In this document: piece by piece, positions 1 to 64,000 of the stretch
Numbering within the stretch: the first letter of the stretch is position 1
Layout of the letters: each line of letters opens with the position of its first letter
NCBI GenBank assembly: GCA_977862235.1
Contig: OZ374559.1
Span: 2,852,001 to 2,916,000, forward strand
Source of the DNA: Dudresnaya verticillata
Taxonomy: Eukaryota
Length of the DNA: 64,000 nt
Direction: 5' to 3'
Translations under genes and position numbers: made by a program
The notes under the pieces: model-generated
The model's input: the letters and a program-made list of their open reading frames with translations, nothing else
What the model was told of the DNA's origin: nothing
Database searches by the model: none

Positions 1-586
1 TCCCTGTGCCCATGGGTCCACTCTTCGTCACAATTCTATTAGGGATCTCCTTTTTTCTCGTCTCCGTCACCCGTCTATCGGGCTTTCTGTCGCGAGAGAG
101 CAGTCCTTTCATCTACAGGACGATCTTCGACGATTGGACTTGGTGTTGGATGATCCCGCCTTTTCTGATTCATGCATTGGTTATGACCTTACTATTGTGG
201 CTCCCTCTAGTGCTCGCGCTGTGTCCAAGGCATCTGAAATTCCTGCAGGGGCCGCCCAAGTCGCTGAACGGGACAAGCATCGCAAGTACCGCACTGCTTG
301 TGCAGCACATTGTATTGCGTTTCAGCCGCTGGGATTCGACGTTCACGGGGGCATTGGCCCCGAATGCCGTAGCGCACTTCAAAAGCTCGCTGCTTTCCTG
401 GCCACGCGCCGGGGAACAAATCCTACTACTGAATACCATTCGTTAGTTTCACCACTGGTTTCCCGCATTCTCCAGCTCACCGCCCTCGCCGTGAACCGTC
501 GCCGTCCCGTTAGTCCAGGCCTTCCAGTAGTCATCAGCGGCTAAGCCATTAGGGTTTCCGCTGTTCGTCTTGCTTCAATAAAGCCG

Positions 587-624
<38 letters not shown>
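1..624 (+). mobile_element. 3' end of a CRE-like non-LTR retrotransposon (restriction-like endonuclease C-terminus, 3' UTR, microsatellite tail); truncated by the window edge
   Basis: ORF to 544 reads DLVLDD...GYDLTIVAP...ERDKHRKY...FQPLGFDVHGGIG...AVNRR, the PD-(D/E)xK RLE pattern of CRE-clade LINEs. AATAAA at 577-582 is followed by (GAT)12 at 588-623. Confidence 0.8.
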
Positions 625-1029
625 TTATATTATATATATATGTATAGAAAGCTGATGAGTAATACCAAAAGCTCTTGGTACCAGCCATAAGACCACAACC
701 TCTAACTGTAGTGATACGCGCGGGCACAGAAGTCATGAATTTCCTATCTTATCGCCGAAGTGCGATAGAAAGGCGCCATTGCCCTTGCTCTGGATTGCCG
801 TCCAATGTATGCGAACCTTAATCTGCAAAAAGTATTAAACGTTTAATACCACTATCGGCGGGCTTTACTTCGATCCAAATCTACAGCGAAGACGGCGCAG
901 CACCGGTTATCGAGTTTGGAATCTCCCAGTACTTATTTTGTTTTGCCTGCCTTCCTACTCTGCAAAAGGACCAGACTTTAATAACCTAAAATACACTTGA
1001 TGTATTTTATTTAGAAATCGATACTAACA

Positions 1030-2055
1030 TTACGCTGACTTCTGCAGCGCTTTTCTAACCTCCCGGAGTTTTGAAGAAATTATTTTTCGATCGGACTCCT
1101 GCGTCGCGAAGCCCAGTGCGTACATGTAATGTTGAGCGGCAGCTGCATAACTTTTGAAGCAAACCAGAAAATCACCAAGCATAGAAGACACTTCGCTCAT
1201 CCGCTCACCATTCATTGTATTCCAGCTGGTCGCGTAGGAAAAATACAAGATGCTTTGAGCTTTGCGAAGGCAAACGTGAACGATCTCTTCAATATTCGGC
1301 ACCAGGTTCTTGTTCAATCGCAGAGTAATCCAGTGACCCCGATCTGCCTCTGCTCCGCAGCCGTTCTCGGCCCGTTCTTGTGCCCGGTTACGTAAACAAA
1401 ATAGTACTGTGTTCATTTCTGCGAACACGATTAGCAACTCTGCGAATCCAGGGCTATCTATGTTGCCTGTCCGATGAGCTTCAAGGAGATCTGCAATGCC
1501 TTCTTCGGCCTGAAGAAGGGATTCGATGTCTCCAAAGTTGTGTCCAATGGGGCTTGATAGCAGAAAAAGGCGAACCGAATTTCGAAAGACGAGTGCCGCA
1601 TCTGTGCCGAGGGACATCCGAACAGCATCAACTTGGAGCCCATATCCTGTTACTTTAGGCCAGTCCATCAGGTCTTTCTGCACTGCATCAAAAATATGCT
1701 CGCGATCTTGTTCTGAGTCTTTCATCCACAGCAAGATATTAGGAAGTTCGTTTCGCGGTCCTTCTAATCGAACATCCTCAGAAACGTAAACTTGTTGCTG
1801 AACTTCTTTTGCCTCCGTCACAGTTTGTTGGCAGTCTTGCGTGGTCCCTGTGCAATTCTTCGTCGGAAGAGCATGAGATGCATCTGAGATTTGTATGCCA
1901 GGAGTCGTCACCCGTTTGTCTTCATTTTGGGCAGGGCGTTGACAGCCCGCAAGTGTTTGTTCGATTGCATCATGCCGTCCCATCGATTTTTCTATGTTCT
2001 GAAGGGCAGACGGCCCAGCATCGCGTAATGAGTTTGGAAGACTGCTGGTACCCAT
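1030..2055 (-). CDS. Uncharacterised 341-aa protein; disordered N-terminus, possible single TPR-like helix pair at the C-terminus
   Basis: Uninterrupted ATG-started ORF; the C-terminal MLGDFLVCFKSYAAAAQHYMYALG resembles a TPR helix. No family recognised. Confidence 0.55.
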   Translation of the reverse strand: MGTSSLPNSLRDAGPSALQNIEKSMGRHDAIEQTLAGCQRPAQNEDKRVTTPGIQISDASHALPTKNCTGTTQDCQQTVTEAKEVQQQVYVSEDVRLEGPRNELPNILLWMKDSEQDREHIFDAVQKDLMDWPKVTGYGLQVDAVRMSLGTDAALVFRNSVRLFLLSSPIGHNFGDIESLLQAEEGIADLLEAHRTGNIDSPGFAELLIVFAEMNTVLFCLRNRAQERAENGCGAEADRGHWITLRLNKNLVPNIEEIVHVCLRKAQSILYFSYATSWNTMNGERMSEVSSMLGDFLVCFKSYAAAAQHYMYALGFATQESDRKIISSKLREVRKALQKSA

Positions 2056-3228
2056 TTTGTTTTGCTGTTCGTAGAGGGAATTCTTCGACGCGTTGGTAAC
2101 TCGCTAGCGCAGTACGATGATAGCAGGAGAGACGGTGAGACAAGGTTGCAATGCGAGATGGGGAGAGTGATTCCGAACTATTTGGATTTCCCTACCGCTT
2201 AAATAATAAATAGCTATTGACCGACGCTGCTGCCCAACGCGAATGTTTTTGCGACTTCGAACAGCGCAAACAACAATAGGGAAGAATTATCCCATTTTAG
2301 TCACTTGAACATATTCAATTGTAGATATATTCATTTGAACAAGTACATTATCACATGTCCAGAAATGTCCTAACATATGAGGGCTGCGTACACAGACTAC
2401 ATGTGGAAAAAGGCGGAAGAGTTCTGAGGGTGAGAACGTACACATTTTTGGTATAACAGGTCACTCCTCTTGATACTCCGCACTCGGATTTTCTTCAACG
2501 TTGTCGATCGACTCTACCCCATACAGAATCCACGCCTTTTCCCAGAGCACTGCCAGAAATCTTGTGGTTGCCAACTCCAAAATGCCAATGCCAGGAGAAT
2601 GCAGAAAGCGAGATCGAGATGCCCATCCGGAAGAACGAGGCCGCAAGCAAGTGGAGCAGAAAGCGTTTGCGGCTTTCTGAGCCGAAACCAAACACGGACC
2701 TCTTGGCGGTCGCAATGGCGGTATTTCAGTTCATTAACACGTACCGGACTACAAAAACTTCATTAGCTCCGCTTCTTTGGGACGCTTCCCTGTACTCCAG
2801 GACATATGAGAACTGCACAAGGTTCTTGCGAAACGCCGAGAGGAACACACAAGAGGCCCTTTTACCTCTGGCTGTGAAATATTGTGGCAGTATTGTACTC
2901 TTTCAACCTGGGTAAGCTCTACATCACCATTTCCATGCATCAGGACTGTTCTATGTTACTAAGCATTCCCTAACATACATTATGAGCTCCATGTTCTTCT
3001 TCCCATCTAATATGTCTCGCAGATGCGAGCCGAGCAACCTTTCCAAAGCTATTTTCAACTTTCTCCTCAACAAATCTGACCGTATGGATGATATGCTGAG
3101 CTCAACCTTTAAGCTCGGCAGCGTGGCAGTACGCAGGAGTGCTGAAGGCAACATAGCAATCATGTTTACAGTCAGTGTTCTTCCAGCACCTCCGTATCCG
3201 GAGGTGAAGCCTCGAAACGGTTAGACGA

Positions 3229-3408
3229 ATGATGATGATACGGACCTTTACGCAACGTCAAGCAAAAAAAGATATCCGGGGCTTCAACAGGATTGCTCAG
3301 AAGGGGAGGCAAAAGAGTGCCACGGTTAACACTATTCGCCACGCATTGAACAACTAAAAATGTAAGGTGAGCCCAAAGGACAAGCTTTTCAGATGCAGGA
3401 CAGGTGCC
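3229..3408 (-). mobile_element. Distal half of a 5'-truncated CRE-like LINE interrupted by the gypsy element
   Basis: Joining 8954-8866 to the sequence left of 3404 (one TSD removed) gives MIVDTYGRIGHGFELGVRRIANFLAVKKGTCPASEKLVLWAHLTFLVVQCVANSVNR, homologous to the end of ORF 9672-10595. Ends TAAAGGTCCGT(ATC)n. Confidence 0.8.
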
Positions 3409-3790
3409 TGATGGGTACTGTGCGGCGCGGCGATCGCGTGCGTGCCCTGTGGCGACCGGAGCCCGGTTGGCACTGTAGGGATCTGGGAGGAGGCGCTCGG
3501 GCGCTGGCAAGTCTGGTGGGCACCGTGCTGGTTGCCCCCACTCCTCGACTGGAGTGGAGCAGGTTTATGTAGGCCTTCTGTCAAGGCGGGAGCCGCTCGA
3601 ACCCGCCGTCGGCCCTCGCCCGCGCCGCGCTGGCGTGCAAACAGCTTCCCGCGATTATTGTCGCATAATTGCGCCAAATCATGCGTCCTATCTTGACTGA
3701 CGGGTTTGCTATCATACCAGATGATCTGGCTGCCATCTAACGTTGTCTGCGTCAACTACAGTGCCCGCTGTGTGCCACAGCGGGATAACA
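3409..3790 (-). repeat. 3' LTR (382 bp)
   Basis: Matches 8484-8865 except for one substitution seen (GACTGACGGG vs GACTGAAGGG). Confidence 0.97.
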
Positions 3791-3841
3791 GCCCCCCACA
3801 GCCAGTGATGTATACACTGAGCTGGTTGTAGGATGATAAAT

Positions 3842-5295
3842 CTAGCAGTGCTTGGCGATTCGCTTCTGCCTAGCCGTGCCATTGTCTTTGATGTCTGCCA
3901 GGAAATCTGTAACCAAGGCAGGGACGTCTTCTTGCATGACGGGAAATGCCTCCCAGGCCGGCCCCTCGTCGGTGAAACCTTTCCATTAGACGAGGAGCTG
4001 GGTTTCTCCCTCGTGAATCCTTATGTCCAGGATCTTGTCTACAACACAGTACTCGCCGTCTTGAAAAGCAAGCTGCTCCAGGACCTCGGTCGTGACGTCC
4101 AAGTCTTCGTTGCGGAAGAACTTGAGACGCGTGCCATGGACGGTAGATTTCTTCGTAGACCTCAGGTCTTCTACTTGGAAGAGGAAATCCGAAAGAACCT
4201 TGGTATCCCTGTATGGTCCTCGCCAGCGGAACGAGAGCTTCCTAGTAAATGTCTTCTCAGTGCTTCTTCTTAGTACAAAGTCTCCGATGTCGAAGTTGCA
4301 CCTCCGCACTCGCGTGCGAGCATTGTGCTTGTCTACGCGCGCTTCACGAGCCTTTGTAGATCGCTCGGTCACTTCTCGATGCATGTGATCCAGGCCGCGC
4401 GTCAACTCCTCAATCTTAATGACTTGCTTAATTCGTATCTCTTCTATGTCCAGCATTTGGATCTCTCCCCTTACTTCTGTCTTGATTGCTCTTAAGGGTG
4501 TATCCGCTGGCAGGCCAGTGAATGCCGTGAGCGGGCATCTGCCTCCAAGGCAGGCCAGAGGCGTGTTGTTTAGGACTGCTTGCACAAGTGGCAGCACGGA
4601 CGGCCACGACTTGAAAGGTATTTGGAACTCAGACGTGAGGGCTCTAAGAACGCGCATAAGTTCCCGGCAAACCACCTCTATTGTACCATTAGTCCATGGA
4701 CAGTATGGGAGTGTGAAGTGGTGAGAGCTTCGCAGCTTCTCGCTGAGTCCTGCTACGACTTCGTTCTTGAAATGGGGTCCCCGGTCGGATACCCACTGTA
4801 GGACGACCCCGAATGAGGAGAACCATTCCATCAGGGCGTCCACTGTCGACGAGGCGTCTGCGGCCTCGAAAGGGAAAAAGCCAAACGAAGGAGCTAAAGT
4901 CGTCCTTCAGGATCAGCACGTACAGAAACGCCTTGTCGCTCTTGCCAATGTAGCAGAAGTCGAAGAGCAAGATCTTGTTAGGACCGTCGGCATGTAGACT
5001 GTGCCCTATGGGTCTCGGGATTGTCCTTCCTGACGCGGTGCAGAGGCAATGCAGGCACGTTTTCACGAATGCCTCCACGTCCTTAGCCATTGACGTCCAG
5101 CGGAAGTGTTCGCGCACGATTGCCGGTGTGTGCGGCGATGAGCACACGTAAGCGCAGCAGACCGCTGTCTACGGGAAGCCAGAAGACACCTCCATTGTCT
5201 TGGATTATTCCATCTTTCTCGCTGAAACCATGCAGCGATTGTTCTGTTGTTTCCTTCTGAGCCTTAGCGAAGTCGTTGCGAGTTGGCCAGTCATA
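3842..5295 (-). pseudogene. Gypsy integrase plus chromodomain, disrupted
   Basis: Zinc-binding CLHC; DDE core (FDFC...SDRGPHF...NGTIE); GPY motif; chromodomain YCVVDKILDIRIHEGETQLLV*WKGFTDEGPAWE. Frameshifts near 5140 and 4875, stop at 3986-3988. Confidence 0.9.
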
Positions 5296-7575
5296 CTATT
5301 CGTTAGTATCGGGAGTAATTGGGGCGTAGAACAGACTGGCTATCTTGACCGACTTCACTCTGTCTCTGGGCTTGACGGCCCAGCGCGTTAGTATGTCCGC
5401 CCATACGTTTTGCTCGCCAGGGAGGTGCTCGATGACGTATCGATAGGCGCTCAGCTTGAGCGCCCATCGCATGAGCTTGTTCGCTGTGTGCCGGCTCATA
5501 CCTGGGTTCCTTCCGTACGCGTCGAAGATGTACACCAGGTTGGCATGGTCCGTGAACAATGAGATCTCACCTGCCGCTGTGAAGTGGTCGAGTCTTGTCA
5601 TAGATTCTACGACCGAGAATGCTTCCTTCTCTACTATACTCCAGTTGGCTGCAGCGCCTGTAAAGGATCCAGATAGGAAGGCTAAGGGCTCGTGATCCTG
5701 CTCCTCGACGTCCAAATCCATCTGTTGGTGTGGTATCTGCGTTAGTACAGACGCCCAGTGGGTCTCGGAGGCGTCGGTGAAGAGGCAAAGCATATGGCTT
5801 GACTTAGGATATGCGAGCTTGATTGACTGGACTATGTGAGATTGAATCTGACTGAAGGCAGAGTTGTGTGTAGCCCCCCATAGTGCAGACAGTGATATGT
5901 TCTTCACTGCTTTCTTGGTTCGCTTCTTTGCCTTGCCGTAGCAAATCTCCATCTGGTCGTGAAGCGGTGCGATTGTCTTAGAGTACTCGGGGATACTCTT
6001 GCGCATCCAGTTCGTAGCGCACAAGAACTGTTGGAGGTCCGAAGCGAATTCTGGCTTTCGCATGCCCAGGATGGTGTGTAGTTCCCGTGGGCTAGAGCGA
6101 ACACCTGTCTCATCTATTACACGCCCACAGAAGCTTGCTTCCTTCACGAAGAGTTCGCACTTCTTGGCATGCAGCTTGAGGTTGTACTTGAGACACTGCT
6201 TGAAGAACAACAGCAGGGCTTCCAGTAGCTCCTTCTCGTGTTTGGCGTCGAGCAGGAAGTCGTCCAACCACTGAATGATCTTCTTGATGCACTCGACAAA
6301 GATGTGAGATGTCACGCACTGCAAATGGTTTCCGGCGTCCGTCTGCCCTTGTAAGAGGCGAAAGGGAGTGTGCACCCCGAGCGGTGTCTGGATAGACATG
6401 CATTCTTGTGACTCTTCGTGAAGCGGGATCTGCCAGTACGCATGGCACATGTCCAGCTTTGCGAAGCACTTGCTGCCTGCAGTTGTCTGTATCATATGGT
6501 CGAGGTCAGGCATAGATGATACGATTGGGATCGTTTCCCGGTTGGGTGCCCGTAGGTCTACTGTGAAGCGGAACTTGTCGGACCCTGGCTTTGGGACCGC
6601 GAGGGCAGGGCTTGCCCATCTTGCTTGGGAGTTGCTACGAATGGCCCCCACGGATTTGATCTCACGAACGGCTGTAGAGATGAAGGCGTGCTGTTTGGGA
6701 GTGTACCTTCGCTGCTTGGCTCTGACAGGTCGGTGGTTAGGCTTGAGCTTGATCCTGAGCGGCTCCACCTTGGCCGGTGGGTCTGCCCCCAGGTTAATCC
6801 GGAAGATGTCCCTGTACTCGTCGAGCATCCGTTTAGCTGTTGCTAGCCCTTCTGCTGACATCCCGTTGTCCTTCGCAGACGTCAGCATACTTCTAAATGC
6901 TTCCTGGATGTCTTCTTCCTTGTCTGTTCCGATGTTGGCCCCTGCAGAGGGCGGCAGTTCGATCGGATCTTCCTCAGCCTGGTCGTACCACAGGCCGGTG
7001 TATGGGGCGAACGCTGCGGTCTTGGCTGAGTTACTGGAGGCCTCGAAGTCGTCTTCAGTACGGCTCATGAGATCGCTGATGCCCGCTTCGTCGTACTTGT
7101 CTCGTACCTTCTGCAAATGTGACTCTAAGTTGAAGCCTAGGCACTTGAGAAGCGGACGTCCTAGCAGGACCTCATCCATGTCTTGGTCGATGATCAGGAA
7201 CTCCACTTTGCGCAGTCGGAGCGGCCCACATGGCAAGCAGACAGTGATGTTGAAAAGAGCCTTCGCAGACGCGGTGATTGTACCTTGCTTCAGCTCGACT
7301 GCGGGAGATTGGTTGATCGGTGTGTCGAACGTCACAACCTCCACAGCCTTGCCAGCCTGCTGGAGCAGCTTCACGATCCGTTTAGGGAGAGCAGACTTGT
7401 CTGCACCGTAGTCGCCTAGGGCAATCACTTCGACTGATTCGTGCAGCAAAGCCTTCCAGCGTCCATCTCCAAGTGCACCCCTTGAGATAGCGGCTACCTT
7501 AGCCTTCTTCTTCTCATCGTAGAACGCATCCAGCAGCCTTTTCTTCTCGTCTGGGCTGGTCATGTCGCAGTCCAT
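5296..7575 (-). CDS. pol: Gypsy pol: aspartic protease, reverse transcriptase, RNase H (premature TAG before integrase)
   Basis: LGDYGAD (PR); FRFTVDLR, LDMCHAYWQ, WLDD (RT); TDAS...EKEAF...TDH...ADILTR (RH). Confidence 0.93.
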   Translation of the reverse strand: MDCDMTSPDEKKRLLDAFYDEKKKAKVAAISRGALGDGRWKALLHESVEVIALGDYGADKSALPKRIVKLLQQAGKAVEVVTFDTPINQSPAVELKQGTITASAKALFNITVCLPCGPLRLRKVEFLIIDQDMDEVLLGRPLLKCLGFNLESHLQKVRDKYDEAGISDLMSRTEDDFEASSNSAKTAAFAPYTGLWYDQAEEDPIELPPSAGANIGTDKEEDIQEAFRSMLTSAKDNGMSAEGLATAKRMLDEYRDIFRINLGADPPAKVEPLRIKLKPNHRPVRAKQRRYTPKQHAFISTAVREIKSVGAIRSNSQARWASPALAVPKPGSDKFRFTVDLRAPNRETIPIVSSMPDLDHMIQTTAGSKCFAKLDMCHAYWQIPLHEESQECMSIQTPLGVHTPFRLLQGQTDAGNHLQCVTSHIFVECIKKIIQWLDDFLLDAKHEKELLEALLLFFKQCLKYNLKLHAKKCELFVKEASFCGRVIDETGVRSSPRELHTILGMRKPEFASDLQQFLCATNWMRKSIPEYSKTIAPLHDQMEICYGKAKKRTKKAVKNISLSALWGATHNSAFSQIQSHIVQSIKLAYPKSSHMLCLFTDASETHWASVLTQIPHQQMDLDVEEQDHEPLAFLSGSFTGAAANWSIVEKEAFSVVESMTRLDHFTAAGEISLFTDHANLVYIFDAYGRNPGMSRHTANKLMRWALKLSAYRYVIEHLPGEQNVWADILTRWAVKPRDRVKSVKIASLFYAPITPDTNE

Positions 7576-7604
7576 GACTCGATGATGCTTGTGGAAGGCC
7601 TTGT

Positions 7605-8414
7605 TCAGGCACGGCTCTGACCACTCGATTTTTTGCGTTTCTTCTTCCTCTTCGAAGCGTCGCTGCTGTCTGCATCCTTGGAGGTGCTAGGGTTCTTTTC
7701 TCGGCTTTTGTCATTGTTGTTTCCGTGCTCGCTCTTGTCTTTTCGAGCCTTCTTCGGGTTGATGTCTTTGCCCCGGCCTCCGTTGTTGCTCGGAGGGCTT
7801 TCTTTTTCTGCGTACGTAGCGATGTCGACGTACGTCGCGGTGACCTGTTCAAGGAAGTGGTGGAAGCTTCTCTTGTCTTCTTCCTTCCAGTACTTCATGC
7901 TCGACTTGACCTTGTCGCGCAGGAGTCGCGGCTCCAACTTCGGGACGAGCTGTTGGATGAGGGCTTTCGGTGCCTCGGTGATGACCTGTGCCGCTCGGTT
8001 CCTCTGCAGCTCGGTTGTCACTGAGGTGAAGAACTGCAGTGCGGCACCTTGGGGGTCGGAGCTCTTTGGCTTGAACTTTACCCGGTCCAGTGTGTTGGAC
8101 ACCTGGTTGTCGATGTCTTTGTGTGAGACACGGCAACGCGCCTCCAGCCATGTGTTCACTTGCTCGTCGGTGAGCGTTGCGGTAGAAGTGACGCCGGGGA
8201 AAGCCTGGCACAGGATCATCGATGTGAGTAGCTCGGGATCCATGCACGACTTGAGGCCTGCCGGCGGTATGCGTTGCGCCGGTGTCCGAGAGCGGTTGAA
8301 CTCCTCGACTTTGCCCTTGTAGGCGCGGTACTTTATCTTGAACGCGAGAAGCTCCTCTCCCATCACTGACTTGAGTTGCGGCGCCGTAATCCACGAAATA
8401 GTAGCGCCTGCCAT
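7605..8414 (-). CDS. gag: Gypsy gag
   Basis: ORF directly downstream of the 5' LTR starting MAGATISW, with a basic C-terminus; position upstream of pol. Confidence 0.8.
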   Translation of the reverse strand: MAGATISWITAPQLKSVMGEELLAFKIKYRAYKGKVEEFNRSRTPAQRIPPAGLKSCMDPELLTSMILCQAFPGVTSTATLTDEQVNTWLEARCRVSHKDIDNQVSNTLDRVKFKPKSSDPQGAALQFFTSVTTELQRNRAAQVITEAPKALIQQLVPKLEPRLLRDKVKSSMKYWKEEDKRSFHHFLEQVTATYVDIATYAEKESPPSNNGGRGKDINPKKARKDKSEHGNNNDKSREKNPSTSKDADSSDASKRKKKRKKSSGQSRA

Positions 8415-8483
8415 GTTGTGTTGGGCGGTGCCCGCCGTACCACGCGCGTCGCTCAGTAGTGCTCTTCGAAGAACAAAGCGCTT

Positions 8484-8865
8484 TGATGGGTACTGTGCGG
8501 CGCGGCGATCGCGTGCGTGCCCTGTGGCGACCGGAGCCCGGTTGGCACTGTAGGGATCTGGGAGGAGGCGCTCGGGCGCTGGCAAGTCTGGTGGGCACCG
8601 TGCTGGTTGCCCCCACTCCTCGACTGGAGTGGAGCAGGTTTATGTAGGCCTTCTGTCAAGGCGGGAGCCGCTCGAACCCGCCGTCGGCCCTCGCCCGCGC
8701 CGCGCTGGCGTGCAAACAGCTTCCCGCGATTATTGTCGCATAATTGCGCCAAATCATGCGTCCTATCTTGACTGAAGGGTTTGCTATCATACCAGATGAT
8801 CTGGCTGCCATCTAACGTTGTCTGCGTCAACTACAGTGCCCGCTGTGTGCCACAGCGGGATAACA
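8484..8865 (-). repeat. 5' LTR (382 bp)
   Basis: Direct repeat of 3409-3790; contains the hairpin CCCGCTGTG-tgc-CACAGCGGG near its outer end. Confidence 0.97.
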
Positions 8866-8954
8866 GTGCCCTTCTTCACGGCAAGGAAGTTTGCAATGCG
8901 CCGCACGCCAAGTTCAAACCCGTGGCCAATTCGGCCATAGGTGTCGACAATCAT
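8866..8954 (-). mobile_element. Proximal half of the CRE-like LINE fragment split by the gypsy insertion
   Basis: Encodes MIVDTYGRIGHGFELGVRRIANFLAVKKG and continues in frame on the far side of the gypsy element. Confidence 0.8.
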
Positions 8955-9113
8955 GAGTGTGCTAGGATGGAATTCCTGGTAGGTGACGCTTAGCCCTTAT
9001 ACACCGCTAGGGTCAGTTTACTTCTCCTGAAGTTATTTGACTCGTTGAGTTAATATTTAATCAAGCTGGTTGAGTAAAGAAGTCCTGTCTGATAGAGGCA
9101 TCTGCATCGGAAC

Positions 9114-9215
9114 TCTAAAGTCTTGTTCTTGGTCTTTGCTCGCGATTGCAACAAGGTTCCCCTTCTAAAGTCTTTTTCTTGGTCTTTGCTCGCCATTGCA
9201 ACATGGTTCCCCTTC
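9114..9215. repeat. Two-copy 50-bp tandem duplication
   Basis: TCTAAAGTCTT.TTCTTGGTCTTTGCTCGC.ATTGCAACA.GGTTCCCCT occurs twice with about 3 mismatches. Confidence 0.85.
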
Positions 9216-9617
9216 CAAGACATCGCCACACACATACCCTCAACCGATGAAGACGCTGCTCATCAATTGCATTAGGCGTCCGCAGCAAGACTCAGACTGG
9301 AGTTAGCCTGCCGATGTTTAGCCAAGAAACAGGCCATCCTCTGCCTCCCGCCGTCCGGCTCTGGTCATCGAGAGAGGAAACTGTCCAGACATTTAAATTC
9401 CATCCCCAGAGAATGACACTTTATTATAAGCGTTAGTGATGAAAGGGAGGATTAACTTTTCTCAAGAATAGCTGGAAGCCCCATAAGGGAGCCTAAGGCT
9501 GTCAGTCAAAAGAGCGGAGGACAACTTGCGTCAGTCGACGCTGCGAGGAACACATTGGAGACCAAGAGACTTAAGACAATTAGAGTGACGCCCGTATTGT
9601 CATTCGAACGGGGTAAA

Positions 9618-10899
9618 CATCACTTTACGAAAGCATGAAGCTAGAGCATCCCTACTGGATACTCATAAGCACTACATAGGAGGCAAATCTGCAGGATTAA
9701 AGTTGCGACGATTGACGCTGACGGCGACAAACTGAGTAACAAACGAGACAAGACGATTCAAGAGAGCATGTTTCTCAGCAAGCGGGCAAGTGCCTTTCTT
9801 TTCGGCAAGGAAGTTGGCGAAGACTTGAGCGCCGATGTCGAGGCCAGCACCGGTGCGCCCATATATATCAATGACCATCGGGTGTAGCTCAATGTCATAT
9901 TGATCACAAACAGTGCGGTAATAGTTACGTTTCGCCCTCTCGTGGGCAAGGATGGCCTGACCACGACGCGACCGGTTCTGCCCGGCAGTGAATGGGGACT
10001 CCAAAGGACTCACAACAGAGACATCGAACGCTTGTGCTTTACGGGAAAAGCTGCGATCGTCCACGTAGATGTCTAGGCGAAGCGGGTCGCGGGTGGGGTC
10101 AGAGGGATCGACAACGGGCTCTTCCAGGCGAAGTTGGACGCCATGATGAAGCGCAACAGTACGAATATAAGCAGCGAATTTGTCTCGAAGGCCATGTTGG
10201 CAACGGATAGACCCTTCGAGAGCGCCACAGACGGTGGCATGGTGCCCATAGCGGTTGAGCAGAGGGATAGAGGAGCAGGTGTCAGCTGCGCAGCGGGAGC
10301 ATGGGAGGCCGCCATCGAACAACGGGAGACCGAGACGAAGGCGGACCGTGATCTTCCAGATCTCGGACTCGACGCGAAGGTCACTCCCGTGAAAAGGGAT
10401 AGTGCTGAATGGGCGAGCAGAGTTTGAGGTACCAGTAGATTGGAGTCGTAGACGAGTGCGAATGTCGGCAGCATCGTGAGAGGCAGGCGTCAGGGTAGAG
10501 AGCTTATCAAGCAGGAGCCGGTTGGTTAAGTCGTGTTGTAGGGCGTACGTGGGCTGGAAGGCAGTGGATAAACCGCGAGCCAGTAGCGAGTCCATGGAAA
10601 TAGGGTGCGGCAGATGACGAGAGGGATAAAATGCTCTGTTCGCGTCGTAAAGGAGCAGAGAGGATAGTACGAGCGCTAAAACCGGAAACGCCGAGTAGAG
10701 CAGTGATAGTCGGCAATCAGGCGAGAACGGAACTCAGAAAAGCAACATCCGGCAACCATGAAGTATGCGTGAGACCTAAACCGCCTTGGCGCAGCGGGAG
10801 ACCGGCCAATTCCCAAGCACTGTTGGTCAGCCCCATGCGTTTCGAGCGGTAACGGCTAATCTGAGTTCCTACGAGATGGTTATGTTTCAAGGCATGCAA
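9618..10899 (-). mobile_element. 5'-truncated, decayed CRE-like LINE (RT thumb, CCHC zinc finger, RLE)
   Basis: GLPLRQGGLGL; RLRLGLPL...CSRC...HHATVC; RLDIYVDD...AFDVSVVSP...ERAKRNYY...HPMVIDIYG. Stop and frameshift at 10595-10720. Confidence 0.88.
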
Positions 10900-10934
10900 G
10901 CTGACGTTACTGCTAGGATTTTCATACTTCGGTT

Positions 10935-11068
10935 ATTCTCCAGCTCACCGCACTCGCCGTGAATCGTCGCCGTCCCGTTAGTCCAGGCCTTCCAGTAGTC
11001 ATCAGCGGCTAAGTCATTAGGGTTTCCGCTGTTCGTCTTGCTTCATTAAAGTTGTGATGATGATGATG
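10935..11068 (+). mobile_element. About 135-bp 5'-truncated copy of the LINE at 1-624
   Basis: Near-identical to 468-601, ending in a (GAT)n tail. Confidence 0.9.
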
Positions 11069-11204
11069 TCATTAGCGGCTGCTTTATTGCTATTGACGGC
11101 CTCGAACTACGTCTATCATAACTGGAACCTTAATTCGCTTCTAAATATTCGATAACGGGAGATTCCTGTTTGACCATCAAACAAACTCGATCCACAATTA
11201 ACTC

Positions 11205-12701
11205 CTAACCGGAGCAATTGCAATCGCACTTGAGGTTCTTCTTAATGCCTGGAACTCTCAAACTTGACTTCACAGACTTAGAGGCAGAGACCATGGCGTT
11301 CAGCATATCTGCGTTTGGAGTATCGCCACTCAGCTCCCATGCAAATGACCCACCAAGACCCTTATTGGCAGCATATATCGCCTTGCTGGCGATGGTGGAA
11401 GGAGTGTCATAGCTCCACCATTCACCAGAGCAGAATGCATACATAGTTCCTGCAATGGGCCCTGTCGGCGGACAGCTGTTGATAAGGACCTTGTAGTCAT
11501 CAGTACCCTCTTCCCAAGTTCCGGGAGCTGGACCTGTTGCAGATCCTCCTGGGGCAGACTGCGAAACTCCCTGCCATCCACGGCCGTAGAATGGCATGCC
11601 GAAAATGATTTTGTCGGCCGGCACGCCCTTGGCCAGCAGGTAGTCAATAGCTTGGTCGGCATACATACCTTCGATCGGAATACCGTCATACGATTCGAGA
11701 GGGGCATTCGGGGCTGTTGGACCACTGGGATCCCACGCACCGAAGTAGTCGTACGTCATTACCATCACAAAGTCCATGTATTCAATTGCTCCAGCGTAAT
11801 CTGCTTTTGTGAGTTTTCCGTCCGACCTAGCGTCACCTGCGATCGCAGCAGATACGAGTTGAGTTGGGAACTTTTCGCGCACTGCCTTCATCAGGACTGT
11901 GAGAGCGTCGCGGCCGCTATCGTCGCAAGTGAGTCCGCAATCATTGGGATACTCCCAATCGATGTCGATGCCATCAAAGACTCCCAGCCATCTTTGATCA
12001 TAAATCATATCATAGCACGACTGTGCGAATTGCGCGGCGTTTTTGGAAGCTGTTCCGAAGTTACCTGAGAGAGTCCACCCACCGATCGAGTACAGCACCT
12101 TGATGTGCGGGTACTTTTTCTTGAGCTTCAACAACTGGTTGAAATTACCCTTAAGGGGATCATCCCATGAATCGGCGACACCGTCAACACTTTCGGCTGC
12201 TGAGAAGGCTTTCTCATATTCTGCCCAGGTGTCGTACATTTTGCATTTTCCGGAAGAGTCAACATCTCCAAACGCATACAAGATATGCGTAAGTTTCGCT
12301 GCTGACCCGCTGGTATCAATGTCTTTGACGAAATACCTTCGATCGTAGCTAACCCAGTTCGGGAAATAGGCACCGACAAATGAACCAGCGGGAAGCGGCG
12401 TCGGTGTGGGTGTTCCAGTTCCTGTCGGAGTTGGTGTTGGCGTCGGGGTTGGCGTGGGCGTTCCCGAGCAAGGTCCGAGGTAATCCCAAACTCCCCATTG
12501 TCCTGTAGTTCCAGGCTCCTCACCTTGGGTCCACCACTTCGCCTTGTACTGAGCGGCTTCATGAGAGACCGAGTCTCCTTCTTCATAAATACCTGTGGCC
12601 TCCCAAGCAGGGTAGGTGCATTGGGGAGTCTGCCTGGAGCGAGCAGCAACAATGTTGATCAAGCTCCATAGCAGCAGAGCGGCTGTCGCCGTGAATTGCA
12701 T
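11205..12701 (-). CDS. Secreted GH18 chitinase: signal peptide, CBM5/12 chitin-binding module, Pro/Thr linker, catalytic domain
   Basis: Signal MQFTATAALLLWSLINIVAA; CBM motif YKAKWWTQGEEPG...GVW; (TP)n linker; SIGGW, FDGIDIDWEYP (DxxDxDxE), MTYD. TATA-like CTATATAA about 95 bp upstream. Confidence 0.96.
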   Translation of the reverse strand: MQFTATAALLLWSLINIVAARSRQTPQCTYPAWEATGIYEEGDSVSHEAAQYKAKWWTQGEEPGTTGQWGVWDYLGPCSGTPTPTPTPTPTPTGTGTPTPTPLPAGSFVGAYFPNWVSYDRRYFVKDIDTSGSAAKLTHILYAFGDVDSSGKCKMYDTWAEYEKAFSAAESVDGVADSWDDPLKGNFNQLLKLKKKYPHIKVLYSIGGWTLSGNFGTASKNAAQFAQSCYDMIYDQRWLGVFDGIDIDWEYPNDCGLTCDDSGRDALTVLMKAVREKFPTQLVSAAIAGDARSDGKLTKADYAGAIEYMDFVMVMTYDYFGAWDPSGPTAPNAPLESYDGIPIEGMYADQAIDYLLAKGVPADKIIFGMPFYGRGWQGVSQSAPGGSATGPAPGTWEEGTDDYKVLINSCPPTGPIAGTMYAFCSGEWWSYDTPSTIASKAIYAANKGLGGSFAWELSGDTPNADMLNAMVSASKSVKSSLRVPGIKKNLKCDCNCSG

Positions 12702-14977
12702 GGCGTTTTGTGAGTTGAACTCGAAATCGGGGTTTCTTGAGGAACTGGTACTTGGATGGAGTAGATGAATCAGTCGCCTGCAATTGTCAAGTGTTTATAT
12801 AGTACATCTCGGGTCTGGTACTTTTCCTCCAACCTCCCCTCCCATCTCTAAGACGAAATGCTCAGTTTGCGGAGATCCCTCAATATCGCATTGAGCAGTC
12901 TGTTAGGGCAGGTTATTACCAATTATTCTAAAGACAAGAAAGGCATCAGCCTACTGAGCATTATCCGTTCAGGCGTCTGCGGATCTTACGCGAACATACA
13001 TCCTGAACCAAACTTAAAACAGTGCAAGCTAGCTGGCAAGCTATTCCAATGGCAGAGTCTTCTGACTTTCCAGAACAGTACACTTTTTGGAATTTTCTAT
13101 CGTACAGTATTCCATGGTCTCGATAGAAAGAAAACAGATGACAAGAATATATTGAAGACCCCGCAAAGATAAAAGCTTCTAACAACTTGCAGCCATCACG
13201 TTAGTCTAGATAATGAAGAATTTCGACATTTATCTCTGCTGGCAAAGCAGCTCCAGAAACTGTCCACTGGCGTAACTTTATCATCTAAAGCACGCGATCA
13301 CGGCTGCAAACACAAGAACAGGGTCACTAGGAACTATTACTATTGTGCTATTGATACCTGTGCATGAAGTTTAATGATGATATTGGGCTCGAGAGACAAT
13401 CATTTTGAGTCTAGTGCTATTGTATACTTTGCAGGTGCGAAACAGTTTTCTGCGCGGTACTGTAATAAAGAACTCTGCGAGATATGGAGCAGACACCGAA
13501 ATATTGTCACTGTGAGCCGACGATGTGCCACATGGTTTTATCGCTTGGGACAAAGTCTTGTGATGAGCCGAAAAGGATTTTTTGCGTCGATCGAATGCAT
13601 ATTGGAATTGCGGCGTGTCATTGTCTTACAACAAGTTATGATGACTATAATGCAAAAAAACTTCTCAGTTTGAGATTGAAACTAGTCATTATTATCAAAA
13701 TAAAACGATAGGCTCTCGCGAAGCTCCCCAAAGGCAAACGAAGAACAAAATGCAAGAACATGAATGCAGAAGATCCATTTAGCAATATCCGTCCAACATC
13801 ATAGTGTCTGAGGAAGTTCTCGATATTCCTTTGGATGGAACAAGTTTAGAAAGGGTAATGTTAACTGGAACCAAAGAACCCCTTTTCCTTCTATAAAGGA
13901 ACGTTATAATTTCCCTTAAACGCGAGAAACGTTTCAGAAACATGTCGTGTATCGCTGTGCAGTTGTAAGTTTTGTTTAAAAACCTCATCACACACGCATA
14001 GCGGTTTTAACGGCCGCACAGGTTTTGGCTTTGAGTTGCAGAGTACAGCGCATTGATAATTTCAGTTTGAAGGGGGTAGGAATGGGAGACTCTTAGCCAC
14101 AAAGGAAGCTTGTCTTTAACATCTCACACAGAATACTATTTAATGGTTTATAAAAAGTGTGCTCTATGGGTGTTATTCCATCTTGAATGGCGGATAGGCC
14201 TCTGGTGCAGTGTGTAACTCGATGGAAAGACTTCTTGACGAAAAGGAATTCACGATATCTGCACGCAATATCGGTTAACCGAGCCGGGAGATGCAGATTA
14301 CCGCCTCCCCCAGTTGATTGCTTACAATATTCGTTATAGCAGCATACCCGGTCAAAGAGGCTGCCCCAGAAAATAAAGACAAAGCTGAAGTTGTTTCCGG
14401 AGATGCAGTCGACCAGAGCGAGGATGGGGTTTTGAACACAATTACCACGATGGCTTTCAGGTCCGTGGTGGATGCCTTCGGGAGAAACAGATTCCCTGCT
14501 GGGCACAGAATACGGTTCTGTTGTTGCGGAACTCCTCGTGATCACGCCAGTACTGTTGTTGAAATGAGTACTGACACTTCAAATATCTGTTATCAAAGGG
14601 CAGCTTTGTGCGGGAGCACGACCCAGATCTACCGTGGTATCACATCAAGATGTCGCCCCACCAAGGCGTGCTTCTCTCAGGAGCAATAATATGCTAATTC
14701 GCAGCACTTCTTAATTATTCTTCCTAGGGGCGGCTCCACAAAACAGCATTAACCTTAGAAAACCTTGTATATGTCCTCATTTTTGTAACCTTCGTCGCAG
14801 CGTTTGGTTGCAGCACTATGCTCAGAAAATGGATAAATCGTTCATGCTTTACTCATAGGCAATGTATGAATATAGATTGTCACATCAAAGCTAGCACCTA
14901 GAGTTTCCGGTGCAGCTTATCCTTTTTTTGCGTATGCAACGCTGTGTGAGGCTATTAGGACTGCCCAGAAATATTTA

Positions 14978-15321
14978 CAGAGGGTGTCCTAATCGCTTTA
15001 CACTTCTGAAAAGACATGCCAAGGGTAGCGAGCATAGGCCGAGCGTCCCACAACTCACACACTTTTTGGGTACGCTGTTTGAATTGCAGCTCCAAATCGG
15101 GACTGTTAGTTGCACCCCAGCTTCTGGATGATGCTAGGTCGAGCAGTTTGTGGGTGGTTTGATACACAGCTTCTGGATGATGCTAGGTCGCGCAATTTTG
15201 TGGGTGGCTTCTTCACACAAGCAGCGATCCCATGACCGAGTTTTAACTCGGCCAAGCTGTATATAAGACTCACCCTACAGTAGCTCACTGTCCTACTCGG
15301 CAAGTTCTTTCCTTCGTTCTC
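14978..15321 (+). repeat. Left terminal direct repeat (344 bp) with an internal imperfect 49-bp duplication and TATA box (TATATAA, about 15260)
   Basis: Identical by eye to 19056-19399; CAGCTTCTGGATGATGCTAGGTCG occurs at 15118 and 15167. Confidence 0.95.
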
Positions 15322-15377
15322 AAGCCGGTTGAGAACAAAGGATTTCCGTCACTCCGACAGGCGAACCACTCAAACTC

Positions 15378-15971
15378 ATGACTGAACCAACCCCTCCCTC
15401 TTCATCTATCTCAATCTCTCCCGCCATTCCCAGCGATTATGCTGAACTTGTCAATCATCAGCTTGCTTCTGGCATGGTCGGCCGTAGGGCCCTGTGGCCT
15501 CGCTCCAGTCTCGTTCTTCCTAACGAGGTGGGCTTCTTCAAGCCCGAGACTACCCTCTACCTGGAGACCCACCGCAAGGACCGCCGTAATGCCAAAGAGC
15601 TGGAGTATATTCACTCCGCTGGGTGCTGGATCGAGCAGTCTCTGGCTGCTCTCTCGCTCCTCGGGGCGGAATCTGATGTCGACAAGCAGTCCCGGCTTCT
15701 GGGGCTCATCGAAGAAGGTCTTGGTGGCGCGAAAGAAGTTCTCTCTATGCGTACAGCCCATTTCCAAACCGTTCTTTCGAAAGGACAGACTCAAGCCAAT
15801 CAAATCGCTGAGCTTGTCGAGACCCGTGTCGAAGCCAAGCGCCACCAGGTTCCCTCGGAAGCCTACGCAGACGTCTATCAGGAACTGTCTGCGAAATATG
15901 TCATCGAGACAGCCAAGAGTCTGGCTAAGGATGCTACCAGCGGTGGCAAGAAGCCAGACCACAAGGGATAA
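15378..15971 (+). CDS. DIRS ORF1 (gag-like, 197 aa)
   Basis: First ORF after the repeat; helical composition; its stop overlaps the next start as TAATG. Confidence 0.75.
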   Translation: MTEPTPPSSSISISPAIPSDYAELVNHQLASGMVGRRALWPRSSLVLPNEVGFFKPETTLYLETHRKDRRNAKELEYIHSAGCWIEQSLAALSLLGAESDVDKQSRLLGLIEEGLGGAKEVLSMRTAHFQTVLSKGQTQANQIAELVETRVEAKRHQVPSEAYADVYQELSAKYVIETAKSLAKDATSGGKKPDHKG

Positions 15972-18900
15972 TGTCACCCGGACAGGACCCAGTGCAGGCC
16001 TCCTGGCACCAAGCGCGGTGGGCCGGCACGAGACAAAGAGCGCAGAACTGGGAGCAGATCAGCGCGTCCGCCTTTGTCATCCGCATTCTTATGTTTGGAG
16101 TGTGGGACCCTCCTCAACGCCCGTTCACCCTAGGACGGGAGCTTCCCGAGATCCCTCAGAGCCCAGAAGATCTCTCTTTTGGCCGGAAGGAGCTGTCGGA
16201 GGGGTGCACTATCGGCACTTACCAGCAGGTGAGTGCGACCTTTGCACATCAACAACTCAGCAATGGAGCTCTCATTTCAAGCGCATTTGTCACTTGGCAG
16301 AAAGGCAAACCCCGCTTCATCATCAACCTAAAAGAGCAAAGCACCCATTGGGACAAACAATCCGTACGTATGGATACACTGTCCAGCTTTGGGGCCTGCC
16401 TTTGCCCTGGCGATTACCTTTTATCATTCGACTGGTCATCTGGGTATCGTCACTTCGCTCTTCATCGGAAGATGTGGAATTGGTTTCTTTTCAGGTACGA
16501 TGGACAGTATTATCGATGTATCGCGTTGCCATTTGGTTGGACAGCCTCTCCGTTCTGGTTTACAAAAATTCTAAGCCCTTTGACTCGGTTTATGCGGAGC
16601 GAGCTGTGCCTTCGTGTCCTAGTATGGCTCGACGACTACCTAATCGCCCCTGGAGATGGCAGCAGACCGAGCACTCCAGAAGATTGCGGCATCACCTCTG
16701 TTCATTTGGACCAGCTTTTCACGATGCTAGGGTTAGTTCGGCATCCCAGCAAGGGCATTTGGGGTCACGGCGCGACGAGAATCGAACATCTAGGGCTGGT
16801 TATCGACACTGTCGCATTTCGATACTTCGTATCTCCCTCGAAGCTTCAGCAGCTCCAAGAGATGTCCTCAGATTTGCTCCGAACCGCCAGGCAGAGGAGT
16901 CGCTGGGTCCGCGAAACTGTACTTGCCAGTTTTTGTGGCCGTGCTGTCTCGCAGCTCATACCGCTCCCGCTGGCGCGCTTCTTTACTCGGAGCTTGTACG
17001 ATGCTCTGAAGGATGTGGCGCCCAGGCGCGGCCGCTATCCGGAACGCACAGTGAAGCTGAGCCACACCGCGGTTCGGGATCTGCAATCCTGGTCTACGAT
17101 GCTGGCTGGAGATGGACGGTTAATTGGTGGCGGAAAACCTTCATGGTGCCTGCATACCGATGCAGCCGATGTAGGGTACGGTGCTACATTGGGTTCAAAT
17201 ATGCAGGCCGGATCCCCGGGAGACATAGAGGTACAAGGAATTTGGTCTCCCTTTCTTCGGTTGAAGTCCATTACGCTCCGGGAACTTGTTGCTGTCCGAA
17301 TGGCTTTGGAGGATTCGATGATGCAGTCTCAAATTACCGGAGATCATTCCATATTGCTCTTACACGTGGACAATATGGCAGTCTTCCACATCATTTCCAA
17401 CATGGTGTCAGCGAAGGCAGAACTCATGGCAGAACTCCGTCGGCTACACCACCTCCTCGTCGGGATGAAGGTAACCATTCGCGCGGAGTGGCTTCCGTCG
17501 GCCCTCAACAAATACGCGGACAGCCTGAGTCGGACTTGGAACCCGCGAGACCTCGCAGCGACGCCATTATTGCTGCAGTCCGTAGCAACCTCGCTCCAAT
17601 TACAAATCGTGCGGCGTTACTGGCCCCTCGGGGAAGCACCATCCGCACGCCGCAAGGTTATGATGGCCCAGTTCGCCGAGCACTGGGGAGACGGGAAGAG
17701 TCGTTTATGGAACCCTCCTCCGCCGTGGATTCCGTCCACGCTCCTCAAGATCAGAGAGGAAGGAGCGCACGGCATCTTAGTCGTCCCCTACTGGACCGGA
17801 GCGCCTTGGTTCGCACTATTGCAACAGATCTCGCTCAACAGTCGCGTCATCAGTCCCGGCCCGGGCCGTCCTCTATTCACAACAGAACAAGCCAACCCCG
17901 CCTGGGCGTTGTTATTGGCCGAAGTAGGGAAACCGCCGGTCAGGCCCTCCAACGCAGAATCGCGTCTCTCGTCCCTTCAACTGCTGCCGGACGAGCTACA
18001 GTACGTCTAGCAGGGCGCTGCATTGCACCGTCCACTGACCGTACCAAAACAACTCAGTGGAGGAAGTTTGAGGGCTTTTGCAATCGGAATGGGCATTCTT
18101 CCCTCCCAGCAGGGGTTGGTACCGTTCTATCCTATGTCGGTTTCTTATTTGAAGAAAATCGCATTCATGGAAAGTCAGTGGACCACTACCTTTCCGCAAT
18201 CCGGACGAGGCATTTGCGAGAAGGTTTGCCAGACCCTCTGGTAGGCAATCCTCATGCCGACCTTCTTCGTGCTTTTCGTCATCAAGACGACAATCGAGGG
18301 GCACTTGTAGACGTTCGAGCTGCTCTGCCGGCTGCAATTGTCTTCAGGATCAGGCGTCGCGGCCTTCAAGCTCGTCCAGGTTCGCTTACGGAGCATCAGT
18401 GCGCTCTCGTGGAGTTTCAATATTTGATGACATGGCGGGAAAATTCTGTTCGAACTGTACAGGTCCAAGATATCAGCGTGGTTCGCGCTCCAGCTTCAGA
18501 CACTTCACCCACCGTGCTCAACCACATTACTATCACGGCACGACCCCGTTCTCTGAAAGGCAGATTGCTCCGAGGCGTTGGGGCCTGCGCCGTCACCTGC
18601 CGTCACAGTCCCGTTGGTTTTGTCAATCGAAACCCGCTCGCGCTACAGCTTCGCTTCTATGCTGGACGCTCCGCAATTGCCCAAACAGACGACCTCTACT
18701 GGGCCCGTCAGGGCGTCGATCTTCGTCCACAAATCGTTAGTGATTCTCTTGCAGCGTGTCTCACAGATCTGCAAATAATTCCGCCGCCGTTCGCCAGTTA
18801 CACCTCCCACAGCCTCCGAAGCGGCAGTGTTACAGCACAAGTCCTCCTCAACGTTCCTATGCCCGTCATCACAAACCGGGGCGGCTGGCGTAGCAGCAAT

Positions 18901-19011
18901 ATGGTCGTGAACGTCTACTTTGACTCAAGGCTTCGCCTGTCTCCGGAAATGAATCTTTATTTCTGGTCGCTGAAAGACTCTTCTCGTCCTCCGCTCCCGC
19001 CCCCTCAGTAA
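15439..19011 (+). CDS. Overlapping ORF with C-terminal tyrosine recombinase (recognisable from about 17950); true start uncertain
   Basis: N-terminal SAM-like segment (IAPSTDRTKTTQWRKFEGFC...YLSAIRTRH) and catalytic set WR...K...SHSLRSG...GGW...VY. Confidence 0.9.
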   Translation: MLNLSIISLLLAWSAVGPCGLAPVSFFLTRWASSSPRLPSTWRPTARTAVMPKSWSIFTPLGAGSSSLWLLSRSSGRNLMSTSSPGFWGSSKKVLVARKKFSLCVQPISKPFFRKDRLKPIKSLSLSRPVSKPSATRFPRKPTQTSIRNCLRNMSSRQPRVWLRMLPAVARSQTTRDNVTRTGPSAGLLAPSAVGRHETKSAELGADQRVRLCHPHSYVWSVGPSSTPVHPRTGASRDPSEPRRSLFWPEGAVGGVHYRHLPAGECDLCTSTTQQWSSHFKRICHLAERQTPLHHQPKRAKHPLGQTIRTYGYTVQLWGLPLPWRLPFIIRLVIWVSSLRSSSEDVELVSFQVRWTVLSMYRVAIWLDSLSVLVYKNSKPFDSVYAERAVPSCPSMARRLPNRPWRWQQTEHSRRLRHHLCSFGPAFHDARVSSASQQGHLGSRRDENRTSRAGYRHCRISILRISLEASAAPRDVLRFAPNRQAEESLGPRNCTCQFLWPCCLAAHTAPAGALLYSELVRCSEGCGAQARPLSGTHSEAEPHRGSGSAILVYDAGWRWTVNWWRKTFMVPAYRCSRCRVRCYIGFKYAGRIPGRHRGTRNLVSLSSVEVHYAPGTCCCPNGFGGFDDAVSNYRRSFHIALTRGQYGSLPHHFQHGVSEGRTHGRTPSATPPPRRDEGNHSRGVASVGPQQIRGQPESDLEPARPRSDAIIAAVRSNLAPITNRAALLAPRGSTIRTPQGYDGPVRRALGRREESFMEPSSAVDSVHAPQDQRGRSARHLSRPLLDRSALVRTIATDLAQQSRHQSRPGPSSIHNRTSQPRLGVVIGRSRETAGQALQRRIASLVPSTAAGRATVRLAGRCIAPSTDRTKTTQWRKFEGFCNRNGHSSLPAGVGTVLSYVGFLFEENRIHGKSVDHYLSAIRTRHLREGLPDPLVGNPHADLLRAFRHQDDNRGALVDVRAALPAAIVFRIRRRGLQARPGSLTEHQCALVEFQYLMTWRENSVRTVQVQDISVVRAPASDTSPTVLNHITITARPRSLKGRLLRGVGACAVTCRHSPVGFVNRNPLALQLRFYAGRSAIAQTDDLYWARQGVDLRPQIVSDSLAACLTDLQIIPPPFASYTSHSLRSGSVTAQVLLNVPMPVITNRGGWRSSNMVVNVYFDSRLRLSPEMNLYFWSLKDSSRPPLPPPQ
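15971..18010 (+). CDS. DIRS RT, RNase H and N6-adenine-methyltransferase-like domain (679 aa)
   Basis: PRFIINL, YRHF, LPFGW, WLDD (RT); TDAAD...ELVAV...VDN...ADSLSR (RH); WNPPP...ILVVPYW...W (MT). Confidence 0.95.
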   Translation: MSPGQDPVQASWHQARWAGTRQRAQNWEQISASAFVIRILMFGVWDPPQRPFTLGRELPEIPQSPEDLSFGRKELSEGCTIGTYQQVSATFAHQQLSNGALISSAFVTWQKGKPRFIINLKEQSTHWDKQSVRMDTLSSFGACLCPGDYLLSFDWSSGYRHFALHRKMWNWFLFRYDGQYYRCIALPFGWTASPFWFTKILSPLTRFMRSELCLRVLVWLDDYLIAPGDGSRPSTPEDCGITSVHLDQLFTMLGLVRHPSKGIWGHGATRIEHLGLVIDTVAFRYFVSPSKLQQLQEMSSDLLRTARQRSRWVRETVLASFCGRAVSQLIPLPLARFFTRSLYDALKDVAPRRGRYPERTVKLSHTAVRDLQSWSTMLAGDGRLIGGGKPSWCLHTDAADVGYGATLGSNMQAGSPGDIEVQGIWSPFLRLKSITLRELVAVRMALEDSMMQSQITGDHSILLLHVDNMAVFHIISNMVSAKAELMAELRRLHHLLVGMKVTIRAEWLPSALNKYADSLSRTWNPRDLAATPLLLQSVATSLQLQIVRRYWPLGEAPSARRKVMMAQFAEHWGDGKSRLWNPPPPWIPSTLLKIREEGAHGILVVPYWTGAPWFALLQQISLNSRVISPGPGRPLFTTEQANPAWALLLAEVGKPPVRPSNAESRLSSLQLLPDELQYV

Positions 19012-19055
19012 GCTCCACAAGTTCAACAAGCTTCCCTGTTTCGGTACCGGATTTT

Positions 19056-19399
19056 CAGAGGGTGTCCTAATCGCTTTACACTTCTGAAAAGACATGCCAA
19101 GGGTAGCGAGCATAGGCCGAGCGTCCCACAACTCACACACTTTTTGGGTACGCTGTTTGAATTGCAGCTCCAAATCGGGACTGTTAGTTGCACCCCAGCT
19201 TCTGGATGATGCTAGGTCGAGCAGTTTGTGGGTGGTTTGATACACAGCTTCTGGATGATGCTAGGTCGCGCAATTTTGTGGGTGGCTTCTTCACACAAGC
19301 AGCGATCCCATGACCGAGTTTTAACTCGGCCAAGCTGTATATAAGACTCACCCTACAGTAGCTCACTGTCCTACTCGGCAAGTTCTTTCCTTCGTTCTC
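19056..19399 (+). repeat. Right terminal direct repeat (344 bp)
   Basis: Copy of 14978-15321. Confidence 0.95.
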
Positions 19400-21876
19400 C
19401 CACCCTCCCGCCCTGCTCTTTCTCTTCAAATTCTTTCCTTCGTTACACCATTCTACTTGGCATTAACGCCTCCAATCTCTGCAATTGTTCTAGCATTTAC
19501 GCCTTCCTTGGTTAGTCATGGTTACTGATGATTACTACTTCTCCAATAAAGTAATCATTTCCTTTTCATGAAATATTTACATAACCATTGAAAAATCTTC
19601 GGCACATGTAGATAGAACATGCATCTCGACGGGGTTGCCGGGCCAAGAATTGCGAATTGTTGGGGACATATTGCCACATGTTTGCAAGCAAGGTATATGT
19701 AGCGCGACCGAATCTGTGTCTGATATAACATTAGGCTGCGTGCGTTTATGGTGTGTATGTGATTTCTTAGACATTCATACTGTGCTTACGGTACTCTTCT
19801 CGGTCACAACTCTGTCGAGCACCGATACGGAGATATTGTCGTTGTCCATGAAGAAAGAACCTCACAATCAGAGACTTATACATTGCTTCATATTGCGCGA
19901 CGAAATGAATTACAAATCTCTCGCAAGGGTGACGCTGAGGCAAAAATTGCTCACACGCAATATGCAAGCGTTCAACTGGGAGTTCTAAGCGTACTTGATG
20001 GGAATGGTACAACTACAGTCAATCTGATTTGCTTGTATGATGAGGTAAAGGGCCCAAACGGCGGTCCTTTTGGGTATATAGGTTTGATTGTGCAGCGATC
20101 GACCCACTATTGTATAAGACCACCCTAAATAGCCATTAAAATCAACATCACTATTGTAAGGGGTTAATATCTCTTCGAATAACGCAAACGCTGGATCAAT
20201 GACGCGGTGTTGAAACCAATGGCTCTGTAGAACAGCTCCGAGTGCATGATGCGATATGGGATAGCTCGGTAGAAGAGCACTATTCCTGCACCTACATTCG
20301 GGATCGAAAGAGCGTGTAGTCGCTTTCAGTGTTTTCGCATCCAGCTGGTTGCACCCTGCCGATCTCCGAACCCTCGAAAGCCCGTATGCCTATTCCTTTT
20401 TTTGTGCATATTCACCACGAGCAAGCTGCTAGCAACTTGTCATCCGTTTTACACGCAAGGACTTTTCTCCAGAATTTATTCATTTGGGCAAACCCTAGAG
20501 AGTGGTTTCTGTTTCACGGCCCTTTTGTATGTACTTGTGCTTATCCCAGTGAGGGTATTCAGCTGGACGAGTACATGCATTTCGGATGTTTTCAATAATG
20601 CCGGAAGACCGCAGGCTGAACCTCCTGTGGCCTGCCCGCCCTGCGGATCCGTGGTCGTTTAACTGCCGTCGACAATCAGGAAGCTTCAGTTTGAGTGGAG
20701 AAGTTCCTTGTGGAGAAGTTCCTTGTACTTCAACCACAACTACGAGGTAATAGCTAGCCAACTTTCCAGCCTCCTACTGTAAATTAGTAGCCTGACGGAC
20801 TCTGCACTCCTTCCACACAACTGCGGTAGTGTACCTGCACCCAACTGCCTTACCTTACATGATACCAGGAAGGCCACGATTTGAACACTCGCTAAACAGT
20901 GTCACTAGAACACAGGATTTGGTCGGGATAGGACACGCTTAATCACTACATTTATGTCCCAAGATCAACCTGCTCTAGCACTGTGTCCTATAAGAGGCAA
21001 CCCAATGTATAGGCATATGTACACTGTGCGTATTCGCTCGCAGAGTTCTATCAGCAGCAACCGAGCGTTTTCATCTTCCGTCACATGCCGAGAGTTTGCG
21101 TTTGGAATAATACTATCACAGGAAACGTCTTCCCCCGAATGACAGCGCCCTTCATGAAGACACAAATGAGCTGCATTGTAAATCATTGGCGCCAACTAGG
21201 AGGCGACGAACTCTGCTAATAGGTCCTTGACGGTTCCGATCGATAACCGCTTCCCAATAATTGTTTCGGTCACCCATCTCAACAGCCACAGATATTGCTC
21301 TTCGCTCGCTTAATCTCCTTGGTTCGTCGATGTGTGGCCGCAAAGGTTAGTCTACGCAAGCCTTCTTCAACCCCGTTGCTTGTTCTATTGCCGGCTACCA
21401 TAAGGGTTTCCCCATTGTTCTTTCTGAAGGTCCCCCTGAAATATTTTTTGAGACAAGAATGCAACTTACCACCATAGACGGAGAGGCTATGTGACCACGA
21501 GCACAAACTTATCGTTAAAGCTTGCCCCATTCCTGTCGGGCAAATGGAATGTCTTGGATATACATGACTCTTGGTAGTTCCATTCTGATTGTTGAAGCAC
21601 ACCGAGACCAGATCTTCCAGGGTGCAAAACGTTTTGGGCTTCAAATCTTGAAAGAAAGCTACGGCAAATATGAGCGGGAGGATCGGTCCACAAAGAGATC
21701 TCCAAACAGAGATAGAATATATTGGCAGCCCGTGTAGAATGTGTCAATATAAGTGCTGAGCTGTTGCTGCGAATGAATCATAGGCTATGATGCATTGGCT
21801 GCAAAATCTCTGCAGCTCCTGTCTATGAATCATAGTCTTGCCTATGAATCGTAGCCAAGAGCCGCTTAATCTCAAT

Positions 21877-21906
21877 CTTCAATAAAGTTGTGATGATGAT
21901 GATGAT
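21877..21906 (+). mobile_element. Minimal 3' tail of the (GAT)n-tailed LINE family
   Basis: CTTCAATAAAGTTGT(GAT)5 matches 11041-11068 and the reverse complement of 52680-52709. Confidence 0.7.
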
Positions 21907-24900
21907 CTGCCGAGAGACTACACTCAGAACAAACCCGATTTTCTGTGCTTCAGGGTATTTCGCAAACCCAGAGAAGGAGCCCATGGAAAATGTATGACCT
22001 GAAGTCTTGTCAGGCCCCGCACGGCATACCGGAATTGTAGCCAGAACCCAACACTCTGGATACAGGCGAACTTTCCCATTTCAGCGATAGCACACCGAAG
22101 GCAGCGCCCTCCTGGAGGTGTGCGGTAAAAATTAGTACTGTACCACCGTGTGTGTGTCCGGGAGGAGGGCGCAACATTACTTTTTGTGTAAGCGCTTTTC
22201 GTAATGGACTTGTAGCTACACAAGCACAGCTAGCCTAGAACCCTAAGCAGCGACGTTGAAGATAATTCTGCAACGCATATATTACCGTGCACGTCGATTG
22301 AATACATCCGACGCGAGAGCAATACAGAAATCAAGAAGACCTTCTTCATGGACCGCAGGTCGCAGTTTTCCAAGATTGATCATACCCCTCAGAGAGTGTG
22401 CATCAGACATTTTGAAAGCCTTGCGTTGGAAGATATTCTTGGTTTATCCTGAAGAAGAATCGGGAGGCTTTCTTGGTTGCTGTCATACTGCAGCATTTTG
22501 CGAAAATTGCTGGATCTCGCCGTTGTTTCCAGTAGACATTGATAAGGTTCCCAGAACGCGCCCCGGTGGAACAAGGTGATCGAATGCTGCTGACACACCG
22601 ATAGATAGCGAACAGATGGATGAAGCGCAGAGAAGATGTTCTCTGATGAGGGTTTGGAAGATCTTTCTTGAACACCAGGATGGTGCTCGAGTTGGCAAAT
22701 AGTCTGAAACTAGTTATCATAGAGGTGCGTGGCCTCTGGTCGCCAGTGCAGAAAGTTTGCAATGAGGACCAATAGCAAGAAAGCTTATTGGCTCGATTTA
22801 TTCAGAGCTCTACCCAAAGACATCATCATCACCCGCGCCATGAGCTTAACCGATATCGTAGCAAGGTGCTCGCACAAAGCAACGAGGCCCTCGCTGCATC
22901 ACAAGAGTACCTTGATACGGACCCTCGTTACAGAGGGTCCGCCGGGACGGCACACAGAGTCGTCTCGGTGTTTGAGAGACTTGGCTGCACATGTTCGCGA
23001 TTTCCCGAGCTAGAGAAACTCTGACCACCCGCTGCGGTTGCTGGTAGCCTGTGAGGCTTGCAGCGTATGGCGCGGGGAAGGGCTGCATGGTGTAGTAGTG
23101 TAGTAGGAATATACAACCGGTGAGCTGTCTGATATAATCGTCAGTGGGCGCCACTGTACGTGCCGAAGGTCAAATTTGCGACGCGGATGGTCTCCCTCAT
23201 GTCCCAGTTTATATTCCCAGCACCCGACTTGGCTGCACGACTGTCGGCACTTCGCAAGCGACATGAAACTGGAACGTGTCTTCCGTACAACAATGATATG
23301 AACATTCTCCTGCATTCCTTCCCGGTCTCGCGTGTGATGCAAAAGATAGCCAATGCTCTAAATGTTTGATACACTTGCACTGAGAACCGTCCATGCAATG
23401 GTGTTAGCTTCATTTGCCAAGCGCTTCGAGCTGCATCTCAACTATTTTGAGCTCGGCACATCGTTGTCGCAGGCACACATTTCGGGTGGAAGACTACTGC
23501 ACTAAACTAGCATAGTGAGCACAAGTTTGGCACATCGCAATAATATGTGACATCACTACTTTTGACGCAATGCAGTTAGCACCCTGCACGACATGCAAAC
23601 AACTATGTTTACACTCGCGCTCTTTCCCCGCCCGGCCTGTTGCACATACGACTCACCCGATGCTTCTGCTCGTGATTCCACTGCAGTACTCGAATGTTAT
23701 CCTTTTGAAAGTGCGCGACAGAAAACTCACCAAAATCGTTTTCCGATATTCTCTGGTGCTGATGATGCGGCTCCTTATGGATGGTGGGAAAGAAAGGAAA
23801 ACGGCTCACGAGAGTCTCGTGTCAGTCTCGAGACTTACATTCAGGTCTCCTCGGAGTTTTTGAAAAGAACCATTGAAGATGCGCCCGCGTCCCTAGTCTC
23901 CTTTATTCGCAGGCAGTTGGAAATGGCAGTTGGAAATGGCATTATGGTATTGATGCGAGATTCGCTGTGTTCCGATATCGCTACAGTATTCCTACAAGGA
24001 TCTATTGAGCAACCTCATCACATATTTTCTTGCTTCATAACAACTCATCACTTGGGATGCACTTCCCCGTAAGAAAAACGCACTTCTCGCATTTCTATAA
24101 AGAGATTGTTCAGTTCCAAAGAGCTCATATCCATCGTTTTATTTCATGTTAGGCGCGCCCCACCCACCAATCCAGCGGAGTCCAGCGGATTGCCCATGGA
24201 GCCCCGCACCCTGCCCTCGAACCGAGCCCCCCGGTCCGTTTTGGCCCATGGTCCAATCAGGGCAACTCTGGATCGGACCTGCGGGACAAGGACTAGGAAA
24301 ACGCAGCGGTGATAGTAGGAACATCGCAAAGCAGTCACACACGACGGCTTAAATGCTGCAGCGAGACGCGAGAGTCGAACAACTGCAAAAAGGCTTGCAG
24401 CTTCGCGCCTGTGCGCGCGAGAGTTCAACCGATGTCTCGAAAGCGGCAGGCGCTCAAAGAACTTAACAAGTTTGTAACTCCCGCTGTGCAGCAACGCCCC
24501 GCCCTAGATTCATTTCAAAGCTTGATAATTTCATGGTCACCAATCTTCGGCGTTCAGAATTTCATTGCCGTCAACCAGTACTCATTCCGTCTACATTACG
24601 TACGGGCAGAGTACTCAAACTATCGACCGATCACGAACCTCTCCATTGATGCTACCCACAGACCTTAAGGTCTCGTAATTACGTCACCATGCTCGGTGCA
24701 CAAGCCGTGATAGTATTCGCTACAAAACCACCTCCCCCTTTCCCTGACGAGAACAAGAAAAAAGCCCTTGCTAGAGAAGCTGATAAGTTGATGAAAGATG
24801 AAGTCGCGAAAGGAAAAGCTAATGGGAACTGGACAACGTTTTCATATCCGCTCCACAGACTTCAGTGATGCTCCAACTTGAGACTTTCCGTCTTCTCCAA

Positions 24901-25558
24901 ACTCTCTTCAGATTTTAGGTCTGGCGTTTCGGCAACAGCTCATCAGCCCCACACCTGGGGCCCAGATTAAGATTTCGCCTCAATCCACATCTCTCAAGTG
25001 ACTGTTGTTCGCTTCCTCATACTGGAGTACGGTCTAAGCATCGCAACGTTCGATCTGCAAAACGACTGGCGTTCCTCAGAATGACTAGTCGAAGCGGCGT
25101 GACCAAGAAGGGCAATTGGCCATCTCGATGAATAACTTGGCTTGCACAAGCCGTTCAGGTCACGAGGCTCATCGTACAAATGCGTAACTTGGCTTGTACA
25201 GCCGCTTCTGGCTTGTCGTTCAAACGGTTATACAAGCTGATATTTGTTCTTCTGTTCAATGGAATACTGTTCTGTTGAAATATTACATTGTTACGGTTAA
25301 CTTTCTCTTATGGCAGTTCACGGTATTATGTGCAGTGTTCTGTTTATGTTTCTTTGAGTCTTTGTACATAGTTTGAATAGCTTTCGTAGTACTTTGGTCT
25401 ATTTATATTGACCAAAGCTCGTACTTCGGATGACCCAGCCATCGAAGAACACACACACACTCAACAACAATTGACTGCTTCCTTTTTACCACTTGCAACA
25501 CTCTACATCCACTGTTCTAGCCTGTTTTCCTGCCGCTGCACCCGTCAATTTATTAGTT

Positions 25559-26467
25559 ATGGGCCCAGAACTGCCTTCGCGCCCGAAGTTCTCCTGGACA
25601 CTGAAGGACGCTCCATGGACTGATGGTCGTGGTACTCAAGAGGCGTACCTTGACGCCGTCAAGCTATGGAAGTCATTTCACGACAGGCTCCCTGACATGA
25701 ATAGCAACAAAATTCCTGCTTCTCTTCAAGAGATTGTGTTACAGTCACAGCTATATGGTCGCGCGCAGGACCTAGTCAAAAAACTTTCTACGGATGTTAT
25801 TCAAAGTGAAGATGGTGCTCTTTTCATAGCAAAGGCACTACACAAGGATGATCCCCTCGCGGTTGTACATGACGTCTTCCACAAATTTATGTCTGTTTTA
25901 AATACAACGCGTGGTGAGAATGAAGGATTCAAGAACTTCGAGCAGCGCTTTGATGCGCAGTTGAGCCGTTTTAATGCCTCTGCTTCATCAGCCGAGCTAC
26001 CGGAATCTATTAGTTCTTTCTTGCTCTTGGCGAATTCTCGTCTGGACTCGAATCAGCGTGTTTCGATCCTTGCAGCTACTTCTACACGCACGTCTGCAAG
26101 AAATGATGCAGAGCCAATTTTGGACAGTATCAAGTATGAAGAAACAGCTTCCATCTTGCGTACATGCTACAAGCCTCGAGAGGTCCGCAATACTAGTACT
26201 GCTTTATCAGGAAACAGTGGCTTTACCGGCTCTCGTTCGAAAGTTAAACGGGGTTATCGGAAACCTATATGTGAGATGACGCCTGAAGAGATTGCTGATT
26301 TGAAAAAACGTTCTACGTCCCGAGCATGCAATCAAAAAGGTCATTGGGAGGGAGATGCAGAGTGCTCAAAATCAAAGTCAGACGACACACAGCAAAAATC
26401 ACCGAGTGTTTCAGGAAAGTCTCAAACCAAAACTATGAACTTTAATATGGTTTCTGTTCAGCCTTAA
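25559..26467 (+). CDS. gag: Copia gag
   Basis: ATG lies within the PBS; degenerate zinc knuckle SRACNQKGHWEGDAEC. Confidence 0.8.
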   Translation: MGPELPSRPKFSWTLKDAPWTDGRGTQEAYLDAVKLWKSFHDRLPDMNSNKIPASLQEIVLQSQLYGRAQDLVKKLSTDVIQSEDGALFIAKALHKDDPLAVVHDVFHKFMSVLNTTRGENEGFKNFEQRFDAQLSRFNASASSAELPESISSFLLLANSRLDSNQRVSILAATSTRTSARNDAEPILDSIKYEETASILRTCYKPREVRNTSTALSGNSGFTGSRSKVKRGYRKPICEMTPEEIADLKKRSTSRACNQKGHWEGDAECSKSKSDDTQQKSPSVSGKSQTKTMNFNMVSVQP

Positions 26468-28238
26468 AAAGGGCTTCCTCTTAATGTCCCCGGTCCACTA
26501 TTGGACGATGGTGCACCATATGCTGGCATTGGACTGGTGGAGTTAAAATCGCTCGCGCCAGTACTTATTCCTTCCTGGAATGGGAAACTTCAACCCCTGC
26601 CGCCGTCTATATCTGATCGCCCTTATTGGCAATATGGACAGGGATCTCACTCTAGCGCCCCGCGATGCATTCTTAGTGTTTATCTCAGTATGCGTAGTGA
26701 TTCGGGTACTTTGGGGAATGTGAGGCATCTTGTTATTGATGGATGTTCACAGTGGATAATTGGAAAAAACGTTACAAAGCATTGTAACATTATTCACATT
26801 CAAGGGCATTTCCTACAGCTGCCAACATCTGATAAGAATGGGAATCCCGATAAGGTAACAATTGTGAAACACGATATGTTGGATTATCTACCCTCTAGTA
26901 GATTTTTTGTTTCTACACAGCCGTCTCTACATGATGCTCATGTTTCTGCATTGGTATCAAATTCAGTTAATTTGTCATGGAAGCAACTCAAAGCTGTTAT
27001 TGACAAAGTTCACCGCCATGTTTGCGGTCACTCAAATGTTTATGATATCAAGACGCTTCTCCAGCGCAACAAATTATGGACCCCTGAGTGTGTCTCCTAC
27101 CTCTCCAAAGTTTTGAACGATTGTAGCTCATGCCACACAACTGACCTTCCTAAAAAATCACGCAGTGTCTCATTGAACAATTTCTCTCGTGGCTTCAACG
27201 ATTTATTATTCGTTGATCATTTTTTCCCAGAGAATGAGACGACATTTCACGTGATGGATGCGAAGACTCGCTACTCAGCAGGTGATTGTGCACCTTCGAA
27301 AAGCATGCAAGATTCCATCAGTGTATACGAGTCCTGTTGGATATCACCCTTTTGGTCTCCTGTTTCTGTGCAAGCAGATCCTGCTTTTGATAATGCTGAT
27401 TTTAAATCAGATTTATCTCGGTCTGGAACTTTGTTTCGTCGTGCGCCTCCGCGTCGGCCGAGTAAGAAAGCTATTGAATCGAAGCATCGAGTCATCAAAT
27501 CTGTTTTTTACCGTCTTCGTCATGCCAACCCAGAAGCTGATGCCCGCCTGCTTGTACAACAGTCCATCCGAATTTCCAACGACCTATACGGAAACGATGT
27601 TGCATCTTCTCACGAGCTAGCAAAAGGTTATACACGTCCCGTCTGTACTGGTCAAGCTCCGGTTAAAGTTCCGAATGAAATTATCAAGGCTCATGAAGAG
27701 CTTTCCGCAAGAAGAAAACTCACATCCATTCTGCGATCCAAGGCTACCGTTGACAACCCTGTGAAAGTAGGAGATCTTGTTGAGATCTTTTTGAAACAAC
27801 CAAACCAAAAACGTGGTGCTTGGACCAACCCCCGTGCTGTTTTATCAATTGACAGACGCGCAAAAACTGTCACTGTTCCAGTAACTACAGGTCGTACCTT
27901 ATCTGCTGCTGTCGAAGACATCCGACCTGCACTACCTAGCAGTGCCTATTTTTCAACCTTAATTCAAGAGGCTATTGATGCCTGTTCTGAAGAGCTACTG
28001 GACACATTTGACCAGATGGTCGCCGATAATGATGACGACACTGTGGATACATACCACATAAATGGCAATCAAGATGATGGTAACTTTAAAGACGAAGATG
28101 ATGTTTCGGACGGGTACGGTGTTACAGAATCTCCTGTTGTAGGAGATGATGAACGTGCTACAGTACAAGAAGCCACTATTGACAATTATGAAGATACAGG
28201 CACAGTTATTGCCGATGAAGATTTGACATACACGCCTG
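26468..28238 (+). pseudogene. Copia protease plus integrase, truncated
   Basis: LDDGAPY (PR); HRHVCGH...CSSC (HHCC); VDHFF...DPAF...IES (DDE). Separated from gag by an in-frame TAA and runs into the LTR at 28239. Confidence 0.85.
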
Positions 28239-28457
28239 GTTCTGTTTATGTTTCTTTGAGTCTTTGTACATAGTTTGAATAGCTTTCGTAGTACTTTGGT
28301 CTATTTATATTGACCAAAGCTCGTACTTCGGATGACCCAGCCATCGAAGAACACACACACACTCAACAACAATTGACTGCTTCCTTTTTACCACTTGCAA
28401 CACTCTACATCCACTGTTCTAGCCTGTTTTCCTGCCGCTGCACCCGTCAATTTATTA

Positions 28458-29070
28458 CTCGAACTGACATCTTTGAAGACTGTCGGCCTAGTGCTTCATC
28501 TTCAGCATTTAATAGAGTGACAAACTACTTCCGTGACACACGGTGGGCTTCCGCCCAGGCAAATGAAGAGCTTGCGAGAGTGAGTTCCTCCCGTCGCCCT
28601 CGATCTGCGCAAAGGCAACTAGTGAAGCCTCTAGTCAACGTCATTGGAGACTCTGACGAAGAAGAATACATCCTGGCTAACAAGAGAGTTAAGCGAGCTG
28701 GCTCTTCGTCAAAAGCTGTTAACGTTACGAAATCGGAGCTCCTGAAAGATGTGTATATAAGATTTCCTACTGTGAGAGAAGTGATATCCAAGCTCATCCA
28801 GAACTATGGCATCTACCGCTCAAAAGCATATGAAATTCTCAGGGCTGTGCTATCCAGAAACGCGACGACGGGAAGGTGGAAGGGATAACGGGGAAGGACT
28901 TCGAGGACTCTTTTGAAGATTATCGCCCAATGAAAATGAATCTGGCAAAAGGCAAATGTGCAACCATACGCAAAGTGGTGGGCCTTCACCGACTTAGTCT
29001 CACCGGAACTCGATCCGGAGAGTCAACACCGCAAGTGGACACAGGCGATGATATCATTGATTTGTTTTAG
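28458..29070 (+). pseudogene. Unknown ORF remnant flanking the copia insertion
   Basis: About 200 protein-like codons with one frameshift near 28880; no family recognised. Confidence 0.35.
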
Positions 29071-29514
29071 GTCTCCACACTCCGTGACAAGATGTAGATT
29101 CAGGTCGACATATCGATCGACACGAGCGGCGGTCGGCTAGTAACACAGCTGTTTCTATAGTATTGTTGCCTTCGACGCGTTGAATTCTCCGCCTCCGAAT
29201 TCTCCGCGGAGAACTCTGCGGAATTCTCAAGGTAAATACCCTTTGCCTGCCCAAATCATGCCTTGAATTCTTCTTTTAGATAGCCATGCATGTATGCATA
29301 CATGGTTGAGTTAACTCAATAGTCCACAGCTTGTAAACTTCTCGCTCACACTCGCCTTGAGGGCGGTGACTTACACAGTACTGTAGAACTCTTACCAGAT
29401 TTCACGGTTGCTAATGCCTACCGACTTGGAACGGGTCACTGTTATTCTTCCAGAAACGGCTCGGATGCTCGTAGCAGTATGCTCACATGCGAGAGAAATT
29501 TTACCAGGAAGGTT

Positions 29515-29982
29515 TTACCCAATAGAAATAAGCTCGATTGCTTCTTCCTTCGAAACGCTTGGCAACAAAGTAAACTGAAGCTTCAGAACATCTGTAACGC
29601 TCACCTGTAATACTGATGCCTGCACCAACTCCTCCGAAGACCCTAACTGAATGTTGCTGCGAGCTATAGTTTTCAGTCGCAGTCGTGAAGCACGACAGGA
29701 CACAGCTTCATGTAGAGATTTCAGAACTTCTCCCGTCTCGATAAGATTCTCTGTTCGCAGAAAAAAAATTCTGTGCCGAAACATTTCAATGGCTCGGTTC
29801 AGAAGGTTTACTCTTCGAAACGGAGTACTCTTTGTCCTCCCCTCAATTATCAGAACCTTCCGCCTATTGTTTGACAGGAGCAACAACAGGCACAAATGCA
29901 AGAAAAAAGATAAATGAATTCTTGGACTGAAGTCATCTGAAAGAAAGACCCGTTCTAAAACCGTATCTAGAACCATCTCCAT
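29515..29982 (-). pseudogene. Unknown ORF remnant, weakly similar to 53420-53700
   Basis: FLSDDFSP vs YLSDEVFSP; VLIIEGRTK vs VLWLESRTK; LQFTLLP vs LDFELLP. Confidence 0.35.
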
Positions 29983-30341
29983 GCCATCAGCTTGAGCACA
30001 AAACAGAATACTTCCAAGAGAGAAGCTTTTAGTTTTGCAGACATATCTGCAATTCCATCAACTTGAATCATTTCAATGAGAGACGAAATTTGTTCCTTCA
30101 TATGCAAAGGAACCTTTGAGTTGAAAACAGCCTCGACCACCGTTGTGAAACTAATTAATGTGATCCTCTTCCTGAAATTGAACTCTTAGAGACATCCGTT
30201 TCCATATCCCAGTTGGCTCTGAATTCGGCAAGCTTAAGCTTACGCAAAAGTATTTGCAAGAAGCTTTTCAATCGATCGTCTTGAGATGTGAGCTAGCTCA
30301 GACAAGCTACCAGATCCCAGAGCTCCGAATGTTATTGAGCT

Positions 30342-30384
30342 GCAACTTCCCTTAAATTTAACGGTAAAATTTAAGGGAAGTTGC
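30342..30384. repeat. Perfect 18-bp inverted repeat with 7-nt loop
   Basis: GCAACTTCCCTTAAATTT-aacggta-AAATTTAAGGGAAGTTGC. Confidence 0.95.
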
Positions 30385-30914
30385 GACTAAGTTGTTGGAA
30401 TAGACTACAGAAAGTCCTGATAGTCTGGTGTCCCGCATGCTTGCATGCTTAATTATTTTGGTATTTCACAACCGTTAGTTTCATCTTGAATTTGAAATCG
30501 TAAGTACTTACGAGCATGCAACATTATTTCTTCCAACTACTTCAATGTCACCACGTCCGGCTCAGTATCTTTACCATCGCAGAACATCAGACTGACGTCA
30601 TCGTACGCTATGAATTGCGTTCTCATAACCTGTAGGAGCTGAGCAATTGCTCGATGAATCTTAACGGGCAACAGAGCTTGGGAACCCATCAGATGGGTAG
30701 TGCAACATTTCTTGGCAGCGGTGCTACAGTGTTAACAGATGTCAGTACTGCATAGATAGGAACCTCTGAGCATCCATAGAGGCATGGAACAAACCGAAAA
30801 AGACACCCAGTTGTTGAAATACTGTTCGAAGTACTCTCCCACTGCACTCAGAAAGGATGCAACATAGCTGTAGATGTTGCAATAGGCAGCAGCCTAGAAG
30901 CAGAAAATCTCGCA

Positions 30915-33097
30915 GTGCTCGCTGACGACTCTGTTTGCATTGAAGAGGAGAAGCAGCAGCTTCAGGAAAGGGATGGAATTGACACAAAAGTTGGCTTGTA
31001 CATGTTCGGAGGGCTCTCCCCAGTTGAGCTTTCTAATCTGCTGGGTTCCAACACTGCGAACGAAAACGAGTGGCTTTCTTTGGGTCTTCTCCACTCGAAG
31101 AATAGAATAACTATCTATGGGCTTCCACGCACGGTTCAATACTCCTTTCCACGGTCTGAAGTTGAGAAGAGATGGGTGTACGAAAGGGACGAAGGGTCTT
31201 CGGAGCAGGTAGCTATGAAGGCAACTGATTGGGTTCGCAAATGGTTGATCGAACGAAATTTAATTCCTCCTTGGTTCTCTCCAGTTGTGTGTCCCAGTAA
31301 TTTGGATCTAGCCCCAGCCGATCAGCGCCGTGTATCGAAGCGAATGAAGCAGGTCAGAGAGCGATGCACGGGGACTTTCAAAGGCAACGCGGACTTCTTC
31401 AAAATGTTTTGTTGCAGTCTTAGCACTAGTACATTGCACTGCTGCCCTGCTGCCCTGCTCAAATGCACTTCGCGGTATTCTCTTGTGATGTTTCGAATAC
31501 AGAGAAAATATTCATACCTATTCAGGTAGTGTGGCTTCTCCAATGCGAACATCACGATGATGAAAAGAGTTATGGTTACGTCAAGAGCGGAGACAAAACC
31601 GTAGATACGCGAAAGACTCCGTTCGATTTTATGCTTGGATACGGCTTCTGGTATTGACCCACAGTCCATTGTGTCGGGTAACAGGAGCTTCGGTTACCTT
31701 AATAACAAGGCTGCTCAGCAAGCTCAGTATCGGAGACAGCGTGAGTCTTTTGGCGTTGGACGAAGTTGCACGGAGAACATACTGCAAGCTATGCGTGAGT
31801 TTGTAGAACAAGACGCAAAGGCAGACCCATCGCTCCAACATAAGTTTCATGGTACGATACATGAAATTGGCATTGTCGAACGTGAGCTCGACTCCGTATC
31901 CATCTATCACCCCCTATCGCTTTTCCTTGCTTCTCAACGACTGAAGCAAAAATGTCACTACGTTGTGACTATTGATTGCACAGGATCGCTCGTCTCAAAT
32001 ATATGGATTTCATCCAACTCGGAAGTTGGAAGAGGAGCAATGCAAGCCGAAGATAAGTTATACAAGCCCCCAAGGGTTTCGCAAGACGGAATTAAGATTC
32101 TAGTAGAAGTCTACAACTTCCACGTGACTGTGCCCTTGCCAATCAGTAGTTTCGTGGCGTGTAATGCAGTAGTAGTAGGAAAGACCAACGCCATCTTCTG
32201 CAGAATTCTCCATGCTTCAAGGAAAAGCTCTCGAAGTAGTCAAACGAGGCGGAAGTTGGATATGTAGTAGCAGGCATGGCTATTCCATTCGCAAAAGCTG
32301 TTATAAACATGTTCAACAGCATGCAAATGCCCGAATACATAGCAACTCTGCTTTTTTCTGCCAAAACAGGTTCATCAAGTATCGCCGCTGAGAACACCAA
32401 AACAATATTGGTATGGTATGAGGTCCATGGCGACCGTCGGATGAGAAAGTTCGTCACACAGCAGCGTTCGAGGACTTGCAATACTCTTGATGAAGTCACC
32501 ACGAAGGAATTGACCAATCTGTTTGCAATATACGTCTCGCTCTTTTCTCTGCAAAGACTTACAGAGCATTTGCCTTCTAACTGGTTTCTTGGACATGTTC
32601 TGCAACACTGGTACCCTTCCAGCCTTTCCCTTATCATTCGCAAGCAAGTCCAGAACAGAGTTACTCTGTGCTCGGCTGAAGAATTTTAATCCCACGGAGA
32701 AGGGATACTATGGCGTCATTTGGGCGGTGTGCCCGGCAACGGTTCTTCCCTGCAACGAGTAAGAGTGAATGCGTGCCGATAGAAGGGATACAACTCCACG
32801 AAGTTTGAACAGCTCTTTGAAAACTTCTCCCGGGGTCATGTATCGATCAGGACTGGCACCGGCCACGGCAGTCGCAACTTGGCTGGAATATCAGATGAAG
32901 CATGTTCGAAAGAAGTCGATCAATGCAGGTTTGAGGAAGCCGAAATGCAAGGGGGAAGCAACTTCTCCATAGAGGGATTAATCCAGTCGGAACAGAGATT
33001 CTATGAGCTGAAGTTCGGCGTATACAGCGTGCTCGTGATCGCTCGAGAGGTGTTGGAGACGGCGGAAGGGAAAAGCACTTCCAGATACATAATAGCT
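30915..33097 (+). pseudogene. N-terminal part of a decayed Mutator-superfamily (MULE/NOF-like) transposase
   Basis: GTIHEIG...VVTIDCTGSLV (first D) and MAIPFAKAVINMFNSMQMPEYI (second-D region) follow the NOF-type pattern as recalled; several stops and frameshifts. Confidence 0.65.
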
Positions 33098-35225
33098 CAC
33101 TACAAGGCCATTTCTGAACAGATTTTACAATAAGGCAATACGTGGGCCATCGCGCATGGGCCAACACGAATTTGATAAAATCATATCTATAATTTTGATT
33201 TGCCGCCTTGCACGTGGCCAATAGTTTATCACTTAAGCGACGGCTGATTTATCCGCACGGCGCGTTCGCTTTCACTGTTCTGGGTTCCATTATTCTTCTG
33301 CAGCAGACCGACTCATTGAGACGAGGACACTGCGGCGAGATGTGTCGCGTGTCTATATCTCAATAAGGTGCAACCGAGTGCTCGTATTCCCATGTGTCAC
33401 TGCAATCTTCAGATTGATGTCTCAGACGAACTAAGTACTGCGCTAGCAGCTTTCGCAGTTCTGTACCCCGCTCGAAACTTCCTAACACGCTTATGCATGC
33501 AGTTCTGCCATCTTCAGCGCAATGGCTTCGAACCCCTCTCAACACCTTAAGATGTTGCGCTCCATGCATAGATTTTGTAATCCGTAAGCAATAGCATTCA
33601 GCGCCTTTATTTCAAAATGTACCCTAGCAGTTGTGCGCAGTGGCGTTCATCCGTAGCAGTGATGTAGTAGAATACTCCAATGATACAGAGGGTGGTCCTA
33701 CTAGAAGCGGTCGGTCGCCCCACCAGTTGTCCCGTGCTGACAGATCACTGCGATCGAGGACATCCGCCGGTCGATGTCCGTTTCTGCGGACGGCCGCCAC
33801 CCGAATGAGACGCCACTTGAATGTCGCGTACGCGAGATGCTGGTGTTGTTTCGCAAATAGACATACCACATAGATAGGTTAGGTAGGGAAGTACTCGCTG
33901 TAATCGCGAACAGAAGAACATGATCTTCCTGGAAACTGTGGTCAGACTCTCTGACATCTAGCCCAGGCTTCGAATAGCCTAAACCAAGCTTCGCAAACCT
34001 CAATGACGTGAGAACTCACCATTAAAGTGGCCATGTTTGCCAATTGTTACGAAAGCCCGATTAACGAGGCCGAACGCGAGCACATCAGCATGATCTTGCT
34101 CGGAAATGTGCGCAGACTGTTCCATGTAAGTTAGCTAGCTACTCGAGTAGCTGAATCCGAACGGAGCTTGGAGAGGCCTAAACGATGCTTCTCAGACATT
34201 GATGGCTTGATAACTTACCGGTCAACAAGACGACACGCTTCTCCACTTCTTCACTAGGTAGATCCATTCGAAGCGGCGGATGCCGCAGATTGTCTGCATG
34301 CCGACGAATGCGTCGCGTGCCGCCGCGTCTGTAGTCCCATGCGACGGGAAGTCCGATGAAGAATTTGACAATGTGATGTTCGAGAACTCGTTCCTGGATG
34401 CATTCAAAGGTCGCCCGCAGGTGTGTGCGCGCGCGCAGGCGGGCAAAAGGGCACCCAACATCTTGCGGGATCAATGTACTCCCGAAAGTCCGCGTACGCG
34501 GAACATTTGAAATGAGATTCTTGTCGAAAAGCGTTGTCTGCAGACAGACAACGCCCCACTGTACTGCATCCAGAGAGAGTTGCAACCGCAAAGATGATCT
34601 CCTGGTTTGAAACGAACGTTCTCTTTCGACACGTACTTGCAACGTATTATTTCTGTATTACCATTGGCTAGCGCCGTTATGGTGAATAGCACGATGACGA
34701 TCTCAGCGCACACATCAAAATTTGTGGTCAAAAATGTCTCCACGTAGTGTGGTATGCATTGAATGCCTGTGCGGGTATGATAGCCGCGCGCACGTGCCAT
34801 AACGCCTCATCCTGTTGGCCAGATGAGGTTTGTGTGATTCCCACGAGGGAATTGCCCGCATGCGCCCATGGCGATGCAGTGCATCAGGATTCGATATCCA
34901 TATGGACGTCCATTGAGTACTCAGGATGAAGACGACTCTGAAGAGTGGCATCGATTTGGATTGCAGTTCAATGCATCCATCGGATGATGGACAACAATAA
35001 TATAGTCCTGCGTTTTCAAGATTGTTATGGGAGAAGCTCATTTCCGATCGGAACTGCTCGAGCACCTTTGTACAAGATTAGCCGTATGGAGACAATTGTG
35101 AAGTTCTGTCCTAGCCTATTTCGTTCTGGCTTGCAATCCTACATTTTTATCGGAAGTACCGGCGAGCACTTAACACAAAACGTCATCATTGGCTAAGCCA
35201 CCTATCTCACCACAGAGATATTGCC

Positions 35226-36716
35226 CTACCACTTGGATAAACGCAGCGAAAGTTCAACAGTACCGAATACTTCTGCAGCGTTCGCTATTTCTCTCGACCA
35301 AGTCCGTAATGACGCATCAGGAGCCCTTTTCCAAGAAATTGTAAAGGCGTTCAGTTCTGAAATGGGCCCCGCGAGTGTTTGCTCTTGTTCCTGCTTCAAT
35401 ACAAGCTCATGGGTAAAACGAATCTCTACAATGTTCCAGTCTCTGTTTTTTCGAAGTAGTACAGGATATTTCCGCTTGAATTCCTCATTAGTGAAATCGC
35501 CCGCTGAGTTCTCATGAGTATGTGAATGTCGTGGAGGGTACGCAACGTTGCGTGCAAAGCTCGAGGCGATATGAATTCTAGAAGCTTGTTGCGAGTCCGA
35601 ATCAAACTCATACGACCCCAATATCCTGAGCAGATCCCCTGTCGGCGAGGAACCACATTTCCTGCACATTTCCAAGCGATCCGTAACGGAGTTAATGCCA
35701 ATACAATCGGACAAGTGTGCAAAAGACGGAAAGGCAAGTGTGAACGAAGTGCTTCCGGATGCTGGGACTTGCGTGTGGGAGAACTCCGGATCGAATTGTA
35801 TTCGCATACCGTTTGGTCTCGTCCGCATTTCTCGTGCCATACACTCGAACTGCTGTAGATTGCAATCCACTCTTACCTTGATTGTTCCCTGAAGTACTCC
35901 GTCTACAGATACTCCCCTGTTCACTTGACTGCCCTGAGCTCTCCCCTTCTTCACCGGGTTCCCGTACTGAACTGTCTTAACGGGGCCCTGCATTCTGATT
36001 GCGAGATTGTGTCGCAGTCGAGTGGTCACGCATCCAGAAGAAAGACATGACATCGTCGAACCTGACGCGCTGAAACCACGAGGTAGGGAAGATTGCTCCA
36101 CTCTGGACAATCTCTGCGATTGAAGCACGAGTTCTCGTTTCACTCTTTCCAGTTCAACCGCCACGTGTGCATGTGCCTCACGAAGCCTATACACTTCCGT
36201 ACTACGAAAGGAAGGGTCTGTACATTTCCCATCGCTCTTGGGTCCCACACTTTCTACTCGAGAATTCGTACGAAAAGATTCCCCCCAGTCAGCATCCGAC
36301 TCGGGCTCCGGCTCCGTTGCACCTCCGAGATATCGAGCATAGCGCCAAGAAATCGTCGGATGGGATAGGCTTTCGGGATCGGCTGAGACACCGTCATTAT
36401 TACCAGAGAACTCAATACTCGGAGCGACTTGTAGCAAATAGTCTTCCAGAAACAGGACAACGGAAACAGATTCAGCCCAGTGCTCACTGCTTGGGTAGCG
36501 TATCGTTCCGCGTGCAAGACATTCCCTGTCATTCAGTTCTGATTCTTCTTCGTCAAACATATGAACGACTTCTGCAAGGCACCATTGATCCGGACATCCG
36601 GGAAGTGTATCGATGGACCACAACACTTCTATGAAGTCGTTCTTTCGCGGCACCGCATACGATTTTGTTGCTCTTCGAGTTCTTGAAGCGGTAATACTTG
36701 GATCTCTCGTCACCAT
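35226..36716 (-). CDS. CACTA-borne 496-aa protein; possible N-terminal Tudor/Agenet-like domain and coiled coil
   Basis: Uninterrupted ORF; DFIEVLW...WCLAEVV...GTIRY resembles royal-family barrels; heptad-like stretch VAVELERVKRELVLQSQRLSRVE. Confidence 0.7.
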   Translation of the reverse strand: MVTRDPSITASRTRRATKSYAVPRKNDFIEVLWSIDTLPGCPDQWCLAEVVHMFDEEESELNDRECLARGTIRYPSSEHWAESVSVVLFLEDYLLQVAPSIEFSGNNDGVSADPESLSHPTISWRYARYLGGATEPEPESDADWGESFRTNSRVESVGPKSDGKCTDPSFRSTEVYRLREAHAHVAVELERVKRELVLQSQRLSRVEQSSLPRGFSASGSTMSCLSSGCVTTRLRHNLAIRMQGPVKTVQYGNPVKKGRAQGSQVNRGVSVDGVLQGTIKVRVDCNLQQFECMAREMRTRPNGMRIQFDPEFSHTQVPASGSTSFTLAFPSFAHLSDCIGINSVTDRLEMCRKCGSSPTGDLLRILGSYEFDSDSQQASRIHIASSFARNVAYPPRHSHTHENSAGDFTNEEFKRKYPVLLRKNRDWNIVEIRFTHELVLKQEQEQTLAGPISELNAFTISWKRAPDASLRTWSREIANAAEVFGTVELSLRLSKW

Positions 36717-37899
36717 ATTTACGTGAACACGCGTGCGAGTGACGGCCGTCTAGTCGATCAACTCAAAATTCTTCTTCAGTTCCTTGAGCATGGCCATGGT
36801 GCACCATGGCCTGCCGGTATGATTACTTGAACCAGAATATTTATACGCATATAGCTATACGTATACGCGTACGCGGAAAAGAGGAGACAATCTCGAAGAA
36901 GCGAACGCGAGTGCCTCCTGTTTTTCGGAGAGAAGCTCTTGCTGTCTCAGCGGAGATCTTCGGTGTGCATGTATATAAACAGTATACAGTCTAACACGGC
37001 ACTGACCTGAACCAAAAAGGCACGCGAGCGGTCAAGGCTTTTCTAGGCCACAGAAGCCACCATAAACTACTGGCCCGTGCCAGCACGACAAAAATGCTTC
37101 ATTTCGATCGCGTCTGGCTTCCGAAGTGTGCTAAGGCCACTAACATTTATTGTATTGAGACGACAATGGCATGCTTCTGAGCAGCAGTGCAGATGGAACA
37201 GGCACCCAATGCGATCCAGCTCCTGAGACGATCAAATTGATCGCGTATTGAATGCGCGGTTGCTCTGACCTGTCGAAACTCCACGTTCGTGACACTCGTG
37301 TCTGCTGTTGAAGCGACATTTTTCATCTGCATCCAAGTCCCTATGGGGCCCCATCCGTCCGGACTGGGCTTGGCGACAGATAAATGCTGAATAACGAGGG
37401 GCGCTGGATGAATCGATCCAGTGGCCTGTGCAACACTCTGAAGTTGAGATCTCATTTTCCTGTAATGATTCTATTTGTTCTCCCGCCTTTCTGGGTTTGA
37501 CTGAGATTGTCCGTGGCGTCGCGCCATCGTCTGCATCGATACGTTAAATGGAACCGATTCAAGACTATAGTCTGTATTGAGAACTTTCAATCGCAATTGA
37601 TCGCATTGCTGGTCCATCGTGCATTAATTCAGTGTCAGGTACCTGATCCTTGCTTGCGACCTCTCGAATTCCCGTCAACACAATGGCGCGAGAGCAATAC
37701 CGAAACACGGACCATTGGGAGACAGATACTGGACAGGCACTTTCACTGAATTCATGACCTCATGAGGCCTCAAGAGCAGTTCTGCATATAACCTCTGATA
37801 CAGTGTGGTCACGAAAAGGAAGGCTAGTAAGAGTTCATCTGCGAAACCGTGACTAGGAACGAGTAAGGTACCTTAAGGTCTAACACTGTTCAGCTGTAC

Positions 37900-40398
37900 A
37901 TGATGAAGGGTCGCTCGGCAGTTCGCAAGAAGACAGCTTCCGCACAAAAGATGAGGGCTTATCAAGATGCTGCCGCGGCTCAACGAGTTGCGTCCGCATC
38001 TAAGGCTGTTCAGCCTACTAGAGTTTCCCCTCGATCAAGATCAAAAGGTACAGCTTCACCAATTCAAGACGTTGTATTGAAAACGAGCATTCGCAAAGTA
38101 CCGCGGAGGAATAACCATTTACAAGAGCTCGAGCGGGTGGTGACAGCCACACCCGAAAAATTATCCGTACCAAACGGCGACGTGACCGCGCGACGCTCGT
38201 CGTCCGGTTCCGGTTCGAAACGAATATTGGCTCCGTCCCCTGAGAAGCCTGAAATGAAAAAGAGTAATGGTGAAATGCCAACAAGGAAACGAAGGTCTTT
38301 GAAGACCCCGCTTTCCAACTCGATATCACAAGAAAGGTCAGTGTCTCAGCGTACGCCGCAGAATCACTCTCCTGGAAAAGGGAACCCTTCAATCCTTGAA
38401 ACCGAAAACGATAATCAAGATAGTCCCTCTACAACACGCAGGGGTGAGGTGAAAAAGAATACAGATGATGAGGATGAGGAGAGTGACATGTTGGCTCCGC
38501 TCTCGTGCCGTGGATTGCCACCGACCAGATCTGGTTCTCAAAACGATGGACATGGCGTTCGACACCCTGGGCGAATGGACAATGAAGGTCTTTCTGCAGG
38601 AAGATCATTTGAAACTCCGGATCTTCGAGATATCCCTCTCTTTAAGGTCTCGCGTCCGCGGTTAGAAACATGTCCATCGGACCACTCAGACTACGCTGCG
38701 AAACAGATTTCCGCGAGCAACGCCAACAGAAGAATGCTTCAGGCTTTTAGGAAAGAACTTTTGGAAGATTTCAGGCTGCAAAGCCGGGAGAATCTCCAGG
38801 TTAGTCGGAAAATTCTTGACATTGTCAAGAATCTGGAAGGAGATGTTGCTGATCTTCGTGGACACGTGCATATGCTAGGGTCGAACGTGAAAGTGGGAGG
38901 CACTGCGAACGCATCCAAACGAATCACAGCTGCTCAATTCCGAAGCAAATTGGATTCATTGACACCATCTATGAACGCTGTGTTCTCTTCCAGTCTCCTT
39001 TCTCGCGTTCTTGCTTACAATGTTCCTATCTTTGTGAACAGAACATTTCGCTCGAAAGAAGGCAGCGTCGAGAGCAAGTCAGCAGCTGTGATGGCCGCTT
39101 TGCTGTTCAGCTTACAGCCCAAGGAAACTCGCAACTTATGGGAGACGGGAATTGGAAAACTGCATGGCGACTTCCGCTACACAGTTGTACGCAACCTTTT
39201 CTTTAACGTATCCAAAGACACATTTGGCTTGTTCAGAGAAAAACATTCTGACAGCGGAAGAGTGGACGGATCTGTGAACAGTCTAAGTGACCCGAAGCAA
39301 GCTGCACATAAATGGGGTAAGTCATTTAAGAGTTCTCCCATACGGAAAGGCGAGAAAAACGGTTCGTTGCAGCGAGGCGATCAAGCAAAGATAGCCCGTC
39401 CGAAGTGGCTCGCCCCCGGATACGTCAGTTCTGACAACGTTCTCCAGGCTCGGGTTATCCAGGAAAGAGTCAAGAAGAGTCGAGATGGACCCTGTTCAGG
39501 GCTTTCTGTAAAAGAAGCACCCACACGAGATGACATCGCTACTCATGGAGCACTTCGAGTTTATCGAGTTCTCGGATCACACCTCCACGCCTCCCGTGAA
39601 AATTTCAAGCAATCCTTCTTTCAGAACTTAGGATTCCTTCTCGTTGCATGGACTGATCTCGGAACCAAAGCCATACAGGCTACTTGCGAAATGAAATGGG
39701 CTGACCCTTCGTTAATTCAAGCGTCCCCTACGGAAAGTGACACTGATACAGTTGGGATCTGGGACATTTTCAGAATGGAAGACGTGCCTAAACCATCGGT
39801 TTGTCCTGCAGGGAGTGATGCAAAACTTATTATGGAAGCGGACGCTGAGAATAACCGAATCATGAAAGGTCTGTTTGAGAGCTGGGGAAATATGGTGCTG
39901 TACGCAAGTTATCAGGTTCAAGTGGTATCGGGTTCTGGTAATCAGAAGAGAAACGACAACACTGAACGCAAGATATTGTCTCGTGCTATCCATATGGTTG
40001 AAGTGGCGCTGTCATTCATCGTGGAGTATTGCCACGCACCAGACATTTCGTTGTTCCTGCGAACGCATGAATCTTCCTTTCAGTGCATCATGGTGATCGC
40101 GAACCTATTCAAGAGTCTGACTGTACAGTTTCTGAACAAGAGTCATTTGAGAGCTGGTCAAGTATGCTCGCCGTCAAGCGTTGTATCAGGCGTTCTCAGC
40201 TTGCAGGATTTACTCCCCGGTGAGTACAACCGGAAGTCTCTTTTTGAGAACAAATGCGTACGCATGACTATGAAGGAGTATGACAGGCTACATTACGCTG
40301 GGATGGAGGAAGATAACCCTAATGATGATACTCAGGACGATGGAGCAGAGGGGAAGGAGATAGCGGAAGATGATGATGAGGGTATAGGGTGTATTTGA
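37900..40398 (+). CDS. CACTA-borne 832-aa protein of unknown function, convergent with the transposase
   Basis: Uninterrupted ORF: basic, disordered N-terminus, coiled coil (ILDIVKNLEGDVADLRGHV), helical C-domain, acidic tail. Confidence 0.8.
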   Translation: MMKGRSAVRKKTASAQKMRAYQDAAAAQRVASASKAVQPTRVSPRSRSKGTASPIQDVVLKTSIRKVPRRNNHLQELERVVTATPEKLSVPNGDVTARRSSSGSGSKRILAPSPEKPEMKKSNGEMPTRKRRSLKTPLSNSISQERSVSQRTPQNHSPGKGNPSILETENDNQDSPSTTRRGEVKKNTDDEDEESDMLAPLSCRGLPPTRSGSQNDGHGVRHPGRMDNEGLSAGRSFETPDLRDIPLFKVSRPRLETCPSDHSDYAAKQISASNANRRMLQAFRKELLEDFRLQSRENLQVSRKILDIVKNLEGDVADLRGHVHMLGSNVKVGGTANASKRITAAQFRSKLDSLTPSMNAVFSSSLLSRVLAYNVPIFVNRTFRSKEGSVESKSAAVMAALLFSLQPKETRNLWETGIGKLHGDFRYTVVRNLFFNVSKDTFGLFREKHSDSGRVDGSVNSLSDPKQAAHKWGKSFKSSPIRKGEKNGSLQRGDQAKIARPKWLAPGYVSSDNVLQARVIQERVKKSRDGPCSGLSVKEAPTRDDIATHGALRVYRVLGSHLHASRENFKQSFFQNLGFLLVAWTDLGTKAIQATCEMKWADPSLIQASPTESDTDTVGIWDIFRMEDVPKPSVCPAGSDAKLIMEADAENNRIMKGLFESWGNMVLYASYQVQVVSGSGNQKRNDNTERKILSRAIHMVEVALSFIVEYCHAPDISLFLRTHESSFQCIMVIANLFKSLTVQFLNKSHLRAGQVCSPSSVVSGVLSLQDLLPGEYNRKSLFENKCVRMTMKEYDRLHYAGMEEDNPNDDTQDDGAEGKEIAEDDDEGIGCI

Positions 40399-40578
40399 AG
40401 ACTTTGAAAAGGCAGCATGTCATGAAGTAAACACAGTCGTTTTTAACATAGGAAGTTGTTCAGATACACATGTATACATTCGTATTGTACGACATGCATG
40501 CATAAATATATTTATACATGCATGTCGTACAATACGAATTTCTGGAGGGCTCCATCTCTCCATAAAAACGTTGCACCC

Positions 40579-43500
40579 TCAGGCCAATCGGGGTGGGTAC
40601 CCATTCAGTCTCCTTTGAAAACGCATCCTTCCTCCCTCAAGCAGGGTCTTGGTATGCAATACCACTCTTCTTGTAGCATCAATGCGACATTTGCTTCGGG
40701 TTCCCGTTTCCTGATCGCAAGCGTGGTACAGAGCAACTCTCCTTATTTCAGGACGGAGCTGCAAAAGTTGGACTGTGGAGGAATGAAACGGATTTTCCAC
40801 ATGAACGTATCCTCCTTGCTCCATACGGCAGCGCACGCAAATTGCCCAAGGGACCTCTTCATATCGCTGTAAAATTGCAACGACAGCAAACAGTTGGAGT
40901 TCTCCACCACCATTTGTAACGGGCTGAACTAGTTTTCTCTCCCTCATAACCGGTTCCAGATAGGTCTGTACAGTTGTTCCCTCATAGATGGTATCATAGC
41001 CCGCAGATCTTCCTCCTACAGACCCGTCGTTCCTTATTTTGTACCTTCCCGCACTGCTGTAGAGTCGGAACTGATCTGTCCCGCTCTCTTCCAGTCGTTG
41101 GTTAGAAGGAAACCAGGTGTTTAGCCAATCCTTCATCTCCGAAAACAAACTTGTCATGTCGTCTTCGGAAATTGGGACTTCTTTGGCTATGCTCTCTGCA
41201 TCTGTTATATTTCTGGGTACCCACATAGAGCTTCTATCAAGAGCGAAATTGCAAACTCGCTCATCCTTCTGCATTTGCCATAGGCAAGTTTTTGTAAATT
41301 GCTGCACAATAGTTGAGTCAAGTTCGTCTATTAATTCCTTCTCTTCAGATTCTTTCAGCAGATCAGCAACTTCACCATAGAACAGACGCCTCAGATACCG
41401 CTTTTGTAAGCGATCGCATGAGTTCTCATAATTCCTAACAGCCATAATTCTCCCCTGCCAGTCGTTTGCTAGGCAGTGTTCCACTGCCGAGAGGTGAGCG
41501 TCTTTCTGATTGCTTCTAGATATACATCTTTTCAGAGGTTGATGTGCGCACTCAAAAACGAGCTCCATGAACTCTCTTACGTGCCCAAAAGCAGGTATGC
41601 TATGCTCATACAGTTCCAAAAGTCGGTGAAGGTTCGGCCTATCCAGATGCTGCGTAATATCAGTGAACACTGAACACAACGACTCAACACTTTGCACGTA
41701 CTGCTTTGATAACCACCTCAGTTCTGAAATATATTTCTCATTCTCTTTCACCACAAACGCTTCAGCGTTAGCCCCGTCAAGCTCTTTTTCAGGCCACCAA
41801 TAAGTGAAAGCTACAAGGCGCTGTAGCTTTTGTAGTAGCTGGACCACTTGAGGAAACTTCCCATCTTCACCAGAAACATGAGAACTCATTGCGCGACAGA
41901 CAGGAACGGAAACCAAAAGGACGCAGAAGACAGAGGATAAGCTCATACTGTGAAGCTTTTTCTTGTTGTGGTTGAATACCTGCTTCTGTGTCAGTAATCC
42001 ATTCTCTTGTAGAGAGGCGCATATGCGCACATCAATTTCGGTACGCATTTCGTTCGAAGGTAGAGATGCGTAAACGGCATTTAAAATGTTCTTGGACAAC
42101 CCTGTTAGTAAATGGTCCGGAGCCACAAAGTTAGACCTGTAAGGGTCGAATAGTGCGGACACCACGCGATGGCCTTCCGAGTTGAGAGGAACTGCGCCCA
42201 TTCTTCTTTTGAGTGAACTTTGTAGGTAGAGAAGAGGGCAAGAGCTGTTTCATATTACTCCGTTCGGCTTCATCCCCAGCTTGTTCGCGTCGGTATCTGG
42301 AATTTGACCCTTCCGCAAAGCCTGATGTCTTTCACTTTGTCTCAGAAACGATGAATTGCTGGCATGCACAGCTGTTGTGTATCCGAATCTTGTGCCCTTC
42401 GCGTCCTGAACAGGTAGTCTTCTAAAAGCACATAGCGTGCAAGGAGATGATCCTACGTGCCCAATGACATCAACGGTTGCAGCAGACGCCGGGTAATCTC
42501 CGATGAACCCAATGACGTCGATAAAAATTGTGACGCTTTCACCGTTCGGAGCAAATCCCTGAACACCGGTGGTGCCGGCTACCACCAGATCTTCTGTTAT
42601 GTACCTGAGTATCTCGTTCGAGGAAACTCCGGGAGGTGTAAGTCCAATGATTCTAACAGATGAAGCTTTCCTTCTTACATGTGGCGGCAAAGAAAATGGC
42701 AGCAAATAACATCCCCCAGCTGATGAGGATGGACCCATCATCATTGATGCTTGGAAGTCATCACAGAATAAGAGAACTCTGTACACGAAATATTTAGAAC
42801 CATCCTGTAGACGTCCCCATGACCTTGTCGATATTTTTGGGTCATGGCCTTCTTCCTCACCAGCCTGTCGCTCCATGTTGACTTTCTTGACAGCATGCCA
42901 TTCACACTGAGAGTGAATTTCATCTATTGAGCTATCGGGTTGCTTTTCAGCTTCAAATGGTACCCAGCATAAAACTCTGGTGAGTGTTCCGGGCTGCACT
43001 CTCCAGTATCTGTGAATGAGAACGGCGAACGCCGACTGATTCGCTGTGGTATCTTCCGGACGGAGAAGGGTGCAAATGTCACCCGGAACAACCCGAGTTA
43101 CGGAACTGTTCTGGAGTCTCGCCCCTCTTCCAAATCTATGCATTATATTTCTTTCAGCAGACGTAGAGTGCATGAAACTTATCGCCTTCTTGAAGCTGCT
43201 TGTATCATCGGGTTCCGCAGCAACACACCATGTGCACAAAACGACGGCCCTGAAAATATATCCACATCCTGTACTGAAGATGCGGTAACCAGTTGCGAAG
43301 CTCGGTCTTCCAGTAGTGACTTCAACGGCAATACAATCCCCGTTCATACATATTTCCTCTTCGTTTGTAATTTCCCATTTCGAAGATTGCACAAATATGT
43401 GTTCGCATGAACATGTCACACGTTCACGTTGCCTAACCATTTTGGACCTGTTCAGGAATTGTTCGCTGGAATGACCTTGTCGGTTCGAACACGAAGGATA

Positions 43501-44628
43501 CATGACATTGAACAAAAAAAGGGGCTGCCACATCTATCTTCGCCCATGAACTTGGAAGGATTACTCTCACCTTCTCATTTTCATCATCTTGTGTACACAC
43601 AGAAGAGGGGGTTTGCGTGACTGATGTTGTTGTTACACATACATTACTGCCATCTTATTTGTTCTGTTCAACGTCTTCTTCTTCAATCAAATCCAATACT
43701 GAGTCACGGGATTCGTGTCTAGTCAGCAACCCACTTTGTGATCCTTTTCTTTGAAGCTTTACCAGTTTGCTGGATGGGAAGCATGTGTTCACAAGCGAAA
43801 TAAAGTATCTATGAAGCCTCTTATATGGTGGCATCCTGACCTGCTCCCCGTCACGTAAGGAACCAGGACTTGTAATATCTTCAACCAAATGCTTCAAAAG
43901 CTCATATTGTAGTACTGTATGGCGAACGCTTCCGACAACACAGAGTATTGAAGTCAAATGCAATGGTTCTGCCCACATTTTTTCATCCTCCTCATTACAC
44001 GCTTCATCCTAGAGGTTCCCAAGGTGCACACAGGCATGCCTCGAACGTTCTCATGGACTGCCGGATGCCGACGGAAAAGGGACCCCTGCTCTTCTGTTTC
44101 ATGCTCTGCATCAGACTCGAGCCTGCCAGTTAGCTCTTCAGACCTATGTAATCCGCTCGGAGGCAGGCCATTATCTTGTGCACAAGCAGCTGAAGGAACG
44201 ACTTCATCGTCTCCGTCTGAGAACTCAGCAGAATCGTTTTCTCGCAATTGTTTTAAGACCGTGGCAGCATTACCCATTTCTTCATCCCTGAACTCTTGAA
44301 AGAGGTTATCCTGTTCAGGTTCCGCTGCACATTCTGGCGCTATGTGCTCCTCAGCATTTTTTGTTAGCCTATATCTCGTTCCTAATGGTAGAGTATCGTT
44401 TCTCCCAACGCGTCCTTCCGCGCCGTTCGGTTCAACAGAGGGATTGTGAAGACTTGTATGATGAGGGTCCACTTGGGGACCGTGTGATCCTCCAGGCTCT
44501 CCACCAGAAGAAGAGTACTCAGTTCTGATATTTTTCCTTATTCGTCTTGCCCTGAGATCTTGAAGCCAGGTAGATTGATCAAGTGTGCTGCGACGCCTTC
44601 TTCTCTTCTCACTCAGATCGTAATTCAT
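40579..44628 (-). pseudogene. CACTA/EnSpm (CMC superfamily) DDE transposase, lightly disrupted
   Basis: LLFCDDF...SAGGCY...LPPHVR; FIGDYPA...GH...PCTLC; APDHLL; PNLHRLLE...FGH...MELVFECAHQPLK. In-frame stops at 42250 and 43655, frameshifts near 43515 and 43970. Confidence 0.88.
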
Positions 44629-45972
44629 GCTTTCTGACTTTCTGAATCGTACGGCGTAACACTCCGAACAAAATGATGACGTTTATCGAATGATAACGTC
44701 TGGCACAGCCAGTCAGATGGGAACAACTCAGTTGCAACACATGTGTTCACAGCATCAATTGTTGGGATAGAAGTCACGTAGTAACTAAACAGTCATAAGT
44801 GGCTTTGGTACCACAGAAATATTGTACGGGCAGTAGTGACAACCGTACCAATTTCTTCTCTTCTGCGTCCCAGTATTTCTGTACAGATGGATGAATGATA
44901 AGGGCAGGTGATATATCATAGGGAATGTAACAGTGCTCCTGTTAAGGTAAGGTTGTTCAGGGAAGGTTGTTCAGCGAAAGGGGAGTCAATTAGTAACTAG
45001 TATTGCTGTACGGCGCAAGAAAATGTAGCTACATTCCTAGCAACCCCCATCAAAAGCAATCGTTCGATTACGCTACGGCACGTGATTATAACCTGCCACG
45101 GCCGTTCTTGCCTGCATAATAAATCAGTGTTTCAAATATCTCGCGTACGCGATGCCCAGGACCACCCGTTTGAAGCAACAAATGGCAGTGGCATGCTTTC
45201 CTATGTAAAGCATGACACGGAAACAATTACTTTGCACTTCTGTGCTGATGAAAATGAAAGCCTTAATAAATACACATGGCTTTCAATGCATGGCATGCCA
45301 TGCCAAGGTTTATAGAACAATTGTTTTATGATTAATCAGTATATGGTGATTGTATACTAACACGTATCGTTATTGTAATTCCAATCCATTTCAAAACATG
45401 TTCACATACACATGAAGCGAGGTTTCCAACATATTGGAGTTGCACTTGGGATGATCTATGGCATGGAGGTTTCGCTCCTATTGTTGCACCAAGCTGATTT
45501 GATTGTCAATAATAGGCTATATATAGGGTATTGAAATACCCATGGCTATAGCCAAATCTTACTGCGTACGCACATTTAAAACAGGGGATACAATTGTAAT
45601 GTGGGCCGTGGCAACACACAGATACCCATATGGACTGATATCAGCCCAGGCAATAGATGAATGCACGCTTGGAGCCAAAGTTTTAACACAGTGGGAGGAA
45701 ACAATGTAATGAAAAATTTACTAACGAAGGGTTTTGTTGCTTCTGTTCCACCATTCTGTATAATAAAACGTCCAGCATATTTATAAAATAGCCAAGTATT
45801 ATGCCGTAGGCACTGCCAAAACGCATTTATACAATTGTATCAATTAATTGATATGAGTGTCGCATGCAAAATTACATATGCATATGTGACGCTGGAAACA
45901 GCACAACACTACACATGTGTTGTATACAGCGTGTCATATGTAACACAGGGCACGACGCAATAAAAATGGCAT

Positions 45973-46162
45973 GGATACAGTACTGTTATGTACAATAAGG
46001 GTTGTCAATGGCATTGTCCCCGGGGCGATAAAAAGTGATGGCTCCTGATACTTTATTTATGTACGGTCATAAAAATTACATTTTTGCCGTGGCAAGGATA
46101 CAGCACTGTACAACAAGGGGTTTCAATGGCATTGTCCGCGGGACGATAAAAAGTGATGGCTC
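45973..46162. repeat. Two imperfect direct repeats of about 70 bp
   Basis: GGATACAG...TCAATGGCATTGTCC...CGATAAAAAGTGATGGCTC at 45973-46044 and 46096-46162. Confidence 0.85.
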
Positions 46163-46679
46163 TACATACGTTAGTGTAGGGTCCTCGGAGGGATCAGCGC
46201 ACGCTCAACCGTAGGCAATTGTCTGCCTGTCGCCGGGTTGGGGCCAATGTGGTACGTTCTATTGGTTTCTGTCAAAAGCGTTGGCCAGATCACTCGCCCC
46301 GTGACGAATTAACGATTAAATCGGTGCGTCTCATTGTGTACACATTCTAATTTGGCCAAGTGTTCTCGTATTGGAAACACCGGCCTCTTACTGGCACATC
46401 TCTTTTTCATATAATTTCATATCAGATCTAAGCGGCAGTGGCCTGAAGAGTGCCTTGACGAGCGCTCGTGCGCGCCTGTGGCCGTCGCGCGCGTGCCGCC
46501 GCGCGGGATCTTTGGGCAGCAGCCGACCGCCGCGGCCGCGGCGGCCGAGCCCGCTCGGGCTCTGGCATTATCAGCGAACGCTTGATATCAGCGCTCCGAG
46601 ACCGGCGTCCTCACCCGCCGACTAGGACTGCGCAGCTGTTCTTCCCATTGCCATCGCGAACGCGCCCGCTTTGCTCCCG

Positions 46680-47620
46680 CATCTCCGCTGTGCTCTACGC
46701 GCCGCGTCCGCTCGTCTGGCTCGCTTGCTCCCCTGCCTGTGTCGCTCGCGCGCCTGCTTCGCATCTCCCGCGTCGTCCGCGTCGCTTCTGCTGCTGTGCT
46801 GTACTCTCCGGACCGCTCGTCTGGCTCGCTTGCTCGCCTGCCTGGGTCGCTCGCGCGCCTGCTTCGCGTCGTCCGCGTCGCCCGCGTCGCCCGCATCGCT
46901 TCTGCTGCTGTGCTCTATTCTCCGCGCCCGCTCGTCTGGCTCGCTTGTTCGCCTGCCTGGCTCGCTCGCGCGCCTGCCTCGCATCGCCCGCGTCGCTTCT
47001 GCTACTGGGCTCTACTCGCCGCGTGCACTCGTCTGGCTCGCTTGTTCTTCTGGTTGGCTGGCTCGCCCGCCCGCTTCGCATCGTCGGGTTCGCTCGCTTT
47101 TGTTCATCTACTCGCCGCGTCAGCCCACCTGGCTGGCTTTATCGCCAGCCCGCTTCACGCGATCGCGTTGGCCTGGTCCCTCTCTGCTGTTGACCTACTC
47201 CCCGCTGCCGCACGCCTTGCTGGCTTGCTCGTTCGCCTGCTTCGCGTCGCCGTGGGCGCTTCTGCTACTCTGCGTTCCGCACCTACCTTCCTCGCCCGCC
47301 CGCCTGTCGCTGCCCGAATCGCTTCTGCTACCAGCAACTGTGCTCTACTCGCCGCGCCCGCTCACCTGGCTCGCTTACTCGCCTGGTTGGCTCGTTTGCC
47401 CGCCCGCTTCGCATCGCCCGTGTCGCTTCTACCGCCACACGCTGTGCTCTACTCGACGCGCCCGCTCGTCTGGCTCGCTTGCTCGCCTATCCGTCTCCCT
47501 CGCCGACCCGCTTCGCGTCGTCCTGGTCAGTTTCTGCTGTTGAACTATTCGCCGTGCCCACTCGCCGGGCTGCCTCGCTCGCCCGCCTGCCCGCTTCACT
47601 CGATCGCGTCGCCCCGGTCG
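46680..47620 (+). repeat. GC-rich, A-poor tandem array (about 9 units of 90-145 bp)
   Basis: Core CTCGTCTGGCTCGCTTG at 46711, 46816, 46931, 47028 and 47465, with degenerate copies near 47126, 47216, 47362 and 47560. Confidence 0.9.
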
Positions 47621-47643
47621 CTAGCTGCTATTTGGATATCGAC

Positions 47644-50277
47644 ATGTCCGGTAACCCGTACCAGCAGGGGGATGGGGCTGGACCGAGCAACACCCATGTT
47701 AATAGCGACGCTTATGGAAACGACCATGGTCACGCGTACGCTAACCAGTTTCATAACGGCTTCAGCCACGGAAGCGGTCGTGGAGCATATGATGAGTTCT
47801 CAAGAGGGGAATATCGTGGAAGAACTCGCCACGGCCTGGGAAGGGGACGCCGCATCCGCGATCGCCGATATGCTTACGGCAGACGTGACCAAGACCGGTC
47901 ACTTGTGACAAGTATTGATGCTGAGAATCTCAGCGGTCGCCATGAGTGGAACCTGGAACCGTCTCAGACGAACAGCTATCGCGATCTTGTTCAAGGAAAC
48001 ACCAACGCGCGCACCGACATGGTTCTGTTCAAGAAGGCTTCCGAAAAGGTCGGCGTACAGAAGTGCATGAACGAGTTCTCGAAGTTCATGCGGGCTAAGC
48101 GTCTATTTGATGTACCCACGACTCTTCGAACTGCACGGACACATGCGCGGGAAGCGAAAGAATGCTACTACCTCGAGGAAATGGAGGAATATCTCAACAT
48201 GGAGGCCATAGCGGGGAATGCACCCAGCCTCACTGTAGCCGACTTGGTGCCCCAAGATATTCCTATGCTTAAGCACTCGCTTGTTAAAAGGCACTTCCAC
48301 GCCTTCAGCAAGCGTCCGGGCTTCTTTCAGGAGCATTTAAACCGTAATAGGTACAGGCTATGGCTCCCACATGACAGCCCTGAGACGTCAATGCTGCCAA
48401 TCGATGTGCTATCTGGGTACTATCCCAAGGTCCAGAACTGGGTTTGGGATATCGAGCAGCCGTCCGCACTTCCTGTTTACACGCCACCAGTTTTGTACTA
48501 CTTCTTTACGGATCTGAGGGATGCTGTGCAGTGTGCAGAGAAAGTGGTTTCGGAATCAGGACCTCCGCTTTCAGAACGCTCACGAAGGCTTCTATTCGTA
48601 CTTCAAATGGAGTATTATGTCATGTTCATGCTGGCTTGGTTTAATGAAGCTGTTTACGGTTCGAAGATGTTTGTCCTCACCCCAAACACAATTAGAGTTC
48701 TCGATGATAATCTTGGCGAAGTGTCTGACATCGGTGGTGTACCGGCAGCCGCCATTCTGAAGCTGATGCATGAGGCAGAGGCAATCCACAAGGACTGGCA
48801 CAATTGGATCGGATTTGTGAACGAGGAGACGGTCTTCAGCAAGTTTGTATGGGCCGTGAGTGGCCCCGGCTTTGAGCCTACAGCCGACCGCGTACGCGAC
48901 TCTGGAAACACAACGTACTACAGTTACATCACCAGAAGAACCTGGACGGAGGAAGAGTATGAGATGGAGTTCTCCGAAGGTTATGTCAATGACACCGTGG
49001 ACAGTACAACTCTGGAAAGCAAGATGGACCGACACGACATCGACGCAATTCGCGGGCTTCGTCACCACGTCACTGCGTACTGGAACTTTTCAAACGGTGA
49101 TCCCAGTGTACGTCAAGTGCTTGGCATCATGATGCAGGTCAACGCTAACGAACATGCGATCGCAGAATAGAAAGCTAAAGAGCATAAGGACACAGAAAGG
49201 GGGGCGCAGCAGGTTCTTTACGGCATCGTCGACAGGATGATGTACCCGAAGAAGCCCGCTCTGGAGTATGGATAGTATCGTGAACACGACAGGGGCGCTG
49301 GTTACGGTCGCCGAGTGTACACCACGGATCATTACGCAAATCAACGCGATTACGTGGGTCCTAGCACTCGTACAGCTGCCAACCAGGCAAGCTACCCATC
49401 GTTCGATTTCAACCAGTACGCTGGTGATATGGGAACTACTAGGGCTCCACCGAGCAGGTATGCAAGTCGCGAACGCGGTGAGGGTGTCCGAGGATATCAA
49501 ACGTCAAGTCAAGGGTATCAAGATCCATATGCCACAGGAGGGCGAGGCGGTCACAGTCACCACGCCCCTTTCAACGCCATGGCTCAGTCTGCTATAGGGG
49601 AAAGAGTCCATAAGCAGCCAATCCCCCCGTGGGAAGCAGCTATTCAAGAGCGCACAACAGCGGCCAGAGAACAGCCCGCCGGCTCCGCTGAGCAGCTTCC
49701 AGTGCTTGACATTCGCGAGCCGGATGCTCGTGGCACTCGTACGCGTCCTGGCACTCCGCTGAGAAAAGAAACGGGAACCCGCACGCCTCGACCGGGCACT
49801 CCTATTCGACGAATAGACAGCCCATTTCAACCGAACAGAAGAACGCAGGCAGTGGCCATCCCCGAAGTGCCGATGCCTGGCAGCATTGCCAATAATATAG
49901 AAGCAATCGCGGCAGGAAAGCGCCCTCTTAAGGGTTCGTCGAGCACAGTTGGGATTGAGGCGAACGCCGGACCCAGCAGTGCAGCAGTTAATGGCTTTCA
50001 GACCCGGAGCGGTGATTCACGTCCGAATAAGATATCTCGCAGGGATGGGGCTGTGTCCCAGCAGACGTCGGAACCGAACGCAGGTATTGCGGAGCATGCG
50101 TCGGCAGCCAACCCGGGCTCCAATAGCGTAATGAGCCGGCACCCACCCACCATGGACGCGGAAATGCGCGCGGTACTGGAGGGATCTGGTCATGTTGCTG
50201 AATGTGGTAAGAGTAGTGCCGGTTCCGGAGCTGCGAAGGGTTCGGGAAGTAAGGGTGGTGTAGCAAAGAAGCATTGA
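47644..50277 (+). pseudogene. CACTA-borne orphan of about 877 codons interrupted by two in-frame TAG stops
   Basis: ORFs 47479-49170 and 49315-50277 share a frame; stops at 49168 and 49273; RG-rich N-terminus, globular middle, disordered tail. Confidence 0.7.
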
Positions 50278-50309
50278 GTAGTGTTGTTCAGAACTGAGAA
50301 TCTCGTTGA

Positions 50310-50922
50310 ATGAGTTCAAATCTGCTCAATGTAACAAATGGTGCATCAATAAAGCAAGACCCCAAAGAGAGTCAATCTGCCTTTGAAAGGTTGTGGAGTG
50401 CAAAAGGCGGCGCATCCCTACAAACCGTCCATTACCCGGGGCGTGTGCGCAATGCGGAAAAGAAAGTTCAGCGCCACGCCGGTTGCATTCATCGGAAACT
50501 CACTTGGGCGCGATGGTGAGGGCCACAACTTTGCGGGGGCTGCCCATTTTCAGACCTGTGTTGTTCATAATCGTACGTTCACCGCCTTCAAACCGCTGGT
50601 GGAAGAGGTACGCTCTGTCATGCGGAAGGAACCGGGATCAGCTCGTAGCAGGCTCAAGGCAGGTAATGCTTCAAATTTTGCATGGGCGGAACCGTGTGTG
50701 GAAGCCGCTGGTGTTGATGATATTGAGCGCCTAGTGTCTATGGCGTTGCTTAGCCCCGGCAGACTCTGAGACTTAGGGAGGGACTCTCAAAGCGTAGTTC
50801 GAAAGTTAGCTCAATTGAGTGCATCTGCTGAGTGTGAAGTGAACACTGAGCGCATTGAGACTGCTGCATCCTTCCTGGAAGAATTACTGCTTACCATCCG
50901 CACTGCTCGAAGCTTCTGCTAG
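50310..50922 (+). pseudogene. CACTA-borne small ORF remnant
   Basis: About 200 protein-like codons with a frameshift (near 50460) and a stop (50767). Confidence 0.35.
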
Positions 50923-51117
50923 CAGAAACGGGGGATGCGAATCGGCTCTCGATTAATTGCAATTGCGCCTGTACAGGTACCGCGGTACCATCGCGATGTC
51001 GGTGCAGCTCCATTCGATACAGCTGATCGCCTCAGCACTCGACTGTCTGCAAAGAAGGAAAGTTGCCCTCGCGAAGCTTGCATGCCACGGTAGTGCTACC
51101 GATACACATCCTACGTC

Positions 51118-52200
51118 TTAAGACAGTGAATTCACTTCAAGTCCGCCTGAAAGGTCTCCAATCTTCTCCGGGATAATGGTGGCCACCTGAAACAATTCAC
51201 CCATCCCCGTCTTGCCGACCAGTTTCTCATAATCCGTTTGCAACTGCTCCATCTTCTTATCAATGACCTCACCGCTCTCCCCATTCTTCTCGCCGTGTTC
51301 AATAACAACCTTAACAACCCGTCGAAACCTCTCTGAAATCCCCAAGCTTAGACCAAACTCCCTCTGCGACACTGTCCCCGCCATACTGACGCCCTGAGCC
51401 CCCTCTCGACTTACCATCTCCACAGCACTGCGCACCGCGGCAAAATCCACATACACCGTGAGCTCGCATTCGCCCGGCCGATGCAGCACGTCCACCTGCT
51501 CATGTCTGCTGAAAATGCGAAGCGTATCGCCGGTATGCCTGTCCTTCCCATAGTCAACAAGTAGCGCAGCCCCACCCCCATCTCTCACGGCCCGCGCAAC
51601 TGCTTGCACGGTTGCTATGCGCTCCGCTCCAACCTCTGCAATGCGCGCGTCGCGCGGCGGCGGGTGCAGCTGCAGCAGTTTATGCGCCGGCGTCCTCGAA
51701 GCCGTGAGTACAAGGCGCAATTGCGCCTGCTCGTCGTCAACGTCCGGATCGATGTCGACCAGCCGCTGGTGCCACTCATCAGCGCTGGGCTCTCCATCCG
51801 ATGCTCGCTGAAAAACGTTCACGGGCAACGCGTCTAGGAACTCGTGAAGCACGAATACTCTTCGTGGCGGGGTGCCACCATCTGTTGACAGTACGTGCTC
51901 CAGTGATGGGGCCCACGACAGCGGCGCGCCGCGGGAGGTGCGGCGCGGAGAGGGCGGCGCGTTACGTCTTGCGCAGCGAGTCGCTGGTGTCCACTAGCGT
52001 CACGGAGGTTGGTGCGTGGCCGAGGCAAGACAGCGCTGGAAAGGCTGTGGAGGGAAATGCGCCTGTGCCGGGGCCTAGCTCGATGAGGTGGAAGGGCGCT
52101 TTGGCGGTCTTTGAGAGAGTGTGTGCGGTCCACACAGCCAGAAATTCGAAGAATATCGGGGAGATCGAGAGGCGGCGCGAAGCAGCAGAAAGGCCAGGGT
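51118..52200 (-). pseudogene. NDUFAF7: Decayed copy of NDUFAF7/MidA-family SAM-dependent arginine methyltransferase
   Basis: ISPIFFEFLAVW...LIELGPGTG; HEFLDALPV; AALLVDYG...DTLR...HRPGECELTVYVDF; SQREF..LGI..R; MGELFQV. Frameshifted and lacks a clear N-terminus. Confidence 0.88.
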
Positions 52201-52569
52201 CATCGAGAACTGAGCGGCAAACATGGCCGCCTTGCGCTGCGTCGGCACGAGCATGCGCGACAGCGCGCGGCTCTTCGTCAAAACGATCGTGCACCTCGAG
52301 GTGCATGATGCGAACGATTTGGTACCAACACGTTGCACGTGTGCAATGCTGTTGATGAAATCGCAACGCAAAAGTGTCGAATGTCGCTTCCGCGATATTG
52401 AGCTTCCAGAAACAACCTCTGTTGCCCTGTGACGCCAGTAGCGGTGCGCGTGAGCAGAACTGCTAATTGCATTTCGGCGACAGGCGGCAATGGGCCGGGC
52501 CAAGTGATAATATGGTTGAAAATATAGGTTAAAAATATCGCAGATTTTAGGAAATGGCCTTGTAGTGCT

Positions 52570-52643
52570 ATTCCGTGCTTGTCGGTGCCGGTGAATTCCA
52601 TGTTTGATTCCGTGCTTGTCGGTGCCGGTGAATTCCATGTTTG
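52570..52643. repeat. Perfect 37-bp tandem duplication abutting the CACTA right end
   Basis: ATTCCGTGCTTGTCGGTGCCGGTGAATTCCATGTTTG occurs twice. Confidence 0.95.
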
Positions 52644-52679
52644 AATCCACTGCCACGTTTTGTGTTAGATCGGATGTTC

Positions 52680-52711
52680 ATCATCATCATCATCACAACT
52701 TTATTGAAGCG
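52680..52711 (-). mobile_element. 32-bp LINE 3'-tail insertion with 10-bp TSD
   Basis: Reverse complement CGCTTCAATAAAGTTGT(GAT)5, flanked by TCGGATGTTC at 52670-52679 and 52712-52721. Confidence 0.9.
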
Positions 52712-54504
52712 TCGGATGTTCTGACTTCAGAAGGATCTGTGAAGATCGATTTATACATGAAGGGGGCAACAAAAGATTATCTGCACAGGCAGAGATTCCC
52801 TCACATAGGGTTCTACAACAGACTCATTACCCGGAACTGTCCCATATCTCACAACACGCTCGTAGAAGTGTCTTTCAACATCCGAAAGAACCATACGGAT
52901 ATCGGCTTGCAAGCCCGACAACGTTCAGGAGGCATGGGCATGGCGGAGTATGTAAAACGTGTCGCGACTGCCTGCAGACTGGCAGCGCTGAAGACAATCG
53001 CGAACCTCACTGAACATGAAAGAAAGTTAAAAAGTTAAATTACAAGGAGCAAGAGTGTCCGTCTACCTCTATAAATAGAAAGAAAGGGGCTTGCGAACCG
53101 CAATAGAGGTGGAACGAAAATAGACCACATGTCCTTGTCTAGCAGGGCCGAAAACGTCCGCTCCTTGACGGAACCCGGCTACACTGCCGTACCAGCTTCG
53201 ATGTTCAAGCCACCGAAAGCTATCCGCTGCATAGAGCAGTATGTTGGTACCGACAAGGTCTCGCCAGAAAACCTTCAGAGCCAAAAAAGTATACCAGATA
53301 CTCAACGTTCCCATGAGGAGGTTTCAGTATTGCAGGAGACTTGGGAAAGCAGCAAATCGAAGAAGAAAAGGAAAGCCATACTCCGGGCATTAGGTGAGCT
53401 TAAGGAACTGGTGACGGTGGCACATGATAGACTTTTTCGCGGGTGGAGTTTGCCTAAGCTTGCAATGTACCTGTCTGATGAGGTTTTCAGCCCATCGGTA
53501 GACTGATTACACGAAGTTCTCTGGCTAGAGTCAAGAACGAAGGCCAAGTTCGACAGGTTTTAGAACCTCTGCTTTCCTTCTTCAGGAGAGAAGCCCATCT
53601 CCGTACTGTGTATCGCGGTGACTTGCTTCTAGACTTCGAGTTACTTCCTGGAGCACTGCAGAAGATCACAAATCTTGTCAGTGAGCCCACTACAGTACGG
53701 TTACTCCAGAGATTCTTTCAGAGTACGAGGATGCAAGGGTGTCTCTATGCCACTTGAAACGCCTTGCAAAAACTTTCCAGAATATTCCTATACTTGAAAG
53801 CGACATATGGTTGACCGACGAGGTTGTTGTCAACGTCATGAACAATCTGTTCTCTGCTATGGACTCATATGAGCAGAAAGTGCTTCATCTCAACTCATTT
53901 ACGGTCCCTCTAGCCCATGTATATCTGAATGGTTCAAGATGCCACAGTGACCTAGAAAGGCAATCAAATCTCTTCAAGCTCGTGCGTGCGCTTACGGTAC
54001 CCAGAAAATGGTAGGGCACTTCGTATTCAGACGCCGAAATTGCCTTCGCCACCTGTTTGGTTAAGAGTTCTCCAAACTCTCAAAAACCAGACCATTGGAT
54101 ATGCTTGATTGCAGATCGACACAAGAAGAGGATATTGTTTGCAGACCCGACTCCAGATGACGACGTGGATACGATACAACACGTTGAGGCCTTCGCGTGT
54201 CTCCTGGAGAACGTTGATGGGGTTTGTCGGACAAACGGAAGAAGGTACCAGTCGCTACCGAGGCAAACAAACCACTGAGACTGTGGCATTCTAGTCCTTT
54301 TGGCAACCATAAGCCTTAAGAAGCAAAGCGCACTACCCCCGAATCTTGGGCAGGCATTGCATACAAGAAAATGTAGGGTACGTTTCGCGCATGAACTCAT
54401 TGCTAAGTACTCGTCGTAGTGAAAACCCAAATCGAACATAAAAACCAACGAACTCTACTACGTTCTTGCATCATGCATCACACGCCTTGTTCGCACGCGC
54501 GCGT

Positions 54505-54560
54505 GTACTCATGGTTTTAACGTCCTCGCACGCGTGCCAGGAAGTTAAAACCATGAGTAC
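54505..54560. repeat. 56-nt hairpin with 17-bp perfect arms, between convergent ORFs
   Basis: GTACTCATGGTTTTAAC ... GTTAAAACCATGAGTAC; the loop contains the palindrome GCACGCGTGC. Confidence 0.95.
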
Positions 54561-54849
54561 TTCAGGCCATGGCCTGCAAAGTATGCACAAGCGGTAGAAA
54601 CAGACCACGAAACAGAGTGCAAACAATAAACAAGCACTGAAACACTGTTCTGTTCGGCCGTCAAGTGAATCATCCGCGCGGACGCGCGTCATGGAACATG
54701 AACTTGGCCCTCCGAGCGGTACCATATGGCATGGTCAACACATAACCCATTTTCAGTAACGATCGCCACAAAAAAGGGTTTCGTCTCTTTTTGGCTTCAC
54801 AAACACATAAAAACCATACGCAATAGTCTAGAACATATTGATGAAGAAT

Positions 54850-56064
54850 CTACTCCGAATAATCGTCGACGATACGCCACGTTGGTCGACAGAGTGTCGG
54901 AAGATCATTTCTTACCTCTTCTCTCTTCTTTGACCTTTTACGTTGCTTCAGGAACCTTCCTTTCTCCGAGGACATTCGTTTCTTCATGTATGAGCCAGAG
55001 GTGCTCCTAGGCTGTAACTTGAGCTCCTTTATCTTTTTAATGTCACGAACATGAAAACCTTCCCCAACGCACACATCAAGAACCCCCAGATTCAGGTTCG
55101 ATCCATACCTCTCAACTGAACCAATAACGACTGAACGGAAGGCGTCCACGACAACAGCATGGCTGACAAATTCTCTGAAGCAGTTGACTCCCAGTAGGCG
55201 TACTAGGAATATTCCTTCCCTTCTGTTGACAAGCCACACTTCGGGGAATTATTCATCTGGAATGGCAGGATTCTCAAAACGGTAGATGGGAGAACGTTGC
55301 TCTAACTAGGTGCCGGCATACGCCAGGCACGACGCAGTTACGGCTCCGGATCTCAATAACATTAGGGAAGCCGATGCTCCTTCTAAACAAAACACTGCAT
55401 TCGCAAGCGCTGCTCGGACACATTAGCCATGTTTTGCGCGACAGTAAACAGGAACGGAAGAGTTTCGGAACAAGACGGCATCATAGGAGGGCTCACGATG
55501 GCCAGGTGTCCAAATATTGATGAACTTGTCCGGATTCTGTGTGCAAAGATTGTCCAGTTGTTCAAGACACCCAGCACGAAACTTCTTGTTAGGCACAAGA
55601 TGAACCGAAGGGACGGAACAGAGTGAGTCCGAAAGCTCTTCGACCTCGGAGCAGATTGGACTGCTTACTTTTTCAATAAGGTCAGGAAAATAGTTGATAT
55701 CTATCGTGTGGAAGTCGGCCTGCCAAAATCTTTCTGGGCCTCCGCGTAGATACGAGTAGGCATAGTAGGTATCCTGTTGAAATTGTTTCACGTGCCCAGA
55801 AGAGAACATCACTCGCTTGATTTCGTAGTTTCCATCGTGAGTCGAAGAGAGCATTGGTTTGACCCATTGAGCAACGTCAAGTCGCCATCGCGCAATGACT
55901 TGTCTGGATAGAGTCTTTCCTGGACGGTCTTTCAAACAGTTGACATGCCTGAAACCGACCCGCGATGGGGCTCGCAAACCTGAAACGAAGCCACTCACAT
56001 CAAGAGACAGAATAGACATCTCAACCTTTGTTCCCAGCGTAAATTGAACTTCTTCCCCTTTCAT
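54850..56064 (-). pseudogene. ORF of about 404 codons with three in-frame stops; possible papain-like cysteine peptidase C-terminal domain
   Basis: Read-through gives HG*CVRAALANAVFCL ... GIFLVRL ... SHAVVVDAFRSVVIGS, a Cys-helix then His-strand arrangement. Confidence 0.5.
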
Positions 56065-56545
56065 GGAAGGCTGCGGAGTGAAACAGACAACTGGGGAAAG
56101 ATTATCGGCATGAAAGAACTATAGAGCCATGTCGTCTGCTTTTAGCTACGCTGCTCTCGTATTGGAGTTACTATTAATATAGTAAAGAGCGCGATACGGT
56201 CCTCAGGCTTGGAAGTGGAGCACGATGACTATTCAATAAGATCAGGATGGTCGGTTGAATGGCAAGCCAGCGCAGCCTCCCTACACTACGTCCCGCAGGC
56301 CCACAAATAGAGCCGGGAGGTAGCGAAATACCTTCAATCTTGGCGCAGAGACGTGTCTGACTCGCAGCAAATGAAAAAACAGTCCGATATTGCTTCCACT
56401 TAGTTACTGAGAAGGCTTCCCACTTAGTAGCTGTCTCCTGCTTCTACCTGAAAGAGAAAGAGTACTTCTATACAAAAGGGTATCCAGCGCCACCTGAATA
56501 GGCCATAAAATTAGAGTTCGCAGCAGTGTTGGTTGAAAACGCATA

Positions 56546-56673
56546 CTAACAGTTGGCAACCGTTAGCTACTAACAGTTGCCAAAACGGGCAACTGTTAGC
56601 TGCTAACAGTTGCCAAAAGTTGCATCCAAACTGTTAGGTCTAACCGTTGCCAAATGTTTGCGGCTAACAGTTG
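56546..56673. repeat. Array of eight 10-bp CTAACAGTTG-like motifs in mixed orientation
   Basis: Copies at 56546+, 56557-, 56570+, 56590-, 56603+, 56628-, 56640+ and 56664+. Confidence 0.9.
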
Positions 56674-58369
56674 ACAACGCCTAGCAGCTAACGCTAAACT
56701 CCAATTAAATAGCAGACAGTATCAAAAGGACAAACGAATTTGTCATGCGTCCTTGAATGCTTTCAACGTTGTCCAAGGTCCGCGTATTCCATCGAAGTTG
56801 AGAACAATGTTGGCAGAGAGGAACCGAGAGGAAATATGTCGCCATCCCGGACGATATCGGTGCAGCCGCTTCTTCTGCTTGAATTGATGAAGTCTTTCGA
56901 ACGTTTCAACGAAGAACTTTACCAAGTATGGGCGAGACTTGGAAGAAACAGGAAAGCTACTGCGTACTGGTCATCGGACGGTCTTGGATGGGGCGGTGAG
57001 GGGTTGTTGCAGCATGACGGATCAATAGACCTCAGAAAGATGAAAGAGGCTGGACGAGAGGAAGGCAGTGAGGGAGCTTTGGGACCGGCGATGTCTAACG
57101 GGAGACAGGAACAGGAAGATGACAACGTTTACCATATGTTCGATTCTTGGAGCGCAAGTACGTTGAAGATGTATGCATAGAACAAGGAAGGCGTTCAGCA
57201 GAACGATAAGGAAAAGAGGGGAACAAGAAGCTTCTAAACGAGGCCTTCTCCGGACTTGGCAAGGATCTCGTATCAGCCATTAGTCGCTACTATCCTCGAA
57301 AGGAAAAATATCTTGCGAAGAAGGTGTTGCTCAAGTCCAAGTTCTAGCTTGCCGAATTGGTTGACCACCGTGAGATCTTTTAATCAAGAGCTGAAGAATG
57401 CATCCCGTGGTTTGAATAAACATCGCACAGGGAGCAAGGGAAAGACGAATTGTCGCAGGGAGCACCGCGGGAAGAGGGAATCGACTGCAAAGGACAGTGG
57501 GTCAGGGCCAGCAAAACAGTAGTCAACTTATTGCATCGTTATCTTCATAAATGTATTCTGCACTTCTTCTTGTTTTACCACACTTGTTCTTGAAAGCCCC
57601 GAACTCGGGTTCGACCGGATTGGGGGCCGCGAACTGCGAGGGACAGCATGCGGGGCAGTCAGCAGGGGACTGCGTGATCGAGCGGGATGTCCAGCGGTGG
57701 GGCGGGGTGCTTACTGTGTGTACAGTTTGCGGCAATGCGTCGGTGTAGAGCACGCGGGGCAGGCGTGCACAAGGAGGGGCATTGAGCAGCGAGGCGGGGC
57801 ATCGACAGGCCGATTGTTGACTGCCGGGGCGGGTCGCTGACCGACGGGGCGGGTGGTCGATTAGCGGGACTGCTCGAAGGCCAGGGGCCCCGCTCGGGGC
57901 ATGCAAGTGGCGGGAAGAAGAACTACTACAGGAGGGGGGCGCAGAGTCTGGTCTGACTCGCAGGAGAACCCTCCTCCTCATCATCATCATGCTCGAGGTC
58001 GGCGGGGGCAGGAAGTGCGAGGCGGCGGCGGTGCGGCGGTGCGGCGGCGGTGTGTTGGTGGTTGAGAGGGGGAGAGGGAGGGGGTTGAGGAGGGAGAGAG
58101 CGCAGGGAAGGAGAGGGAGGGGTGGTTGTGGGGGGCTGGGAGACGGGAGGAGGGGGACGAAAGAGGGCGATAATCGCGGCATGATGGATGCACTCGCGTG
58201 CGCCCCAGCGCACGGGATTTTGTAGTTTATAGAAGTGTGAGTTCCGGTATGGTGACGTGCGCGTCCGCGCTATAAAGAAGGCGCGGTAGGTGGGGGAAGG
58301 CCATGAATAACGGTGGAGGAGGCGGGAAAACGGCGGTCGGCGTGATCAATTGGCCACATCAATACAAAT

Positions 58370-58530
58370 GTGCTGGCAATGAAATTAGCAATACGTTGGG
58401 CGCCGACTTCAAAGCCAGATCCAACACGGCCATAGACATCTACAACCATAGGATGGAGAACCATATCCAAACTAGCGCATACGCGGCGGCAATTTGAGCG
58501 TTTGACACGTTCGCGAGCTTCAATAGCTTG
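58370..58530 (-). mobile_element. CRE-like LINE RLE fragment
   Basis: EARERVKRSNCRRVCASLDMVLHPMVVDVYGRVGSGFEVGAQRIANFIA, homologous to the end of ORF 9672-10595. Confidence 0.75.
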
Positions 58531-59091
58531 GCCAGTAACGCGACCAGTGGAACCATGAATAGAATGGGGACTGAAGAACAGAAACCCTTTAAGGGGCTTC
58601 TCTCTTGTTCTTTAATAAAGGCCTCCTCTCTCAATACAAATTGATCATCAAACAGCGTGGTCGGTGTGTCCGTCGCATGTTGTAGGTGTGCACAGTGGAA
58701 AGGGGCACGGGATCAAAGGTCGTGTTTGCCATTTCCTTCGACTAGGCCGGAACATCCGTGCGATCGGATTGTTCAGGATGGTCCGGGGGCGGGAGCGGGC
58801 GGTGTGGGAAGCCGCTGCTCAGGCGAGGATGCGGGCACCGCGGATGACGGATCGCACCAAGACAGCTACGAGCGGGCGGTATATCAGACGGCTGATCAGG
58901 GCACGATCCCAGGGCGCCACAAGTGCACTAAGAACTATGGCAACGCGTGCGGGAGGGAAGAGAACAGATGCACACAAGAGCATCCGCTCCGCAGCTGCCA
59001 GTCGCCACGCCGCCTCCACAGCAGACCCGCTCGTTCCGCGCCTCCGGCAAATCCCCAGCCTCCAGCGCTACGCGGCACGCCTCGCCACTGA

Positions 59092-59346
59092 GGAGATCTA
59101 TGGTGCCATTGGTTCTGGGCTCGATCGAGGCGCTCAGCGCGTGGCGAATTTCCTAGCTACTATGAAGGGTACTTCGCCGATATCTGAGAAACTATCTCTT
59201 CTCACCCACCTCACCTCTCTTGTACTTCAATCTGTTGCGGTGGCTGTTAACCGCCGTTTACTCTTCGACCGTCGCCTTTCAGATGAGTTTTAGATAAGCC
59301 CCCTTGCGGGGCTGTAGTCTTTCCTATGCATAAAGGTCTCCATCAC
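59092..59346 (+). mobile_element. 5'-truncated CRE-like LINE 3' end
   Basis: EIYGAIGSGLDRGAQRVANFLATMKGTSPISEKLSLL...AVAVNRR; UTR ends TAAAGGTCTCCATCA like the 3229 copy. Confidence 0.8.
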
Positions 59347-59866
59347 CTTTTCAACTCTGCATCGTCAAGAAGCCTACGAATGCTGACAAGCAATCTCGAA
59401 AGCAACGGCTCAGTTTATTCCCAATAACAGTAGAAACAGACTCGTAAATAAGGCGAGTCTCTTAATGGGTGGGGAAGATGCCGTTCTCCGCAGCAGAAAT
59501 GAAGTTCGCTTAAATGGGTGACGAAATGACTCGCAATGTTTCTATCACCATCGCGGGAAGTTCGAAGGGAATTTCGTACAGACGAAGAGAGTGATGGCCT
59601 GGTTCAGCTCGAGAGCCTGCATGGGGTGGAAATCGCCAGGATCAGGTGAATATGTGGCAGATCCCTAGCCGTGGTCTAACCTGGGAACTGTGCGTGGGAG
59701 AAACTGATGTCCTCCTCCTTTATTGTAGGAGAGGGCCATACCCGATGGCTTAAGTACCGTAGAATAAGCGGTGCGATGCTGGGCTGCACCCGGTCGATGA
59801 TGACCGGCTGTACGTGTGCTACAGGTGTAGGCTGTCCGCGTGGATTCTAAATGTCAACTACCAGAA

Positions 59867-59930
59867 CTCTCTAGGCCATATCGCTAGTGGCCTACAAACG
59901 CTCTGGGCCATATCGCTAGTGGCCTACAAA
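59867..59930. repeat. Tandem duplication of about 32 bp
   Basis: GGCCATATCGCTAGTGGCCTACAAA occurs twice. Confidence 0.85.
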
Positions 59931-60540
59931 TATAAATGTTTACTCAACTTTAGAGTGTTTAGAGTGTACTCGCCTCGTCCAGGAGCAGGTCGACGGGACA
60001 ACCGAGTAGGGCTCTGAAATGAGTTTAGGTCACTAATACACGCACATGGGCCTTCAAGTCGCCCCGCCCGATCGGGACCACCTAAAACAACCATTAAAAG
60101 TTTACTATCACTAAGCTTCACTACTAGGTCAAAGCGGAAGCGTTAGTTGTTTTTTTGGTAGTGAGCGTAATCCACCAGGGGAGGAAAATCAAAAACAAAG
60201 GGAGCAGCCACTAAAGTAAACCGTCGCACTGGATCTGGTCTTGCTGGTAGTGACATATCCTATTAGTGAGATGGACATGCAGGCAGGATGGATCAATGGA
60301 GAAGTGTGGTTGATGCTTTAGAAGAGAATTTGTTGCTGGAAACATGGAGGTACTTTGTATGTAAGTTTGTAAAATGATGCATTACAACCTCGAGAGTAGG
60401 AAGATTTGAATAAAGGGATAAAGGGATGAAGTGCTTGAAAAGCATAAAACGTTTTATACATTAGTCTGCATTTTTGCTTACTTTATACAATTAGTGGCAC
60501 AAGCAAAGGATGTTCATGTTATGTATTACTGCCAGCAAGA

Positions 60541-61032
60541 CTAAGGACCTCCAGTCTCTTCCAGAATCAGAATGGCAATCTCGATCGCGATTATCAAGAT
60601 CTTCAAGACCAGAATCCAAGGGAACCGCACCGCCTTGGCCAACAGTTCCATCCTTCCCATATTCTTGTCCAAGGATGTGACCTGTACGAGCTGTCGGAAG
60701 GTGCCCTTTAGATCGCTGTTGACGCAAGAAATCGAGCTCTGCACAAGAGATTTCAATTGCACCACGCCCTTGGACATAAATGGTTCGCAGAAAGCATTCG
60801 ACACAAAGGCAGACCGTCCAAACACTTGAATACAAAGCGAATGGAGCTCCTTCGTCATCCTTCCGTTCTTGTAGATTATGTGACACATAAATCCTGAAGA
60901 ATGGATCATGGTGTCGCTTGAGCACGTGTTACTGAGAGCATGAGAAACCTCGGAGATTGGCTTGAGACTGACAGCTGTGCAGGTGCCAATGATGGTGCAC
61001 AGGATAGATGAGATGAGGAAGGATTTCTTCAT
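60541..61032 (-). CDS. Secreted Cys-rich protein (163 aa) with C-terminal hydrophobic helix; paralog A
   Basis: Signal MKKSFLISSILCTIIGTCTA; shares MC...G.MT.EL.SLC..VFGRS......CEPFM..G......SLV.S...C and FPW.LVLKIL.IAIEI with 63451-63981. Confidence 0.85.
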   Translation of the reverse strand: MKKSFLISSILCTIIGTCTAVSLKPISEVSHALSNTCSSDTMIHSSGFMCHIIYKNGRMTKELHSLCIQVFGRSAFVSNAFCEPFMSKGVVQLKSLVQSSISCVNSDLKGTFRQLVQVTSLDKNMGRMELLAKAVRFPWILVLKILIIAIEIAILILEETGGP

Positions 61033-63450
61033 CTTGTTGGTTGCTGTAGATGAACCCCGAATGGCAGATTGTGCGTATACGGATTGCGTATAGCAGTTGG
61101 TTTGTGTAACACAGACTTGACTTCTGGTTAGCACGACTTGGTTATGTGTGGGTGATCTCGGATTCTTTAGCCGATTGCAGAGACGATTTGTTGTGTTGGA
61201 GAGTTGCTTGTTCGCGTCGATTGCTGTTGGTTTCTGATCCTGATTGCAACCCCGGGTTGGGCGTGCTCTGTGGTTTTTATAGAAGAGGATCAAATGTTAC
61301 GCTTGCACATGGTAGCAAGCCCCTGAAACTCAGGATCTAGGTCTAATGCATTCGACTACAAACAAACGCCTTTACCGTTCGCTCGGAAAGACTCACTTGT
61401 GCCTATGATTGTCGGCATTCATAATCGTAGCCACAGGATGAAACAATATTGAAAGTGCTTGCGCCAACAACAGGCTCCCTGCCTCACGTTTCACCTCGGC
61501 ATCGCGCACAACGTTCACGTCTCCTTTTTTTGTTACAGCCGCCTCTCCTTCCGCCTCCCTACATCCTCCCCCTCTTTCTCGTTTGGCCTGCGTCGTGATG
61601 TTTTACTCTTTTACTGTGCCCGCTCGTGTCAGATCTGCCGATATTTGAGATCTTTCTGGGATACTGAGCGCAGGCAACACCGTTTCAGAGAATGTGACTA
61701 TGATGGCACAATGATACATTGGCACGCGTCCAATTGCAGCAGTTTGCTCCATTTTGCATTGTATGAGTTCGAGTGAGCAGCAATACCATGTACCGTGTCT
61801 ACCTTCTTCGGCCGGTACGGGCTCAATACTCTTCATAAACTATACGGCTGTGAAATGGCATCGTATTCAAATCAAACAGCACCGTACTGAGAGTGTGATG
61901 TGCGGAAAGCGAGTGGGGCAGTCTCGAGTCTTTCGAGCACACAAGTCACACCTGATACCGTGGCGGTGTTTGCTGCTGTACAACTTGCACTGTGAGCTTT
62001 CTCATTTCTCATTTCAGCTGCAATACAACTCCGCGAAGGTGCCAACGTTCGTGAAGGGGCATACTGTGTGAATATTGTGATAGTCTGTAGAAAGTCGGAA
62101 GGGGTTTTTATCAGTTCGTTTTTATGCTGCACGAGCTTGCGAACCTCGTTGGAGGCAGCCGTGAGAGTATAACAAAGCGAGTACTTTGACAAAGGTCGGT
62201 TTGATTCACGTCGTCGGATACATTGAAACTGTATGAAGTGCTTTGAAGGTTACGGAAACGTCAATAAGGCTTTGACTGTGCGGTAATGTGTGTCTTGTCT
62301 GTGTGTGCTTTAGGTGCTCATATGTGCCATTCCGCTTTCTACGAGATGGTGGCTGAGCCAAGTGTTCCAAGGCCCCGGTCCACCTGCGGCTGTGCAAGTG
62401 GAGCAAGGTGTGACGGGAATGCAACATTCTGGAGCGAACAGGTGGCCTGGAGACGGGCAACAAGAATATGCAGTCGTCCTTAGCAGCTCAGATGTGCAGA
62501 GATATAATGCAGTGAGATTGTGGTAATGTTATATTATTACTGTTACACCATTTGTTCCCTCTTTCCGGATTTATGTGTGGTCATAGCTTTGAAACGGCAC
62601 AGCGTTCTAACAAGTGCAGGGAGCCTCGAGGTTAGAAAGGCCGCACATATCGCATGATCGCATGATGGCTAATGACTCTACCTGCAGCGTCCAAGTGAAT
62701 TGGCGGCAGAACGCTTGCTGGCGGCGGTGACGGAGAACGTGCGGTAGCAGTTGAAGCTACGAGATTTGTGTAACGTGTCAAGACAAAAGGTTCAGCTGCT
62801 GTGAACTGCAGCTACGAATGCCAAAGGCTATCACCGCATATCACTGCGTGTACATACTTGGACCGTCCTGTTGGAATATCTCGGAGATGTTTCCTAGTCT
62901 TTCACTCTTCCGCCGCACTCGTTGGCCGCTGGTGTTGTGCCTAAACTACCACCGCCAGTTGGCGTCGGGTGGGCGCTCGTTCCCCCTCTCATTTTACTAG
63001 AGCGAGTGGCGCGCAACGCTTCTTCCCCGAGGTACATCACAACTTTTCTGCGGCTGTGTGCGTCAGCTGTTACGTTACGTTGGAACTGCAGCGCTGTTCT
63101 TGTTCTAGACTATAGTCGAGAATAGCCACATGCCATCGTGCTGTGTCACAGTGCGCCTCACAAAGTATGAAGTCAAGGTTTGCGAGGTCGTTGCGCCGAG
63201 ATCGTGGCGATGCTGTATGAAGTTTACTTAAGGCTATATAAGTGCTGGGCGGCTCACCAAAGACTCAAACCACCTAAATCATTGCGGTACTTCTGCACAG
63301 CAGCAAAGCACACTCTATTCACTCACACACACATTCACACAGCATACTTTCCATCTGCACCCGCACCCTTCCAGAACAACTCCTCAACACATCAACACAC
63401 CTTCTGTGCTACATTTCTATCCCGTTTACAAATCAACCCGCAACTCCAAC

Positions 63451-63981
63451 ATGAAGTTCACCACCTCTTGTTTCGCAATTTTCTTGCTCATCGCTGTCTA
63501 CGAGACGTCAGCTAAAGCTGCCTCCATTGTTTCCACACACGACGCCGTCCCTCAAAAAATAGAGCTCCATGGATCTCGCACCACAACTGGCGCATGCTCA
63601 CACGACGACCTTCTTCAGACGGCAGGATGCATGTGCTACGTTGTACAATCAAAGGGGAAGATGACACGAGAACTTTCTTCATTGTGCACTGAAGTATTCG
63701 GGCGGTCCATTTTCTATTCGGAAAAGTACTGCGAGCCGTTCATGACCGGTGGCATGACCCAGTACATGTCATTAGTCAAGAGTGCAAATACCTGCCTCAG
63801 CACCAAACTCGCTGCATCACTCCGTCAACTGTCGCGTGGATCTAAACACGAGTCGACGTCTACGGCCTTGGAACCAGGGAACAAAATGGAGCTGGAAGCG
63901 AGCGTGGTTCGTAAGTTCCCATGGAAGCTAGTACTGAAGATCTTGAAGATTGCGATCGAAATTATACTATTGTTCTTGTAG
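63451..63981 (+). CDS. Secreted Cys-rich protein (176 aa) with C-terminal cationic amphipathic helix; paralog B
   Basis: Signal MKFTTSCFAIFLLIAVYETSA; TATA CTATATAA at 63234; ends RKFPWKLVLKILKIAIEIILLFL. Confidence 0.85.
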   Translation: MKFTTSCFAIFLLIAVYETSAKAASIVSTHDAVPQKIELHGSRTTTGACSHDDLLQTAGCMCYVVQSKGKMTRELSSLCTEVFGRSIFYSEKYCEPFMTGGMTQYMSLVKSANTCLSTKLAASLRQLSRGSKHESTSTALEPGNKMELEASVVRKFPWKLVLKILKIAIEIILLFL

Positions 63982-64000
63982 TGGAGTTGGCAGATGTGTC

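What the first reader, a model, noticed from the sequence alone, without database searches (positions are those of the whole stretch)
14978..19444. Intact tyrosine-recombinase retrotransposon with simple LTR-like direct repeats
Seen: identical 344-bp direct repeats at both ends, with no inverted termini, no internal complementary region and no second (B) repeat pair that I could find. The repeat's terminal 14-mer TTCTTTCCTTCGTT recurs at 19431-19444. All ORFs are open. Established: DIRS1-like elements have ITRs plus an ICR, and PAT/Ngaro have split direct repeats (A1..B1A2B2). Inference: a distinct terminal architecture, or integration of a circle into a solo repeat; very recent and possibly active.
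Basis: partly seen in the sequence, partly recalled or inferred. Interest (0 to 1): 0.7.

Follow-up and report, generated by a model that had tools for sequence, protein, structure and literature searches.

The report
Recombinase retrotransposon missing its B repeats
This is an intact jumping gene, likely recently inserted, of the rare kind that encodes a reverse transcriptase and a tyrosine recombinase; it has only one of the two repeat pairs such elements normally carry, which is either a likely simplified end design or damage to this single copy.

Summary
In detail: an exact 344-bp direct repeat (14978-15321, 19056-19399) brackets three open frames (gag-like; RT-RNase H-methylase-like; tyrosine recombinase). 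No ITR, ICR or B pair exceeds chance, while the same test finds B pairs in 3 of 3 control loci. Coding features fit PAT/TOC3-type DIRS elements, not Ngaro. A G-poor tail continues to 19568-19581, where three signals meet: AATAAA, a 6-bp TTTTCA identical to the bases at the start of the second repeat's junction, and a 12-bp repeat of the left junction. Best reading: an A1-body-b-A2-tail-b element whose B repeat has shrunk to about 6 bp. Whether this is a family trait or one damaged copy could not be tested: no genome is held, no sequencing run was listed, and close relatives (up to 80% identical) came only as proteins. The methylase-like domain has lost its first motif across the close clade. 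New variant of a known kind, provisional.

The parts
14944..14961 (-). Left-flank segment that is an inverted 15/18 match to repeat positions 9-26 (14986-15003); the two arms are symmetric about the centre of the 12-bp repeat. Possible target arm; may be chance
   Evidence: 12 of 5904 other 60-nt windows score as high; 11 of 3928 flanks give an 8-bp arm
14968..14979 (+). 12-bp direct repeat GAAATATTTACA, left copy, spanning the left junction (10 nt of flank plus the first 2 nt of the 344-bp repeat)
   Evidence: only 2 copies in the window, both strands
14978..15321 (+). Repeat A1, 344 bp, with an internal 24-bp duplication and TATATAA at 15260-15266 (promoter role inferred)
15310..15342 (+). 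13-bp hairpin across the end of A1; pairs part of the 14-mer with unique sequence just downstream
   Evidence: 5 of 500 shuffles fold as well
15378..15971 (+). ORF1, 197 aa from ATG, gag by position only; no CCHC zinc finger; its stop overlaps the pol ATG
   Evidence: no meaningful Pfam hit
15971..18010 (+). ORF2 pol, 679 aa: RT (WLDD at 16625), RNase H (four acidic motifs, 17153-17530), C-terminal methylase-like domain with NPPP but without the DRFAS motif
15382..19011 (+). ORF3: stop-free frame of 1209 codons overlapping gag and all of pol; tyrosine recombinase domain in about 17950-19011 (WRE 18433, HSLR 18808, RGGW 18877, VYF 18913); start codon unknown
19052..19057 (+). TTTTCA at the internal junction into A2: candidate micro-B1
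19056..19399 (+). Repeat A2, 344/344 identical to A1
19399..19447 (+). Diverged duplicate of the last 50 nt of A, ending in the 14-mer and followed by TTACA (19443-19447); alternative right end
19448..19569 (+). G-poor tail with AATAAA at 19545-19550 (inside a 9-bp hairpin) and TTTTCA at 19563-19568 (candidate micro-B2 and 3' end)
19570..19581 (+). 12-bp direct repeat, right copy; most likely outer boundary

Best explanation
This is an intact DIRS-order retrotransposon with PAT/TOC3-type genes, built as A1 - genes - A2 - tail, that likely ends at 19568-19581 and likely replicates by the split-direct-repeat route with the B repeat reduced to about 6 bp. Inferred cycle: transcription starts about 30 nt after the TATA box, late in A1, and ends near TTTTCA behind the AATAAA. 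RT copies the RNA; at the RNA 5' end the cDNA jumps to the same sequence in A2 and copies the missing 310 nt of A, which explains A1 = A2. It then meets the internal TTTTCA, which equals the 3' terminal TTTTCA, and this microhomology would close the circle in place of B1/B2. The recombinase would insert the circle at a TTT(A/T)CA-like host site. Shown: repeats, ORFs, motifs, absence of long B or ICR. Inferred: transcript ends, template jumps, circle, integration chemistry, and that other copies share the design. The 12-bp duplication at the two junctions is longer than the 3-bp cores reported for DIRS1-like elements and is not fully explained (extended target homology or repair at a staggered break).
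For: Domains: RT profile hits caulimovirus, retroviral and Ty3 RTs; YR profile hits Cre at E 2.6e-4; the C-terminus of pol aligns with the methylase-like domain of five distant relatives (hhalign 98%), three of which carry Pfam Dam. No B1 or ICR above chance: 62-291 of 300 shuffled queries score as well, against 0 of 300 for controls L007, L009, L010. Right end: the 12-bp repeat is reached in 0 of 116 other 500-nt bins. The tail is 12% G, matched by 7 of 881 windows, like the element's other non-coding DNA and unlike the flanks (Fisher p 0.0025). AATAAA lies at a suitable distance (96 of 12760 positions have this). TTTTCA at 19563-19568 is the longest match to the internal junction among 500 downstream positions (27 of 59301 window positions reach 6 nt) and sits 1 nt before the 12-bp repeat. 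Distant relatives show that B can be short (28-39 nt in L007 and L010) and that a spacer separates A2 from B2 (79 nt in L009).
Against: One copy only; no second set of ends. A 6-bp match is weak and was found after looking. The 5-bp TTACA at 19443-19447 plus the 14-mer gives a competing end, and a hairpin at 22918 matches that end's predicted junction over 14 nt (2 of 361 candidate ends reach this). Deleting 13 nt between the two near-identical hexamers of a 19-nt B would produce exactly the observed internal junction, so single-copy damage fits too (read). YR integration is described as giving no target duplication beyond a 3-bp core (PMC3266345, passages), so 12 bp is atypical. In 3 of 116 control bins a junction match of 10-11 nt occurred. 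The folded empty site and circle junction gave no support to any candidate end. The composition change-point is imprecise (19510-19600).
Confidence: 0.45

Rival explanations
1. An ordinary PAT/TOC3-like element with short split direct repeats whose B1 was shortened or lost in this copy (or in its immediate parent) by a microhomology deletion; the family is canonical and this copy is probably a dead end.
For: All reviewed PAT, Ngaro and VIPER elements have A1-B1-A2-B2 (PMC4157794 section 7; PMC6681497 section 6). Individual copies often lose part of their repeats (PMC9210276, passages). The three distant loci with visible repeats look canonical. The tail end carries both hexamers 13 nt apart, so one slip would give the observed junction.
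Against: A1 and A2 have no difference in 344 bp (95% bound 0.9% divergence) and all ORFs are open, leaving little time for a deletion after insertion. No similarity to the tail extends upstream of the 6 bp.
Confidence: 0.3
2. The element ends at 19445-19447: the 14-mer marks the 3' end, the 5-bp TTACA at both junctions is the crossover core, and 19448-19581 is host DNA (for example an older short insertion with its own 12-bp duplication).
For: 14-mer beyond chance. TTACA at both junctions, a core of ordinary size. A perfect 9-bp-arm hairpin at 22918 matches this end's predicted junction over 14 nt. The tail's AATAAA context resembles the LINE-like 3' ends of the window weakly (33 of 1000 shuffles).
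Against: Needs the 12-bp repeat, the AATAAA, the TTTTCA and the G-poor composition all to be coincidences or a second insertion at the same base. No RT or YR homology near 22918. The 14-mer is explained as part of an old tandem duplicate.
Confidence: 0.15
3. Non-recombinase origin of this copy: a linear cDNA captured at a staggered break (12-bp target duplication), a circle recombined into a solo A-tail repeat, or an assembly artefact.
For: A 12-bp flanking duplication is what break repair or endonuclease insertion leaves. DIRS-1 cDNA is mostly linear and single-stranded (PMC7192593, abstract, introduction, passages). Solo repeats exist for Ngaro (PMC8547959, passages).
Against: It explains the flanks but not the missing B1, which is internal. 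Recombination into a solo repeat rebuilds the same structure. No reads were available to check the assembly.
Confidence: 0.1

Closest known systems
PAT-like superfamily of the DIRS order, Toc3 form (as defined in PMC4157794 section 7)
   Same: gag without zinc finger; RT-RH-MT-like pol; YR on the same strand; one pair of identical direct repeats, the second downstream of YR and followed by further element sequence
   Different: No B1/B2 pair beyond 6 bp; methylase-like domain lacks its first motif; 12-bp repeat at the junctions. Sequence relationship to TOC3, PAT or kangaroo was not tested (no reference sequences from any tool)
DIRS1-like elements
   Same: MT-like domain after RNase H; long overlap of the YR frame with pol (reported in half of 28 elements, PMC3266345 passages); short junction core
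   Different: No inverted terminal repeats and no internal complementary region
Ngaro and VIPER/TATE
   Same: RT/RH plus YR; direct repeats A1 and A2
   Different: These lack the MT domain and have clear B pairs (57-308 bp in VIPER, PMC6681497 Table 1); VIPER gene order differs
LTR retrotransposons (Ty3/Gypsy, Ty1/Copia)
   Same: Two identical direct repeats around gag-pol, TATA box late in the first repeat
   Different: Recombinase instead of a DDE integrase; no TG...CA termini; unique tail after the second repeat
Cryptons and Starships
   Same: YR element with short direct repeats at the junctions that reflect target microhomology (PMC13465315, passages)
   Different: They are DNA transposons without RT; Crypton repeats are 4-6 bp

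Membership tests
DIRS order (YR retrotransposons) | RT/RNase H ORF | tested here: met
   Pfam RVT_1 E 1.1e-5, under the curated cut-off; profile and fold matches to RTs; motifs
DIRS order (YR retrotransposons) | Tyrosine recombinase instead of integrase | tested here: met
   Cre match E 2.6e-4 with R, H-x-x-R and W aligned; Phage_integrase E 0.12; K and Y assigned from the recalled catalytic set
DIRS order (YR retrotransposons) | Gag-like first ORF | tested here: inconclusive
   197-aa ORF in the gag position, no family hit
PAT-like (Toc3 form) | MT-like domain after RNase H | tested here: met
   hhalign 98%, E 4.4e-14; degenerate, first motif missing
PAT-like (Toc3 form) | YR on the same strand as pol; no zinc finger in gag | tested here: met
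PAT-like (Toc3 form) | A1 and A2 identical direct repeats, A2 downstream of YR | tested here: met
PAT-like (Toc3 form) | B1 before A2 identical to a terminal B2 | tested here: not met
   Longest anchored match 6 bp; local search at chance level, controls positive. Holds for this copy only
PAT-like (Toc3 form) | RT/YR phylogeny with PAT, TOC3, kangaroo | not testable with these tools
   No named reference sequences were returned; the tree holds unnamed relatives only
DIRS1-like | Inverted terminal repeats | tested here: not met
   only an 18-nt imperfect inverted match in the left flank
DIRS1-like | Internal complementary region | tested here: not met
   92-133 of 300 shuffled junctions score as well
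Ngaro / VIPER | No MT domain | tested here: not met
   MT-like domain present
Ngaro / VIPER | A1-B1-A2-B2 repeats | tested here: not met
DIRS order (YR retrotransposons) | Circular or linear cDNA intermediate and new insertions | not testable with these tools
   No genome; no run listed

The most novel reading that the evidence does not exclude
A whole lineage of tyrosine-recombinase retrotransposons (the 31-protein clade with the truncated methylase-like domain) has given up the long internal copy of the circle junction that every described DIRS, PAT, Ngaro and VIPER element carries. It closes its cDNA by a 6-nt microhomology or by its own recombinase, and chooses targets whose flank mirrors the element's left arm around a 12-bp overlap: a third terminal architecture beside ITR/ICR and split direct repeats.
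Probability: 0.25. Interest if true: 0.72.

Novelty: new variant of a known kind. Interest (0 to 1): 0.45.

Why it matters
The replication model for this order rests on an internal copy of the circle junction (ICR, or B1-A2); for DIRS-1 the ICR was shown to be essential (PMC7192593). A mobile family without one would show which part of that model is dispensable. It would also supply the intermediate form between LTR-like and split-repeat ends that PMC4157794 notes has not been observed for the related inverted/split transition. At 4.6 kb with all frames open it would be a compact test element. If other copies are canonical, it is one more PAT-like family with a degenerate methylase domain.

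Tried and rejected
No whole genome is held. Sequencing runs: none was listed; this is no evidence either way. Earlier findings for this genome, sequence or place: none. Related loci: 15 from metagenomes, 1 from genome contigs, 0 from viral contigs in two scans. The three closest (L001, L002, L006; 37-47%) do not reach the termini. A scan with the YR alignment could not be run. The window's own gag and pol are not in the protein collection. The single-sequence YR model was unusable (pLDDT 33) and was not searched. The representative-protein search for YR had not returned when I stopped. Diverged B1 upstream of A2: rejected (p 0.19-0.83). Vestigial ICR (9/10 inverted match at the YR stop; 16/18 match at 18945-18961): not above chance. 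Folding of empty sites and circle junctions, and ORFs across the empty site, did not pick an end. Sites at 22918 and 33684 that resemble the repeat start: no further similarity to A or the tail, no RT or YR homology. Host identity: the Atlas gave no informative taxon; 'red alga' is my recalled impression from the element mix and is untested. The careful tree did not finish; one search is the quick tree, 44 rows, with 9 of 11 loci dropped because no stop-free stretch over 250 aa matched. The kangaroo paper is not held.

Full report
Observation. The 14-mer occurs three times; it ends 3 nt before the end of the repeat, and its third copy (19431-19444) is beyond chance (1 of 5000 and 4 of 5000 shuffles for 60- and 200-nt spans). 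That copy is the conserved end of a diverged 46-nt duplicate of the repeat's last 50 nt. The longest inverted repeat in 14500-20000 is 12 nt. The element region has no significant nucleotide or protein match elsewhere in the window.

Genes. ORF1 (197 aa from the ATG at 15378) has no family hit and no CCHC motif; its stop overlaps the ATG of ORF2. ORF2 (679 aa) has RT and RNase H motifs. Its profile hits caulimovirus, lentiviral and Ty3 RTs, and its model (pLDDT 87) matches CaMV RT best (E 1e-19). Its last 135 residues align with the methylase-like domain of five distant relatives (probability 98%). NPPP is kept, but the DRFAS motif is missing in the window protein and in 23 of 23 clade members that reach this region; P0024, outside the clade, keeps it (calling these the SAM-binding and catalytic motifs is recalled). 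ORF3 ends in a tyrosine recombinase domain that matches Cre (E 2.6e-4). Its frame is free of stops for 1209 codons; 0 of 2000 synonymous shuffles of pol leave it open (mean 21 stops). Long overlaps are known in DIRS1-like elements (PMC3266345, passages). Forty pol relatives (up to 80% identical) and 9 YR hits were found among the roughly 8000 candidates scored in each search. In a quick tree of 44 rows the window protein sits in a 31-row clade with SH-aLRT 100; no named reference element is in the tree. By the scheme of PMC4157794 (section 7 read) the gene content is that of Toc3-type PAT elements.

Is there a B pair or an ICR? For three candidate right ends I aligned the terminal 30 nt against the body (B1 test) and the reverse complement of the predicted junction against the body (ICR test). 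All six scores were at chance level (62-291 of 300 shuffled queries as good). The same B test on L007, L009 and L010 gave 0 of 300 each. These controls are distant (23-25% pol identity). L009 has A1...B1-A2-spacer-B2 with A 167, B 71 and spacer 79 nt; L007 and L010 have a 28-39-nt pair about 1 kb apart, with no A1 on the contig. Six other loci tested by self-blastn showed no direct repeat, most being too short. So the absence of B in this copy is real, and the lineage at large is canonical where it can be seen.

Where does it end? Two ends compete. (1) 19445-19447: after the 14-mer comes TTACA, which is also at the left junction. A perfect hairpin at 22918 matches this end's predicted junction over 14 nt (2 of 361 candidate ends do as well), but nothing else there is element-like. 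(2) 19568-19581: the 12-mer spanning the left junction recurs at 19570-19581 and nowhere else in the window. None of 116 other 500-nt bins gives 12 nt, though 3 give 10-11. The stretch 19448-19581 is 12% G, like the leader (14%) and unlike the flanks (22-25%); 7 of 881 windows are as low. AATAAA lies 16 nt before the CA at 19567 and 29 nt before the CA at 19580; LINE-like 3' ends in this window use the same hexamer. The longest match to the bases before the start of A2 among 500 downstream positions is TTTTCA at 19563-19568, one base before the 12-mer. I weight end (2) at about 0.65-0.7. These signals were found by looking, so their p-values are optimistic.

Mechanism. In described elements an internal copy of the circle junction restores the ends: the ICR in DIRS-1, shown essential (PMC7192593; abstract, introduction and passages read), or B1-A2 in PAT, Ngaro and VIPER (PMC6681497, section 6 and passages). 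Here TATATAA at 15260 places the predicted start late in A1, so most of A1 must be recopied from A2, which accounts for their identity. If the transcript reaches the end of the tail, B is needed only to close the circle, and the shared hexamer could do that. This is inference. The alternative is that B1 was 19 nt or longer and lost 13 nt between the two similar hexamers. Zero differences in 344 bp leave little time after insertion, but a slip during reverse transcription is possible. The 12-bp duplication exceeds the 3-bp core reported for DIRS1-like elements (PMC3266345, passages) and the 4-6 bp of Cryptons (PMC13465315, passages). An inverted 15/18 match between the left flank and the start of A is centred exactly on that 12-mer (12 of 5904 windows score as high), as recombinase arms around an overlap would be, but no matching symmetry was seen at either right end. 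A 13-bp hairpin across the end of A1 is unexplained.

Novelty. Nine literature searches listed no paper whose title or abstract start describes a YR retrotransposon family without B repeats or ICR. The library lacks the main subscription reviews and Repbase reports, so this is weak. I read passages of PMC6681497, PMC4157794, PMC3266345, PMC12477816, PMC8547959, PMC9210276, PMC3783388, PMC13465315, PMC7192593 and bioRxiv 2025.02.11.637652 (no mention of DIRS in its main text); no supplements were opened, and TE libraries in supplements may bear on this. Single atypical or incomplete copies are reported for VIPER and Ngaro (PMC6681497 Table 1; PMC9210276).

Verdict. A real, intact, young YR retrotransposon that works like a PAT/TOC3 element but fails the B-repeat test in this copy. 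It is filed as a provisional new variant, about even odds between a family design and one altered copy. Interest 0.45; 0.72 if the design proves family-wide.

Noticed in passing
window 11205-12794 (-): Stop-free GH18 chitinase with a CBM5/12 domain. The best named hits are actinobacterial, 53-59% identical, inside a eukaryotic, transposon-rich region: candidate horizontal transfer; no tree was made.
   Followed up: partly
window 3409-8866 (-): Gypsy-type LTR element, LTRs 382/383 identical, apparent 5-bp target duplication; pol region in several separate ORFs.
   Followed up: partly
window 25337-28457 (+): Element with identical 219-bp direct repeats and two ORFs separated by one stop at 26465-26467; Copia-like gag/integrase by eye, no Pfam hit, no RT seen.
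   Followed up: partly
window 467-629, 9672-11068, 21877-21909, 52678-52710: Non-LTR-type 3' ends with AATAAA followed by (GAT)n; two share 134 bp at 96%.
   Followed up: no
window 22918-22941 and 33684-33704: A perfect 9-bp-arm hairpin around a 6-nt loop, and an 18/21 match to the start of repeat A; both share 10-11 nt with the left junction. Chance or relics of related recombination sites.
   Followed up: yes
window 35226-50277: Cluster of long ORFs without Pfam hits around a weak Transposase_21 match (42250-43533, E 0.002): possibly one large EnSpm/Plavaka-like DNA transposon with cargo (label recalled).
   Followed up: no
window 46680-47630: GC-rich minisatellite of about 100-bp imperfect units.
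   Followed up: no
window 60541-61296 (-) and 63232-63981 (-): Two paralogous ~250-aa ORFs with signal-peptide-like starts and hydrophobic C-termini, no Pfam hit. They are on opposite strands: the second is on +.
   Followed up: no
L009 5192-5210 and window 19400-19415: Both elements have a CCCTCCC-containing stretch directly after A2 despite 23% pol identity; n = 2, may be chance.
   Followed up: no
YR C-terminus, window 18995-19011: The YR ends in P-Q-stop here and in P0042, P0044 and P0045 (S-Q-stop in P0046), 4 of 9 relatives printed; may reflect a nucleotide signal over the stop codon.
   Followed up: partly
L016: A DIRS-type pol on a 1.9-kb contig filed in a bacterial MAG at 189-fold coverage: probably eukaryotic contamination.
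   Followed up: no

Follow-up and report, generated by a model that had tools for sequence, protein, structure and literature searches.

A probable 19,470-bp CACTA-ended transposon copy in Dudresnaya verticillata, with a broken transposase gene and three companion genes

What is the segment at positions 33098-52567 of a 64,000-nucleotide stretch of Dudresnaya verticillata DNA (contig OZ374559.1; hereafter the window), and do the large genes inside it belong together? We consider it highly probable that these 19,470 bp represent one copy of a DNA transposon with CACTA ends and a broken transposase gene. Its left terminal inverted repeat (TIR), CACTACAAGGCCATTTC, occupies 17 nt at 33098-33114 (+ strand) and its right TIR lies at 52551-52567 (- strand); the two 17-nt arms are 100% complementary (17/17) and give termini of CACTA..TAGTG. 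Even with up to three mismatches allowed, the pattern occurs in the 64-kb window only at these two places, and none of 100 shuffled sequences reached two matches (mean 0.15). The dinucleotide CT adjoins both ends (33096-33097 and 52568-52569, no strand) as a target site duplication (TSD); the perfect TIRs and the CT TSD thus stand as originally predicted. Two bases agree by chance once in 16 cases, and the TSD stands at 2 bp, a 3-bp reading failing (GCT versus CTA). Neither the TIR pattern nor any CACTA-type TIR pair was found in the 36 related loci searched, so that the support for the element ends comes from one copy only.

The ends do not align past the 17-bp TIRs. Two 9-mers put forward earlier as inverted subterminal motifs, TTGCCGCCT at 33200 and 52482 and TTATCACTT at 33226 and 52502, are both present but are weak evidence, because the two 500-bp ends have nine listed 9-mers in common, of which about seven are independent, against an expectation by simple arithmetic of about 1.9. 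More telling than these, although picked post hoc after inspection, is a GGCC-core motif that occurs four times in the first 130 bp of the element (a cluster at 33106-33219, no strand) and three times in the last 130 bp, counts that just 0.28% and 1.6%, respectively, of all 130-bp windows reach; these motifs are candidate binding sites, possibly for a protein. When the flanks are joined in silico, the reading continues from ...RYIIA into IPCLSVPVNSM... exactly as had been reported, and it then meets a stop after 25 codons; to gain 147 more codons, one of the two copies in a perfect 37-bp tandem duplication adjoining the insertion (52570-52643, + strand) must be removed as well. Both the TSD of just 2 bp and this additional removal were counted against our preferred explanation. 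The interrupted flanking frame had been assigned to a MULE, an identification that found no support: none of the five flanking ORFs scanned gave a Pfam match.

The transposase gene is a pseudogene of about 1,350 codons at 40579-44682 (- strand), recognized by homology. A word-based search returned 34 homologues (E 1.5e-237 to 6e-50), and identity to unnamed environmental proteins of 1,240-1,400 aa is 26-46%. The motifs LYxDDF, GDYPA, GH..PCxxC and ELxFExxHQ are kept across 17 aligned rows, and in all 17 the second catalytic D is followed by the C(2)C motif (GDYPA...GH..(A/S)PCxxC). An H(3-4)H motif is described for the CMC group in PMC12730594; judged by eye and without reference CMC sequences, none was seen before the catalytic E in the alignment region, where KPNxHRxxELxxH, that is H-x7-H, stands in its place and is followed by ELxFExxHQ. 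This H-x7-H was also counted against the preferred explanation. Every Pfam match to a CACTA-clan family fell below the curated cut-off. Transposase_21 (tnp2) matched a 427-aa N-terminal part containing the D-D region weakly (E 0.0022; 17.7 bits versus a cut-off of 28.6), one of 17 family members at E 0.00036 and none of 25 further relatives, and Plavaka (PF18759) did not match the window transposase and reached E 0.0067 in one relative, L012, under its cut-off. The size given in the original prediction of a CMC DDE transposase is right; the CMC label itself derives only from the CACTA ends, Pfam matches below threshold and the C(2)C motif. An in-frame TGA at 42250-42252 lies in an aligned column rather than in an insertion and must accordingly be a mutation and not an intron; in the N-terminal part the frame changes twice, near 43530 and 43960, and there is one further stop. 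The window copy, its transposase gene broken by stops and frameshifts, is defective.

Three further large genes accompany the transposase: ORF507 (35226-36716, - strand; 496 aa from the ATG at 36716), ORF843 (37900-40398, + strand; 832 aa from the ATG at 37900) and ORF658 (47644-49170, + strand; 508 aa from the ATG at 47644), which we assign to families F507, F843 and F658. The first two sizes agree with those reported earlier; the third, put at about 877 codons, resolves into 508 aa and then, downstream and in another frame, a low-complexity open frame of 333 codons (49276-50277, + strand), at best a putative continuation of the gene. None of the three has a recognizable Pfam domain. ORF843 has a basic disordered N-terminus, a helical conserved part and an acidic tail, and a 62-bp palindrome (40478-40539, no strand; 31-nt arms, 97%) separates its stop from the convergent stop of the transposase. 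The conserved domain of F658, about 340 aa long, has a confidently predicted, mostly helical fold (pLDDT 90.5) for which no match was found among solved structures. Three short open frames of 104, 159 and 120 codons at 33701-35077 (- strand) had no match and are possibly a decayed gene. Among the 12 larger and 90 smaller ORFs of the element we found no reverse transcriptase, integrase or second transposase and no PF01555 or SET domain, the 90 smaller ones giving just a piece of an NDUFAF7-like gene and one chance-level match. Nor are the companion genes enclosed by any inner pair of LTR-like or TIR-like repeats.

Do these genes travel with this kind of transposase elsewhere? On independent metagenome contigs, each of the three has a distant homologue that adjoins a related transposase. 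The description of them as orphans does not hold, and F658 has 178 relatives in public data. On one contig, L007, ORF843-like and ORF507-like genes sit beside the transposase in the order and orientation of the window: the transposase, the ORF843-like gene converging on it, then the ORF507-like gene pointing the same way as the transposase. On another, L013, ORF843-like and ORF658-like genes accompany a related transposase in a different order, the ORF843-like gene lying upstream and on the transposase strand, unlike in the window. ORF658 matches ORF907 of L013 at E 3e-23, and ORF843 matches L013 at E 4e-10 and L007 at E 1e-17; the link of ORF507 to L007 is weak (E 1e-7; phmmer E 7.5e-5), and L028 was linked through jackhmmer only, with a pairwise E of 0.011 versus L007. 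The differing order in L013 and the weak ORF507 link were likewise counted against the preferred explanation. When all 328 window ORFs were compared by phmmer with the ORFs of the 36 related loci, six element ORFs matched, namely the two large transposase frames, a small transposase piece at 43436-43654, ORF507, ORF843 and ORF658; rows at 50387-50731, within the element, and 62313-62528, outside it, were at chance level (E 3e-4 to 8e-4). In a quick maximum-likelihood tree of 20 transposases, those of the window, of L013 and of the L007 group fall into one clade (SH-aLRT 96), and those of L001, L002, L008 and L009, loci that match PF01555 (PAG2-like DNA methylase), form another (support 98); the methylase thus occurs in the sister clade and not in that of the window. 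The companion-gene homologues beside related transposases on L007 and L013 support the idea, advanced in the original prediction, of a multi-gene family with its own accessory set, as do the single transposase clade and the lack of nested element proteins. That prediction had named beforehand what would tell against it, and what we found instead was that the inner genes co-occur with related transposases elsewhere and that no inner TIR-like pair is to be seen.

Two other components are of a different composition. Just upstream of ORF658 is a C/T-biased tandem array (+ strand) with units of about 97-115 bp and a GC content of 66-70%, detected at 46687-47121 and continuing to about 47600, in which no inverted-repeat units were found. 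Adjoining the right end is an NDUFAF7-like gene (51118-52462, - strand; 59-64% GC), split over two frames, with its N-terminal part frameshifted; it matches Pfam Methyltransf_28 (E 2e-28) and residues 161-396 of the 414 of the NDUFAF7 homologue 5ztz (E 5e-23), and none of the related loci holds a counterpart of it. The array and a host-gene copy had both been recognized before, and we regard the latter as most likely a captured copy that is passive cargo. Against the 59-64% GC of this gene, most of the element stands at 42-53%; with the array set aside, values of 38-53% prevail, rising to about 50-58% in ORF658 and the 333-codon frame.

Canonical plant En/Spm (CACTA) elements encode TnpD and TnpA by alternative splicing of one transcript and generate a 3-bp TSD. 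The window element is like them in its CACTA termini, the D[FY]PA...C(2)C region of its transposase and its short subterminal motifs, and unlike them in its 2-bp TSD, in having four large genes as separate units on both strands, and in a transposase that matches Transposase_21 only below threshold. According to PMC12730594, the TSD is 3 bp in EnSpm proper and 2-5 bp in the wider CMCT clade; the 2 bp found here fit the latter and are Mirage/Plavaka-like. The same source describes fungal Plavaka/EnSpm families with TET/JBP dioxygenase genes and 2-3-bp TSDs, with termini of TGT..ACA in PlavakaA and CATCA..TGATG in PlavakaB. These resemble the window element in being CMC-related, of the same broad clade, in carrying an accessory gene and in TSD length, and differ from it in that its termini are CACTA..TAGTG and it has no TET/JBP dioxygenase.

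The closest parallels are in red seaweeds. Multi-gene giant CACTA-type elements are a kind already known, in Chondrus crispus as En/Spm elements that measure 16-20 kb and hold 4-5 ORFs each (Kojima 2013, Repbase Reports, cited in PMC6431247) and in Bostrychia moritziana as Plavaka elements (EnSpm/CACTA superfamily) of 17-19 kb with accessory genes PAG1-3 (bioRxiv 10.1101/2025.02.11.637652); as such relatives with companion genes have been described, the window element is likely a further member. The Chondrus comparison is one of descriptions, not of ORF sequences. The preprint gives PAG1 as lacking a recognizable domain, PAG2 as a DNA methylase (PF01555) with a SET domain, and PAG3 as a ParB-like N-terminal domain with a 2OG-dependent oxygenase, located by inverted-repeat tandem arrays. 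As described there, the Bostrychia elements and ours agree in size, in pairing a DDE transposase with three large accessory genes, in having a tandem array beside one accessory gene (here ORF658), in degeneracy (most copies there, the window copy here) and in having first been taken as MULE-related by automatic or first readers; moreover, a PF01555 gene like PAG2 occurs in the sister clade of the window transposase. They differ in that the window element lacks a PF01555/SET gene, a detectable ParB or 2OG-oxygenase signature in its genes, and inverted repeats in its array.

Could the window element then simply be a diverged member of these described Plavaka/EnSpm families, its ORFs being PAG1 or the Chondrus genes? 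We hold this to be a real but minority possibility. Size, gene number and the array beside an accessory gene all fit what the two sources describe, PF01555 genes like PAG2 are present in the sister clade, and any of ORF843, ORF507 or ORF658, domain-less as PAG1 is, could by analogy be PAG1. Set against this are the lack of PF01555 or SET in any ORF of the element, the array without inverted repeats, and profile comparisons in which F843, F507 and F658 are all unrelated to the PAG2-like family of our loci (the Bostrychia PAGs themselves being compared by description only). The mostly helical F658, which alone was compared with a possible PAG3-like family of the loci, gave an hhalign probability of 0.1, and no ParB or oxygenase chain was among its fold matches.

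That the region is instead a composite, of nested independent insertions or of host DNA between two partial elements, seems improbable. Its uneven GC content (38-53% up to 66-70%) and the NDUFAF7-like gene peculiar to it would suit such an origin, and a 2-bp TSD is by itself no proof of one insertion event, but on independent contigs homologues of all three companion genes accompany related transposases, neither an LTR-like or TIR-like pair around these genes nor a protein of another mobile element was found inside, and the ends are identical over 17 bp with a flank frame that is compatible after excision. Still harder to credit, and in our view barely worth entertaining, is that the 17-bp inverted repeat arose by chance and the element ends lie elsewhere. 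The repeat is known from one copy and has no subterminal similarity beyond it; yet the shuffled controls never gave two matches even with three mismatches, the repeat opens with CACTA, identical dinucleotides flank it, it brackets exactly those genes that are shared with the relatives, and GGCC-core motifs cluster at both ends.

On the preferred reading, a single CACTA-ended transposon, the element likely moved by DDE cut-and-paste with a 2-bp duplication, and the window copy would now need a transposase from another copy. ORF843, ORF507 and ORF658 may form a clade-specific accessory module that aids transposition or shields the element from host silencing, a role suggested by the parallel with the PAG genes in Plavaka elements of red algae; ORF843, basic and disordered at the N-terminus and acidic in the tail, might at a guess be the DNA- or chromatin-binding partner. 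A more far-reaching scenario, which we put forward only tentatively, is that a clade of giant CACTA-ended transposons swapped the DNA-methylase/oxygenase genes of its sister for F843, F507 and F658, and that F658 is a widespread transposon-borne fold with a novel mechanism in transposition or anti-silencing. With its 178 relatives, confident predicted structure and lack of a solved counterpart, the F658 domain offers a concrete target. The element is also, most likely, an example of a near-complete housekeeping gene, the NDUFAF7-like one, captured by a giant transposon. Such DNA transposons with accessory genes of their own can make up a third of a genome, the giant transposons of Bostrychia being put at 36% in bioRxiv 10.1101/2025.02.11.637652, and their accessory sets vary by transposase clade, with a DNA-methylase-type gene in one and three domain-less genes in that of the window.

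The element (positions 33098-52567 of the window, 19,470 bp, with CACTA-type ends) is a TIR-bounded structure. Its arms at 33098-33114 and 52551-52567 form a perfect 17-nt inverted repeat whose first bases are CACTACAA; with three mismatches permitted, the pattern has no further occurrence in the 64-kb window, and none of 100 dinucleotide-preserving shuffles contained two matches to it. CT adjoins both ends, whereas a 3-bp duplication reading fails, so the terminal repeats and the target duplication of the original prediction are both confirmed. Past the 17 bp, alignment of the two ends revealed no similarity. The two subterminal 9-mers previously cited as shared are indeed present, but the 500-bp ends have approximately seven independent 9-mers in common against approximately two expected, and the pair therefore carries little weight. 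The first 130 bp of the element contain four copies of a GGCC-core motif (TGGGCCA or ATGGCC) and the last 130 bp contain three, counts reached by only 0.28% and 1.6%, respectively, of 130-bp windows across the window, although because this clustering was spotted post hoc we treat it as a lead.

The proposal that excision restores an interrupted reading frame held in part. In-silico excision joins the left flanking frame as claimed (...RYIIA-IPCLSVPVNSM...), but a stop follows after 25 codons, and 147 more codons are gained only when a 37-bp tandem duplication also loses one of its units. That duplication, which is perfect, lies at 52570-52643, immediately 3' of the right target-site copy, and shifts the flanking reading frame. 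The interrupted flank had been identified as a MULE; a Pfam scan of it gave no match, leaving that identity without Pfam support.

Other repeats and genes surround the element. A Gypsy-type LTR retrotransposon at 3409-8866 has 383-bp LTRs that are 99.7% identical and ORFs matching reverse transcriptase, RNase H and integrase. Two further elements lie between direct repeats, one at 14973-19399 (349-bp repeats, 99.7%) with a 1,209-codon ORF that has no Pfam match, and one at 25337-28457 (219-bp repeats, 100%) with ORFs weakly matching DUF1759. The intron-free gene at 11205-12794 on the minus strand encodes a GH18 chitinase that has a CBM5/12 module (Pfam E 2e-73); it is probably a host gene, and just 3' of it is one copy of a 134-bp repeat (467-600 and 10935-11068, 95.5%).

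The transposase was recognized by its homology to environmental proteins and occupies 40579-44682 on the minus strand. Its main frame has 34 homologues (E 1.5e-237 to 6e-50) of 565-1,399 aa, mostly 1,240-1,400 aa, none of them named and all drawn from metagenomic or assembly data. The blocks LYxDDF, GDYPA, GH..PCxxC, KPNxHRxxELxxH and ELxFExxHQ are conserved. Pfam matches of the transposase and its relatives to CACTA-related families were all sub-threshold (Transposase_21, E 0.0022 and 0.00036; Plavaka, E 0.0067 in one relative). The transposase profile found nothing in the PDB, a scan of viral_contigs with it produced 85 pattern matches of which none was confirmed, and a second word-based search returned family members only, none Pfam-labelled. 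The N-terminal parts of the homologues correspond to 43987-43526, in a different frame from the main one. A TGA at 42250-42252 falls in an aligned column with zero extra residues and is thus a nonsense mutation rather than an intron; as the sequence also has another stop and changes frame twice, we conclude from the sequence that the transposase of this copy, a member of a large homologous family, is a defective pseudogene.

Three large companion genes accompany the transposase, none with a Pfam domain: ORF507 (496 aa from its ATG, minus strand), ORF843 (832 aa from its ATG, plus strand, convergent with the transposase) and ORF658 (508 aa from the ATG at 47644, plus strand, divergent from the transposase). 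ORF843 and the transposase end in convergent stops 180 bp apart, and between these lies a 62-bp palindrome (40478-40539, 31-nt arms, 97%), which may be a two-way terminator. Upstream of ORF658 is a C/T-biased tandem array of 66-70% GC, and downstream, in a different frame, is a low-complexity open frame of 333 codons (49276-50277, plus strand). The latter does not resemble the C-terminal part of a metagenomic homologue of ORF658 (on locus L013), and the single gene of 877 codons proposed earlier is consequently not established. For ORF843, a word-based search of 5.8 billion proteins yielded none at E <= 0.001 among 7,992 scored candidates, the top Atlas score of 0.80 was at chance level, and an AlphaFold2 model from a 3-row alignment was unusable (pLDDT 34.4); ORF507 had no usable match in the Atlas, and profile searches of the PDB gave zero matches for both.

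The family of ORF658, F658, was more widely represented. Of 1.84 billion cluster representatives, 178 matched a two-row profile at E <= 0.001, 67 of them at E <= 1e-10 and 22 at <= 1e-30. Of 150 listed rows, 132 align to a conserved domain of ~340 aa and 18 to the low-complexity N-terminus only. A RING finger was present in three of 30 longer members scanned (the distant members P0203, P0221 and P0185), and P0203 and P0221 additionally have an Ulp1 (Peptidase_C48) protease domain. AlphaFold2 with a 77-row alignment predicted the domain (window 47866-49167) as mostly helical with a small sheet (pLDDT 90.5, pTM 0.84). By sequence nothing in the PDB fell below E 0.7, Foldseek of the model against the PDB gave no match at E <= 0.001, and BFVD likewise had none at that threshold. 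In a wide VIA-align search of 48,161 chains, none attained Z >= 5 (best Z 3.9, over the last 50 residues only), although with a model of more than 400 residues these fold searches may have overlooked a single-domain match. The top Foldseek rows, all weak, were OTU proteases (E 0.3, TM 0.10), but we reject a protease because no Cys/His pair is conserved. Conservation falls mainly on R, D, E, W and P.

Do the companion genes belong to the element, or are they independent elements nested within it? Self-comparison of the element disclosed no inner LTR-like pairs, and its 90 smaller ORFs included no proteins of other mobile elements. A nearly complete NDUFAF7-like gene (51118-52462, minus strand; GC 59-64%) matches residues 161-396 of the 414 of 5ztz at E 5e-23, with its N-terminal SAM-binding part in a different frame; it is most likely captured passive cargo. 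A profile of 17 transposases (A1) led us to 36 metagenome loci, whose ORFs were compared by phmmer with all 328 window ORFs that reach 70 aa. Six ORFs within the element were matched, namely both large frames of the transposase, a smaller piece of it, ORF507, ORF843 and ORF658; two further rows, one within the element and one outside, were at chance level. Locus L007 (9.5 kb) has a transposase (plus strand), an ORF843-like gene (minus, 4229-6451, pairwise E 1e-17) and an ORF507-like gene (plus, 7487-8938, E 1e-7) in the order and orientation of the window. The order differs in L013 (13.4 kb of a 16.6-kb contig), where an ORF843-like gene (plus, 1-1596, E 4e-10) and an ORF658-like gene of 907 aa (minus, 2369-5089, E 3e-23; a 21-bp repeat x 11 in its 5' part) precede a transposase (plus, 8145-12493). 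Downstream of that transposase, a stretch of about 800 bp (12600-13350) is dense with a CCAnCAAAATT-like motif in degenerate copies and ends near ...CTGCAGTG; it resembles a subterminal repeat region with a possible CACTG terminus. L028 (7.1 kb) has a possible ORF507-like gene, detected by jackhmmer only. Neither CACTA-type TIR pairs nor the window's own TIR were found in the 36 loci.

A quick, midpoint-rooted ML tree of 20 transposases, with long branches, placed the window with L013 and the L003-L007/L010 group (SH-aLRT 96), apart from clades of methylase carriers (98) and marine contigs (100). The window's clade has eight rows; flanks longer than 3 kb are available for only three of them, each of which carries F843, F507 or F658 genes. 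The four loci with the transposases closest by sequence (33-41%; L002 4364-10780, L008 7421-13521, L009 6630-9590 and L001 2685-4205) have instead, convergent with the transposase, PF01555 DNA-methylase ORFs, which measure ~970 aa where complete and 507 aa on L001, where the contig is limiting. L002 and L008 each have another large, paralogous ORF after the first, and a marine relative of this second family matches PhyH weakly (E 0.0023).

Giant multi-gene elements are known from red algae. Published accounts describe En/Spm families of 16-20 kb with 4-5 ORFs in Chondrus crispus (PMC6431247), CMCT motifs and Plavaka termini (PMC12730594), and giant Plavaka elements across Florideophyceae (bioRxiv 10.1101/2025.02.11.637652), of 17.4-19.1 kb with three accessory genes: PAG1 without a domain, PAG2 with PF01555 and SET, and PAG3 with ParB-like and 2OG oxygenase domains and arrays alongside, proposed there as DNA or chromatin modifiers. 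The PF01555 ORFs match the published PAG2 description, and the second paralogous ORF is possibly PAG3-like, its profile finding nothing in the PDB. Are the window's companion genes diverged versions of these? Comparison by hhalign of F843 and F507 with the PAG2-like family, and of F658 with the possible PAG3-like family, showed no relation (probabilities ~0.1), and a literature search, in papers other than Repbase entries and the supplements of the Bostrychia preprint, found no description of F843, F507 or F658 proteins.

The original observation was real and its reading as a multi-gene giant CACTA right in substance, since three accessory gene families are linked to one transposase clade. The element is likely a further, defective member of the known giant multi-gene CACTA/Plavaka-type transposons. 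Transposition would proceed by DDE cut-and-paste with a 2-bp duplication, and this copy would be mobilised only in trans. By analogy with TnpA of En/Spm and with the PAG genes of the preprint, the accessory genes might serve the element through end binding, chromatin or anti-silencing. The F658 domain, with its confident predicted fold that lacks a solved relative, may be new, and so may the accessory set of the window's clade as a whole.

What the first reader, a model, noticed from the sequence alone, without database searches (positions are those of the whole stretch)
60541..63981. Divergent paralog pair resembling secreted antimicrobial or pore-forming peptide precursors
Seen: both have a signal peptide, five aligned cysteines, a variable linker and a strongly conserved terminal segment after MEL.A..VR: KFPWKLVLKILKIAIEIILLFL vs FPWILVLKILIIAIEIAILILEETGGP. 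In paralog B the charged residues K5, K9, K12 and E16 fall at i, i+4, i+7, i+11 (one helical face). The tail is better conserved than the rest, which is unusual for a mere anchor. Inference: a prepro-domain plus protease-released amphipathic peptide (cathelicidin-like logic, not homology); the Cys spacing is loosely saposin-like. I recognise no known family.
Basis: partly seen in the sequence, partly recalled or inferred. Interest (0 to 1): 0.75.

Follow-up and report, generated by a model that had tools for sequence, protein, structure and literature searches.

The report
Orphan cysteine-rich membrane-tailed protein pair
Two neighbouring, oppositely oriented genes of an unidentified eukaryote encode old, diverged copies of a small protein from a rare unnamed family, with a predicted secretion signal, a six-cysteine helical domain and a conserved greasy tail that likely anchors it in a membrane rather than being released as an antimicrobial peptide.

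Summary
Gene A (60541-61032, minus strand, 163 aa) and gene B (63451-63981, plus strand, 176 aa) are complete single-exon ORFs, 42% identical (E 2e-40). Each has a TATA box and an ATG-free leader. Synonymous sites are saturated, yet the Cys domain (pN 0.34) and especially the tail (pN 0.16) are under purifying selection.

They belong to a very small, undescribed family. Four true relatives turned up among 1.84 billion representatives. The only named one is a transcript of the red alga Eucheuma denticulatum. The family signature is C-x10-C-x-C-x16-C-x14-C-x20..26-C in a confidently modelled helical domain. Gene A has lost the second Cys. No Pfam, PDB-sequence or fold match was found, and nothing supports a saposin relationship.

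The R-(K)-F-P-W tail is shared only by A, B and the closest relative; more distant members carry other tails or none. Only B's tail is amphipathic. A's is a plain hydrophobic helix.

Best reading (about 0.4): a single-pass membrane anchor displaying the Cys domain. Rivals are a GPI signal (0.2) and a released membrane-active peptide (0.13). Function remains untested, and no expression data could be obtained.

The parts
60541..61032 (-). Gene A, complete single-exon CDS, 163 aa plus stop
   Evidence: ORF list and translation. First in-frame ATG, with A at -3. 42% identical to B.
60967..61032 (-). A residues 1-22, predicted cleaved signal peptide (cut after A-V-S)
   Evidence: Best 15-residue hydropathy window 1.95 in the first 35 residues. 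Small residues at -3/-1 seen by eye. No SignalP was available.
60685..60924 (-). A residues 37-116, Cys domain with five of the six family cysteines (second Cys replaced by Phe)
   Evidence: Alignments A1/A3 and Cys positions.
60544..60651 (-). A residues 128-163: conserved juxtamembrane M-E-L..A..V-R motif, F-P-W hydrophobic helix (137-157), then a six-residue acidic/polar end
   Evidence: Kyte-Doolittle 19-residue mean 2.49. Helical moment 0.13. Tail pN 0.16 against pS 0.77.
61275..61281 (-). TATAAAA box 249 nt upstream of A's ATG, followed by an ATG-free leader
63235..63241 (+). TATATAA box 216 nt upstream of B's ATG, followed by an ATG-free, C/A-rich leader
63451..63981 (+). Gene B, complete single-exon CDS, 176 aa plus stop; ends 19 nt before the window end
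63451..63519 (+). B residues 1-23, predicted cleaved signal peptide (cut after A-K-A)
   Evidence: Best 15-residue hydropathy window 2.12. -3/-1 rule applied by eye.
63595..63834 (+). B residues 49-128, six-Cys helical domain (C49, C60, C62, C79, C94, C115)
   Evidence: AF2 with the 6-sequence alignment: pLDDT 74-92 for residues 51-120, with helices 51-67, 73-83, 85-88, 92-97 and 105-129. Invariant C49 C62 C79 F83 G84 C94 C115.
63835..63885 (+). B residues 129-145, variable Ser/Thr-rich linker
   Evidence: 15% identity to A; pLDDT 39-47.
63886..63978 (+). B residues 146-176: M-E-L motif, R-K-F-P-W, and a terminal helix carrying K159, K163, K166 and E170
   Evidence: Helix 158-175 with pLDDT about 80-86. 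Moment 0.41. Kyte-Doolittle mean 1.72. The 49-nt stretch here is the only inverted DNA repeat left between the two genes, at 80% identity.
61641..61832 (-). Possible decayed third copy (marginal)
   Evidence: Family HMM positions 38-67, E 0.057 among 1322 six-frame pieces. tblastn with B gives 26.6% over 64 aa across a stop, E 1.6.

Best explanation
Genes A and B are an old inverted duplicate pair encoding small proteins with a predicted cleaved signal peptide, a disulfide-type six-cysteine helical domain (five Cys in A) and a C-terminal hydrophobic helix that likely holds the domain on the outer or luminal face of a membrane as a single-pass anchor.

Shown directly:
- The two complete ORFs and their 42% identity.
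- Saturated synonymous sites combined with strong protein-level constraint.
- A strictly conserved Cys spacing across six proteins.
- A confidently modelled helical core.
- A terminal helix whose R, F-P-W, K163, A168 and E170 are invariant in A, B and the nearest relative.

Inferred:
- Signal-peptide cleavage.
- Three disulfides in B, with one unpaired Cys in A.
- Membrane integration of the tail.
- That the conserved Lys/Glu pair inside the helix (i, i+7) would mediate specific helix-helix association, with itself, with the paralog or with a partner. This would explain why the tail is more constrained than an ordinary anchor.

The ligand or role of the ectodomain is unknown. I would guess cell-surface or wall-facing recognition in a red-alga-like host.
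For: Real genes:
- BLASTP E 2e-40.
- Nucleotide identity at codon positions 1/2/3 is 0.59/0.72/0.36 in the Cys domain and 0.71/0.86/0.52 in the tail. Only 7 of 15 identical tail residues use the same codon, so the conservation reflects protein-level constraint, not gene conversion.
- Nei-Gojobori pN/pS is 0.341/0.798 for the domain and 0.156/0.767 for the tail.
- TATA boxes sit at -249 and -216, each followed by an ATG-free leader.

Family:
- 4 true hits of 5 at E<=0.001 in 1.84 billion representatives.
- Cys spacing 10,1,16,14,20(24,26) in 5 of 6 members.
- One member is a transcript of Eucheuma denticulatum.

Secretory route: hydrophobic N-termini in 6 of 6 members.

Anchor:
- 19-residue Kyte-Doolittle means of 2.49 (A) and 1.72 (B). 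The scale and the roughly 1.6 threshold are recalled.
- Modelled helix 158-175.
- A and P0121 carry short polar ends after the helix, as membrane-spanning proteins do.
- Tail invariants R154 F156 P157 W158 L160 K163 I164 A168 E170.
- The tail is the best-conserved window.
Against: - No TM or GPI predictor was available.
- Basic residues lie on the N-terminal (luminal) side of the helix. B has no residue after the helix and A ends in acidic residues. This runs against the positive-inside rule for a type I anchor, and leaves no stop-transfer flank.
- B's helix holds three Lys and one Glu, which would be costly for a lone membrane-spanning helix.
- More distant members have a cationic strand-like tail (P0122), a 10-residue hydrophobic stub (P0124) or no hydrophobic tail (P0125). 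Anchoring is therefore not a family-wide trait.
- There are no expression or localisation data for A or B.
Confidence: 0.4

Rival explanations
1. The tail is a GPI-attachment signal that would be removed in the ER. The six-Cys domain would then be lipid-anchored at the cell surface.
For: A signal peptide plus a hydrophobic stretch at the very C-terminus with no cytosolic tail (B) is the classic GPI precursor layout. Small residues (A, S) lie 6-9 positions before the hydrophobic run. The missing positive-inside flank does not matter for a GPI signal.
Against: B's hydrophobic run contains 3 Lys and 1 Glu, and A's contains 1 Lys and 1 Glu. Specific residues are invariant and the tail has the lowest pN in the protein. 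That is more constraint than a removed signal usually shows. P0121 lacks an obvious small omega triplet (by eye). No predictor was run.
Confidence: 0.2
2. One reading: the Cys domain is a carrier or pro-domain, and the C-terminal segment would be cut off after the conserved basic residue and act as a membrane-active (antimicrobial or pore-forming) peptide.
For: A basic residue sits directly before the tail in 6 of 6 members (by eye). B's tail is a cationic amphipathic helix, net +2, moment 0.41, reached by 121/5000 shuffles. P0122's tail is cationic with a strong strand-type moment of 0.72. Across distant members the domain keeps its Cys spacing while the tails differ, which resembles cathelicidin logic.
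Against: A and P0121 tails are not amphipathic, with moments 0.13 and 0.11, reached by 3030 and 4102 of 5000 shuffles. A's tail has net charge 0 and is followed by acidic residues. The tails are 80-90% apolar, which is a membrane-spanning composition. Among A, B and P0121 the tail is the most conserved part, not a diversifying one. P0125 has no such tail. There is no evidence of cleavage, induction or activity.
Confidence: 0.13
3. The tail is a C-terminal sorting or retention propeptide (as in plant vacuolar C-terminal determinants), or it folds back on the helical domain of a soluble secreted lipid-binding protein.
For: Distant members have short or non-membrane-length tails (P0124 has 10 hydrophobic residues). 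The fold-search alignments spanned model residues 49-176, so the tail helix may pack on the bundle in the model.
Against: A and B have a full 19-21-residue helix with invariant residues. No coordinates or contact map could be inspected. There is no known motif match.
Confidence: 0.07
4. The ORFs are non-functional relics or chance frames in a transposon-rich region.
For: The region is rich in retroelements. No RNA run was listed. The proteins are absent from the 5.8-billion protein collection.
Against: Two intact ORFs persist after synonymous saturation with pN/pS 0.2-0.43. The Cys spacing is conserved in relatives elsewhere, one of them transcribed. Both have a TATA box and an ATG-free leader.
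Confidence: 0.03

Closest known systems
Cathelicidin precursors
   Same: Signal peptide, a Cys-containing conserved N-terminal domain, and a C-terminal hydrophobic or cationic segment behind a basic residue.
   Different: No cathelin domain: Pfam gives 0 hits at E<=10. The model is all-helical with six Cys, whereas cathelin is cystatin-like with four Cys (recalled). Here the tail is the most conserved part among close members.
Saposin-like proteins (SAPLIP)
   Same: A helical domain of about 80 aa with six Cys, and a possible link to membranes.
   Different: The Cys spacing 10,1,16,14,20 does not fit the saposin pattern as I recall it. No SapB Pfam hit. No saposin among the 50 rows shown by the wide structural search, which leaves the fold question inconclusive.
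GPI-anchored small helical Cys-rich surface proteins (plant LTPG-type lipid-transfer proteins, oomycete elicitin-like proteins; recalled)
   Same: Signal peptide, small disulfide-rich helical domain, variable Ser/Thr linker and a C-terminal hydrophobic segment.
   Different: Six Cys with a different spacing. No LTP or elicitin Pfam hit. The tail carries conserved charged residues and is under strong constraint.
Small single-pass proteins whose membrane helix carries charged residues for assembly (DAP12 / CD3-type modules; recalled)
   Same: A small ectodomain with Cys, and a conserved Lys/Glu inside the membrane helix.
   Different: No cytoplasmic signalling tail at all, no homology, and assembly is untested here.

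Membership tests
Cathelicidin | Cathelin-like (cystatin-fold) pro-domain | tested here: not met
   Pfam gives 0 families at E<=10 for A and B. The model is all-helical.
Cathelicidin | Conserved pro-domain with a hypervariable C-terminal mature peptide | tested here: inconclusive
   Among A, B and P0121 the tail is the most conserved part. Among distant members the tails differ.
Cathelicidin | Proteolytic release of an active peptide | not testable with these tools
   Needs peptidomics and activity assays.
Saposin-like (SAPLIP) | SapB domain signature by sequence | tested here: not met
   No Pfam hit for A or B at E<=10. No family is shared by the 6 members at E<=1.
Saposin-like (SAPLIP) | Characteristic six-Cys spacing (recalled: two close Cys at each end) | tested here: not met
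   Spacing is 10,1,16,14,20. The reference pattern is recalled, not taken from a call.
Saposin-like (SAPLIP) | Saposin fold | tested here: inconclusive
   VIA-wide best Z is 5.9, to generic helical bundles, with no saposin in the 50 rows shown. Foldseek against PDB gives 0 matches at E<=0.001.
GPI-anchored protein | N-terminal signal peptide | tested here: met
   Heuristic only. The best 15-residue hydropathy window is 1.68-2.38 in the first 35 residues of 6 of 6 members. Small -3/-1 residues seen by eye in A and B.
GPI-anchored protein | Small omega-site residues, a polar spacer, and an uncharged hydrophobic C-terminus | tested here: inconclusive
   The layout fits, but the hydrophobic run holds K/E (A) or 3 K plus E (B). 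No NetGPI or big-PI was available.
Single-pass type I membrane protein | Hydrophobic segment of about 19 or more residues after the ectodomain | tested here: met
   Kyte-Doolittle 19-residue means of 2.49 (A) and 1.72 (B). Modelled helix 158-175. The threshold is recalled.
Single-pass type I membrane protein | Positive residues on the cytosolic (C-terminal) flank | tested here: not met
   In A and B the basic residues precede the helix. B ends with the helix and A ends in acidic residues. P0121 does end in two Lys.
nsLTP/prolamin and elicitin helical Cys-rich domains | Family sequence signature (8-Cys motif, or the elicitin domain) | tested here: not met
   No Pfam hit. Six Cys with a different spacing.

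The most novel reading that the evidence does not exclude
A red-alga-type host-defence precursor family built on cathelicidin-like logic. A conserved six-Cys helical carrier domain delivers lineage-variable, cationic, membrane-active C-terminal peptides that are released at the conserved basic residue. B's amphipathic helix and P0122's cationic strand-like tail would be active forms. A would be a membrane-retained or regulatory paralog.
Probability: 0.12. Interest if true: 0.75.

Novelty: new variant of a known kind. Interest (0 to 1): 0.33.

Why it matters
If the reading holds, this defines an undescribed six-cysteine helical domain family. It is restricted, as far as the searches reach, to a handful of eukaryotic sequences, one of them from a carrageenan-producing red seaweed.

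The membrane tail is constrained more strongly than the ectodomain. That is a useful handle for studying how small surface proteins assemble in a poorly studied lineage. If instead the tail is released, it would be a first gene-encoded membrane-active peptide system of this design in algae.

At present it is an orphan family with no functional data, so the value is moderate.

Tried and rejected
- Own genome: none is held.
- Sequencing runs for 60400-64000: none was listed, and no RNA holder was listed.
- The search for homologous proteins with B: 46 candidates, none at E<=0.001, and no self hit.
- Profile A1 in the same collection: only P0124 and P0125 of 2765 candidates.
With A2, 39 pattern matches and none confirmed. 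With P0122, 431 matches and none confirmed.
- Viral contigs with A2: 23 matches, none confirmed.
- ESM Atlas: best score 0.75 for B and no usable hit for P0122.
- Pfam, PDB sequence profile, Foldseek against PDB and BFVD, and VIA-wide: nothing specific.
- Single-sequence AF2 was poor, with pLDDT 55.
- Complex prediction for mature A plus mature B was not available; the queue was full.
- P0123, a 1248-aa repeat protein with 8 short matched stretches, was dropped from the alignments as spurious.
- The upstream regions of A and B do not align, so no shared promoter motif beyond the TATA box was found.
- The bacterial promoter/terminator scan is irrelevant for a eukaryote.
- Rfam and tRNA scans of the window found nothing.
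- Earlier-findings look-ups returned nothing.
- Literature listings (only titles and abstract openings seen) showed no paper on such a family. I read no paper.
Full report
**What is there**

The last 3.5 kb of the window holds two complete, intron-less ORFs in head-to-head orientation.
- Gene A runs 60541-61032 on the minus strand: 163 aa from the first ATG.
- Gene B runs 63451-63981 on the plus strand: 176 aa.

BLASTP gives 68/161 identities (42%), E 2e-40. tblastn and a family HMM over all six frames of the window find only these two copies. There is also one marginal fragment at 61641-61832 on the minus strand (HMM E 0.057; tblastn E 1.6 across a stop). It may be a decayed third copy.

**Are they genes?**

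Several lines say yes.
- In the Cys domain, nucleotide identity at codon positions 1/2/3 is 0.59/0.72/0.36. In the F-P-W tail it is 0.71/0.86/0.52.
- Only 7 of 15 identical tail residues share the codon.
- Nei-Gojobori pS is about 0.73-0.80 everywhere, which is saturated. pN is 0.341 in the domain and 0.156 in the tail.

This is therefore an old duplication kept by protein-level selection, not by recent gene conversion. The only DNA-level inverted repeat left between the two genes is the 49-nt tail-coding stretch, at 80% identity. The upstream regions no longer align.

Each gene has a TATA box followed by a leader free of ATG on the sense strand. A's is TATAAAA at -249 and B's is TATATAA at -216. 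Both start codons have A at -3.

No RNA data could be obtained.

**Anatomy**

Both proteins start with a hydrophobic N-terminus with small residues at -3/-1. This looks like a signal peptide, judged by eye and hydropathy; no predictor was available. After it come:
- a variable stretch;
- a Cys domain;
- a poorly conserved linker (15% identity);
- a conserved M-E-L..A..V-R motif;
- R-(K)-F-P-W plus a 19-21-residue hydrophobic helix.

B ends with that helix. A adds six acidic or polar residues.

**Relatives**

The word-indexed search of 5.8 billion proteins found nothing, not even the window's own proteins. A full phmmer pass over 1.84 billion representatives gave 5 hits at E<=0.001.
- P0121: E 4.6e-13
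- P0122: E 2.5e-6
- P0124: E 4.1e-5
- P0125: E 9.1e-5
- P0123: a 1248-aa repeat protein, which I dropped as spurious

P0124 is an EukProt transcript-derived protein of Eucheuma denticulatum, a florideophyte red alga. The other three come from unnamed assemblies. Their clusters have 1-2 members each.

All six proteins have a hydrophobic N-terminus. Five of six share the exact spacing C-x10-C-x-C-x16-C-x14-C-x20(24,26)-C. A has Phe at the second position. The invariant columns are C49, C62, C79, F83, G84, C94, C115 and I164.

Further scans added no members.

The window itself is eukaryote-like and transposon-rich. From recall, intron-poor genes in a repeat-rich genome fit florideophyte red algae. 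The organism was not identified.

**Fold**

With the six-sequence alignment, AF2 models residues 51-120 of B at pLDDT 74-92. The model has helices at 51-67, 73-83, 85-88, 92-97 and 105-129, with a small hairpin between them. The tail helix 158-175 has pLDDT about 80-86. The linker is disordered. The single-sequence run was poor, with pLDDT 55.
- Foldseek against PDB: 0 matches at E<=0.001, best 1.9.
- BFVD: none at E<=0.001.
- Foldseek-independent search of 48,161 chains: best Z 5.9, and 0 chains at Z>=8. All top rows are generic helical bundles, well inside the tool's stated background for helical models.
- PDB sequence profile: best E 0.91.
- Pfam: nothing for A or B at E<=10, and nothing shared by the six members at E<=1.

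The domain therefore has no assignable family. The saposin suggestion finds no support.

**The tail**

Among A, B and P0121, the invariant tail residues are R154, F156, P157, W158, L160, K163, I164, A168 and E170. The last 28 aligned A/B columns are the best-conserved window: 20/28 against 67/157 overall, reached by 166 of 200,000 random column sets.

The amphipathic face, however, is B-specific.

| Protein | Helical moment | Shuffles reaching it (of 5000) |
|---|---|---|
| B | 0.41 | 121 |
| A | 0.13 | 3030 |
| P0121 | 0.11 | 4102 |

A's tail has only one Lys and one Glu among 21 residues. Its Kyte-Doolittle mean is 2.49 and B's is 1.72.

More distant members differ.
- P0122 has a cationic tail with strand-type periodicity, moment 0.72.
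- P0124 has a 10-residue hydrophobic stub.
- P0125 has no hydrophobic tail.

**Interpretation**

I commit to a membrane-anchored ectodomain protein, with the tail as an integral helix (0.4). The conserved Lys/Glu pair would serve specific helix-helix association, which would explain the extra constraint.

Three facts count against this.
- The basic residues lie on the luminal side of the helix.
- B has nothing after the helix, and A ends in acidic residues.
- B's three Lys are costly in a bilayer.

A GPI signal (0.2) fits the layout but not the charged, constrained tail. The released-peptide idea (0.13) draws support from the basic residue before every tail, from B's and P0122's cationic amphipathic tails, and from the contrast between a conserved domain and variable tails at family level. 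It is weakened by A's and P0121's plain hydrophobic tails and by the strong conservation among close members. The complex predictor was not available.

**Novelty and literature**

Four literature searches were made. I saw only the listings, and none showed a paper on such a family. I read no paper. This is an undescribed small family of a familiar general kind: a small secreted or anchored Cys-rich protein.

Noticed in passing
window 11205-12701 (-): A 498-aa ORF with a signal-like N-terminus, a CBM5/12 module, a Pro/Thr linker and a GH18 chitinase domain (Pfam E 2e-73). Its best database hits are actinobacterial chitinases (Glycomyces and others) at 53-59% identity, with no closer eukaryotic hit listed. 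It is a candidate bacterial-origin gene sitting among retroelements in a eukaryote-like window.
   Followed up: partly
window 3986-7575 (-), 15439-19011 (+), 25559-28273 (+): Retroelement content. There is an RT plus RNase H ORF (Pfam RVT_1, RT_RNaseH) with a downstream integrase-like ORF (weak Integrase_p58_C). A second RT ORF (weak RVT_1) is overlapped by a 1190-aa ORF in another frame. A gag/integrase-like ORF pair has no Pfam hit and is judged by eye only.
   Followed up: partly
window 61641-61832 (-): A marginal match to the family profile around the C-x-C motif, interrupted by a stop. It is possibly a decayed third paralog lying between A and B (HMM E 0.057; tblastn E 1.6).
   Followed up: partly
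window 56548-56692: A cluster of 31-34-nt units that are both tandem and palindromic (GGCAAC..GTTGCC type), with 3 direct copies and several inverted pairs. Function unknown.
   Followed up: no
window 46687-47121: A GC-rich (0.61), strongly C/T-skewed tandem array with a period of about 97-115 nt and 2-4 copies, just upstream of a 508-aa ORF with no Pfam match.
   Followed up: no
window 40579-43533 (-): Two adjacent long ORFs (540 and 427 aa) on the same strand with no Pfam hit at E<=0.001. They could be one interrupted gene or a mobile-element protein.
   Followed up: no
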